Positions 1-64,000 of a DNA stretch of 64,000 bases are shown in pieces. Every line of letters begins with the position of its first letter. Positions within the stretch are counted from its first letter, which is position 1. The stretch spans positions 14,632,001 through 14,696,000 of the forward strand of contig NC_134025.1 of NCBI RefSeq assembly GCF_964204645.1, given 5' to 3'. Both the position numbers and the translations under genes were made by a program. The stretch is from Tubulanus polymorphus. Its lineage: Eukaryota; Animalia; Nemertea. The notes under the pieces are model-generated. The model saw nothing but the letters and a program-made list of their open reading frames with translations. It ran no database searches and had not been told where the DNA came from.

Positions 1-1
1 A

Positions 2-3000
2 GTAAAAAAACCAACTTCAAAAACTAAATCCATTTCAAATAAACCTTACATGGAAAATGTTAGAAATTATATTGATTCACTAGAAATAAAAGATACAATT
101 GAAATTTTAGAAACATTACATAGTAAAATTGGTCCTGCAGCTATTATATTTAGATTTTTTAAAGGAACAACAATAGAAGATTATAGTAAATTTAATGAAA
201 TAATAGAAAAAATACTAGATTTGATAACAGATGTTGAATATCCAAAAATTAGTATCTCTGGGAAAGTAAGTTTTATGAAGTCAGAAGAAAAAATTAATTA
301 TAATATTCAAACACTCTCTGAAGAAATAATTTCAAAAACACAAATAAAAGAGAAGTTAGAAAAAATATTAAATGAATTTAAACGTCATATTGAAGAAAGA
401 TATTTTGAGGGTTCTGGCTTAACATTGAATGAAATTATATATTTAGATTTAAATGTTTATAATACAAAAAGAAACAAAACATCAAAAAGTAATAAAATGT
501 TTAAAAATGATTCAAACTTTACAACAGAAAAGGATATTAAAGCATCATCTTATATTAAATTACCATTTTCAACAAAAGCAGTAATAAATATTCAAAATGA
601 AGATAATGAATGTTTTCTATGGTCAATTATTAGTTGCTTACATCCAACACAAGAAAATGTTTGTAGAATAACAGATTATCGGAAATATCAAACATTATAT
701 AAAATTGATCAATATCCAGTAACTATAAAAATGATTCCTAAAATAGAAAAAGTTAATCATTTAAAAATAAAAGTATTCGAATTAATGCAATTACCAAAGA
801 CAAAAGGTGAAAATATTAAAGATTATACATTGGAAGCTTTATATTTAACAGAATATTATGATGATGAAAATGCTATAGATTTGTTATATTACAAAAAAGA
901 TGAAAATGAACATTTTATGTGGTTAAAACAAATAGATTTATTCTTTAGAACAGAAAGTGATCATCATCATAAAATTTATCTATGTAGAAAATGTTTATCT
1001 AAATTTATGACTGAGAATACATTATTAAAACATAAAGAATTATGTGATAATAAAGATTTTTGTAAATTAATAATGCCAACAGAAAAAGATTGTAAGTTGA
1101 AATTTACTAATCATAAATTTAAGAATATTGTTCCATTTGTAATTTATGGGGATTTTGAATCGTTGAATAAAGAATTAACTGATCAAGATAGAAAAGAAAT
1201 ATATAACAAAAAGCAATTATTAAAATCAATGGATAAAGGAAATGAATTAAATGAAGATATAATTCAAGACCCACCAATTATAAATACAATTAAAAAAGTT
1301 CACCAAAGAGCTGCTGCTTATGGAATTTACATAAAATCAAATTATCCTGAATTATATGAAAGTCAATATATTTCTTTTAGAGGTGAAAATGTAGTTAATG
1401 ATTTTTGCGACAAAATGATTGAATTAGAAAGTGATTTTGCAAAATTATTAAACAAAAATAAAAGAATAGTTATGACAAAAGAAGATGAAATTGATTTTAA
1501 TTATGCAACTCATTGTTGTTATTGTGAAAAACGTTTTTATTCATTTGATAAAAAAGTTAGAGATCATGATCATTTAAATTCAAAATATCGTGGAACTGCT
1601 CATGAAGATTGCAATTTACAAGCTAAGAAAGTTAATTTCGTACCAATATTATTTCATAATTTATCAGGCTATGATACCCATCTATTTATAAAACAATTAT
1701 CAAAGAAATTGGGTACAATTAATCAAGAAATAGAAGAATATAATGCTATGAATGGTGTAAATGTAAGAAAATATGATTTTAAACTATTAGCTAAAACATC
1801 TGAAAATTATATTTCATTTCAATTTGGTTGCATTAGATTTTTAGATTCTTATAGATTTCTAGCAAGTTCATTAGATAATTTATCAAAAAGTTTAGTTGAT
1901 AATGATTTTATAATAACTCGATACTATTATCCAAATGACCAAGATTTTAAATTATTGAGATATAAAGGTGCAATTCCTTATTCATTTTATAAAACACACA
2001 ATGATTTTAATGTAACAGAATTATTAAAAGATCAATTTTATAATCAATTAAAAGAGGAGTATGTGAAAGACGAAGTGTTTAATAGAACATTAAATATTTG
2101 GAACCATTTTAAGATGAAAAATCATGGTGAATTAGTTGATTTATATTTAAAATCAGATGTTATGATATTGGCTGACATATTTGAAAAATTTAGAGAAGTT
2201 AATTTGAATCATTTTAATGTTGATCCTTGTTATTGCTACTCTAGTCCTGGTTTAACCTGGCAATGTGGTTAAAAATATACAAATGTAGAATTAGATTTAT
2301 TAAAAGAACCAGATATGGTTTTATTATTTGAAAAATCAATTAGAGGTGGAATTAGTGGTGTTATGGGAGATAGATATTTTAAGGCAAATGATGAATATAA
2401 ATTATTATATATTGACGCCAAAAATTTATATGGTTGGGCAATGATGCAACCTCAACCATATAAAAATTTTATATTAACAGAAGTTGAAAATGATGATAAA
2501 ACTAATTGGGAAAGCGCAATTATGAGTTTAGAAGATGAAGCACCAATTGGTTATTTCTTTGTGGTTGATTTAGAATATCCTGAAAATATAAAGTTTAAAA
2601 CAAGAAACTTACCTTATTGCCCAGAACATTTAACTGTAGATGATAGTTATTTAAGTGAATACCAGAAGAAAATGAAACCGAAAGATCATGTTTTTACAGA
2701 AAAATTAATACTTACTCAAAATAATAAATACAATTATATTGTTCATTATAGAATGTTAAAATTTCATCTAAAACAAGGAATCAAATTAAAGAAAGTACAT
2801 AGATATATTGAATTTAATCAATCGAAGTGGTTAGAAAAATATATAGATTTTAATACTCAACAGAGAACCATATCAAAAACAGACTTTTAAAAAGATTTCT
2901 TCATATTAATGAATAATAGTTTTTATGGTAAAACATGTGAAAATATTAGAAATAGAAATGATATTGAATTAGTAAATAATTCTGAAAGATTAAGACATTT

Positions 3001-4726
3001 ACAATCAAGTCCTAGACATTTAGGAAATAAAAGATTTGAAGATTATTTAACAGCAGTTAAATTAAAAAGAACTTCAATGAAATTTAATAAACCAATATTT
3101 ATAGGTTCAACTATTTTGTTTTAGATATATCAAAATTATTAATGTATGATTTTATTATAATGTTTTACAACCACTTTTTGGGGAAAAGCATATTGAAATA
3201 TTATATTTTGATTCTGTAACAGCTGACACCCCAATAGTATTAAAATGTAATAATAAAATATTGGTAAGAAGAGTTTCAGAAATAATTCCAAAACAAAATG
3301 AATGTTATATTTCATATGGTGAAAAAGAATTAATACAAATAAATGGATTAATGGATGTTTGGACAAGAAATGGATGGAAAAAATTAAAGAATATTATTAG
3401 GCATAAAACAAATAAGAAAATCTATAGAGTTAGAACTAAATTAGGATTTGTAGATGTTACAGAAGATCATAGTTTAATTAAACGAAATGGTGATGAAATA
3501 AAACCAACTGATATAAAAATTGGAGATGAATTATTACATAAAAGATTTTTCCAAAGAATGAATCATATGTCATTTGATGAAATTATTGATAATATTTATA
3601 ACATAGAACCCGAAACATTAGAAGAAAAAGAATATTTTATCAAAGGATTTTTCATGGGTGATGGTTCAGCAGGTGTGTATAATTATGTTTGGGGTAATAA
3701 ATATTGTTGGTATTTATGCAATCAAGACTTAAAATTATTAGAAAGAATTAAGAAATTCTGTGAAGAAGTTTATCCAAATAAAACATTTAAAATCATGGAT
3801 GTTATGAAATCATCAGCAGTTTATAGAATACTTGTAAATAATCCTAAAAATTTTGCTATAAAATATAATGATGAATTCTATATTCATGCAATAGTGAAAA
3901 GTAATACTTCAACTAAAGAAAAGATAGTACCAGATTATGTATTAAATGCAAAAAATAATTTAAGAAAATGGTTCTTCATTGGATTCTATGCCGCAGATGG
4001 CACTAAAAAATTTACACAGGATAAAAAGATAACCTTTGCACAGAAAGGAAAAGTTGCTATATCAGGATTGAATATATTATGTAATTCATTAGGCTTCAAT
4101 ATGAATATTGGGTTGATTAAATCTAAACCAAATTGTTTTAATTTAAGGCATGCAGAAAAAGAATAAACAGAAGAAGTTAAAGATTTATTTGAAATATATA
4201 ACCCAACTGACTATGTTTATGATTTATCAACAGATGATGGAACATTCAATTCCCATTAATCCAAAAAAATACCGACGGTTACATACTAAAAATCAAGACA
4301 AATGACATAACAAAAGACTTAAAAACATTTAAACATCATTTTGATTTTAGCAATTATCCCAAAGATCATGAACTATTTAGCAATGATAATAAAAAGATTC
4401 CTGGTAAGTTTAAAGATGAATTAGGGGGCGATGAAATGATTGAATTTGTTGGGATAAGAAGTAAAATGTATAGTTACAGAACAAAAGATCATGAAGCTAA
4501 AAAGTTAAAAGGAATAACAAAACATGTGGTTGATAAACATATAGAATTTCAAGATTATATAAAGTGTTTATATAAATCAATTGTAATGAAACACAAAATG
4601 AATTGTTTAAGATCAGAAGATCATGAGATGTACATTAATGAAGTTGAAAAAACTAGTTTAAATCCATTTGATGATAAAAGGCATATTTTAGATGATGGTA
4701 TAAAAACATTACCTTATGGTTATTAA
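2..4726 (+). pseudogene. Protein-primed family B DNA polymerase (pPolB) with OTU-like protease region, Zn finger, EndoVII/HNH insertion and an intein; disrupted
   Basis: Frame is open to the window edge upstream of ATG 50. Motifs: NEDNECFLWS, YGDFES, FHNLSGYDTH, RFLDSYRF, SIRGG, YIDAKNLYGWAM, MNNSFYGKT, YFD|TDG, GKFKDE, RSKMYSY, KLKGI. In-frame TAA at 2270, 2888 and 4164; frameshifts near 3120, 3151 and 4250. Confidence 0.95.
3213..4270 (+). other. Intein with LAGLIDADG homing endonuclease inserted in pPolB motif C (YFD|TDG)
   Basis: Block A SVTADTPIVLK starts at 3213, directly after LYFD. Block B VDVTEDHSLI; LAGLIDADG-like FIKGFFMGDGS and FFIGFYAADG; block F YVYDLSTDDGTF; C-terminal PLIQKN (N at 4268-4270) followed by +1 Thr (TDG) and resumed polymerase sequence. 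Confidence 0.9.
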
Positions 4727-4782
4727 AACATAAAATCAATATCATCATAATCGAAATCACTATTGGCTTCTTCATTTTCATT

Positions 4783-5178
4783 TCATTGTTCAGGTTCTTC
4801 TTCCATTCCATTTTTCTCATTTAAATAAAGTTCTATCTTGTTCCACATTTCATCTCGCTCTCTTTGTTTCTTTTTGTTTGTTAATTCATCAAATGGAATT
4901 ATAATATCTATGTTTAAATAATTTACAATCTTATTTAAAAAGAATTCATAATCATTTGAATCTGTTATTCTATTTTCCAAATGATACATTAATATTTGTT
5001 TGAATGTTTTTTTTATATTTTCCATATCTTCTTCCGTTAATTTAGGTTTTTCATAATAATCGTTAAATAATAAATATAAATACATTTTCTTTTGTTTTGT
5101 GTTAAATGTTGACGGAATAATTGTTTTTATAATATCTTTTTTAGTTATTTCACCATTTTTATTTTCTATTATTTTCAT
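4783..5178 (-). CDS. Hypothetical Polinton protein (131 aa)
   Basis: Intact ORF overlapping the stop of the upstream zinc-finger gene by 4 nt; no motif recognised. Confidence 0.55.
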   Translation of the reverse strand: MKIIENKNGEITKKDIIKTIIPSTFNTKQKKMYLYLLFNDYYEKPKLTEEDMENIKKTFKQILMYHLENRITDSNDYEFFLNKIVNYLNIDIIIPFDELTNKKKQRERDEMWNKIELYLNEKNGMEEEPEQ

Positions 5179-6038
5179 TTTTCAAGCCATTGCATATATT
5201 CTGGTGTATGATCTTCTATAGAAAATGTTTTAAAAATTTCATCTAGATAATTTAATTTTGGATCTATGAGAAAATTTCTAGTTTTTTCTTCACTCCATAA
5301 ATTCTTTTGCCATCCACATTCATTACAAAATAACACAGTACCATCTTGTCTTAAGGTTGCATAACTACATTGTGGACATTTTCGTTTATAATTTATTGGT
5401 AATAGATCTTCATTAAGCTCTTGGTATTTTCTTACGTTTTCTTTATGTTTTATTGTTCTATTATGTAGATTTGAATTACTTGTTGTAATAATCAATTTAC
5501 AATATTTACAATAATATGTTTTTCTTGTTAATTCATTATATTGTTTTTCTAACTTTTCAGCTGTTTCTTTATTATCTGGTAACGTTTTCTCATATTTTAT
5601 TTTTTCTAATAAATTATTTTTTCTTTCATTGAATTCAGTTTCAAATTTATAAGAAATTTTATCTATATGTGCTTTACGAAATTGATGATTCTCCCAATCT
5701 TCTATATTTTCAGGGCTATATTTTATTCGACAAGGCTCACAGAAATGATCTTTTATATTATCCTTATCATAGAATAAGAAATGTCTTTTCCAAATAACTT
5801 CAGGTTCAACTTCAACAGAATTACTATTACTTTCGTTACTATCAACATTAGCCGTTGTGTCATTAATTTTACACTTCTCTGAATGTTTTTTAACATAATT
5901 TCTTGAGAATAATTTATTACATTTTGGACAGTTTATTTTAGGGGGTTTATAATTTTCATCATGTTTTTTCATATGTCGAGCCATATTACTTTTTCTTACA
6001 AGTTCACCACAAATTTCACATGCTATCTTCTCATCCAT
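5175..6038 (-). CDS. Multi-zinc-finger protein (C2H2/C2HC, U1-like fingers, C-terminal C4 ribbon)
   Basis: CEICG..HMKKH, CPKC..HSEKC, CEPC..HQFRKAH, CKYC..HNRTIKH, CPQC..CNECGW. Confidence 0.75.
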   Translation of the reverse strand: MDEKIACEICGELVRKSNMARHMKKHDENYKPPKINCPKCNKLFSRNYVKKHSEKCKINDTTANVDSNESNSNSVEVEPEVIWKRHFLFYDKDNIKDHFCEPCRIKYSPENIEDWENHQFRKAHIDKISYKFETEFNERKNNLLEKIKYEKTLPDNKETAEKLEKQYNELTRKTYYCKYCKLIITTSNSNLHNRTIKHKENVRKYQELNEDLLPINYKRKCPQCSYATLRQDGTVLFCNECGWQKNLWSEEKTRNFLIDPKLNYLDEIFKTFSIEDHTPEYMQWLEK

Positions 6039-6106
6039 TAATTAAGGAAAAATTTTATTAAAATTAATTTTTAGTGATGAGCGGTAATTTTTTTATGTTA
6101 TAAATA

Positions 6107-6865
6107 ATGGTAGAATTAAAAGAATACAGAATATTTGTTGATTCTAGAAAACTTACAAATTATAAATCACATAATTTACTAGTACAATTAGATAGAGAAT
6201 TTAAGAATTGTGTTGATTTAAAATTAGTTAATATAAGTTTATGTAACTCATTTTACAATACATCGGATAAAAGTCTAGAACATTTAATTTTTTCAATCTT
6301 TTACAAAAAAATGAATGAATGGTATTTTATATATTTAAAACCAGGATTATATAATTTAGATACATTAGCACAAGAAATTAATAGAAAAGCTCGAGCTAAA
6401 TTAGGAAGTGATTCCGGATTTAGTATTAGAATTTTAAAAAGTGATAGTTCTAATAAAATAAAGATTAGGTTAGATAATAACGAACAATTTAAATTTACAG
6501 TAAGAAAACCTTTAGCTAAACTGTTAGGAAATAACCCAAATATTGTTACAGCACACGCCGAAGGTAAATCAAACTTAATACCTTTTACACATTTTTATAT
6601 TTATTGCAATTTGATTGACCCAACAAAAACATTTGAAGCAACTAAAGATACAATTTGTAATTCTGGTTTATTAAATATTTTGCCATTAAAAAATGTTAAA
6701 CAATTTGGAACTGAAATAAATTATAATTTAACTGAATGTGATTTCAAACCTTGTATTCCACATTTCAATAATTTTAAATTAGAAATAAGAAATCACAATG
6801 GATATTTAATTGATTTGAATAACTTTCCTGTAATTTATGAATTAGTTATAAGATGTAGAGAGTAA
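6107..6865 (+). CDS. Probable minor capsid protein (penton, single jelly-roll)
   Basis: 252 aa with NSFYN, PGLYN, FYIYCNLI, LLNILP and C-terminal LEIRNHNGYLIDLNNFPVIYELVI, a pattern typical of Polinton pentons. Confidence 0.7.
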   Translation: MVELKEYRIFVDSRKLTNYKSHNLLVQLDREFKNCVDLKLVNISLCNSFYNTSDKSLEHLIFSIFYKKMNEWYFIYLKPGLYNLDTLAQEINRKARAKLGSDSGFSIRILKSDSSNKIKIRLDNNEQFKFTVRKPLAKLLGNNPNIVTAHAEGKSNLIPFTHFYIYCNLIDPTKTFEATKDTICNSGLLNILPLKNVKQFGTEINYNLTECDFKPCIPHFNNFKLEIRNHNGYLIDLNNFPVIYELVIRCRE

Positions 6866-6881
6866 TCTTTTCATTATATAA

Positions 6882-7238
6882 ATGAATATAACTGTTGGGC
6901 CGAGCATATGTTTTGGATTTGATTTTAAACGTGAGAAAGAAATGAAATTTAACATTAATGATGTAATTACACATATCAAAAATATTACATTTTTTAATGA
7001 AACAACATTTGAGTATGAAACAACAATAGATAAAGAAACTTTTAATGTAGAAAAGATTACTAATTTAATTAGAGAATCTTTAGGATTTTATGAATTAGAT
7101 GAAGATTTTATCATCGATGATATTAAAAAAATAATAATTGAAATATATACAAATGAAACTAGTAATGAAATAAATGTTGAATTAATCATCACTAAAATAA
7201 CTAAATATTTTGAAGATAGTAATTTTTTTGATAAATAA
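6882..7238 (+). CDS. Hypothetical acidic protein (118 aa)
   Basis: Intact ORF preceded by TATATAAATG like neighbouring genes. Confidence 0.55.
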   Translation: MNITVGPSICFGFDFKREKEMKFNINDVITHIKNITFFNETTFEYETTIDKETFNVEKITNLIRESLGFYELDEDFIIDDIKKIIIEIYTNETSNEINVELIITKITKYFEDSNFFDK

Positions 7239-7460
7239 ATGAGTGATAATAAGTGGATAATAACTGGATTATATAATGGAGCATTACTATCAGTTGGAAC
7301 TGTTGGTTATTCAATGGTATTAAAAAAAGTATTCAAAATGGGAAGTGTTAATGTTGATAGATTTGATATAAATGATATTTTAAAGTTAACATTAGCAGTT
7401 ACTTTATCTAATTTAACTATTGATTATTTGGAAAAACAAAAATATATTCCTCCCATATAA
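7239..7460 (+). CDS. Small hydrophobic protein (73 aa)
   Basis: Intact ORF, ATAAATG start, two hydrophobic segments. Confidence 0.6.
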   Translation: MSDNKWIITGLYNGALLSVGTVGYSMVLKKVFKMGSVNVDRFDINDILKLTLAVTLSNLTIDYLEKQKYIPPI

Positions 7461-7484
7461 ATGCATAATTTTTTTGCTAAATAA

Positions 7485-7907
7485 ATGGCTTCTGCAATTA
7501 TAACTATTATAGGATCGGCAATTGTTAACGCTTTTGCATTTGCTGGTGGTGGTTATTTATTTAAACTTATTGATAAAAATGGATCATTAACAGAACAAAA
7601 AAGACATAACTTAGCATTAGAGAAATATGATAAAGCTGCAGAAGAATATAGAGAAAAGAGACAAAACTATATGGATTACATAAATAAAGAATTAATTGAT
7701 CAGAATATTTCACATAGAGATTTTCAATCAGTTGATGATGCAATGAGTTTATATAACGCGGTAACCAATAAAGAAAAATTACATCTATACAAACCTAAAT
7801 TATCAGATTATTATACCCCAAGTAAAGAACAACAGAAATATGAAATAATATGGATTTTGGGCGGAATTGTTATTGTTATATTTGTTGCTTATAAATTTAC
7901 TAATTAG
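7485..7907 (+). CDS. Membrane-anchored coiled-coil protein (140 aa)
   Basis: N-terminal hydrophobic/Gly-rich segment, central charged helix (EQKRHNLALEK), C-terminal TM helix. Confidence 0.65.
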   Translation: MASAIITIIGSAIVNAFAFAGGGYLFKLIDKNGSLTEQKRHNLALEKYDKAAEEYREKRQNYMDYINKELIDQNISHRDFQSVDDAMSLYNAVTNKEKLHLYKPKLSDYYTPSKEQQKYEIIWILGGIVIVIFVAYKFTN

Positions 7908-7926
7908 TAATTTTTTTTCTAAATAA

Positions 7927-8361
7927 ATGGAAGATAAAGTTGATAATATTGATATTATTCCTCATGATATCAGTAAAACTAAATTAAAAACATATTAAGA
8001 AAAAAAAATATTAGAATTTGAAAGTGACTTAAAGATAAAAAAGAAAAAATATTTAAAAAGTAAAATTATATATTATCTTAAAATTAGTGGTTCGGTTACA
8101 ATTAGTTCTGTAATAACATTTCTAGCAATATTCAGTCCATTAACACCTTTAGCTATATCAATTGGTGTATTAGGATTAAGTTCAAGTGTTTTAACCGGTA
8201 TAAGTTCAAAATTAAATATGAAAAGTAATAAAGAAAAAATTAAAACTAATATAAAAGAAATTAATAAACTAAAAAATACACTAGATTATATAACAAGTTT
8301 AAATGGCCATATAACAGTTGAAGAACAAGATAAATTATCAAAAGAATTAGTTAATTATTAA
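7927..8361 (+). pseudogene. Two-TM coiled-coil membrane protein with one premature stop (not in the ORF track)
   Basis: Manual translation from ATG 7927: MEDKVDN..KTY*EKKILEF..ISGSVTISSVITFLAIFSPLTPLAISIGVLGLSSSVLTGISSKL..KEINKLKNTLDYI..ELVNY*; TAA at 7996. Confidence 0.7.
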
Positions 8362-8377
8362 TTTTTTAATTATATAA

Positions 8378-9766
8378 ATGGTAGATAGTTTTCCAAAAGC
8401 TTTCCAATATAATAAATCAATTAAATATAATATTCCAGCAATAGATTTTAATAAAGATATTACATAAAGAAATGAAGTTTTAGATTCATTAACTAATTTA
8501 GAAATTTATGTTACTGAAACTAATAATTTTAATGCAAAGATGGAAAATATATTTCATGTATATTTAATTGATTTTAAAAAATTGAAAGATGAAAAACAAT
8601 GGTTATTAAAATCTAATATGAAGTATTGGCAGAACCAATTAAATCTAGCTGTTTATTGTGCAACAACAGGTTGTGGAATTATTTGGAATGATCATTTGAA
8701 TAATTCTAAATATAAATTAATTCAAAGTTTATTTAGATTTCATACATACTTTCAAATAAGATTGATATTAAATGAATTAGAGTGTCCTTTACCAGGATCT
8801 AGGTATTTTAAAGAATTAGAAAATAATATTAATTTGTCAAAGTTTTATAAAATTTGTAATGTATTTAATATAGATATAAATAATTCTGATTTTAGAACGA
8901 AAATTGGAACAATAAGATCACTTCCTTGCCCTAAAAAGATTGCAGAATATTGTGCACTTCCCATACCATCTAATAGTTTTTATAATATCTATAATAATGA
9001 ATTAGGTTATGGTAAAATAGAAACTAAGGATTTAGAAACATTAAATTTCAATAAATTACCGACATTTTATGATAATTTAAAACAAGAAAACAATAATGGT
9101 TGGGTTTATTTCATTTTAGAAAATAGTGAAGGTTTTACTAAATCAGGTATAGAAAGAATAAATCAATCTATTAGAACTTATTTGATATGTATTTTAGGTG
9201 CGCAAGTTGAAACAAGATCCCAAATAATTGGAAATTTAAATACATCATTTGATACGCAGAAACAATTTAAAGTATTATTTGAAGATTCCATTCATAATGA
9301 TAAAAATAGATCGATTCCGGAAAACATTGTAAGATATCAAAATTATTTAGATAAATCTCATGTAAGACTAAATTATTGTATAGGCCCTAATCTATTAATT
9401 ACTTCTAATGATTTAGTATTAAAGATGGGAAACATAATTGGTTATAATAATCTAATTAAAACTGCAACAATAAATAATTCATTTGGATTGAATGATATAA
9501 ATAAAAAGATTATTACTGCTCCAAAATTAATGGAAGGCGAAAAAAATAAAAAACATATTCAATCAACAGAAACTAAAACTAAGAATATTAAATTAAATAA
9601 TGATTCTAAAATAAAAGATTACAATACATCAGAAAATATAAAAACTGATAATATTCAACATGATATAATTAAACTAAATGATGATAATAAATCCCATGAA
9701 AAAACTAAATTAGCTTTAACTTGTATAGGAATTGTAATCGGAGGAATATTATATTTTAAATTTTAA
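8378..9766 (+). pseudogene. Polinton protein with C-terminal TM anchor; one premature stop
   Basis: ATG 8378 (TATATAAATG) is in frame with ORF 8540; TAA at 8465; motif YWQNQLNLAVYCATTGCG. Confidence 0.65.
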
Positions 9767-9782
9767 TTTTTTTATTATATAA

Positions 9783-11200
9783 ATGGATGTAGAAGGTGGA
9801 GAAGATATTGGAATGGATCCTTTTGATGAACCTGGTATAAGTGATGAACAACCACCTGATTTTGATGAAACAAGTTTTAATGATGGTAATGAGCACGGAT
9901 ATAATAATAATTTAAATATGCCTGATTATATTAAAAATGCAGAATCACAATTAAATCCTGAAAATTTAGACCCAGGTTTAGTAAAAGAAGATTTAGATAA
10001 TTTAAACAAAATACCTAAATTAGAAGAATTAGTTGAAAAATCTAAACTTAACATAAATGATGAAGACGTTGGACTTTTAGCATATCAATTAAAATTTTTA
10101 GATAATGGTAAATGTTATTATCGTTTGAAAGGTGATTATTATATTGATATCACTTCTAAAAATAATAAAAAAATATTAGCGGAATCAACTTTGAAAAGTT
10201 TAAAACCAGATAAAATTAAAAGAATAAGTAATAGTAATGAAATAACTGATGTTACACAAAAAGAAATAGATGATAATATAGACGTATTTAAACAAAGAAT
10301 TAATGAATTATTTGAAATAATCAAAAAGAAATCAGAAACTGAAACAACTTCTGAACAGAATATAACTTCCAAAACTAGTAAACTTAAATCAAATAAAGTT
10401 TCAATTGAAAAACTTTTACCGAATGGATTACTTGATGCAACAGATCAAGAATTAGAAGATTTAGATATATTTTCTGATGAAGCAATTAGAGAAATTATTA
10501 GTATAGAAATGAAGCTGATAAAATTGCACATAATAAAAGTATAAGAGATCAAAAAATTATGTATTTGGAAAAAGAATTAACTAATGCAAATAAAGAAATA
10601 GAACAACTAAAGTCCGATTTAGATCATCAAGTAATTGATGAAATAGAATATAGGCAAAAAGAATTACGATTAGAAAAAGAAATTAATAATTTAAAAGATA
10701 ATTTAGAAGTACAGAAAGAAGAAATTAAATTATTGTTAAAATCATTTGATTATAATATTAATAGATTAAAAGATGTTTTTAAAAGATATCTAATAAAACC
10801 AGATTCTAAAATATCATTGAAAGATAGAATGAAATTATTATTTAAATTTGAAGGAATAACAATTCTTTCAATTCTAACAGCTGTAACTATGTTATTTACA
10901 ACAATTGGTTTAGCAATATCAAATGCTTTAAAATCTACTCCTACTCCAAATAAACCAGATAAACCCCCAGGTAATAATTCTATACAAGATAAAGTTAAAG
11001 ATGGTTTAAAGAAATTAGCAAAATATTTATGGGAACTATCTAAAAAATCTGCTGCAGCATTGCCAGGAATTATTGCATCAATTGTTGGTTTTATATTGAA
11101 ATCTGCAGGAAACATTATTAACTTTGCTGCTGAACATATTATTTTATTTTTAATTACAGTTGTAAGTGCTATTATTTTTGGTTATCAAGAAAAAAAATAA
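9783..11200 (+). pseudogene. Long coiled-coil protein with C-terminal multi-TM region, split by a frameshift near 10505
   Basis: ORF 10559 frame extends upstream as RNEADKIAHNKSIRDQKIMYLEK, overlapping the end of ORF 9783; TM segments TILSILTAVTMLF and ALPGIIASIVGFIL..IILFLITVV. Confidence 0.65.
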
Positions 11201-11234
11201 TAAAAAATTAATAATTAATTTTTTTGTTAAATAA

Positions 11235-12488
11235 ATGAGTGGGAGTTATATAAGTCCTTCTAAGAATTCTAGAATATCTAATGCTATTAAAGCAGAAAGA
11301 TCACATCATATAATTACTCATAACCCTTCTAATATTAATCCTGATGAAACTTTATATGTTAGAATTCCTAGATGAACACAAAATACTTTTTATGTTCCAA
11401 ATAGTATTTATTTATCAGCCGATATAAAAGTAATTGGTCATGATAATAATTATGTTGTTGATAATGTTGGGAGATATTTGATTAAAAAATTAACTATAAA
11501 AATTGGTCCAGAAACAGTTTTCTCATTAGATGATTATAATTTATTTATGCATTATAAAGATTTATGGTTAACTAAAGAAAATAGAATTAATATGATATTT
11601 CAGGGTATTCAATCGGAAAACCATAATAAATTAAGATCAGGAGCTAATGACGCAATAGTAACTCGTGCCACAGATAATTTGATTAAAAAGATTTATGGAA
11701 GCAAATATAAAATCCCATTAGACTTTGAATTGATAAATAACAATGCACCTTTATATAAATACGCAATTCAAGAATATATTATATTTGAGATAACATTTGC
11801 TCCTGTTAATGAAATTGTATTATCTAGCGTTGTTAAAGATATGGGTTATAAATTATCGAATATATGTTTAGAATATAACACAGTAACTAATGAAAATATT
11901 GCTAGCACAATTCAAACTCAATACAATCAAGGATTTTCATTATTATATGATTATATTGATAAATTTAAAACTGTAACTATTAATGCAAATGATGAAATAA
12001 TTAATGAGAATATTAACTTCCCAAGAAGATCTATTAAAGGTATATTAATATTTTTTACCATTGCAACATATACTAATGGTGCAATAAAAGTTGATAATTA
12101 TTATAATCCTGAAATAACAAAAGTAGAAATGACTATCGAAGGAATAGCAAATAAAATATTTTGTCAAGGAATGAGAATGATTGATCAATGGCCAGAAATT
12201 AGAAAACATTTTATGAATGAAAAAGTAAAATCATTTGAAAATTGTAATATTAATCAAATTGATTATTATACCGGCAATAAATATGCATTATGGTTAGATT
12301 TTAGAACAACAGAGGATAATTCATTACATGGTTCTGGAAAAAAACTACAGAACACTAAAGATGGAATACAATTATTCATGAAAAAGAAAAGAGGAGACAA
12401 AAATTTTAAAATGCACATTTATATTATATCTGATGCACAAAAAAACTGTAAATTCACAATTAGATGGTATTCAATATTAGAAATATAA
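11235..12488 (+). pseudogene. Major capsid protein (double jelly-roll, hexon-like); premature stop and probable C-terminal frameshift
   Basis: ATG 11235 is in frame with ORF 11478; HNPSNINPDETLYVRIPR*(11373), VDNVGR, KIPLDFE, NICLEY, ALWLDFRTTEDNSLHGSG, IYIISDAQ; about 415 aa, next to integrase and ATPase. Confidence 0.75.
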
Positions 12489-12510
12489 AGTTAAAATTAA
12501 GGATATATAA

Positions 12511-13638
12511 ATGGGTGGTAAAAAAACTCCTAATACTAAAGAACAATATTTAAGAAATTTATATTACAACCCTGAGAGTTCGTTTGCTTATTCTTCTACC
12601 AAAAATATATGGAGTAAAGTAAAACAAGATAAATTAGATAAGATAATCCCACAAAATTTAGTTAAATATAAAGATATAAATGAATTTATGTTAGAACAAC
12701 CAACATATACAACACATAAAAAAATTGTTAGAAAATATAAAACTCGTAAAACTATGGTAAGTTATGTAGATCAACAGTGGCAAGGAGATTTAATTGATAT
12801 GAAAAATGTTAAGAAAGATAATGATGATTATTGGTGGTTATTGAATATAATTGATATTTTTAGTCGTTATGTATGGAGTTTCCCACTTTATAGAAAAGAT
12901 GCTGTACAAACATCAAATGTTTTAAGAAAATTTCTTTCGGATGATAAACTAAAACCAGAAAAAATACAATTTGATGATGGAAAAGAGTTTGATAATTCAC
13001 TTGTTCATGAACTCTTAGATAATCATAATATTAAATATTTTTCAACAAAATCGGATAAAAAAGCTGCAGTTGTTGAACGATTTAATAGAACATTAAGAAC
13101 AAGAATGTGGAAATATTTTACAGCAAATAATACTTTTAAATAGATTGATGTTTTACCAAAATTGAAAGAAGGATATAATAATTCTTATCATTCTTCTATT
13201 GGAATGAAACCTATTGATGCTAGAAAACCTGAAAATGTTGAAATTGTTTGGAATAATTTATATGGAGCATTTCTTGTAGATGATTTTGGTCAACCTAAAT
13301 TTAAAGTTGGTCAAAATGTTAGAATTTCTAAGTATAAAAAGATATTTGATAAAGGATACGATCGAAATTTTACTAGAGAAATATATAAAATAAAAAAGGT
13401 AATAACAACAAAACCATATGTCTATAAATTAGAAGATTTAGATGGTGAAGAAGTTGATGGGTATTTTTATGAAGAAGAATTGAGTTTAACTACTGAAAAT
13501 CTAGAACAAGAATATAAAATTGAAAAAGTATTAAAAACAAAAACTGTTAAAAGAAAAAAATATTCTTTAGTAAAATGGGTTGGATGGCCAGATAAATTCA
13601 ATGAGTGGATATTATCAAGTAAAATTAAAAATATATAA
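12511..13638 (+). pseudogene. Retroviral-like (rve) integrase with C-terminal chromodomain; one premature stop
   Basis: DDE motifs QWQGDLIDM, QFDDGKEF, VERFNRTL; YNNSYHSSIGMKP; chromo YKIEKVL..LVKWVGWPDKFNEWI; in-frame TAG at 13141 joins the two track ORFs. Confidence 0.92.
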
Positions 13639-14247
13639 ATGAATAAGGAATTATTTATATTTGAGCCTCATAATATGTTAATTTCTGGTGTAACAAATTG
13701 TGGAAAAACTTATCTTATATTAAATTTATTATAAACTGTTTATAAAAACTATTTTGATAATATAGTATTATTTTGTCCAACATATGAATTTAATCAAACT
13801 TATGATAGAAATATTACTAGAAATAATAAATTTATTATATTAGATCCTAAAACAGTAAAAGAAAATTTAGATAATTGTATTAAAATAGCAATAGATATTT
13901 ATAAAGGATCAAATACATTATTCATTATAGATGATTGTGCAAATTTACATGATTCAAAAATTAGAGAAAGTGAGTTATGTTATTTAGCTTTTTCTGGTAG
14001 ACATTTTGGGATAACAACTTGGGTTTTAAATCAAAAATATAATTCAATTGTTAAAGACTTTAGAGAAAACATTAGATTTCTAGTTTTATTCTACAATAAA
14101 GATAGAAAATCGATGAAAAATGCACTTGAGGAAAATGATATAATTCCACATGATTTACATAATGAATATATGGATAAGTTGAAAAATATTAAAAGATCAA
14201 AATTACTATTTAGATTACAACACCCATTTAAATATGAATTTATTTAA
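13639..14247 (+). pseudogene. A32/FtsK-like genome packaging ATPase; one premature stop (not in the ORF track)
   Basis: Manual translation: Walker A ISGVTNCGKT, Walker B LFIIDDC, SGRHFG, LNQKY; TAA at 13732; ends TAA 14245-14247. Confidence 0.88.
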
Positions 14248-14522
14248 ATTCAACTAGCTTGTTAATCTAGTTGAATTCTAGTTACATTCTAGTTGAATTC
14301 TAGTTATTGGTAGTTGGAACAAAAATCAACTAGATTTAACAATATTTTAACTAGCTTGTTAATCTAGTTTAATTTTAGTTACATTCTAGTTGAATTCTAG
14401 TTGTTAGTAGTTGGAACAAAAATCAACTAGATTTAACAAGAAATAAACAAAAACAACAATATTTCAACTAGCTTGTTAATCTAGATGAATTCTAGTTACA
14501 TTCTAGTTGAATTCTAGTTGCA
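14248..14522. repeat. About three copies of a ~100-bp CTAG-rich unit with internal dyads
   Basis: Repeated caactagcttgttaatctagttgaattctagttacattctagttgaattctag; CAACTAG/CTAGTTG are reverse complements. Confidence 0.85.
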
Positions 14523-14551
14523 ACAACACAACTAATTTATTTGTTATATAA

Positions 14552-15147
14552 ATGGGAGGTGAAAAGAAAATAAAATCTAAAAATGGTGATGTTCCAATTG
14601 AAAAAACTTTAGATGATTTAGGAATAACAGAAACAAAATTAACTCCAGATGATGGTGCTTTAAATAATGTTACAACAAATAATAATTATGAATATTATCT
14701 TTATTGTAAACATCAATTAGAAATATTAATAGCATCTGGAAAATTTAAAAATTTTGTCGGTAAAAATTTAACTTATAATGAATTAGATACAATGAAATTA
14801 TTAGATTATTTAAGATTTATGAAGCCGCGAGAACAGCTAGAATTAATGACGCGATATCAGAAAATGTAGTAAAAGGTTATAGTAAATTTTGTAATTATAT
14901 ACTACCAATTGAAGATGAAAATAGATTATATTCCGATTTAAAAAATGACTATTTAGTTATGACTGAATTAAATAAATGGATTGGATATTTATCATTTCAA
15001 TTAGGCGGATTTATGACATTATTATCAACTGGAGTTATAACATTTTCAAATATTGAAAGTAAAAATATTTCTATAATAAATGAGCGAGGTGGAAGAAGTG
15101 AAGGAATTAACTGTGAAGAAAAAACCGAGATCACAGAAACAAATTGA
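14552..15147 (+). pseudogene. Hypothetical Polinton protein split by a frameshift near 14795
   Basis: ORF 14552 continues in the frame of ORF 14959 (LFKIYEAARTARINDAISENVVKGY..DLKNDYLVMTELNKW). Confidence 0.55.
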
Positions 15148-15454
15148 ATGGTCTCGGCAATTAGGAATTAAATCACAAGAATATAAATAAGCTGTAAAAG
15201 AAAAAATAAGTAATAAAAATGTTAATAAAAATAGTGAAAATATTGTTATTTCTACTCCTTCTGATAATAGAATATTTGATAAATATTTATATTTTACAGT
15301 TGGATTTGTAATTGTATTCATTTTGATTGGGTGTAATTGGTATAAGAAATCAAATAAAATTCATGATATTAATAATTCTGAAACAACTGTTATCAAAAAT
15401 GAAAATACTTCTGAAATTCCAAAATTGACAATAAAAAATGGATTAGTATTTTAG
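15080..15454 (+). pseudogene. Single-TM protein with one premature stop (not in the ORF track)
   Basis: ATAAATG start; MSEVEE..KKPRSQKQIEWSRQLG..YK*..YLYFTVGFVIVFILIG..GLVF*. Confidence 0.55.
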
Positions 15455-16618
15455 AAAAAAAGCAAAAATATAATTTTTTTTAATTAATTGAATATTAATT
15501 GAATATCACCGTGTGGGTGCCATACGGCACCATCTCACTACTATTGTTTATCTATAGGAGCAGTAATTATAACTGTCCAGATAAGTCATTCCGGATTCTC
15601 GATAATAAATCCTAAAACTGAAAATAAATTCAAAGAAACGACTGGTGGAAATACTATTTCATAAACACATATATTTTATTCTACAATCATTATCGATTTC
15701 CACATTCCAAGCCGCTCCAGAGAGGAGCGGTAAGTTATGCGTGGAATGCAGGAATCAATAAAGTATAATACAACATCTGTCACTGTGTGTCATTAACAAC
15801 AGCTTAATGACGCAATTGAAATTCCGACAAACGTAATGCATTGGAAGCCTATACAGTATGGCTAAACTGCTACACGTCTCATGAGTTGAAATATCCATTA
15901 TTTCTGATTCCACATCCATCTATCTTCACTTTCTTGATTCAATGGTCTTCATTTTGTTATCTAAAAGATAAATATCTAGCGTAAAATAAAACTAACTTGA
16001 AGTTGTAGTTGTAAAATATTAATTACAGCACTTAAACATAACCATTTGTGGCGCATCTTACCAGGATAAGTTTTACATGTTTAACGTTTCCCAACGCCTT
16101 AATAACAACAAAAACAGTACTTACATTTATAACTGTAAACTCCTAAAATTGTGTTTATAGAGAGAATATCCTATACGTTCCTATGCTTATGTGCTGCGCG
16201 TTTATAACTGCCAGTTATTCACTAGCTAAACACTGTCTGGTGCAACAGATGTTCCTTCCTTTGTAATATAATTGATTAATCCTTTTCAACTGAAATAGAA
16301 CATTCGATCAATATTCAAATGAGATACACCCTATTCAACTGAATATAACGTGCGACAGATGCTTTTGTAAACAACCTAATACAATTGCATATGGGCGGTT
16401 TGACATGTGTGTGTTGTATGTACTGCGTGCTTATTATATAACTGCTAGCTATCCAATATAACAACAACGTTGCGCAACACCTGTTTGATTGATCAATATT
16501 CAAATGAAGCACTCTCTTATAATAACATGTAACAGATGTTTGACTGTATGATTGTAGTTGTTTATAAAACGACTAAGGTCATTTTGGATTCTAGATATTC
16601 ATTATTTTTATTTCTTAT

Positions 16619-16872
16619 TTAATCAACAATTTCTAAATCATGATGACCGTCTTCATTTTTTCCATGATAGATTATTTTAAATCCTTCTAAATCTTTTAAT
16701 TCCTCTGTACTCAATGAAACCCATTTATCAGGTAAAAACACTTTAAATTCTCGCGATGTACTAACATTACAGTAGCTTAAATTCGCTGATACTTTCTCTC
16801 CATATTTAGTTTTTATCTTTTCTAATTTCAATATTTTATGTTCAATTTCTTTTGTAACGTCAACTAACTTTT
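16619..16872 (-). pseudogene. Small Polinton-type protein (KTKYGEKV..KVFLP), 5'-truncated by insertion
   Basis: Frame continues upstream (KKLVDVTKEIEHKILKLEK) until the Helentron-like terminus at ~16873. Confidence 0.5.
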
Positions 16873-17990
16873 TTATTAGGGTTTTCTGTTATTTCACAGA
16901 AAACCCTATTGATATCCGCGTGATTATTAGGGTTTTCTGTTATTTCACAGAAAACCCTATTGATATCCGCGTGATTATTATTATTATTATTTTCTTCCAC
17001 ACTATTTTTACCAAAAGAACATAGGCTTTGTTACCTTACCGCTATTTCATATACAATCCATATAATATCGTTCAGCTCACTGAGATCTACAAATAGCCCG
17101 CGTGTTTTTTCACGAATCATCGTTACAAAAGCGCTGTCGGGCCGTAAACATCGACAATTTAGCCCCATTCAATGGGGCGACATGTTTTTCGAGTCGTCAT
17201 CCCGAAATCAACCCGCAGGCCGACTGTCACTTCGATTATCAATTCAAGTATAAATGAACTAATTTATTGCCGCAGACTTCAAATTCAGTCGCGGTCTTCA
17301 AACAGTGATTTTAACAATAGCCCATTTTCCTCATCAAATCATATTACCGATACACTGGAAATTTACTACTTTAGATTTTAAAAGCACTGTCGAGCCGTAA
17401 ACATCGACGAATCGACGTGTGTTACTACATCGTCGTTCCGGGGATCAGCTGCGAGTTTCTCCTCATCATGAGAATCAAATCGAGTACAAATTAATTTATA
17501 ACTACCAGTGATTTGGCTGCGGGCGTCAAGCAGTTAGTTTAGCAATACCTATTTTTCTTTACCAAATTAACCGTGTATTTACTAAGATAAATCATAAGTG
17601 TACCGGGGAGTCGTAGGCCTAAACTAAACAAGAGATATAACGGAGAAAAGCTGTTATGTCGACGAGGTATCAAAATAAAAGAATATATTACTTTATTCGG
17701 CCGCGGGCTTCAACCTCTATATCAATACCATCAATACTCTATATTTCCTACAGTACATACCGATCATTGTCAAATGCACAAGGTATTTACTAAATACAAG
17801 TATATAACACACTCCTATCCGTATGCTGGACTCACACTTGACATTCGGAGTAAGCGTTCGCTGTGGGGGAAAGGGATCGTTCGCTGTGTCGCTTGAAGTG
17901 TTTATCGAGTTTTACGCGACCTTAAGGCTTAAGTATGGTGGCTGATCAAAATGATGACAAAATCAAAATCATTGTTTTCTCGCGTTATTT
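16873..17990 (+). mobile_element. Non-autonomous Helentron-like element family A, 5' part
   Basis: T-tract, duplicated TATTAGGGTTTTCTG..CAGAAAACCCTATTG inverted module and (ATT)n, then ~1 kb shared with 17990-19010 (-) and 38719-39835 (+). Confidence 0.65.
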
Positions 17991-19010
17991 TTTTGTTGTT
18001 GTTTTGTCGTAATGTCGCCCTCATTTGCATATTCGTGTTTTTTTATCTTATCAGCCACCAACTAAAGCCTTAAGGTCGCGTAAAACTCGATAAACACTTC
18101 AAGCGACCCAGCGAACGATCTCCTTTCCCCCACAGCGAACGCTTACTCCGAATGTCAAGTGTGAGTCCAGCATACGGATAGGAGTGTGTTATATACTTGT
18201 ATTTAGTAAATACCTTGTGCATTTGACAATGATCGGTATGTACTGTAGGAAATATAGAGTATTGATAAATGGTTGAAGCCCGCGGCCGAATAAAGTAATA
18301 TATTCTTTTATTTTGATACCTCGTCGACATAACAGCTTTTCTCCGCCATATCTCTTCGGCCTGTTTAGTTTAGGCCAACGATTCCCCGGTACACTAAAGA
18401 TTTATCTTAGTAAATACACGGTTAATTCGGTAATGAAAAATAGGTATTGTTAAACTAACTCCTTGAAACCCGCAGCCAAATCACTGGTAGTAATAAATTA
18501 ATTTGTACTCGATTTGATTCTCATGATGATGAGAAACTCGCAGCTCATCCCCGGAACGTCGATGTAGTAACACACGTCGATTCGTCGATGTTTACGGCTC
18601 GACAGTGGTTTTAAAATCTAAAGTAGTAAATTTCCAGTGTATCGGTAATATGATTTGATGAGGAAAATGGGCTATTGTTAAAATCACTGTTTGAAGACCG
18701 CGACTGAATGTGAAGTCTGCGGCAATGAATTAGTTCATTTATAATTGAATTGATAATCGAAGTGACAGTCGGCCTGCGGGTTGATTTCGGGATGACGACT
18801 CGAAAAACATGTCGCCCCATTTAATGGGGCTAAATTTTCGATGTTTACAGCCCGACAGCGCTTTTGTAACGATGATTCGTGAAAAAACACGCGGGCTATT
18901 TGTAGATCTCAGTGAGCTGAACGATATTATATGGATTGTATATGAAACAGCGGTAAGGTAACAAAGCCTATGTTCTTTTGGTAAAAATAGTGTGGAAGAA
19001 AATAATAATT
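17990..19010 (-). mobile_element. Helentron-like family A, 5' part, inverted copy
   Basis: Reverse complement of ~16977-17945; near-identical conceptual ORFs (MGRHVFR..) on opposite strands. Confidence 0.7.
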
Positions 19011-19069
19011 ATAAATATAGCTGCAAAGCAGCGATAACGGGTTTTCTGCACAGTCTTAGAATTCTGTTC

Positions 19070-19310
19070 AACGGTGGATTTCAACAAAGCATTTGATAAC
19101 GCTCAACATCAGCCATTACTAAACAGGCTATTAGGAAACAGTATCAATGATAGGTCGCCCAAATGGCTCAGCAGTTATCCCTGAACGGAAACTTGTAACC
19201 GAAATCAACGGAACGCCTCATCTTGGAATGAGACGGTCTAACTAGTGGAGTCACGCAAGGTAGTATCCTAAGTCGTCTTCTGTTTAATGTCCCGACAAAT
19301 GACATACACA
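19070..19310 (+). pseudogene. Non-LTR (CR1/L2-like) reverse transcriptase fragment embedded in the family A 3' end; also at ~23615-23850 (+), ~35280-35520 (-), ~38425-38660 (-)
   Basis: Translates (with shifts) as DFNKAFD..HQPLLNRL..KWLSSY..INGT..TSGVTQGSILSRLLFNV..ND, matching DFxKAFD and SGVPQGSxLGPLLF. Confidence 0.75.
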
Positions 19311-19394
19311 GTAATCCAAAATATACCAGACCGAGTAAATTTCCAAAACGACCTTAACACACTGTTCGACCAAAAAACTTAATGTTCCGACAAA

Positions 19395-22300
19395 ACCACG
19401 GGTGACAAAACCAAAATTATGAATTGTCGCGGGTGACAAAACCAAAATATTGAATTGTCACGGGCGACAAAACAAAAATAATGAATTGTCGGGGGCGATA
19501 AAACCAAAATATTGAATCGTCGCGGGCGATAAAACCAAAATAATGAATTGTCGCGGACGACAAAAACAAAATATTGAATTGTTGCGTGCGACAAAACCAA
19601 AATAATGAATTGTCGCGGGCAACAAAACCAAACTAGGGGTCCAGGGACACCATGCTCACTTGGGAAGTGGTTTCAAATGCTCAACAATCTAACAATTTCA
19701 ATACATAACGCCCTCTATTGACCATATACAAAAACCAATGACCTTGAAACCCACCGCAATCATAGAACATGTGAGCAGCTATGATTTTGTAATCGATTGT
19801 GATAACAAAATATGCCTCGTTACCAATTTAATATGGAAATACTAAGTTATTCTACTATTCAACGCCCCCTGGTGACCATATGCAAAACCCAATGACCTTA
19901 AAACTCACCACAATCGTAGTACATGTCATGAAATACAACTTTGCAATCGATCATAGTAACAAAATATGCCTAGGTACCAATCTAATAAGTAAATACTAAG
20001 CCATTCTACTATTCAACGCCCCCTGGTGACTATATGGAATAACTAATGTCCTTAAAAACTCACCACAATCATAGACGATGTCATGAACTACAACTTTGCA
20101 ATCGATCATGGTAACAAAATATGCCTTGGTACAAATATAGCAATACTAAGTTATTGTATTATTCAACGCCCCCTGGTGGCCACATACAAAAACCAATGAC
20201 CTTGAAACTCACCAAAATCATAGAACACGTTATGGGCTACAACTTTCCAATTGAATATAGTAACACAATATGCTAAGGTATCAATTTAATGTGGAAAAAT
20301 TTTTTCCCACCTACGAATGAGTACTGATGACACCAAGATGGCCGCCAATTGCGTCATAATTGGCTGATCAAAGATACCTGTCCCAGGTATAAAACATCCC
20401 TCTCTAAAGAATACCCATCAGCAATTGCAACGAGAAATGGCAAACCAGTAGGCAGCTACGTGACCTAGAATTCTGGCCAAAATTGACATTTTGGGCACTA
20501 AAAAGGTCATAGGACGGCCATCTTGAGTCAGATCGACCCAATTTTCTTATGCTGATGGGCCTTTGGTAGATTCAAATATAAACGAAAGATCAAGGTAATT
20601 GATCAAAGCGTCTTCAAAATTTCCCACGAAAATTTCGAAAATGTTTAAAAAGTGCTGATTTTGGCAAACAACAATGGCTGCCAGTCGGCCATCTTGAATC
20701 TGACAGAGACAGTTTTTGGGCTGGCGATGTGTCTAGGGTAGATACATGTATAAACCAAATATCAAGACATTACCTTGAAGCGTCTTCAAAACTTCCCAAA
20801 ATAACTGGATTCTGTCTATGGACGGACAGACGGACGAAAAGTGAACGCAATAGCCCACTGGGACTAAAGTCCCAAGTGGACTGAAAAATAATTGTTGCGG
20901 GCGACAAAACCAAACTAATGAATTGTCGCGGGCGACAAAACCAAACTAATGAATTGTCGCGGGCGATAAAACAAAACTAATGAATTGTCGCGGGCGATAA
21001 AACAAAAATATTGAATTGTCGCGGGCAATAAAACCAAAATAATGAATTGTCTCGGGCGACAAAAACAAAATATTGAATCGTCGTGAGCGACAAAATCAAA
21101 ATAATGAATCGTCGCGGGCGACAAAACCAAAATAATGAATTGTCGCGGGCGATAAAACCAAAATAATGAATGGTCTCGGGCGACAAAACCAAAATAATGA
21201 ATTGTCGCGGGCGATAAAAAGAAAGTATTGAATTGTCGCGGGCGATAAAACCAAAATAATGAATTGTCGCGGGCGACAAAACCAAAATTATTGTTTTCTC
21301 GCGGGCGACAAAACCAAAAAAAAAATTGGCGCGGGCGATAAAAACAAAATATAAAACCAAAAAAATGAATTGTCGTGGGCGATAAAACCAAAATATTGAA
21401 TTGTAGCGGGCGATAAAACCAAAATAATGAATTGTTGCGGGCGATAAAACCAAAATATTGAATTGTCGCGGGCGATTAAACCAAAATAATGAATTGTCTC
21501 AGGCGACAAAACCAAAATAATGAATTGTCGCGGGCGATAAAACCAAAATAATGAATTATCGCGGGCGATAAAACCAAAATATTGAATTGTCGCGGGCGAT
21601 AAAACCAAAATTATTGTTTTCTCGTGGGCGACAAAACCAAAAAAAAATTGGCGCGGGCAATAAAAACAAAATATAAAACCAAAAAAATGAATTGTCGTGG
21701 GCGATAAAACCAAAATATTGAATTGTCGCAGGCGATAAAACCAAAATAATGAATTGTTGCGGGCGATAAAACCAAAATATTGAATTGTCGCGGGCGATTA
21801 AACCAAAATAATGAATTGTCTCAGGCGACAAAACCAAAATAATGAATTGTCGCGGGCGATAAAACCAAAATATTGAATTGTCGCGGGCGATAAAACAAAA
21901 ATAATGAATTATCGCGGGCGACAAAACCAAAATATTGAATTGGCGCGGGCGACTAAACCAAAATATTGAATTGTTGCGGGCGACAAAACCAAAAAAAGAA
22001 TTGTCGGGGCGACAAAACAAAAATAATGAATTGGTGAATTGTCACGGGCGACAAAACCAAAATGGTTAATTGTCACGGGCGACAAAACCAAAAAGGTGAA
22101 TTGTCGCGGGCGAAAAAACCAAATGGTGAATTGTCGCGGGTGACAAAACCAAAATAATGAATTGTCGCGGGCGATAAACCGTAATAATGAATTGTCGCGG
22201 GCGATTAAACCAAAATAATGAATTGTCTCAGGCGACAAAACCAAAATAATGAATAATCGCCTGCGATAAAACAAAAATATTGAATTGTCGCAGGCGATAA

Positions 22301-22757
22301 AACCAAAAAAGAAAATTGTCGCGGGCGACAAAACCAAAATAATGAATTGTCGGTGGCGATAAAACCAAAGTAATGAATTGTCGCAGGCGATAAAACCAAA
22401 ATATTGAATTTTCGCGGGCGACAAAACCAAACTAATGAATCGTTGCGGGCGACAAAACCAAAATAATGAATCGTCTCGGGCGACAAAAACAAGATATTGA
22501 ATCGTCGCGGGCGACAAAATCAAAATAATGAATTGTCGCGGGCGACAAAACCAAAATAATGAATTGACGCGGGCGATAAAACCAAAATAATGAATGGTCT
22601 CGGGCGACAAAACCAAACTAATGAATTGTCGCGGGCGATAAAAACAAAATATTGAATTGTCGCGGGCGATAAAACCAAAATAATGAATTATCGCGGGCGA
22701 TAAAACCAAAATATTGAATTGTCGCGGGCGATAAAACCAAAATATTGAATTGTCGCG
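19395..22757. repeat. 31-bp tandem satellite array (interrupted by family B at 19631-20888)
   Basis: Unit aaaaccaaaataatgaattgtcgcgggcgat repeated directly. Confidence 0.95.
19631..20888 (-). mobile_element. Non-autonomous Helentron-like element family B with ~150-bp internal tandem repeats
   Basis: 5' T-tract, CCACTTGGGAC..GTCCCAG inverted repeat and (GTCC/GTCT)n; 3' CCCAAGTG plus GGTGTC..GGACCC hairpin and CTAGTTT; caacgccccctggtg recurs every ~150 bp. Confidence 0.7.
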
Positions 22758-23552
22758 GAATGATGCAATCGTGAGTTGAAATAATACCTGAAAAAATCGA
22801 TGCACAGACATTTACTTTATATATCTACTTGAACAATCGAGCCTACTCAGTAATATACTCAGTTTTTACGAAACCTGGAGTTTTTGTTTCAGAGAAATTT
22901 GAGTATCAGTATCCGATGCTATATACTAACGTTAACGTTAGTTATTATCGCTCCGTCATGCTAAGTTAAACATTTCATGTCAACCAGTATCTACAGGCAG
23001 CTGTACAGTGTGTACACACTATATCTGAATACGAGGCTGGAATAACAGGCTCACTTCACGTAGGTTCATGATGAGGAGAAACTCGCAGCTGATCCCCGGA
23101 ACGACGATGTAGTAACACACGTCGATTCGTCGTGTTTACGGCTCGACAGTGCTTTTAAAATCTAAAGTAGTAAATTTCCTCTATATCGGTAATACGATTT
23201 GATGAGGAAAATGGGCTATTGTTTAAATTAGTTTTTAAAAACCGCGACAGAATGTGCAATCTTTGGGTAATAAATTTGTTAATTTATGCTTGAATTGATA
23301 ATTGATGTGACAGAAAACGTGCGGTAGATTTCGGAAAGGGGACTTAGAAAAACATGTCGGCTCTTTGAATGGGGCTCAATTTTCGATGTTTACGGCCCGA
23401 CAGTGCTTTTGTAACGATGATTCTTCAAAATACGCACGGGTTATTTGTAGATCGAAGTGAGCTGAATGATATCAGACGGATTGTATCGACAACAGCGTCA
23501 AGGTAACAAAGCCTTTGTTCTTTTAGTAAAAATAGTGTGGAAGAAAATAATA

Positions 23553-24450
23553 ATAAATATAGCTGCAAAGCAGCGATAACGGGTTTTCTGCACATTCTTA
23601 GAATCCTGTTCAACAGTGGATTTCGACGAAGCATTTGATAAGGCACAACATCAGCCATTACTAAACAGGTTATTAGGAAACAGTATCAATGATAGGTCGC
23701 CAAAATGGCTCAGCAGTTATCTCTGAACGAAAACTTGTAGCCGAAATCAACGGAACGCCTCATCTTGGAATAAGTCGGTCAAACTAGTGGAGTCACGCAA
23801 GGTAGTATCCTAAGTTGTCTTCTGTTTATTGTCCTGACAAATGACATACACAGTAATCCAACATATACCAGACCGAGTGAATTTCCAAATCGACCTTAAC
23901 ACGCTGTTCGACCAAAAAACTTAATGTTCCAACAAGAAAATCTTGTTCGAATGAAAATCATTCTGTTTGATCGAACAATACGCTTTTTGCTTGAACCAAA
24001 AATTTTCTTCATTCTGACAAAAAATGTGTTCGAATAAAAAGCTATGTTATTGTTGAAATGAAAAATTTTTAGGCCCGGCAAAAAAATTTGGTTGAGCGAA
24101 AACAATTTTTTCGAACGAATGTTTGAATGAAAACAATTCTGTTTGATTGAACGAAATACTTAATACTTTCGGTTCGGAGAAAAAACTGTTTTCAATATAC
24201 TTGTTCGAACGAAAAACTTAATGTTCTGACAAGAAAATTCTGTTCAAATTAAAACGATTCTGTTCAATTGAACGATTGTTCGAACGAAAAACCTTTCGTT
24301 TGGACAAAAAAAAGTTTGTTCAACTTTGTTCTTACGATTTTTTCAAATTGGTTCAATCGTATAGAATATTATTGGTTCGAACGAAATAAATTTTGTTCCG
24401 ACGAAAGAATTTTCAAGCGAAAGGTCTTTTGAACGAAAAAAAAAGATATT
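23553..24450 (-). mobile_element. Family A 3' end followed by a different degenerate internal repeat (ttcgaacgaaaaa-rich)
   Basis: Same terminal hairpin and RT fragment as 19013-19395; adjacent sequence matches the reverse complement of 38257-38350. Confidence 0.55.
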
Positions 24451-24642
24451 TCCGGTGCTCCGCATTAACTTAAAGCCGGACGTAGGTAGGTCTTGTGACA
24501 CGATACGATCCTCGCGTTGCATCGCAAGTTTCGGTGCAAGTCGGTTGCAATACGATTGTGTGCGACTAGTTTCTGCCAGTCGCAAGAGCGCGTCGGTTGG
24601 TTGTGACAGTCGTGTTGCGTTGCAGAAAGTAGAACACGTACG

Positions 24643-25048
24643 TACGGAAGCGATAAGGGGCCTCGAGATGTCGCGTTCCAACTCGACAAGTCGCCATATT
24701 TATGTCGATATATCGCGTCAAGTCGACATGAATATGTCGACATATCATGACGTTTTCACGACAAATTTCGCTTTTTTGCCCATTTTCCACGGGACAAGCC
24801 GTCATTTGAAGACACGTCTAAATGTAAGATGAGGACGCCAGTGATATGACGACTGAGTTTCAAGTCGTCATGAATATGTTGACTTGTCGCGAGGAAAGTG
24901 ATCGAGAAAACGAAATATGTCGTCAAAACGTAACGATATATCGACATATTCATGTCGACTTGACGCGATATATCGCGGTATGTCGACATAAATATGGCGA
25001 CTTGTCGAGTTGGAACGCAACATCTCGAGGCCCTTTATCGCTTCTGTA
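24643..25048. mobile_element. MITE-like element with long imperfect inverted repeats; partial copy at ~25079-25206
   Basis: TACGGAAGCGATAAGGGGCCTCGAG... and ...CTCGAGGCCCTTTATCGCTTCTGTA; arms >100 bp; TA at both ends. Confidence 0.75.
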
Positions 25049-26271
25049 CGTACGACTCCATGTGACTGGCGTTGCTGAAAGATGAGGACGCCAGTGATAT
25101 GAGTTTCAAGTCGTCAAAACGTCACGATATGTCGACATATTCATGTCGAATTGATGCGATATATCGACATAAATATGGCGACTCGAGGCCCTTTATCGCT
25201 TCCGTAGATCTTTCATTAAGTAGGATCACTTGAATGATCGCTTTAATATCACTTTTAAAAAAAAAGAATCTGCCAAAATGACCTTAATATTCGACACTAT
25301 AGCTACGGAAGCGATAAGGGGCCTCGAGATGTCGCGTTCCAACTCGACAAGTCGCCATATTTTTGTCGACATACCACGATATATCGCGTCAAGTCGACAT
25401 GAATATGTCAATATATCGTTACGTTTTGACGACATATTTCGTTTTCTCAACCATTTTCCTTGCGACAAGTCGACATATTCATGACGACTTGAAACTCAGT
25501 CGTCATATTCCTGGCGTCCTCATCTTGTGATTGAGTGACTATCACCACAGAGAGTTGACCAGATCCGAAGGAGTAAAGTCGAAGAGCGTGTTGTATTTTG
25601 TGAATCTAAACAGCATCTAACTTTATTACTACAGTATAGGGTTACAGTATAGTACACATGGCGCGAAACAGCAACCAATCATATAAGAGAGACATCAACG
25701 AATCATATAAGAGAACCAACACATGTCGTTCTCGACACTCCAGGGGCGGCGGTAAGCGCCGAATTTGAAAGTTTACTCCAAGATAACATGTATCGCATTA
25801 AATTGAAAGATATTAATAATCACTATACTAAGTAATAGTTACACGTATGAAATTGAATCGCCATAAGGGCTAGAAATAGGGACATTGCGTTGTGTTGAAT
25901 AAATGAGTACATAAAGAATATTTCATAATAAATGACTATCTATAGAAAGCAAGTTAACATCGTATCGAATAACATTTAAATTCATTAATCCGCTTTATAG
26001 TAATAATAAGTAATTCCCAACACCAAGAGTGATTAAACGATATTTCAAGTCCTTTCCGGTAAAGAAAAGTTTCGAAGCAAACGCGTTATTTGTTTAAGAT
26101 CGGAAACGATTAAAGTTCAGAAAACGCGTAAAAACGATAACGTGTTTGACCTCGCGGCCGACGAAGAATTTAACGTAAACACGCATGCAGAATCACGTGA
26201 TGTAAACATAGTCGAGTAAAAAGGCAATAATAGCCTACGCATCGGTTTCATACATATAATCCAGACAGAGT

Positions 26272-29200
26272 TCAGTCTTTTAATAATTTCGTCCAATTTC
26301 TAATCTTTCGCTGAGCGTTGGCTGCGGCCAGCCTGGTCGCACGCGTTTTCGGTTGATTTGTATCGGTAATCGTACCGGTATCCGATGAATCATCGACAGA
26401 TTTCGCGTTAATTTCCAGCGGATATAATTTCGATACGGGTCGGTTCGTACGGCCGGTACTTGTTCGAATATCCGCTGATCGCACAAGTCCATCGGCGCTA
26501 ACGTTTAATTTCTCGACGAGTGCCATACGCCAGTGTATTCGCTTCTTGTTGTCCTCGTGCACTAAAACAATGTCGCCAGTTTTTATTTTGTTTTCGAGTT
26601 TCCCGTTTCCGAGTTTCGCACGTTCTCTGAGCGCTATCAAGTATTCACGGCTCCAACGTCGTTTGAACGAACTCAAAAGTTCTCGCAACGTTTGATTACG
26701 GCGTTGAATATCGGTATACGAAACGGTAAAGTCCTGATCATTTAGATCAATGTCCTCATACGGCAACAGAGTTAATTGGCGACCGCATAACAGTTGTGAC
26801 GGAGATAACGGAAGAGGCTCGTCTTCCGTACTATACACATACGTGAGAGGTCGATCGTTGATCGTAGCCTCAATTTCACACAAGAGAGTTCGTAATTCAT
26901 CGTCCGTGACGATGCTTCTACCGAGAATCTTTCTGAGGCATTCTTTCGTTACGCCTATCATCCTTTCCCAGAATCCCCCGAACCAAGGGGCTCGTTTGGG
27001 AATGAATGTCCATCTGATTCGATTGTTCGCCATATATCTCGCGACGATCGGCGAATTGACGATTTCTTCTATCTCTACGCAAGATTTTAGAAAGTATGAC
27101 CCGTTGTCACTGATCAGTTCATGCGGTAACGATCTACGCGAAACGAATCTCCGGAATGCTCGAATAAACGCGGCAGGTGTCATATTAATGACTGATTCGA
27201 GATGGACTGCTCGCGTGGTGACGCATGTAAACAGACAAATGTAACGTTTATGGCGCTTGTCAGACGTGCCTCTGACCCAAATTTCGCCTGAATAATCTAC
27301 TCCGGTAACAGTAAAGGGCGGAGCATCCGTAACGCGCGAAACTGGAAGTGGCGGTGGTATAGGTCTGCAGTAGGCGGAGCCTCGTACTATAGCGCACGTA
27401 ACACATTTCCTGAGAACTGATTTTACGACTTGTCTAATTTTCGGTATCCAGTATCTTTGCCTGATAGCAGTAACAGTCCCGCCGATTCTTAAATGTTTAC
27501 ACCTCCTGTGGTGAAACAACACGATCAAACGCGTAATATGGTGATCTGGTAAAAGAATGGGAAATTTGGCATCGTAGGGTAAAGACGAATTTTGCACACG
27601 ACTGCCGCATCGAATAAGTCCCCTGTCATCGATAAAGATTTTCAGTTGTTTGACCAGGTTACCGCGTTTGAGTTTCTGGTCTGTCAATTGATTCAATTCA
27701 GATTTAAAGTATGTTTTCTGTAAGTCCATGACCCATTTGTTTTCTGCAGTTTTTATCTCATCGGCGGTGAGTTCCCCGCTAACCCGATCGGCTGGATTCC
27801 TCAGATTATGTAAATATCTGAGGAAATAAGCGGTAACACGCACGAGTTCGGTCAACGATCCATATTTTTCCGGATCAATGATCTTTAAGATACCCGCTTT
27901 TTCTAACTGTTCGTGTTGTATCGACATGGTAGTCTCGTCGACAGATTCATCAGTTTTAATTTCGTTATCGGCTTGAAATCGCGAGACTGGCCAATCGCCG
28001 ACTTTCAACCAGTCGGGCCCGTGCCACCATAGTGTTGAATTGGCCAGTTGATGAGTGGTTATACCGCGTGTTAGTAGATCCGCTGGATTATCTTGAGTCG
28101 GTACGTAATTCAATTCCACATCGAGATTGTCTAGCTTCAAGGAGTTTATCTCGTGCACCCGATTTTGAACGAAATACGGAAGTCGATTTTCACTCCTAGT
28201 CCTACTTAGGACTATCTCGCTATCGGACCAGATAATCGCTTTGCTGAAATTGTAGCATGGATTGAGCGCATCGAATGAATATTTGATCAAACGGGCGCCG
28301 ACGACGGCGGCCATTAGCTCGAGGCGCGGTAACGAGAGCTGTTTAACGGGTGCAACTCTGTTTTTCGCTATGACAAGCGCGGTGTTTTTCCCTTGACGTA
28401 GATAAACGGTGGCTCCGTAGCCACGTGAACTCGCGTCCACAAAGCAATGTAACTCAGTATCGGTATCCTCCGACGGCGCAGAAAAATACTTCCGGTTAAT
28501 CGTTATTTTTCTCGCATTTTGTAGATCGCGGTACAAAGTTTTCCAGTTATTGCTCACCTCGTCTAGTAATAATTCATCCCACGAGACATTCGCCTTCCAT
28601 AATTCTTGGATGAATATTTTTGATTTGATGTGAACCGGTGATAACAGTCCTAACGGATCATAGAGACTCGCCACGCTCCTGACGATTTCGCGCTTCGTAA
28701 TAATTTCTGGTTCGCTATGCTCGATCGCTTGTTTGTTTTTAAGCCTGTCCTGATTGACATCCCACAGGAGTCCTAGGTTGCTGACAACGTCATGTCCGTT
28801 CAATAAGTTGTCTTTACTCGCAATATGTCTGAGGTTTTCGTTGTTACTAGTCCACTCACATAGTTTAAATCCTGCGTCGGACATCATCCGATTCGCGTTA
28901 TGGTAATAATCGATCGCTGTCGATTCGTCTTTCACCGACGTAACGACGTTGTCTACGTATATGCTCGATTTCATGTCGTTAGCTACCGTGCTCTTATCTT
29001 TGTCCAAATGTGATTTTATGACGGCATTGAGAATAAACGGCGAGCACGCTGCTCCGAATAATACAGATTTAAATTGATACGTAATGAATTTGCTTTCGGG
29101 GTCGTTTGGATCGCTTAGCCAGAAAAATTTCGTGAATTTCCGGTCTGGCTCGGCTAGGCCCACTTGAAGGAAGGCCTTTTCGATGTCGCTACTAAGTCCA

Positions 29201-31614
29201 ACGTCGCATGTACGAAAGTTCATCAAGATCGAACCAAGATCGTTAAGCAGTAGCGGTCCTTTTTCCAGGCAGTCATTTAAACTCGGAGACTGACGCGTAC
29301 GGAAGCTACAATCGTAGACGACGCGAATTGGTGTTGTAGCTGAGTCTTTCTTCACCGAGTGGTGCGGTATATAATGCCCTTCGGATTCGTTTTCCTCGTG
29401 GATCGACTCGATGAATCCACGCGCTATTTGATCTTCGATAATTCGATCATAGATTTTTCGGGTATCGTTATTTAGTTTCCTGACCATCGCTCGCGTTCGG
29501 TTGGCTGTGTTCAGTCTATTGGTCGGTAATGGAGGGTGTTCCGGCCTCCATGGTAGCTGCGCAACGTATTGGTTTCCCGCCATTTCGATACAATCCGTCG
29601 CGTAATTTTCAAACGTAAGTTCTTCGTTTATCGGGTGTTTTATCCCGAGTGTTTCGACTCTCCAAAAGTTTTCGAGTTGGTCTCGTTCATGAGTATCATC
29701 GGTGAGGATAAAGTTCGCGTAGTCACGACGGTCGTGACTCGAGTTTTTTAGCGGACCCGAAAGAAGATAACCGAGTTTTGACGCAACCGCTGTGGGGCCG
29801 TTGCCCCTGACGACTTTGTCCTCAACTAAGGACCAGTAGTAGTCGGATCCAATTAATAGAGCGATTTCGAACGATTCACGACCGCTTACTGGGTGCGCCA
29901 GTTTCAGACCCGATAGATAATGTAAATTACGTGTATCTTTGATGTGATTACTCATAGGTGTCCTAATGTTCGATTTTACGAGTGCGCTTATCGGCACGTC
30001 TCCAGTTTCGGTTTTAATGGCTAACTTGACCCGGTCGTATTTCCTTTGTTTAGATTTAGTATCTCCAAAGATCGAAAGATTCAGTATTTCGCTCGACTCC
30101 GGTTTCAAGTTTAATTTGACGGCTGTTTCCTCCGTGATCCATGTTCGGGTCGAGCCTTCATCAAACAATATGCTGACGGTCTCGGAGTTTTGATGTTTTT
30201 CATCAGTAATTTCAGCAACAGCTGTCTTTAAGACGACTGGCGTCGATACGGTGATTGAGTCTTGTGAATTTAGCACGCCGATGTACATTTGCCTGTCATC
30301 GCATCGCGGGTTCTGATCGTTATGACCAGCTGATTGTGGTTTTTTGCCGCATAGAGATGTATGGTGTTTATCTGAACATACGGAACAGCTATAGCGTGAC
30401 CTGCAATCTCTGGCTTTGTGATTTTTTCTCAAACAATTTCGGCAGAGATTTTCTCTTTTCACTATATCCATCCGTTTTTCCAGAGTGTTATAGATCAGAC
30501 AATCCCTTGATTTGTGGTCTTTCTTGCAGTAGTTACATTGAATTTTATAATTACGGTCTAGACGGCTTGTTTGATTTCGTTTTCTGTGATGAATTAATAA
30601 TGACGTGTCTGTGGTTTCGTCTTCTGAATCGCTGATGAGCACATTTTGAATGGCTTGTCCTGCCAGACCCGCTTGAATCTCTTTCTGTAACGCTTTCTTC
30701 AATTCAGTTAAATTCCATGCTGAATCACCATGGTCGCGTGTGATCTGAGTTTTAATTCCCGATGGGAGTTTCTCGAATATGACTGGAATCAGGAGATCCC
30801 CATAGCTTTCCTCGGTCTTACCGAGAGATTTTAGACCCCTGATATAGCCTTCCAGTTCATCGTAGAACTTTTTCATCTGTTGTACATTTTCGCGTGGTTT
30901 TGGCAATTCCCACAATGCCTTCATATAAACGTTGATCAATTTATGAGTTTGTCCGTACCTGTTTTTCAAAAGTTCAATGGCTTCGACGTAGTTGTTATTG
31001 GTCAGTGATAAGCCCTCGACGCATCGGGCCGCTTCTCCGCTGAGTTGCGCACGAAGATACTGGAATTTTTGGATGTCGTCTAATCCGGTATCGTTGTGGA
31101 TAGCTGATTCGAATGCATCTATAAAGCCGATCCATTGTAGTAAATCCCCGCTGAATGTCGGTAAATGTAACTTAGGTAGATTGACTTGCCTTGATTTGTT
31201 GTTAATCGGTTGATGAGTTGTCGTTGTCGTCGGTTTCGTGTCGTTATTGAACGTTTCAATAAAGAATCGATATCTTTGTATTTCGATAATCCGTTCGAAT
31301 GCGAAATCATCTGCTTCTGCGATAGATGATTGTAGATTTTCATCTGGCGTCAACGAAAGGATTGTTTGATCTAGTTCTTGTATGAGGTTTAGCTTTGTGA
31401 CCGCTGATGATATGATTGCTACCAGATCTTGAACTTCGACTAGGCCTACTTCTGTTGATCCGGATTGTAGGCTCTGGTAGACCTCTTCTGCACGATTGAG
31501 GTATTTAGATAACTGCCCTCGGTGGGCCAACCGAGATGCTGTAGGACGCTTCGTTTGGTCCATTTCGTTTTGACGCTCAGTTTCGTCATACGCATTTTCC
31601 GATGTCGTCGACAT
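26272..31614 (-). CDS. BEL/Pao Gag-Pol polyprotein, uninterrupted (~1780 aa)
   Basis: Likely start MSTTSEN just after the PBS; LPKLHLPTFSG gag, three Cys/His knuckles, protease LFDEGS, RT SDIEKAF/YVDN, RNase H FVDASS/WSDS/NPAD, integrase GVDY/SDNG/GGFWERM. Confidence 0.95.
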   Translation of the reverse strand: MSTTSENAYDETERQNEMDQTKRPTASRLAHRGQLSKYLNRAEEVYQSLQSGSTEVGLVEVQDLVAIISSAVTKLNLIQELDQTILSLTPDENLQSSIAEADDFAFERIIEIQRYRFFIETFNNDTKPTTTTTHQPINNKSRQVNLPKLHLPTFSGDLLQWIGFIDAFESAIHNDTGLDDIQKFQYLRAQLSGEAARCVEGLSLTNNNYVEAIELLKNRYGQTHKLINVYMKALWELPKPRENVQQMKKFYDELEGYIRGLKSLGKTEESYGDLLIPVIFEKLPSGIKTQITRDHGDSAWNLTELKKALQKEIQAGLAGQAIQNVLISDSEDETTDTSLLIHHRKRNQTSRLDRNYKIQCNYCKKDHKSRDCLIYNTLEKRMDIVKRENLCRNCLRKNHKARDCRSRYSCSVCSDKHHTSLCGKKPQSAGHNDQNPRCDDRQMYIGVLNSQDSITVSTPVVLKTAVAEITDEKHQNSETVSILFDEGSTRTWITEETAVKLNLKPESSEILNLSIFGDTKSKQRKYDRVKLAIKTETGDVPISALVKSNIRTPMSNHIKDTRNLHYLSGLKLAHPVSGRESFEIALLIGSDYYWSLVEDKVVRGNGPTAVASKLGYLLSGPLKNSSHDRRDYANFILTDDTHERDQLENFWRVETLGIKHPINEELTFENYATDCIEMAGNQYVAQLPWRPEHPPLPTNRLNTANRTRAMVRKLNNDTRKIYDRIIEDQIARGFIESIHEENESEGHYIPHHSVKKDSATTPIRVVYDCSFRTRQSPSLNDCLEKGPLLLNDLGSILMNFRTCDVGLSSDIEKAFLQVGLAEPDRKFTKFFWLSDPNDPESKFITYQFKSVLFGAACSPFILNAVIKSHLDKDKSTVANDMKSSIYVDNVVTSVKDESTAIDYYHNANRMMSDAGFKLCEWTSNNENLRHIASKDNLLNGHDVVSNLGLLWDVNQDRLKNKQAIEHSEPEIITKREIVRSVASLYDPLGLLSPVHIKSKIFIQELWKANVSWDELLLDEVSNNWKTLYRDLQNARKITINRKYFSAPSEDTDTELHCFVDASSRGYGATVYLRQGKNTALVIAKNRVAPVKQLSLPRLELMAAVVGARLIKYSFDALNPCYNFSKAIIWSDSEIVLSRTRSENRLPYFVQNRVHEINSLKLDNLDVELNYVPTQDNPADLLTRGITTHQLANSTLWWHGPDWLKVGDWPVSRFQADNEIKTDESVDETTMSIQHEQLEKAGILKIIDPEKYGSLTELVRVTAYFLRYLHNLRNPADRVSGELTADEIKTAENKWVMDLQKTYFKSELNQLTDQKLKRGNLVKQLKIFIDDRGLIRCGSRVQNSSLPYDAKFPILLPDHHITRLIVLFHHRRCKHLRIGGTVTAIRQRYWIPKIRQVVKSVLRKCVTCAIVRGSAYCRPIPPPLPVSRVTDAPPFTVTGVDYSGEIWVRGTSDKRHKRYICLFTCVTTRAVHLESVINMTPAAFIRAFRRFVSRRSLPHELISDNGSYFLKSCVEIEEIVNSPIVARYMANNRIRWTFIPKRAPWFGGFWERMIGVTKECLRKILGRSIVTDDELRTLLCEIEATINDRPLTYVYSTEDEPLPLSPSQLLCGRQLTLLPYEDIDLNDQDFTVSYTDIQRRNQTLRELLSSFKRRWSREYLIALRERAKLGNGKLENKIKTGDIVLVHEDNKKRIHWRMALVEKLNVSADGLVRSADIRTSTGRTNRPVSKLYPLEINAKSVDDSSDTGTITDTNQPKTRATRLAAANAQRKIRNWTKLLKD

Positions 31615-31633
31615 AATCCTGGTCACGGCACCA
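31615..31633 (-). promoter_or_regulatory. Primer binding site complementary to tRNA-His 3' end
   Basis: TGGTGCCGTGACCAGGATT on the minus strand, 2 nt inside the 5' LTR. Confidence 0.8.
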
Positions 31634-32114
31634 AATGTGATGGAGTGACTATCACCACAGAGAGTTGACCAGATCCGAAGGAGTAAAGTCGAAGAGCGTG
31701 TTGTATTTTGTGAATCTAAACAGCATCTAACTTTATTACTACAGTATAGGGTTACAGTATAGTACACATGGCGCGAAACAGCAACCAATCATATAAGAGA
31801 GACATCAACGAATCATATAAGAGAACCAACACATGTCGTTCTCGACACATCTTACATTTAGACATGTCTTTAAATGACGGCTTGTCCCGTGGAAAATGAG
31901 CAAAAAAGCGAAATTTGTCGCGAAAACGTCACCATATGTAGACATATTCATGTGGACTTCACGCGATATATCGACATAAATATGGAGACTTGTCGAGTTT
32001 GAACGCGACAACTCGAGGCCCTTTATCGCTTCCATACTATATCAGATTAATCGACTTCAAAATAGGCGCTATAAATAACGTTATAAATTGGCCTAATTAT
32101 TCAAAAGCTAATAA

Positions 32115-34020
32115 AGTGGGCGACAAAACAAAAAAAAATTAATTGTCGCGGGCGACAAAACCGAAAAAATGAATTGTCGCGGGCGATAAAACCAAAATCT
32201 TGAATTGTCGCAGGCGACAAAACCAAAATATTGAATTGTCGCGGGCGACAAAACCAAACCAATGAATTGTCGCGGGCGATAAAACCAAAATAATGAATTG
32301 TCGCAGGCGATAAAACCAAAATAATGAATTGTCGCTGGCGATAAAACCAAAATATTGAATTGTCGCAGGCGATAAAACCAAAATATTGAATTGTCGCGTG
32401 GGACAAAACCAAAATATTGAATTGTCGTGGGCGACGTAACCAAACTAATGAATTGTCGCGGGAGATAAAACCATAATAATGAATTGTCGCTGGCGATAAA
32501 ACCAAAATATTGAATTGTCGCAGGCGATATAACCAAAATATTGAAGTGTCGCAGGCGATAAAACCTCGACAAAAAACAAATTGTCGCGGGCGATTAAACC
32601 AAAATAATGAATTGTCGCGTGCGACAAAACCAAAATAATGAATGTCGTGGGCGATAAAACCAAAATAATGAATCGTCGCGTGTGACAAAACCAAAAAAAT
32701 GAATTGTCTCGGGCGATAAAACCAAAATCTTGAATTGTCGCCATCATTATTTTGGTTTTGTCACACACGACAATTCAATATTTTGGTTTTATCGCCCGCG
32801 ACAATTCATTATTTTGGTTTTATCGCTTGCGACAATTCATTATTTTGGTTTTGTCGCCCGCAAAAATTCAATATTTTGGTTTTATCGCCCACAACAATTC
32901 ACTACTTTGGTTTTATCGCCAGCGACAATTCATTATTTTGGTTTTGTCGCCCGCGACAATTCTTCTTTTTGGTTTTGTCGCCCGCGACAATTCATTATAT
33001 TGGTTCTATATTTTGGTTTCGTCCCCCGCGACAATTCAATATTTTGGTTTTATCGCCCGCGATAATTCATTATTTTGGTTTTGTCGCCCGAGACAATTCA
33101 TTATTTCGGTTTTATCGCCCGCGACAATTCACCATTTTGGTTTTGTCGCCTGGACAATTCACCATTTTGGTTTTGTCGCCCGCGACAATTCATTATTTTG
33201 GTTTTGTTGCCCCCACAATTCTTTTTTTGGTTTTGTCGCCCGCGACAATTCATTAGTTTGGTTCTATATTTTGGTTTCGTCCCCCGCGACAATTCAATAT
33301 TTTGGTTTTATCGCCCGCGATAATTCATTATTTTGGTTTTGTCGCCCGCGACAATTCTTCTTTTTGGTTTTGTCGCCCGCGACAATTCATTATATTGGTT
33401 CTATATTTTGGTTTCGTCCCCCGCGACAATTCAATATTTTGGTTTTATCGCCCGCGATAATTCATTATTTTGGTTTTGTCGCCCGAGACAATTCATTATT
33501 TCGGTTTTATCGCCCGCGACAATTCACCATTTTGGTTTTGTCGCCTGGACAATTCACCATTTTGGTTTTGTCGCCCGCGACAATTCATTATTTTGGTTTT
33601 GTTGCCCCCACAATTCTTTTTTTGGTTTTGTCGCCCGCGACAATTCATTAGTTTGGTTTTGTCGCCCGCGACAATTCAATATTTTGGTTTTATCGCCCAC
33701 GACAATTCATTACTTTGGTTTTATCTCCAGCGACAATTCATTATTTTGGTTTTGTCGCCCGTGACAATTCTTCTTTTGGTTTTGACGCCCACGACAATTC
33801 ATTATTTTGGTTTTATATTTTGTTATTGTCGCCAGCGACAATTTTTTTTTTGGTTTTGTCGGCCGCGACAATTCATTATTTTGGTTTTATCGCCCGCGAC
33901 AATTCAATATTTTGGTTTTATCGCCCGCGATAATTCATTATTTTGGATTATTGCCCGCGACAATTCATTATTTTGGTTTTATCGCCCGCGACAATTCATT
34001 ATTTTGGTTTTGTCGCCCGA
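32115..34020. repeat. 31-bp satellite array with orientation switch at ~32742
   Basis: aaaaccaaaa-strand units until ~32741, then ttttggtttt-strand units. Confidence 0.95.
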
Positions 34021-35021
34021 AGAAAATTTTGAAGACGCTTTGATCAATTACCTTGATCTTTCGTTTATATTTGAATCTACCAAAGGCCCATCAGCATAAG
34101 AAAATTGGGTCGATCTGACTCAAGATGGCCGTCCTATGACCTTTTTAGTGCCCAAAAATGTCAATTTTGGCCAGAATTCTAGGTCCTGTAGCTTCCTACT
34201 GGTTTGCCATTTCTCATTGCAATTGCTGATGGGTATTCTTTAGAGAGGGATGTTTTATACCTGGGATAGGTATTTTTGATCAGCCAATTATGACGCAATT
34301 GGCGGCCGTCTTGGTGTCATCAGTACTCATTCCTAGGTGGGAAAAGTTTTTCCACAATTAATTGATACCTAAGCATATTGTGTTTTTATATTCAATTGGA
34401 AAGTTGTAGCCCATAACGTGTTCTATGATTTTGGTGAGTTTCAAGGTCATTGGTTTTTGTATGTGGCCATCAGGGGGCTTTGAATAATACAATAACTTAG
34501 TATCGCTATGTCATATTTGTACCAAGGCATATTTTGTTACCATGATCAATGGCAAAGTTGTAGTTCATGACATCGTCTATGATTGTGGTGAGTTTTTAAG
34601 GACATTAGTTATTCCATAAAGTCACCAGGGGGCGCTGAATAGTAGAATGGCTTAGTATTTCCTTATTAGATTGGTACCTAGGCATATTTTGTTACTATGA
34701 TCAATTGCAAAGTTGTATTTCATGACATGTACTACGATTGCGGTGAGTTTTAAGGTCATTGGGTTTTGCATATGGTCACCAGGGGGCGTTGAATAGTAGA
34801 ATAACTTAGTATTTCCATATTAAATTGGTAACGAGGCATATTTTGTTATCACAATCAATTACAAAATCATAGCTGCTCACATGTTCTATGATTGTGGTGG
34901 GTTTCAAGGTCATTGGTTTTTGTATATGGTCACTAGAGGGCGTTATGTATTGAAATTGTTAGATTGTTGAGCATTTGAAACCACTGCCCAAGTGAGCATG
35001 GTGTCCGTGGACCCCCAGTTT
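34021..35021 (+). mobile_element. Helentron-like family B, 5'-truncated copy
   Basis: Homologous to ~36800-38256; same 3' hairpin. Confidence 0.7.
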
Positions 35022-35576
35022 GGTTTTAACGCCCGCGACAATTCATTATTGTGGTTTTATCGCCCGCGACAATTCATTATTTTGGTTTTATCGCCCGCGA
35101 CAATTCATTATTTTTGTTTTGTCGCCCGTGACAATTCAATATTTTGGTTTTGTCACCCGCGACAATTCATAATTTTGGTTTTGTCGCCCATGGTTTTGTC
35201 GGAACATTAAGTTTTTTGGTCGAACAGTGTGTTAAGGTCGTTTTGGAAATTTACTCGGTCTGGTATATTTTGGATTACTGTGTATGTCATTTGTCAGGAG
35301 ATTAAACAGAAGACGACTTAGGATACTACCTTGCGTGACTCCACTAGTTAGACCGTCTCATTCCAAGATGAGGCGTTCCGTTGATTTCGGTTACAAGTTT
35401 CCGTTCAGAGATAACTGCTGTGCCATTTGGGCGACCTATCATTGATACTGTTTCCTAATAGCCTGTTCAGTAATGGCTGATGTTGAGCCTTATCAAATGC
35501 TTTGTTGAAATCCACCGTTGAACAGGATTCTAAGACTGTGCAGAAAACCCGTTATCGCTGCTTTGCAGCTATATTT
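35022..35576 (+). mobile_element. Family A: short satellite plus 3' end
   Basis: Ends cagaaaacccgttatcgctgctttgcagctatatttt. Confidence 0.65.
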
Positions 35577-36030
35577 TCAAATTGTTTTTTGATGGTTTCA
35601 TTCTGTTATTTAATGTTGCTAAGAATGCTTTTCTATCTCCCATTTATTAGGAAAAGAAATTACTTGTGGTGATGAGTGGGGATTACTTCCCCTTGTATAA
35701 CAAGTACGCTATTAACCGTTCTCACCCAAGCCACACAGCATCTATTAGGAGCAGTGATTATAACTGTCCAGATAAGTCATTTCGGATCCTTGATATCAAA
35801 TTCCTCAACATATCGTTCATTATTTGGATCATTGTTCCATTGATCAATAAATTTCTTTGCCTTTGTTAACTGTTCTAAATATAACTGTAAATCTAGTTCA
35901 TTAGATTTGATTTGATTTTCTTTCTTTTCTAAAGGCCTTAAATTTTTCCAACCCCAAATAAGTTTTTTATTGTATTCATCATTCCTTTCCATTTATAAGG
36001 AAAAAAAATTACTTGTGGTGATGAGTGGTG
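35577..36030 (-). mobile_element. Isolated Polinton-like fragment: 71-aa ORF (35777-35992) and the start of a second ORF (ATG 35643)
   Basis: AT-rich; both ATGs are preceded by CCACTCATCAC..TTTTCCT(T/A)ATAAATG; a ~50-bp block is shared with ~15551-15603 of the main Polinton. Confidence 0.6.
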
Positions 36031-36074
36031 TCTCGTACTCTCGTACTCTGATCTGAAAGCCCACTTTTCCAATT

Positions 36075-36534
36075 ACTTTGGTTTTATCGCCCACGACAAT
36101 TCATTACTTTGGTTTTATCTCCAGCGACAATTCATTATTTTGGTTTTGTCACCCGCAACAATTTTTCTTTTGGTTTTGTTGCCCGCGACAATTCAATATT
36201 TTGGTTTTATCGCCTGCAATAATTCATTATTTTGGTTTTATCGCCCGCGACAATTCAATATTTTGTTTTTGTCGCCCGCGACAATTCATTATTTTGGTTT
36301 TATCGCCCGCGACAATTCATTATTTTGGTTTTGTCGCACGTGACAATTCAATATTTTGTTTTGTCGCCCGAGACAATTCATTATTTTGGTTTTATCGCCC
36401 GCGACTATTCAATATTTTTGTTTTATCGCGCGCGACAATTCATTAGTTTGGTTTTATCGCCCGCGACAATTCATTAGTTTGGTTTTATCACCCGCGACAA
36501 TTCATTAGTTTGGTTTTGTCGCCCGCGACAATTC
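36075..36534. repeat. 31-bp satellite array
   Basis: Direct repeats of ttttggttttatcgcccgcgacaattcatta. Confidence 0.93.
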
Positions 36535-38256
36535 TTTTTCAGTCCACTTGGGACTTTAGTCCCAGCGGGCTTATTGCGTTCACTTTTCGTCCGTCTGTCC
36601 GTCCATAGACGGAATCCAGTTATTTTGGGAAGTTTTGAAGACGCTTCAAGGTAATGTCTTGATATTTGGTTTATACATGTATCTACCCTAGACACATCGT
36701 CAGCCCAAAAACTGGCCCTGTCAGATTCAAGATGGCCGACTGGCAGCCATTGTTTCTTTGCCAAAATCAGCACTTTTTAAACATTTTCGAAATTTTCGTG
36801 GGAAATTCTGATGACGCTTCGATCAATTACCTTGATCTTTCGTTTATATTTGAATCTACCAAAGGCCCATCAGCATATGAAAATTGGGTCGATCTGACTC
36901 AACATGGCCGTCCTATGACCTTTTTAGTGCCCAAAAACGTCAATTTTGGCCAGAATTCTAGGTCCTGTAGCTTCCTACTGGTTTGCCATTTCTCATTGCA
37001 ATTGCTGATGGGTATTCTTTAGAGAGGGATGTTTTATACCTGGGACAGGTATTTTTGATCAGCCAATTATGACGCAATTGGCGGCCATCTTGGTGTCATC
37101 AGTACTCATTCGTAGGTGGGAAAAAGTTTTTCCACATTAAATTGATACCTAAGCATATTGTGTTACTATATTCAATTGGAAAGTTGTAGCCCATAACGTG
37201 TTCTATGATTTTAGTGAGTTTCAAGGTCATTGGTTTTTGTATGTGGCCATCAGTGGGCGTTGAATAATACAATAACTTAGTATTGCTATATTATATTTGT
37301 ACCAAGGCATATTTTGTTACCATGATCGATTGCAAAGTTGTTGTTCATGACATCGTCTATGATTGTGGTGAGTTTTTAAGGACATTAGTTATTCCATAAA
37401 GTCACCAGGGGGCGTTGAATAGTAGAAAAGCTTAGTTTTTCCTTATTAGATTGGTACCTAGGCATAGTTTGTTACCATGATCCATTGTAAAGTTGTAGTT
37501 CATGACATCGTCTATGATTGTGGTGAGTTTTTGAATAGTAGAATGGCTAAGTATTTCCTTATTAGATTGGTACCTAGGCATATTTTGTTACTATGATCAA
37601 TTGCAAAGTTGTATGTCATGACATGTACTACGATTGTGGTGAGTTTTAAGGGCATTGGGTTTTGCATATGGTCACCAGGGGGCATTGAATAGTAGAATAA
37701 CCGCGACAATTCATTATTGTGGTTTTATCGCCCGTGACAATTCATTATCTTTGTTTTGTCGCCAGTGACAATTCAATATTTTGGTTTTGTCACCAGCGAC
37801 AATTCATAATTTTGGTTTTATTGCCCGTGGTTTTGTCGTTATTAGTTATTCCATATGGTCACCAGGGGCATTGAAAAGTAGAATAACTTAGTATTTCCTT
37901 ATTATATTGGTGCCTAGGCATATTTTGTTAACATGATCAATTGCAAAGTTGTAGTTCATCACATGTTCTATGATTGTGGCGAGTTTCAAGGTCATTGGTT
38001 TTGTATATGGTCACCAGGGGGCGTTGAATTGTAGAATAACTTAGTATTTCCATATTAAATTGGTAACGAGGCATATTTTGTTATCACAATCAATTACAAA
38101 ATCGTAGCAAATGACGTGTTCTATGATTGTGGTGAGTTTCAAGGTCATTGGTTTTTGTATATGGTCACCAGAGGACGTTGAATATTGAAATGGTTAGATT
38201 GTTGAGCATTCGAAACCACTTCCCAAGTGGGCATGGTGTCTCTGGACCCCTAGTTT
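36535..38256 (+). mobile_element. Helentron-like family B, full-length, with a short satellite patch at ~37702-37840
   Basis: tttttcagtccacttgggactttagtcccag..(gtcc)n start; cccaagtgggcatggtgtctctggacccctagttt end. Confidence 0.72.
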
Positions 38257-39835
38257 GTCAGAATGAAGAAAAGTTTTGGTTCAAACAAAACGCTTATTGT
38301 TCGATCAAACAGAATAGTTATCATTCCCACAAGATTTTCTTGTGGGAACATTAAAGTTTTTGGTCGAACGGCGTGTTAAGGTCGTTTCGGAAATTTACTC
38401 GGTGTGGTATATTTTGGATTACTGTGTATGTCATTTGTCAGGACATTAAACAGAAGACGACTTAGGATACTACCTTGCGTGACTCCACTAGTTAGACCGA
38501 CTAATTCCCAGATGAGGCGTTCCGTTGATTTTGGCTACAAGTTTTCGTCAGAGATAACTGCTGAGCCATTTGAGTGCCCTATCATTGATAATGTTTCCTA
38601 ATAGCTTGTTTAGTATTGGCTGATGTTGTGCCTTATCAAATGCTTTGTCGAAATCCACCGTTGAACAGGATTCTAAGACTGTGCAGAAAACCCGTTATCG
38701 CTGCTTTGCAGCTATATTTATTAGGGTTTTCTGTTACGTCACAGAAAACCCTATTGAGATTCGCGTGTTTCTTATTATTAGGGTTATCTGTTATTTCACA
38801 GAAAACCCTATTGATATCCGCGTGATTATTATTATTATTATTTTCTTCCACACTATTTTTACCAAAAGAACATAGGCTTTGTTACCTTACCGCTGTTTCA
38901 CATACAATCCATATAATATCGTTCAGCTCACTGAGATCTACAAATAGCCCGCGTGTTTTTTCACGAATCATCGTTACAAATGCGCTGTCGGGCTGTAAAC
39001 ATCGAAAATTTAGCCCCATTCAATGGGGCGACATGTTTTTCGAGTCGTCATCCCGAAATCAACCCGCAGGCCGACTGTCACTTCGATTATCATTTCAAGT
39101 ATAAATGAACTAATTTATTGCCGCAGTCTTCACATTCAGTCGCGGTCTTCAAACAGTGATTTTAACAAAAGCCCATTTTCCTCATCAAATCATATTACCG
39201 ATACACTGGAAATTTACTACTTTAGATTTTAAAAGCACTGTCGAGCCGTAAACATCGACGAATCGACGTGTGTTACTACATCGACGTTCCGGGGATGAGC
39301 TGCGAGTTTCTCCTCATCATGAGAATCAAATCGAGTACAAATTAATTTATTACTACCAGTGATTTGGCTGCGGGTTTCAAGAAGTTAGTTTAACAATACC
39401 TATTTTTCTTTACCGAATTAACCGTGTATTTACTAAGATAAATCTTTAGTGTACCGGGGAATCGTAAGCCTAAACTAAACAGGCCGAAGAGATATGGCGG
39501 AGAAAAGCTGTAATGTCGACGAGGTATCAAAATAAAAGAATATATTACTTTATTCGGCCGCGGGCTTCAACCATTTATCAATACTCTATATTTCCTACAG
39601 AACATACCGATCATTGTCAAATGCACAAGGTATTTACTAAATACAAGTATATAACACACTCCTATCCGTATGCTGGACTCACACTTGACATTCGGAGTAA
39701 GCGTTCGCTGTGGGGGAAAGGAGATTGTTCGCTGTGTCGCTTGAAGTGTTTATCGAGATTTACGTGACCTTAAGGCTTTAGTATGGTGGCTGATAAGATA
39801 AAAAAACACGAATATGCAAATGAGGGCGACATTAC
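38257..39835 (+). mobile_element. Family A 3' end joined head-to-tail to a family A 5' end that leads into the large satellite
   Basis: Junction gctgctttgcagctatattt|attagggttttctg at ~38718. Confidence 0.68.
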
Positions 39836-42800
39836 GACAATTCATTTTTTTGGTTTTGTCACACGCAACAATTCAATATTTTGGTTTTATCGCCTGCGAC
39901 AATTCATTATTTTGGTTTTATCGCTTGCGATTATTCATTATTTTGGTTTTATATTTTGTTTTTGTCGCCCGCGACAATTTTTTTTTTGGTTTTGTCGCCC
40001 GCGACAATTCAATATTTTGGTTTTATCGCCCGCGATAATTCATTATTTTGGTTTTATCTCCAGCGACAATTCATTATTTTGGTTTTATCGCCCGCGACAA
40101 TTCAATATTTTGGTTTTGTCGCCCGCGATAATTCATTATTTTGGTTTTGTCGCCTGCGACAATTCATTATTTTGGTTTAGTCGCACGAGACAATTCATTA
40201 TTTTGGTTTTATCGCCCGCAACAATTCATTATTTTGGTTTTGTCGCCCGCGACAATTCAATATTTTGGTTTTATATTTTGTTTTTGTCGCCCGCGACAAT
40301 TTTTTTTTTTGGTTTTGTCGCCCGCGACAATTCAATATTTTGGTTTTATCGCCCGCGATAATTCATTATTTTGGTTTTATCGCCCCCGACAATTCATTTT
40401 TTTGGTTTTATCGCCCGCGACAATTCATTATTTTGGTTTTATCTCCAGCGACAATTCATTATTTTGGTTTTATCGCCCGCGACAATTCATTATTTTGGTT
40501 TTGTCGCCCGAGACAATGCATTATTTTGGTTTTATCGCCCGCGACAATTCAATATTTTGGTTTTGTCGCCCGCGAAAAATTCAATATTTTGGTTTTATCG
40601 CCTACGACAATTCATTACTTTGGTTTTATCGCCAGCGACAATTCATTGTTTTGGTTTTGTCGCCCGCGACAATTCATTATTTTGGTTTTATATTTTGTTT
40701 TTGTCGCCCACGACAATTTTTTTTTTGGTTTGTCGCCTGTGACAATTCATTATTTTGGTTTTATCGCCTGCGACAATTCAATATTTTGGTTTTATCGCCC
40801 GCGATAATTCATTATTTTGGATTTGTCGCCCGCGACAATTCATTATTTTGGTTTAGTCGCACGAGACAATTCATTATTTTGGTTTTATCGCCCGCAACAA
40901 TTCATTATTTTGGTTTTGTCGCCCACGACAATTCATTACTTTGGTTTTATCGTCAGCGACAATTTATTATTTACAAAACCACAAACCACAAAACCAAAAT
41001 AATGATTTGTCGCGGGCGATAAAACCGTCATAATGAATTGGTTTTGTCGCCCGCGACAATTCATTATGACGGTTCTATCGCCCGCGACAATTTATTATTT
41101 TGGTTTTGTCGCCCGCGACAATTCATTATGACGGTTTTATCGCCCGCGACAATTCATTATTTTGGTTTGGTCGCCCGCGACAATTCACCATTTTGGTTTT
41201 GTCGCCCGGGGCAATTAACCATTTTGGTTTTGTCGCCCGCGACAATTCAATATTTTGGTTTTGTAGCCGCGATAATTCATTATTTTGGTTTTATCGCCCG
41301 CGACAATTCATTATTTGGTTTTATTGCCCGCGACAAATCATTATTTTGGATTTATCGCCCGCGACAATTCATTATTTTGGTTTTATCGCCCGCGACAATT
41401 CATTATTTTGGTTTTGTCGCCCGAGAAAATTCAATATTTTGGTTTTATCGCCCGCGATAATTCATTAGTTTGGTTTTATCACCCGAGACCATTCATTATT
41501 TTGATTTTGTCGCCCGCGACGATTCAATATTTGGTTTTTGTTGCTCGAGACAATACATTATTTTGGTTTTATCGCCCGCGACAATTCAATATTTTTGTTT
41601 TATCGCCCGCGACAATTCATTAGTTTGGTTTTATCACCCGCGACAATTCATTGATTTGGTTTTGTCGCCCGTGACAATTCATTAGTTTGGTTTTGTCGCC
41701 CGCGAAAATTCAACATTTTGGTATAATTGCCCGCGAAAATTCATTATGACGGTTTTATCGCCCGCGACAATTCATTATTTTGGTTTTGTCGCCCGCGACA
41801 ATTCATTATGACGGTTCTATCGCCCGCGACAATTCATTATTTTGGTTTTGTCGCCCGCGACAATTCATTATGACGGTTTTATCGCCCGCGACAATTCATT
41901 ATTTTGGTTTGGTCGCCCGCGACAATTCACCATTTTGGTTTTGTCGCCCGGGACAATTAACCATTTTGGTTTTGTCGCCCGCGACAATTCAATATTTTGG
42001 TTTTGTAGCCGCGATAATTCATTATTTTGGTTTTATCGCCCGCGACAAATCATTATTTTGGATTTATCGCCCGCGACAATTCATTATTTTGGTTTTATCG
42101 CCCGCGACAATTCATTATTTTGGTTTTGTCGCCCGAGAAAATTCAATATTTTGGTTTTATCGCCCGCGATAATTCATTAGTTTGGTTTTATCACCCGAGA
42201 CCATTCATTATTTTGATTTTGTCGCCCGCGACGATTCAATATTTGGTTTTTGTTGCTCGAGACAATACATTATTTTGGTTTTATCGCCCGCGACAATTCA
42301 ATATTTTTGTTTTATCGCCCGCGACAATTCATTAGTTTGGTTTTATCACCCGCGACAATTCATTGATTTGGTTTTGTCGCCCGTGACAATTCATTAGTTT
42401 GGTTTTGTCGCCCGCGAAAATTCAACATTTTGGTATAATTGCCCGCGAAAATTCATTATGACGGTTTTATCGCCCGCGACAATTCATTATTTTGGTTTTG
42501 TCGCCCGCGACAATTCATTATGACGGTTCTATCGCCCGCGACAATTCATTATTTTGGTTTTGTCGCCCGCGACAATTCATTATGACGGTTTTATCGCCCG
42601 CGACAATTCATTATTTTGGTTTGGTCGCCCGCGACAATTCACCATTTTGGTTTTGTCGCCCGGGACAATTAACCATTTTGGTTTTGTCGCCCGCGACAAT
42701 TCAATATTTTGGTTTTGTAGCCGCGATAATTCATTATTTTGGTTTTATCGCCCGCGACAAATCATTATTTTGGATTTATCGCCCGCGACAATTCATTATT

Positions 42801-45800
42801 TTGGTTTTATCGCCCGCGACAATTCATTATTTTGGTTTTGTCGCCCGAAACAATTCAATATTTTGGTTTTATCGCCCGCGATAATTCATCATTTTGCTTT
42901 TATCGCCCGCGACAATTCATTATTTTGGTTTTATCGCCCGCGACAATTCATTATTTTGGTTTTGTCGCCCGCGACAATTCATTATGACGGTTTTATCGCC
43001 CGCGACAATTCATTATTTTGGTTTTGTCGCCCGCGCCAATTCACCATTTTGGTTTTATCGCCCGCGCCAATTCACCATTTTGGTTTTGGCGCCCGCGACA
43101 ATTCATTATTTTAGTTTTGTCGCCGCGACAATTTTTTTTTTTGGTTTTGTCGCCCGCGACAATTCATTAGGCGATTAAAACAAAATAATGAATTGTCGCT
43201 GACGATAAAACCAAAATAATGAATTGTCGCGGGCGATAAAACCAAAATAATGAATTGTCGCGGGCGATAAAACCAAAATAATGATTTGTCGCGGGCGATA
43301 AAACAAAAAAAGAAAATTGTCGCCGGCGACAAAAACAAAATATAAAACCAAAATAATGAATTGTCGCGGGCGACAAAACCAAAATAATGAATTGTCGCTG
43401 ACGATAAAACCAAAATGTTGAATTTTTGTGGGCGACAAAACCAAAATATTGAATTGTCGCGGGCGACAAAACCAAAAAAAAAATTCTCGCGGCGACAAAA
43501 CAAAAATGGTGAATTGTCGCGGGCGACAAAACCTAAAAAAAAAATTCTCGCGGCGACAAAACAAAAATGGTGAATTGTCGTGGGCGATAAAACCAAAATA
43601 ATGAATAGTCGCGGGCGATAAAACCAAAATAATGAATTATCGCGGCTACAAAACCAAAATATTGAATTGTCGCGGGCGACAGAACCAAACTAATGAATTG
43701 TCGCGGGCGACAACACCAAAAAAAAAATTGTCGCGGCGACAATACAAAAATAATGAATTGTCGCGGGCGAAAAAACCAAAATGGTGAATTGGCGCGGGCG
43801 ACAAAACCAAAATAATGATTTGTCGCGGGCGATAAAACAAAAAAAGAAAATTGTCCCTGGCGACAAAAACAAAATAAAAAACCAAAATAATGAATTGTCG
43901 CGGGCGATAAAACCAAAATAATGAATTGTCGCGGGCGATAAAACCAAAATAAGGAATTGTCGCAGGCGATAAAACCAAAATAATGAATTGTCGCGGGCGA
44001 TAAAAACAAAATATTGAATTGTCGCGGGCGATAAAACCAAAATGATGATTTGTCGCGGGCGATAAAACCAAAATAATGAATTGTCGCGGGCGATAAAACC
44101 AAAATAGTGAATTATCGCGGCGACAAAACAAAAATGGTGAATTGTCGCGGGCGACAACACCAAAAAAAAAATTGTCGCGGCGACAATACAAAAATAATGA
44201 ATTGTCGCGGGCGAAAAAACCAAAATGGTGAATTGGCGCGGGCGACAAAACCAAAATAATGATTTGTCGCGGGCGATAAAACAAAAAAAGAAAATTGTCC
44301 CTGGCGACAAAAACAAAATAAAAAACCAAAATATTGAATTGTCGCGGGCGATAAAACCAAAATAATGAATTGTCGTGGGCGATAAAACCAAAATAATGAA
44401 TAGTCGCGGGCGATAAAACCAAAATAATGAATTATCGCGGCTACAAAACCAAAATATTGAATTGTCGCGGGCGACAGAACCAAACTAATGAATTGATGCG
44501 GGCGACAACACCAAAAAAAAAATTGTCGCGGCGACAATACAAAAATAATGAATTGTCGCGGGCGAAAAAACCAAAATGGTGAATTGGCGCGGGCGACAAA
44601 ACCAAAATAATGATTTGTCGCGGGCGACAAAACCAAAATAATGAATTGTCGCTGACGATAAAACCAAAATGTTGAATTTTCGTGGGCGACAAAACCAAAA
44701 TACTGAATTGTCGCGGGCGACAAAACCAAACTAATGAATTGTCAAGGGCGACAAAACCAAAATAATGAATTGTCGCGGGCGATAAAACCAAAATAATGAA
44801 TTGTCGCGGGCGATAAAACCAAAATAATGAATTTTCGTGGGCGATAAAACCAAAATAATGAATAGTCGCGGGCGATAAAACCAAAATAATGAATTATCGC
44901 GGCTACAAAACCAAAATATTGAATTGTCGCGGGCGACAGAACCAAACTAATGAATTGTCGCGGGCGACAACACCAAAAAAAAAATTGTCGCGGCGACAAT
45001 ACAAAAACAATGAATTGTCGCGGGCGACAAAACCAAAATAATGATTTGTCGCGGGCGATAAAACAAAAAAAGAAAATTGTCCCTGGCGACAAAAACAAAA
45101 TAAAAAACCAAAATAATGAATTGTCGCGGGCGATAAAACCAAAATAATGAATTGTCGCGGGCGATAAAAACAAAATATTGAATTGTCGCGGGCGATAAAA
45201 CCAAAATGATGATTTGTCGCGGGCGATAAAACCAAAATAATGAATTGTCGCGGGCGATAAAACCAAAATAGTGAATTATCGCGGCGACAAAACAAAAAAG
45301 GTGAATTGTCGCGGGCGACAAAACCAAAATATTGAATTGTCGCGGGCGATTAAACCAAAATAATGAATTGTCTCGGGCGACAAAACCAAAATATTGAATT
45401 GTCGCGGGCGACAAAACCAAACTAATGAATTGTCACGGGCGACAAAACCAAAATAATGAATTGTCGCGGGCGATAAAACCAAACTAATGAATTGTCGCGG
45501 GCGACAAAACCAAAATAATGAATTGTCATGGGCGACAGAACCAAACTAATGAATTGTCGCGGGCGACAAAACCAAAATAATGAATTGTCATGGGCGACAG
45601 AACCAAACTAATGAATTGTCGCGGGCGACAACACCAAAAAAAAAATTTTCGCGGCGACAATACAAAAATAATGAATTGTCGCGGGCGATAAAACCAAAAT
45701 AATTAATTGTCGCGGGCGATAAAACCAAAATAATGATTTGTCGCGGGCGATAAAACAAAAAACGAAAATTGTCGCGGCGACAAAACAAAAATAATGAATT

Positions 45801-47475
45801 GTCGCGGGCGATAAAACCAAAATGGTGAATTGTCGCGGGCGATAAAACCAAAATAATGATTTGTCGCGGGCGATAAAACAAAAAATGAAAATTGTCGCCG
45901 GCGACAAAAACAAAATATAAAACCAAAATAATGAATTGTCACGGGCGACAAAACCAAAATAATGAATTGTCGCTGACGATAAAACCAAAATGTTGAATTT
46001 TCGTGGGCGACAAAACCAAAATATTGAATTGTCGCGGGCGACAAAACCAAACTAATGAATTGTCACGGGCGACAAAACCAAAATAATGAATTGTCGCGGG
46101 CGACAAAACCAAAAAAAAAATTCTCGCGGCGACAAAACAAAAATGGTGAATTGTCGCGGGCGACAAAGCCAAAAAAAAAATTCTCGCGGCGACAAAACAA
46201 AAATGGTGAATTGTCGCGGGCGACAAAACCAAGATAATGAATTTGCGCGGGCGATAAAACCAAAATAATGATTTGTCGCGGGCGATAAAACCAAAATAAT
46301 GAATTGTCGCTGGCGATAAAACCAAAATAACGAATTATCGCGGCTACAAAACCAAAATATTGAATTGTCGCGGGCGACAGAACCAAACTAATGAATTGTC
46401 GCGGGCGACTACACCAAAAAAAAAATTTTCGCGGCGACAATACAAAAATAATGAATTGTCGCGGGCGATAAAACCAAAATAATTAATTGTCGCGGGCGAT
46501 AAAACCAAAATAATGATTTGTCGCGGGCGATAAAACAAAAAAAGAAAATTGTCGCCGGCGACAAAAACAAAATATAAAACCAAAATAATGAATTGTCGCG
46601 GGCGACAAAACCAAAATAATGAATTGTCGCTGACGATAAAACCAAAATGTTGAATTTTCGTGGGCAACAAAACCAAAATACTGAATTGTCGCGGGCGACA
46701 AAACCAAACTAATGAATTGTCAAGGGCGACAAAACCAAAATAATGAATTGTCGCGGGCGATAAAACCAAAATAATGAATTGTCGCGGGCGATAAAACCAA
46801 AATAATGAATTTTCGTGGGCGATAAAACCAAAATAATGAATAGTCGCGGGCGATAAAACCAAAATAATGAATTATCGCGGCTACAAAACCAAAATATTGA
46901 ATTGTCGCGTGCGACAGAACCAAACTAATGAATTGTCGCGGGCGACAACACCAAAAAAAAAATTGTCGCGGCGACAATACAAAAACAATGAATTGTCGCG
47001 GGCGACAAAACCAAAATGGTGAATTGGCGCGGGCGACAAAACCAAAATAATGATTTGTCGCGGGCGATAAAACAAAAAAAGAAAATTGTCCCTGGCGACA
47101 AAAACAAAATAAAAAACCAAAATAATGAATTGTCGCGGGCGATAAAACCAAAATAATGAATTGTCGCGGGCGATAAAACCAAAATAATGAATTGTCGCGG
47201 GCGATAAAACCAAAATAATGAATTGTCGCGGGCGATAAAACCAAAATAATGAATTGTCGCGGGCGATAAAAACAAAATATTGAATTGTCGCGGGCGATAA
47301 AACCAAAATGATGATTTGTCGCGGGCGATAAAACCAAAATAATGAATTGTCGCGGGCGATAAAACCAAAATATTGAATTGTCTCAGGCGACAAAACCAAA
47401 ATAATGAATTGTCGCGGGCGATAAAAACAAAATATTGAATTGTCGCGGGCGACAAAACCAAAGAAAAAAATTGCC
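39835..47475. repeat. 7.6-kb 31-bp satellite array with a 712-bp higher-order repeat and orientation switches (~40972-41040, ~43170)
   Basis: Direct inspection; near-identical conceptual translations offset by 712 bp (41470/42182, 41780/42492, 42027/42739). Confidence 0.96.
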
Positions 47476-48099
47476 ATACAAACGAGAAAACATCCGATAG
47501 AATAACTTTTTGAACCATTAAATCAAAGATCTGTTGACGCTATGTTGTAGGGAAAAATCAAAACATTATTTTAAGCTGTGTAAGACGTTTTAAGTGAATG
47601 GAGTTTCAAATTGACGTAACTACGAAAATGAGAAGCGTCGGCGCTATTTTTACCTTACGACTTTCGATCCATTTAAAAACCTCCCTCCTTCCCTGTTGAG
47701 TTGAATTTCCTCCTTCTTATTCACCGTAACGAAACCTATACGTACCCCCAAAGAAATTCCGCTACTCAAGGGACCAAAAATCCATACTATCCAGGACCAG
47801 AATTCCATAGAGAGGTCAAGAGAAACAAATAGATTGAATGAGACTTCCTTAAGGTCGATTACAACACTGATTTATTCTGAACATACACTCACACAAATGA
47901 TATCGAGATCACATTACATCACATCTCTTAAACACATCTCTTTAACAATTGGCTCAAATCTAGTAAAAAACCTGCACAGGAATTTTCAAAGGAGTTCTAT
48001 GGAATCACAGAATACACAACACACATGAATAAAACTGCAATGTAGATAGAACCATAAATGCCAAATGATACATTTGCAAAAAAACATGTAATCAACTTA

Positions 48100-48946
48100 T
48101 CATGCAAACTCTTCATCGCTAAATTCAAGTTTCACTACTATCAAATAGATGGCAGTTACAAGACCAGTTAAACCAAGGATCCAGCTTTGGTAAGAACATC
48201 CGTACAAGAAAAACCAATTTATTGGCAAGAGAAATACGACAAGCCTATCAGTAAGTGGATTTTTCTTCAGCCAAAACACCGAGAAAAGAACAACATATAT
48301 TGGGAAAGTCGCAATTATAAGTATGAGCTCAAATACCCCATGTGCAACTCGCAAGCCATTGTGTGTATACCAGATATTATTCTTCAAAATGGTTGAAACT
48401 AATAGAGCAGATATAGATGTAATCATGATTGGGAGACCTTGATTCTGTTTGGTAAGACGTTGCATGGTGATTGAGTCCCTCATAAGAAGATAAAATGTGA
48501 GTGAAGATACAGCAACCTGAAAAAAATAAGGACAGATATAAGATGTATATCTTATAAAGAGCTAAGGATGAGGATGACGAATACTGGGCATTTGGGGAAA
48601 ATCATTCGTATTAACGAAAATTGGTAATAGTTGCCCATTGATTCCAAGCTCGGCCTTATGTGCCCGGTTCGATGAAGGCATATATGTACACCACATATCT
48701 GAATAATGAAAATAAAGACATAAAACGAAATAACACCTTTTTTCAAAATTCATTCAATTGTTGATCCATTAAAATCTTTGGAACAATGTCTAATTATGTT
48801 ATTGTTACACGCTGCATGAATAATGTCCGATAACAGGTAATCCACTTGATCAGCAATCATATTAACCGCATAGATTTATTAAGGAAATGAGGCATAGGGA
48901 CCGAAAATTATCATCGTTTTAACAATTTTTTTCGTAACATCATTCG

Positions 48947-49000
<54 letters not shown>

Positions 49001-49450
49001 GGCATCTCGTAGCAACGAGGTTCTGTTGTTTTGACTTTTGGGTCTTTAGGAAATCGTTCTCACTTACCCAAGCATCCCAGGCCCCAATCGGACAAGCCAG
49101 ACACAAAAATATAAACAGATGCAATGTGTAGAGATTTCCTATCAACGGTAATTTCGATGACTTGTATCCTCCTTTAACACTCAGATCCAAAGCCTAATTT
49201 GAGGAAAAAATGGTTGATGATGCTCATGAAATGAGAAATCATAATGAATTAAATATGTGTTGCTAAATTTAATGCAATTAGTCAACTTACTCTGTCGGTT
49301 AGTGAATGGACTTTTATAAGAATTGCTGGTAAACCGCACATAATAATCAATAATCTCAGCGCAGGTAAATGACAGAGTTCATGTGCGGATGTTATTGACC
49401 ACAGGCCAGGCATCAGAATACATACACCAATTACAAACAGCGCACATGTC
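48100..49450 (-). CDS. Last three exons (49291-49450, 49068-49193, 48100-48516) of an unidentified host multi-pass membrane protein gene
   Basis: Polypyrimidine-AG acceptors, GTAAGT donors and phase-compatible joins giving ..TCALFVIGVCILMPGLW..LTDR|ALDLSVKGG..AWDAW|VAVSSLTFYLLMRD..DEEFA*. Confidence 0.65.
48946..49000. repeat. (TACA)n(TA)n microsatellite
   Basis: Seen directly; lies in the inferred last intron. Confidence 0.9.
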
Positions 49451-50187
49451 CTTTAAGAAAAATATCATAATTACAGTGTTGTTATTATCATGTATCGATG
49501 GAGATCTCCAAGGCAAGGAAAGGGTAGATGTATTTACATTTGGCAAACATATTATTCATTTAGTACATACGCACATAAGGGAGGGAGCGGAGGGGGAATT
49601 AAAGAGCACTCAAGGAGAGAGGGGGCAATATCTGTACAGTACAGACCACAATCTTTTTCTGAATACGCCAGAAGAGAGAAAAATTGAGTTGAATGTAACG
49701 AGGTGTTGGTTCAGCCTGCCATACATTAGAAATATTCACTAAATATCGATTCCAAAAGCCTCAAAACCCCCGAGGACTCATCACAATTGATAGGGAATGA
49801 ATAAAACCAGTATCAATGACCAACCCCAGTATCCCTGTATAATAAACAAGATGTCCATAGACATACAGACTTGGTCGAGATAATCGGAAGTTCCAGTTTG
49901 GGAAAACCATGATGGTGCGGGGTCTTATAATAGTTGTATAGTTAACTATTCTACTATTCTACTTCCCTATTCTACTATCCTTACATTTCTTTAGAATAGT
50001 TAACTATTCTACTATTCTTTAGGGTTAGGGTTTAGAAAATGTCAACTAGAGGGTAAAGAGGTTAGGGTTTAGTGGATTAGGGTTTAGAGGGTTAGGGTTT
50101 AGAGGTTTAGGGTTTAGTGGATTAGGGTTTAGAGGTTAGGGTTTAGGTTTTAGAGGGTTAGGTTTTAGAGGGTTAGGGTTTAGATAA

Positions 50188-53100
50188 TGTGCTGTAACAT
50201 GGTTACATCGTAATGCATGCATTTAGATTTAGTGCTTGTCTGTAGTGAGATCTACACTTTTTTATACAGTCAGTTTAGTGAGTCTGTAACCGCGGTTTAG
50301 CTCCAGAGTCTATATACGTATTTTTTAGTTCCCCGGAGTTTGTTTACTTCCGTATACGTGTCTATTTTTATTGTCTGCTAATACTTGCTGTAACTAGGAA
50401 AATCTTCCATACATCCGCGTATCTGTATCTCTTCGCGTATCTACCTTTGGTACTTGCCCACGTACAGTGTAAGCATTTATCCTTTATTCATTGTCCTGAG
50501 ATTTTGTTTATTTAGTCGTTTCAGTTAATAATTAAAATTATCTCTGTTATTTCAGTTTTTTACCGTCTCGAATCGACGGCGTATCAATAAATACAGACTT
50601 CTCCGGAATTGCCTGTTTGTTTGCGTTTTCGTCGGTTTCCGGTTCGCTATCTGCCGCACGGGCAGAATAGTAAAAAAACTGTACCAGCAAGAAACGCCGC
50701 CACGGGCACCGTTGTACGACGCTGTCAACACAACATCGCCATGGACTCGGTCGAAGAATCAGTCTCCCACGACGACGTGTCCACACGGACCCGAAAGTTG
50801 ACGAAAAAGGGAGAGGAAGCCTACAGCCAGAGAAAAGAAAAATATTCCGAAGATATAGAGCGACTCTGGACCGTATGCAACGCCATGTTGCTAGAAACAG
50901 ACAACCCTCCCACAGAGGTAAGGAAATGTCTAGAACTCGAACACAATGTAGTTCAATCATACTCCCGGTACCACCAATTGAACGATGAATACCTCAAATT
51001 CCTCGAAGCTCAAAGGACAGACCTGGCTACTCAAGATATAGAGGTCATCGCTCCAGTAGCCGACATCCGCCAAAGGATGTATGAAACGGCCATAGCCGCA
51101 CTGCGCGAGACATGGCGAAACAGTCCTGCAAGATCATCGCTCACAAAATCTTCAAGAAGTGAGGCCAGCTCTAGGACTTCAAGCGCATCCAGCCTAGCGA
51201 GAAGGACACGAGCAAGAGCTGAAGCGGCAAAGGCTGCCGCGGCCTTTGCAGAAAAACAGGCCCTAATTTCTAAACGAGAAGCAGAGCTCCAAGAAACGGT
51301 AGAGCGGGAAGCCTCCCGCAAAAAAGCAGAAATCGAACAAGATTCAGCCATCGCGACCCGAAAGAAAGCCGAACTCAAAGCCGAGATGACACTCCTGGAG
51401 ACCCAGAAACAAGTCGCAGCTTTGGAGGCTGAAGCCCGAATTCTAGAGGCAGAGAATGACCTCGAGCTTGATCTGGACCACCTACTTCCGGCTCAGGACG
51501 AAAACCCTTTCGAACGGGTAAAAGACTTTGTTGACCGACATAGCTCAGGAAGCGAAACGCGTCATACAGAAGCCGAGGCCATGAGCCATCAACCAAGGGC
51601 CAGTGGTGCCACCAACGATCCTGTATACACAGAGTCTGGAAAGCTCGCCAATGGCCAAGAGCCACAGTCGAATACAGCAAAAACCGTAACTTTCGATCGT
51701 CAAAGAAAACAGTCTTCTCACTCTCCTATAGAAGACTTCGGACTGCCGTCAACTTCGTCGCCATTTAACAAAGGCGGACTCAACCCTGTCGACGCCAATG
51801 GAACCCTCGGTTACTCCGAATTAGACGTTTGTGCACCGATCTTCGTGCCTGGCCAGGCTCAACGTCCCTACCAGCCAAGTTCCTCGAGATTTGCGTCTCC
51901 CTCAACAACCGCCCAGGATCATGATACGGCATCGGCCATCACAAAATTCTTACTGAGGAAGGATTTGGTATTCTCGCGCCTCAGCACGTTCAACGATAGA
52001 GCCGAATCGTACCATGTGTGGAAGTCAAGCTTCGAGAGTGTGGTTGAAGAGCTCGCAGTCTCCGACTCCGAGCAACTCGATCTGTTGGTTAAGTGGCTCG
52101 GTACCGACTCGGCCAGACACGCGGTCAGTATCCGTGCATCCAATGCAGAGAACCCCACCAAGGGCCTACAACGTCTCTGGCAGAGACTCGACGAGAGATA
52201 TGGATGCCCTGAGATGATAGAAGCGTCGCTAAAAGCAAAACTGGCAGATTTCCCTAGACTTACAAATAAAGACAACAAACGTCTATATGAACTCTCAGAT
52301 ATTCTGTACGAAATCGAATACATCAAGGAGAAACCCCAGCTCAGGAATCATTTAGCCTACTTTGATTCGTCATCAGGAATCAAACCCATAGTGGCTAAGC
52401 TACCCTATGGTCTGCAGGAAAGATGGACGACTAGAGCGGTCAGATATAATTCACAAAATTCAACCTCCTTTCCACCCTTCACCGAGTTTTCTGCATTTAT
52501 TAGAGAAATGAGTCGCATAAAGAACAACCCAGGATTCACCTACGACACGGAGCCAGTCCCGACACAAAATCGGAGTACCGCATGGCCGATGTCCCAGCCT
52601 AGAACCAGAGTCGGCGTCCACAAAATTGAAGCATCACAGCCGACTCAGCGATCAGGCGACAAACTGGATCGGTGCATACTTCACAACACCAAGCACTCAT
52701 TGGACGAGTGTCGTGGATTCCGGTCAAAATCTCTCGAGGAGCGTAAGAAATTGCTTCAAGATCACAAAGTTTGCTTCAAATGCTGTGAATCTACGAAACA
52801 CGTCAGCCGCGACTGCAAAGCATTCGTCACATGCAGAGAGTGTGGAAGCAACCAACACTCCACGGCCCTCCACGTAAACAGGAGTAGCGTCAGTACAATA
52901 CCTCAACTCACAACTAGGCCCGTACAACATCAAGGCGGGGAGCCAGAAGACAGTTACAAGTCCCCAACCGTAAATGCTGTCAACGCTTCCTGCACGGAAG
53001 TCTGCAATGATTATGAGGGCAAATCCTGCGCCAAGATTCTCCCCGTTAACGTGTTCCATGAAGAACACCCGGGAAACGTACGTAGGATGTACGCCATAAT

Positions 53101-56100
53101 CGACGACCAGAGCAACAGGTCGTTGGCTGCCCCCGAATTCTTCGAACTCTTCGGCGTGCGGGACAAGCCCGAAACATACACGTTGTCCACCTGCTCAGGA
53201 AAAGTAATTACCTCAGGCAGACGAGGAAAGGGTTTCATTATTGAGTCAGTTCACGGCAGCGAGACTTTGGACCTACCAGTCCTCATCGAGTGTGAAAACA
53301 TACCGAACAACAGGAACGAGATTCCAACACCAGACATTGCTGCAAGGCACCCTCATCTGGCGGAGATAGCAAAACAGCTCTCGCCATTGGATGATTGTTG
53401 CAATGTTCTTCTTCTAATTGGCAGAGACTTACCGGAAGCACACCATGTGCGCGATCAACGACTAGGACCATCGAGGGCGCTATATGCCCAACAACTCAAA
53501 CTGGGTTGGGTCGTGGTCGGTGAAACTTGCCTAGACAAGCAACACGCACCGAACGAGATCAGTGTGAACCGAACGTATGTGACCGCCTCGGGACGTCCCA
53601 CGGTCTTTGAGCCATGCGAGAATAGCTTCAATGTACGAGAACTCCCGCTTCGGGAAGATGACAGTACCTACGTCGGACAGGACATTTTCGTGAGGACCCC
53701 GGACGACAATAAGCCAGGAATGTCATACGACGACAAACGATTCATGCGCCAAATGGAAACCGAGTTCGTAAGAGATGCTACCGGAAGTTGGGTTGCGCCC
53801 CTACCATTCCGAACTCCGAGGCCCCTACTGCCGAATAACAGGGAACAGGCCGTTCGAAGAGCAAAAATGTTAGACACAAGCCTGAAGAAGAACTCCACAA
53901 AAAAGGGACACTTCGTCGAGTTCATGGGGAAAATCCTCGATAACAACCACGCAGAAGTTGCTCCACCTTTGCTCGAGGGTGAAGAATGCTGGTACCTGCC
54001 ACTCTTCGGGGTATATCACCCGAAAAAACCCGATCAGATACGAGGAGTTTTCGACTCATCCGCTAAATTCCGTGGTATCTCCTTGAACAATGTTCTGCTG
54101 ACAGGTCCCGACCTGTCCAACAGCCTACTGGGGGTACTCATGCGCTTTCGAAAGGAAACAGTCGCAGTAACAGCAGATGTCCAACACATGTTTCATTGCT
54201 TTATCGTTCGCGAGGACCATCGGAATTATCTACGTTTTTGGTGGTACAGGGATAACAATCCAGACAAGGAACTTATCGAATACCGTATGCGCGTTCACGT
54301 CTTTGGCAATAGCCCTTCGCCAGCCGTAGCCACACTCGGCCTAAGGAAAGCGGCTCAAGAATCCGAAGCGAAATACGGTAGTCACGTCACGGAGTTTGTC
54401 GCGAACGATTTCTACGTCGATGACGGACTCACTTCACGGCCTACAGTGATCGACGCTGTCACCATCATGAAAGACACCCAAAACGCACTCAGAGAATTCG
54501 GTAATCTGCGACTTCACAAGTTCGCGTCTAATAGTGCCGAAGTGATGTCCGCATTTCCACCCGGCGACTTGGCAAGCAATCTCAAAGACCTGGATCTCGA
54601 CGCCGACAACAAACCGCTCCAGAGAAGCCTCGGACTCATCTGGGACGTAAACACCGACAACTTTCTCTTCCAATTGACATCTGAAAAGAAACCTGTCACC
54701 CGAAGAGGTATGCTATCAACGATAAACAGCATCTACGATCCACTTGGCTTTTTGGCTCCTGTGCTGATTCATGGGAAACTCCTTCTCAGGAACTTAGTGT
54801 CAGAGACGGTCGATTGGGATCAACCCTTTTCGGATGAGATAGCTGCCGAGTGGGACAATTGGAGGGATTCTCTGAGAGCTATCGAGAATCTGCGCATTCC
54901 ACGCACCTATGTGACCAAACTAAGCGGAGCTGTTCGAAGGGAGCTGCATGTTTTCTCGGATGCCTCGGAAAAGGCCATAGCGGCAGTTGTGTACCTGCGA
55001 ACCGTGGACAAGGCAGCAAACCACAAACTTGGATTTGCTGGGCAAAGCGAAAGTTGCACCCATCAGCGGCCACACCATCCCTAGATTAGAATTGTGCGCA
55101 GCCGTGCTTGCCGTGGAACTTACGCAATGTACTATGGATCAACTGCACATGCCTATCGACGAAGTTAAATTTTATAGCGATAGTCGAGTTGTTCTCGGCT
55201 ACATCAACAACGACATCCGCAGATTTCACATTTACGTGGCAAATAGAGTTGAGAAGATCAGGAAGTTCAGTAGTCCGGACCAATGGAACTACGTGGCAAC
55301 GGATTCTAATCCTGCAGATTCCGCGACTAGATCATTCTCAGCATCCGACATCCATGACAGCGACTGGTTATTAGGACCGAAGCAACTTCTGGCTGTTCCA
55401 GAATCGACAGATACGACGCATCACGTCCTCGTAGAGCCTGACAAAGATAAAGAAATTCGTTCCGCGGTCAGCGTCGTAAAAACAGTTACGATTGTCAACG
55501 CGCGCACCTGGAACGACAGATTCCGCAATTTTTCGTCATGGATGGGACTTATACTGGCTATTGCTACCCTGAAGCATGTCGCCCGCATAACTCACAAGGC
55601 CGAGATGCAAGACACATCAACACCGATTGACGTTCGTCAAGACACCGAGATGTTCGTGCTCAAGGAAGTGCAAGGTGAAGCCTTCAGTGAGGAGATTAGC
55701 TGTCTCCAAAACCTGGAGCCTGTAAACCCAAGAAGTCCAATTGCTAAACTAAACCCGTTCTTGGACGAGCACGGGCTTCTCAGAGTTGGTGGTCGAATCA
55801 CGAATTCTAATCTTCCACTAAAGGAAAAGAAACCATTAATCATACCGGGTCGGCACCACATCGGTACGCTCCTTATTAGACACTACCACCAACAGGTTAG
55901 GCATCAGGGAAGGCATTTCACCGAAGGGGCTGTACGAGCGGCAGGACTTTGGATCATCGGTGCCAAGCGAATGATTTCTTCGGTGATCCACAAATGCGTC
56001 ACTTGTCGGAAATTGCGAGGGAAACTCGAGTTTCAAGTTATGTCTGATCTGCCCGCTGATCGCCTGGAACCATCTCCCCCATTCACTAACGTAGGGGTCG

Positions 56101-57612
56101 ACGCCTTTGGACCATGGGAAGTGGTAGCTCGAAGAACACGTGGTGGAGTTGCAAACGCTAAACGATGGGGTATACTATTCACTTGCCTGGTAACGAGATC
56201 AGTTCACATCGAGCTGGTCCACGAGATGAGCACGTCAGCCTTCATCAACGCTCTCACCCGCTTCATGTCAATCCGTGGGAAAGTCAAGACGTTTCGCTCC
56301 GATCGAGGAACCAACTTCATTGGCGCCGTCGGCAAGATACAGGCCGAAGCGATTAACGTAGAAGATCGGCAGTTGCGGAACCATCTACTCGTCTCCGGAG
56401 CTGTATGGATTTTTAATCCTCCCCATTCATCCCACATGGGTGGCGCATGGGAGCGCATGATTGGAGTTACAAGAAGAATCCTTGATTCAATCCTCCTTGG
56501 GAATCCAGGGAAAACCCTGACACACGACGTGTTAAGCACCTTCATGGCGGAAGTATGTGCTATAATCAATTCAAGACCTCTCGTGCCCGTTTCGTCGGAT
56601 TCCGAATGTCCACTTATCTTGACTCCTTCTATGCTACTCACTCAGAAGACGGACTACGAGATTCTCCCCGACTCGGTCGGAGGATATACAAAGGAAGACC
56701 TCTGTTTGGCAGAGTGGAGGCGAGTCAAGGCTCTCTCTACAATGTTCTGGACACGATGGAGGAAGGAGTACCTGCCTTTGCTCCAAGAGCGCCGGAAATG
56801 GTTGAAGCCGCAGAGAGATGTCGCCATTGGAGACGTCGTTCTGCTGAAGGATAAGCATCTAGAGCGGATGAGGTGGCCCATTGGTCTTATCATTAGGACC
56901 TTCGAGAGTGCAGATGGGCATGTCCGTAAAGCCGAGGTGCGAGTCGTGGTTGATGGGAAACCCACTGTGTACACGCGTCCGATCGTGGATATGATTTTGC
57001 TAGTAGAAAATAACAGATTTTAGCTGAATTTCCGGACTTTTCGCTTCACTTTCTGACATTGTCAGGTGTTATAATTGAGTAATGTTATGTGTAATCTTAA
57101 AGAAACATCCACCGGACATTTGACGGGGAGTGTGCTGTAACATGGTTACATCGTTATGCATGCATTTAGATTTAGTGCTTGTCTGTAGTGAGATCTACAC
57201 TTTTTTATACAGTCAGTTTAGTGAGTCTGTAACCGCGGTTTAGCTCCAGAGTCTATATACGTATTTTTTAGTTCCCCGGAGTTTGTTTACTTCTGTATAC
57301 GTGTCTATTTTTATTGTCTGCTAATACTTGCTGTAACTAGGAAAATCTTCCATACATCCGCGTATCTGTATCTCTTCGCGTATCTACCTTTGGTACTTGC
57401 CCACGTACAGTGTAAGCATTTATCCTTTATTCATTGTCCTGAGATTTTGTTTATTTAGTCGTTTCAGTTAATAATTAAAATTATCTCTGTTATTTCAGTT
57501 TTTTACCGTCTCGAATCGACGGCGTATCAATAAATACAGACTTCTCCGGAATTGCCTGTTTGTTTGCGTTTTCGTCGGTTTCCGGTTCGCTATCTGCCGC
57601 ACGGGCAGAATA
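50188..57612 (+). mobile_element. Full-length BEL/Pao LTR retrotransposon, second family
   Basis: 482-bp LTRs at 50188-50669 and 57131-57612 (TG..TA, two mismatches seen); TSD GATAA; purine tract GACGGGGAG before the 3' LTR. Confidence 0.95.
50741..57023 (+). pseudogene. BEL/Pao Gag-Pol with one frameshift near 55037 (RNase H)
   Basis: Cys/His knuckles, protease IIDDQS, RT ADVQHMF/FYVDD, FSDASE, then LGKAKVAP..PRLEL in another frame, integrase GVDAFG/SDRG/GGAWERM. Confidence 0.92.
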
Positions 57613-59569
57613 GATAATGTTAACTAGAGGGTTAGGGTTTAGAGATTGGGCTTAGTGGGTTAGAGTTCAGGGGTTAGGGTTAAGAATGATAGGGTTTAGG
57701 GGTTAGGGTTTAGAAGGTTAGGGTTTAGTGGGCCAGAGTTTAGAGGGTTAGGGTTTAGAGGGATAGGGTTTAGAGGGTTTGAGTTCAGGGGTTAGGGTTT
57801 AGAGGGATAGGGTTTAGAAGGTTAGGATTTAGGGGTTAGGGTTTAGAAGAATATGTTTTTTTAGAGGTTTAGAGGGTTAGGGTTTAGAGGGATAGGGTTT
57901 AGGGGGTTAGGGTTTAGAGGGTTAGGGTTTAGGGGATAGGGTTTAGAGAGTTAGGGTTTAGTGTAGAGGGTAAGGGTTTAGAGGGTTAAGTGTTTGGATG
58001 GCAAGGGTTTAGGGTTTAGGCGATTAGGGTTTAGAGGGTTAGGATTTAGATTGTTAGGGTTCTAAATAGTTAGGGTTTAGAGGTTCATAATGAGAAAAAT
58101 CATAGAATAGTAGAATAGTTAGGTATTTTAAAATCCTACTTTTTTTTACTATCCTTTAGAATAGTAGAACAGTACAATAGTAACTACTCTATTACGATTG
58201 TAATCGATCGTAAAAATCATTAGAATAGCGATGGTCATAATGAGAAAAATCATAGAATAGTAGAATCGTTTGGTATTTTCAAATTCTACTTTTTACTATC
58301 CTTTAGAATAGTAGAATAGTAGAAAAATGTTTTGGATAGTGATAGAATAGTGACTCTTTACGATCATATATAATTTACATAGAAATGCATTGTAGAATAG
58401 TGTGAATAGTTATCTGCGTACTATTCTACCATTATTAGATCCCGCACCAATCTCAGGAAAAGGAACAGGCCCGCCTCGCCAGGCAGGCTGGGTCAATGAA
58501 CCTAACCGCCAATTACAAATATACTACAAATATTTCACCACTTGTGCTGAAATGTAATTTAGAATTCAATGTTTTCTTACTTAATATTATGCTTGTTTTC
58601 AGGGCTTATATTCTCAAAGATCCGTATGAGCTGAAACCTTTCGTTAGTAATTCCTTTGGAGGTTTATGTAGATGCTCCATCCAACCCAAACTGCATCACT
58701 GAATACCGCTTAAAAGCAGATGAATAAAAGCTGCAGCAAAACTTCCTGGAGAAGGTGGAAAATGGTTATCCAACTTATTCAAACCTTTATTGAAAACATT
58801 CAAAAATATTGCAATATAAAATGTTTCAATGGAAATAAACATGACCTTACATAAATGCCTTACACAACTAATTCTATGGTCACACCAAAACAAATATAGA
58901 ACCATGCTCCCTATTTTCTGGATTTGAAGAGAAGGTGGCTGAAGGAAACATATGTGATTAAATCAAAATCGATCTGCTTCTCGATATTTTTGAAATCGCA
59001 CAACAGTCTGTTGAGACTTGAATTGTATTAACTCAACTTTTTTTAAATGTGCAGTACCATAAGCTTGCGTCAGATAGGAAATGCCTTAACTCTGATGGAG
59101 TATTGATTTTAATTTGTTTGCTATAGCATAGACGAATAAAAACCACTGTCTAGTGTAGATAGGGATTGTACAAATCATTCAACATCCACCTGACAAAATC
59201 TGAAACAATAACAAGAGCCCCAAGGGGCACTATGGCCAGCCTGTCAGCTTTTCATAAATGGTTAATGATGCATTCTATGGGTTAAATTTGTCCAAATACA
59301 CTCCCAGCTCATAGACTAGTCAATTCCAGGCTAATAATTTACACAATTCAATTGTGTTTTCATACTAAGTAGGACAGACAGCGTCTGGGGCTAGCAGGAA
59401 CAAATACCTCAGATAAATCTTTTCCCTTGGTCTTATTGATTTGAATGCGGAATATAAGTGAATTTTCTAAAATTTGTCCAATAAAACAAAATTGAATCGG
59501 ATTTGCTGTTTTACCTTGTTCTATAAAGTAAAATTTGAATAAAATTTTAAATTCACTCCGTTTACATAG

Positions 59570-62301
59570 TTATAGGCTCTGGTTTTCGACCTTGGACCTG
59601 ACTAGTGGATATTGGCAGGTTCCCATCAAAGAGGAGGATAAACACAAGACTGCGTTTGTGTTCGAGAATAAGATGTATGAGTGGAATGTGATGCCTTTTG
59701 TCGTTACCAATGCGCCGGCGTGTTTTACTCGCCTGATGTCGATGGCCCTCGACAAAGTTTCCTGGAAGACTGCCCTGATATACCTGGACGATATTATTGA
59801 CCATTCGGCAGACCTTACATCTCACCTTGACAAATTGGCTGAGGTTTTCTCATGTTTCCGGGCTGCGGGAATGAAACTGAAACCGAGGAAGTGTAACCTT
59901 ATGCAGCGGCGGTTTGTCTTCCTGGGACATGTGGTAAGCGCAGCTGGGTTTAGAGACAGACCCCACCAAAATTGACAAGGTCCTAAACTGCATCGCAGGA
60001 TGTCACAGAGGTCCGGAGTTTTCTGGGGCTGGTCGCGTACTATGCTAAGTTCATAGAAAACTATGCGAGTATGTGTCAACCCCTACACATGCTAACCCGG
60101 AAGGATCCACCCTTTACGTGGGGGGGGGGGAGGAACAGCGCCTGGCTTTCGACAAAATCAAGCAGCACTCACCCAGCCACCTGCTCTTGTTTTCCCTGAC
60201 TTCGGGCCCGATGCGGGAAGATTTATTTTGGACACCGATGCGAGTGATTGGGCTATTGGTGCGGTCCTTTCGCAGACACAGGATTATTGGTCTGAATGGG
60301 TCGTGGCCTATGCCAGTCGGACACTGAGGGGTGGAGAGGAAAACTACTGTGCGACCCGTCGGGAGATGCTGGCTTTGGGCGACATGATCATTTATTTCCG
60401 ACACTACCTTCTGGGCAAACCATTTCTGGTACGCACGGATCATGCTGCCCTGAAATGGCTATGTAGTTCACGAATACAGGAAGGCCAGGTCGCACGGTGG
60501 AACGAGAAACAGGCTGAGTACGAATTTGAGATCCAGCACAGACCTGGTGTGAAACATCAGAACGCAGACACCCTCTCCCGCATGCCTAGTAGGGTTAAGA
60601 ATCACGGCAGTTGCCCGAGCTGTGGAGAAACCGGTTTTCCAGCGGGTAAACTTGCAGCTTTAGTTGCTTAAGTGTAAGACGGTCTCGGTAAGATGGATAT
60701 CCAGCAGGCCCAGGACACCAACTCGGACATCCGCATTGTAAAAGACATGGTGAGGCAAAATCTCGACCAACCAGTGCCCAATGAAAGTCGACAGTACAGC
60801 TCCCTATCGCAAAATCTCCTTGGTGAGTATGAATGGCTGGAAATTGTCGAGGGGCTACTGGTCATCAAGCCACCGCCTGGATCAAGGGTACCAACAAACG
60901 CATTATCTTGCCTAAATGTTTACTCCCGAAGGCGTTGTTTGTCACACCTCCATAATGGTTGAGCAGGCGGCCACCGAGGGACAACGAAGACAGGACATAA
61001 AATGCGTGAGCGCTTCTGGTGCCCTGGCATGGTAACCGCAGTCAAAGACTATGTCGGAAGTGCATGCATTGTCAGCAATGTAAGTCACGCCAAAGAAGCC
61101 AAAAGCACCTCTTGTGTCGACCCCGACTGGTCGAAGAGGCCAGAAAGTACATATTGACATCATCGGCCCCTTAAGAAATCCAAAAAGGGGAACATGTACA
61201 TCTTGGTGGCACAAGACGCATTTACTAAATTGGTGGAGGCATGGCCATTAAGGAACAAAAGGGCAGTGACTGTTGGGAGACGTATAGTGGATGAGTGGGT
61301 TACGTGGTACGGGTGCCCGGAAAGTATCCACTCTGACAAAGGAGCCAATTTTGAATCTAGGGTATTTTCCGAAATGTGTCACTACCTTGGTATTGATAAG
61401 ACGCATACCACCGCGTACCACCCCATGCGGAATGGTCAGGTGGAAAACGCCAACAAATCTTTGAAATCCATGCTCACCATATCAGTCAACGAGAACGGTA
61501 CCAATTGGGACTCTGAGCTTCCAGCTTGTCTGATGGCATTCCGCTCAAGCGTCCAGGAAAGTACCAAGGAAACCCCTTTTTTCCTCACTTTTGGGAAGGA
61601 AATGATGCTGCCCCTGGACATCATGGTCGGGATGCCAGAGGAACCAAAGAGGTTCACGGTTTTCGCAAGAAATGGTTCATAGTTTGGAGAGTGCTCATGG
61701 GAGGGGCCGGGACCAAATTAAGTTAGCGCAGAGGCGGCAGAAACAAGGCTATGACCGTTTCGTGAAACGCGGTGGGTTCCAAGTAGGGGACCAGGTGTGG
61801 CTTTACAGCCATTTCCTGAATCCTGCCGAAGCACCAAAGTTCCACCGGAAGTGGAAGGGTCCGTTCCTGGTGACCGAAAGGATATCAGAGGTCACATACT
61901 GGGTAGTGCCCGTGGTCGGACATAGGAAGCCCAAGGTGGTCCACTTCAACGATATGAAGCCCTGCTTCGGGTACACTCCAGAGAGGGACGCGGTCAAACG
62001 ACCAGCCCAGACACGTAGGAAAATGATGGAGCCAGTACAACCCACAGAGGTTGAGGAAAATGACTCGGACTCTTGGAGCAGCCTTGATGACGATGTCACC
62101 TGGGTGCGGGCACCGAATCCTCAAGTGGACAGGAGGGCACATCTTAGGGACAACCAGGAAGTTGTCCGAGACCAGGAGGGAGTAACAATCCCTCCACCAG
62201 GAGAACCTCCGCTTGAGGCACCAAATGCAGATAAACCCCGCTGTAGGTTGCGACCTAGAGTGAACATCCGGCCTCCACAAAGGTATGGTGACTTCACCTG
62301 A
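59570..62301 (+). pseudogene. Gypsy pol (RT, RNase H, integrase) with several frameshifts and stops
   Basis: LDLTSGYWQV, YLDD, DTDASDWAIGAVL, TDHAAL, NADTLSR, HIDIIGP, HSDKGANFES, NGQVE, KWKGPF. Confidence 0.92.
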
Positions 62302-62821
62302 GTATGCCGCGTAGAACCCACTTGTGGCTGTCACGAGAGGTTCCTACGAATACGACGGATGAAAAGTGTATGGTTGGAAAGGGGGAGGAATTTGAGGGAG
62401 GCAAGAGCAACACCATAGTATGGTTAACACTCTGAACCCCACAGATTCATGGTTTTCGTTTCCCTTTTTTTCATCTTTCAGACCACTAACACCGTACCAT
62501 AGGGATAGGATGGACGTCATACAGCTTGACAGAATGAATGTAGAGACTCTCGAGCTGAAACAACACCTGGTCAAGGACACTTGGAGTTTCATTCAGTCTC
62601 TGCATTAAGCATTTATACTACCCCAGTCGTGTAGTGCTAGGGGCCATCATCTGCGGTGTAAAAGCGTACATTGCGTCAAGACATGGCTGTACCCTGTCGA
62701 GACCCAGGTTCCGGCCTTTGTCAAGAGAACTAAAGTCAATGGTAACCGAATGTGGTGGGTCAGCTCAGGATCTCGACCCGAAGCTGACACGCTTCGAACG
62801 GGTAGTTGACTGTACCATCGA

Positions 62822-63307
62822 CCCATCCTGCTACTAAGTGATTCCATGTTCAAGGGCTGGAAGTCACCAGATGTATTCCTGATTGCCCATTCGGATGAGG
62901 GTATTGGCGGTCTGATCCGGACCGTACAGCAGAGTCATGTTGCCTGTTCGGCGGTTGTGGTTATCCACGGTGTTAACGACATCCAGGATTATGAGGAGAC
63001 CACCGAGCACCTATACCAGTCATATGCCATGCTGGCCAAACGATATTCTGGTATTCCTCTTTTTCACTTGGAAATCCCGAGGTTGTCTCCTGGTATACGG
63101 AAAATCGGGGAACACATTCGTCGGTCGGACTGCATAAATGTCCACTCGGTAAGAGCAGGTTTCATCCAGATCAACCACCCTGATCTGGATGAAAACAACT
63201 TTGTGGGTATACACTACCGCAAGAAGGCGATGGAGATCGTAGGCGACCATGTAGTCAGGACAGTGAAGGCCCATTTAGATGGGACGTGGTACCCCCACCA
63301 CACCTAA
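62822..63307 (+). pseudogene. SGNH/GDSL hydrolase-like domain in an extra ORF downstream of Gypsy pol
   Basis: In-frame PILLLSDSMFKG (block I, just upstream of the track start), EGIGG, VVIHGVNDI (block III), FVGIHY (block V, Asp missing); the upstream frame has stops. Confidence 0.6.
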
Positions 63308-64000
63308 TTGGGGTCAATTTGGAATTGCATTGGTATGCACCGGACACCTGCCAATGGTACTCCGCTGCGTTCTGCTTGCTACCCAGTTGCCCTACCTGTT
63401 CGGACACCTAACAGTACCCTGTTGCGTTTTTCCTTCGCAACCAGCCTTACCCTGCTCATCTGCGAATGTTTTGTCCGCCGAGTGTTTTTGCTTTTTATCT
63501 TTTCAGGTTACCTAACCGGATATCCCCACATGGAGGGCTCCACACGCTCAAGTTAGGAAGTTACCGGACAGGGACCATCAAAACCGAAGTTGTTCAAGCG
63601 TTGCGATTGTAAATACCTGTAGATAGCTGGAGTAACGTGTAAATAGTGTGTAGTGGTTCGCAAAGATGGCCAACGCAGATTACAATACCTCTCGTGGTTG
63701 CATCCGTGGGAACACCTTTTAATGGTTGCCCGGGCTTTATCCGTTTGTCTCGCGTTTGTAACGACCCTGGTGAATTTTCGATAAGGATCAAGTAGGTGGT
63801 ACGTCGGTGGCCACGTTGAGAGGTCATCATTTACTACGGCAATGGAGGAACGGCATCCATTGCGAACAATTAAGCAGATCGTTTAAATTTATAAAACATA
63901 TTTTCCAGGAGTCGAGCCGCGGCCTCGACTCATTTTAGGGAGGGGGTGGTGTGGCGGACTAGGCTTAACCGAGTCTGTATCCCTTGTTAAGTTTAGTCCG

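Follow-up and report, generated by a model that had tools for sequence, protein, structure and literature searches.

A LAGLIDADG endonuclease intein at motif C of protein-primed DNA polymerases of Polintons, with filled and empty alleles

Inteins that include an endonuclease occur in microbes and giant viruses. The intein of the Mimivirus family B DNA polymerase (PolB) is a pol-c allele, located at YGD/TDS in motif C of the polymerase (here and below the slash marks the insertion point). According to the available part of its description (PMC549080), it is about 350 aa long and contains a serine as first residue (Ser1), a TxxH motif, a LAGLIDADG domain and a terminal Asn followed by a threonine at position +1 of the extein; the same part of this source also mentions an intein in an insect iridovirus. 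Viral-like DNA polymerase inteins have been assigned to nuclear scaffolds of Klebsormidium, Tetrabaena and a labyrinthulomycete in the accessible sections of PMC10710043. Polinton protein-primed polymerases (pPolBs) are known to contain HNH and VSR nuclease inserts (PMC10748475; PMC11071308, both as excerpts), and in the latter excerpt these are suggested to derive from intein invasions. Finally, Hint domains are present in the Hedgehog proteins of animals (PMC7765530, in part).

We analyzed an insertion that disrupts motif C (YFD/TD) of the pPolB encoded by a decayed Polinton within the window, by which we mean the whole 64-kb stretch of DNA that was studied. As far as the accessible portions of the papers above allow comparison, the insertion shares with the Mimivirus intein all the features listed for the latter, including the site, as the initial annotation had proposed. 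Two differences stand out: the Mimivirus host protein is a Pol-delta-like giant-virus enzyme, whereas the host protein here is the protein-primed PolB of an integrating Polinton, and the Polinton intein, unlike that of Mimivirus, is found in many chromosomal copies, filled and empty. The cases of Klebsormidium, Tetrabaena and the labyrinthulomycete likewise concern an intein that entered a nuclear genome inside an endogenous virus, but their hosts are algae and protists, whereas the present one is a multi-copy Polinton family, likely of an animal, with allele polymorphism. The HNH and VSR inserts resemble the window intein in that nuclease domains are placed in Polinton polymerases; in the excerpts at hand they are described without a splicing domain, whereas the window contains a full Hint plus LAGLIDADG intein that splits the catalytic motif. 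The words "intein", "Hint" and "LAGLIDADG" have no occurrence in the available text of PMC10748475, nor has "intein" in that of 10.1101/2025.04.19.649669. The Hedgehog domains have the Hint fold in common with the window intein, as well as the chemistry of the N-terminal acyl shift, but they lack an endonuclease and do not ligate two exteins; blocks F and G are present in the window intein, for which an exact empty allele also exists.

The intein spans positions 3213..4270 of the + strand, from Ser1 to the terminal Asn, and consists of a Hint domain and a LAGLIDADG endonuclease. The YFD of the extein finishes at 3212 and is followed by block A (SVTADTP, 3213..3233), which provides the Ser nucleophile. 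Block B, with TEDH as its TxxH motif (3459..3470), is invariant in intein alignment A2. The first and second LAGLIDADG motifs (IKGFFMGDG, 3639..3665, and FIGFYAADG, 3975..4001) both have their acidic residue intact. Blocks F and G (4212..4270) are spread over two frames; block F reads YVYDL (4212-4226), and block G runs into the extein as KN/TDG (4265-4279), with Lys instead of His as penultimate residue. All of these elements are on the + strand. The split motif C, the SVTADTP start, the KN/T end, TEDH and the two LAGLIDADG-like motifs had been pointed out by the initial annotation, and each was found at the position given there.

Profile searches corroborated the assignment. The intein scored above the curated cut-offs of TIGR01445 (27.5 bits, cut-off 24.5) and PF14528 (26.5 bits, cut-off 22.5), so that both the Hint and the LAGLIDADG part were recognized; for PF14890 the score of its truncated frame was under the cut-off (E 2e-6, 28.2 bits, cut-off 35.8). 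The PI-PkoII intein structure 2cw7 was matched by sequence (E 5.8e-7), and a single-sequence structure model of the intein had a pLDDT of 36. The sequence matches far exceed chance. Ser1, TxxH, the block F Asp, the terminal Asn and the +1 Thr are all seen in the window, though in a broken frame, and an unbroken frame runs through extein and intein in the database proteins P0001, P0002, P0005 and P0285. Together with an in-frame insertion at a conserved site and exact empty alleles, these are the features of a canonical class 1 intein. The insertion at YxD/TDS and the grouping with other motif-C PolB inteins, in a tree built without archaeal pol-c inteins, identify it as a pol-c allele. A penultimate His is absent from four of seven inteins (Lys in the window, P0004 and P0005; Ser in P0001) and present in P0002, P0003 and P0285; since many PolB inteins of the set also end in KN, this His is not obligatory in the family. 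By its sequence, the window insert qualifies as a canonical motif-C intein that includes a LAGLIDADG endonuclease.

The AT-rich Polinton that contains the intein makes up the first 15.5 kb of the window (GC content 0.23 inside, versus 0.42 beyond 17 kb). Its gene set comprises the pPolB, an rve integrase with a chromo domain, an A32 ATPase and a likely capsid gene, all on the + strand. The N-extein (2..3212), whose 5' end is clipped by the window edge, is 63-65% identical to the intein-free pPolBs P0174-P0176, and the C-extein, beginning with the +1 Thr (4271..4726), is 74-79% identical to them. As anticipated in the initial annotation, the two flanks rejoin colinearly with these proteins, which read YFD/TDS. 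Downstream are the likely major capsid protein gene (11376..12488; judged by position and size, and a weak PF16903 match, E 0.022), the retroviral-type integrase with chromo domain (12511..13638; PF00665, E 1e-10; PF00385, E 3e-5) and the packaging ATPase of the A32 type (13735..14247; PF04665, E 3e-6). No protease gene was identified within the 64-kb window. The likely right terminus is at 15534..15542, where the minus strand reads AGTAGTGAG, which we take to be an AGT-type Polinton end; the opposite, left end falls beyond the window. Three 97-nt repeats (14249-14520), built of TCTAGTTGAAT units with internal palindromes, separate the ATPase gene from the final ORFs of the element.

The window copy had been described as dead on account of a stop (4164-4166) and a frame change near 4250 in the intein, and this holds. 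Further breaks are present in the polymerase, with stops at 2270-2272 and 2888-2890 and frame changes near 3115-3150, and in the integrase, with a stop at 13141-13143. The window copy is a dead insertion whose breaks postdate integration.

Beyond the Polinton terminus, a long inverted repeat (17000-19010; arms of ~1 kb around ~17900-18080, by eye) is likely a host foldback or DNA transposon. There are two BEL/Pao LTR elements with long open frames, at 26272-31788 (-) and 50591-57023 (+), the former with a single 1838-aa frame and flanked, near 25668 and 31778, by short repeats that match each other. Repetitive DNA occupies 19400-47500, 50057-50184 and 57625-58085: extensive arrays of a 31-bp satellite, which run in both orientations, a satellite of 154 bp, and minisatellites that are degenerate and AGGGTT-like. 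BEL/Pao elements have a mainly animal distribution, and judged from those in the flank the host of the Polinton is likely an animal. It could be argued that the element is that of a protist, a symbiont or a free virus, joined by the assembly and not part of an animal chromosome, in which case the intein would still be real; no host gene was identified in the window. We consider this highly improbable: the contig continues from the terminus into 48 kb of satellites plus the two BEL/Pao elements, the many private breaks are typical of an old insertion, four runs under one species label contain about half (48-54%) of the sampled words, and the contigs that contain close relatives reach 1 Mb in length.

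The initial annotation had called for a search for intact intein-bearing and intein-free Polinton polymerases, and both were found among database proteins. A search with the intein matched 218 longer proteins, the top five of which (62-46% identity) are Polinton pPolBs; among the 120 listed, seven belong to the pPolB class. For the 22 matches of similar length, 17 of the 21 examined had a Polinton-borne intein as best match, and 11 of these 17 include pPolB extein. Six Polinton-borne inteins (P0001-P0005 and P0285; 339-354 aa) are unbroken. All six have kept Ser1, VDVTEDH, the block F Asp, the terminal Asn and the +1 Thr, as well as both LAGLIDADG motifs with their acidic residues, at a mutual identity of 40-65%. 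Searching with the P0001 extein gave 2444 matches; among the 120 listed, an intein is present in four and missing from 116. The closest exteins of the window among the matches listed, P0174-P0176, are empty. These results speak against a one-off capture into this element, as had been assumed initially: the intein is a member of an old clade that resides in many Polinton families, and it is closer to other Polinton inteins (42-62%) than to those of giant viruses (about 38-43%).

Filled and empty alleles coexist in two database families at 97-99.6% extein identity. The 15 listed of the 136 members of the P0002 cluster, mostly on contigs of 0.1-1 Mb, comprise seven filled alleles, six empty ones and two that end short of the site. 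Identity between filled and empty alleles (five empty alleles used) is 98-99% over residues 1-980. It is 92.5% in the last 60 residues ahead of the site, 80% in the first 43 past it and 95% farther on. The differences are concentrated at the insertion site, as homing would leave them. In addition, filled P0002 and P0003, which have 68% extein identity, both have the flank YMD/TDSFVLSV, which is missing from the nearest empty relatives of each. This shared flank fits a model in which flanks are copied together with the intein, or one in which the surviving empty sites are those resistant to cutting; under either reading it would point to an active endonuclease. In the P0004 cluster (15 listed of 121), filled P0138 and empty P0141 are 99.6% identical and have identical flanks.

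Two side observations concern these relatives. The P0433 protein cluster (55 members, including P0454, P0455 and P0457; ENA contigs of 19-825 kb) contains recurring frames of 362-365 aa that extend beyond the intein by ~10 residues at the start and by 4-9 residues at the end and largely keep both LAGLIDADG motifs. Possibly this is a free-standing intein/endonuclease gene in a non-autonomous Polinton family, or an intein at an ectopic site. The P0005 pPolB has, alongside its intein, an apparent nuclease insert (by eye) with a motif that we take to be VSR-like.

Filled and empty alleles were also seen in reads of DNA run X6, which has the same species label as the four runs mentioned above and about 12% of whose reads were examined. 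Thirty-nine reads with 28 different starts skip exactly 1058 bases; the skip has the same ends as the intein (3213..4270). In a further 14 reads position 3212 is followed directly by 4279, and at 3212 there are 86 loose ends whose continuation resembles the C-extein. Depth was ~440 in the flank versus ~250 in the 5' half of the intein, so that roughly half of the alignable copies would be filled, a rough estimate because related families also align. The empty-site joint was not listed in contig runs X1, X2 and X4; contigs drop such forms, and the joint therefore rests on the single run X6. Marine metagenome run X5 (share 0.06, 15 contigs) was left out of the analysis.

At the position of the stop codon 170 of 172 reads differ from the window, and many intein-bearing copies in reads of the same species label are without this stop. 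The stop at 4164-4166 is thus private to the window copy, and the intein family appears to be under selection. Among the 40 rows listed (31 further rows lie outside), 24 intein sites were available for a codon-position test. Nineteen of them segregate among copies, 13 at third codon positions (p=0.002); of the five sites private to the window one is a third position, and the contrast between the two classes is not significant (Fisher p=0.12). The alleles in these reads are unphased and include related families.

The origin of the intein was studied with a main tree of 58 of the 197 inteins, i.e. the nine Polinton rows, the nearest others by BLAST (two near-duplicates left out) and hand-picked representatives. 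The nine Polinton inteins form one clade (100/99) with a long stem, and its sister group (98/90) consists of eight inteins from PolBs of giant viruses and T4-like phages. Six of these eight are seen to end in G[FT]PLI[VI]KN, as Polinton inteins do. P0011, in the sister clade, is encoded at 100% on a giant-virus MAG contig (L001), and three further giant-virus MAG contigs (L005, L006 and L013) have the same ending; P0010, which resembles T4-like cyanophage polymerases (29-32%), shares it with P0302 and P0306. These giant-virus MAG and phage inteins occupy the same site, but they are only about 39-43% identical to the Polinton intein and their hosts are other PolB classes. With FastTree and all 197 inteins the Polinton clade was kept (95), but beside long branches and not beside the giant-virus/phage clade. 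A topology that forced the Polinton clade to group exclusively with four giant-virus-type inteins, picked post hoc from the tree, was rejected (p-AU 0.018).

The initial proposal of a giant-virus-type origin, with exchange between Polintons and Nucleocytoviricota, therefore stands in part. Kin outside Polintons are mostly Pol-delta-like, giant-virus-type PolB inteins, and such exchange is likely even though the narrow grouping failed; the sister clade also holds the T4-like phage inteins. No relative was found when viral and metagenome contigs were searched with the single window intein, whereas an alignment-based scan of them gave at least 160 rows. The 163 loci listed comprised 135 Pol-delta-like, 22 topoisomerase II and six unclassified ones, and among these matches none had a pPolB match. 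A large-DNA-virus source of the Polinton inteins is likely, and we infer from the trees that Polintons acquired the intein once, out of a pool in which giant-virus-type PolBs predominate, the donor being unsampled. Several independent recent pick-ups by Polintons from co-infecting giant viruses, for which the wording of the initial annotation leaves room in the case of this copy, might be suspected instead, considering that filled alleles are scattered across the extein tree and that related inteins are common in giant-virus MAG contigs. Against this, the nine inteins form one long-stemmed clade, retained with all 197 rows, and the closest giant-virus intein among the matches listed is only about 43% identical. 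This explanation is already largely refuted, and we give it the least credence of all. Nor does GC content give any sign of a recent entry: it is 0.25 in the intein and 0.23-0.26 in the extein, and because the two match, entry was not recent.

Besides polymerases, type II topoisomerases host the same intein family, at GD/S and QD/T (P0006, in which the intein is present twice, P0081, P0093, P0098 and P0100-P0102). These may represent a non-allelic jump to a D/TD-like site. The inteins of P0010, P0302 and P0306, at motif C of T4-like polymerases, belong to the same subfamily and group with giant-virus inteins, and intein exchange between phages and giant viruses is possible.

On an extein tree of 128 rows the nine filled rows require nine state changes, a count that does not separate gain from loss. 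For the main pPolB group, the branching of the intein tree roughly parallels the extein relationships, with congruent pairings of the window with P0001, of P0002 with P0003 and P0215, and of P0004 with P0285; this rough agreement points to long residence. P0005 departs from it. Its extein is about 22% identical to that of the window and its intein 46%, and the intein is nested beside the lineage of the window (99/91). At least one jump of the intein into a distant pPolB group is therefore inferred from these sequences. P0005 has a strong PF03175 match, and comparison with the Alpha and Beta classes of Polinton polymerase, as set out in the available part of PMC8502044, suggests that its polymerase belongs to the Alpha class and that of the window to the Beta class.

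These trees bear on whether the intein still homes. It might be an ancestral passenger that entered once and still splices but has lost homing, the empty sites resulting from repeated loss or from recombination with empty relatives. The congruence in the main group, the 116 intein-free relatives among 120 and the matching GC contents agree with this, and many losses of an ancestral intein would also fit part of the filled/empty pattern. Non-homing inteins, though, tend to lose their endonuclease domain, whereas all six unbroken inteins have kept both endonuclease motifs in spite of their divergence; moreover, flanks accompany the intein across families (P0002/P0003), and P0005 needs a lateral jump. 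We regard a passenger that no longer homes as unlikely.

What is observed is the anatomy of the intein, the precise position of its insertion, the coexistence of filled and empty alleles and a single Polinton-intein clade. In our judgment the probable explanation, with good confidence, is that the motif-C intein, when unbroken, is predicted to self-splice, and that its endonuclease likely cuts empty Polinton copies, into which repair copies the intein. By established intein chemistry, an acyl shift at Ser1, assisted by TxxH, would be followed by transfer to the +1 Thr and cyclization of the terminal Asn, which would restore the YxDTD catalytic site. The freed intein would then cut an empty site, and repair off a filled copy would convert it; such conversion could take place between chromosomal copies or between replicating viral genomes. 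The history would comprise a single ancient acquisition, out of the pool of motif-C inteins that large DNA viruses contain, and long residence in one pPolB group, sustained by repeated homing within and between related families. More tentatively, and with clearly less confidence, we put forward that the intein may be actively converting dispersed Polinton copies in animal nuclei. It would then combine a nuclear homing drive with protein splicing and large-DNA-virus heritage, and cross two major polymerase groups.

A literature search found no Hint-type intein described in a Polinton or an animal nuclear genome; the search included the available parts of PMC5784728, PMC12220804 and PMC3671162, while supplements, Repbase and InBase, which may mention one, were outside its scope. 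As a pol-c allele the intein is of a known type; what is new is the class of its host. The window copy itself is a fossil, and the interest lies in the family it comes from, which is polymorphic and apparently homing. With a family of homing inteins in chromosomal Polintons, the range of inteins comes to include protein-primed polymerases and, likely, the nuclear DNA of animals. These inteins also record an exchange of genes between Polintons and large DNA viruses, at the one motif common to all family B polymerases. Retention of the intein in a catalytic motif implies that these Polintons may still produce and splice their polymerase. Since both filled and empty alleles are present among many dispersed copies within one genome, the cycle of invasion, decay and re-invasion by a homing endonuclease becomes measurable in an animal.
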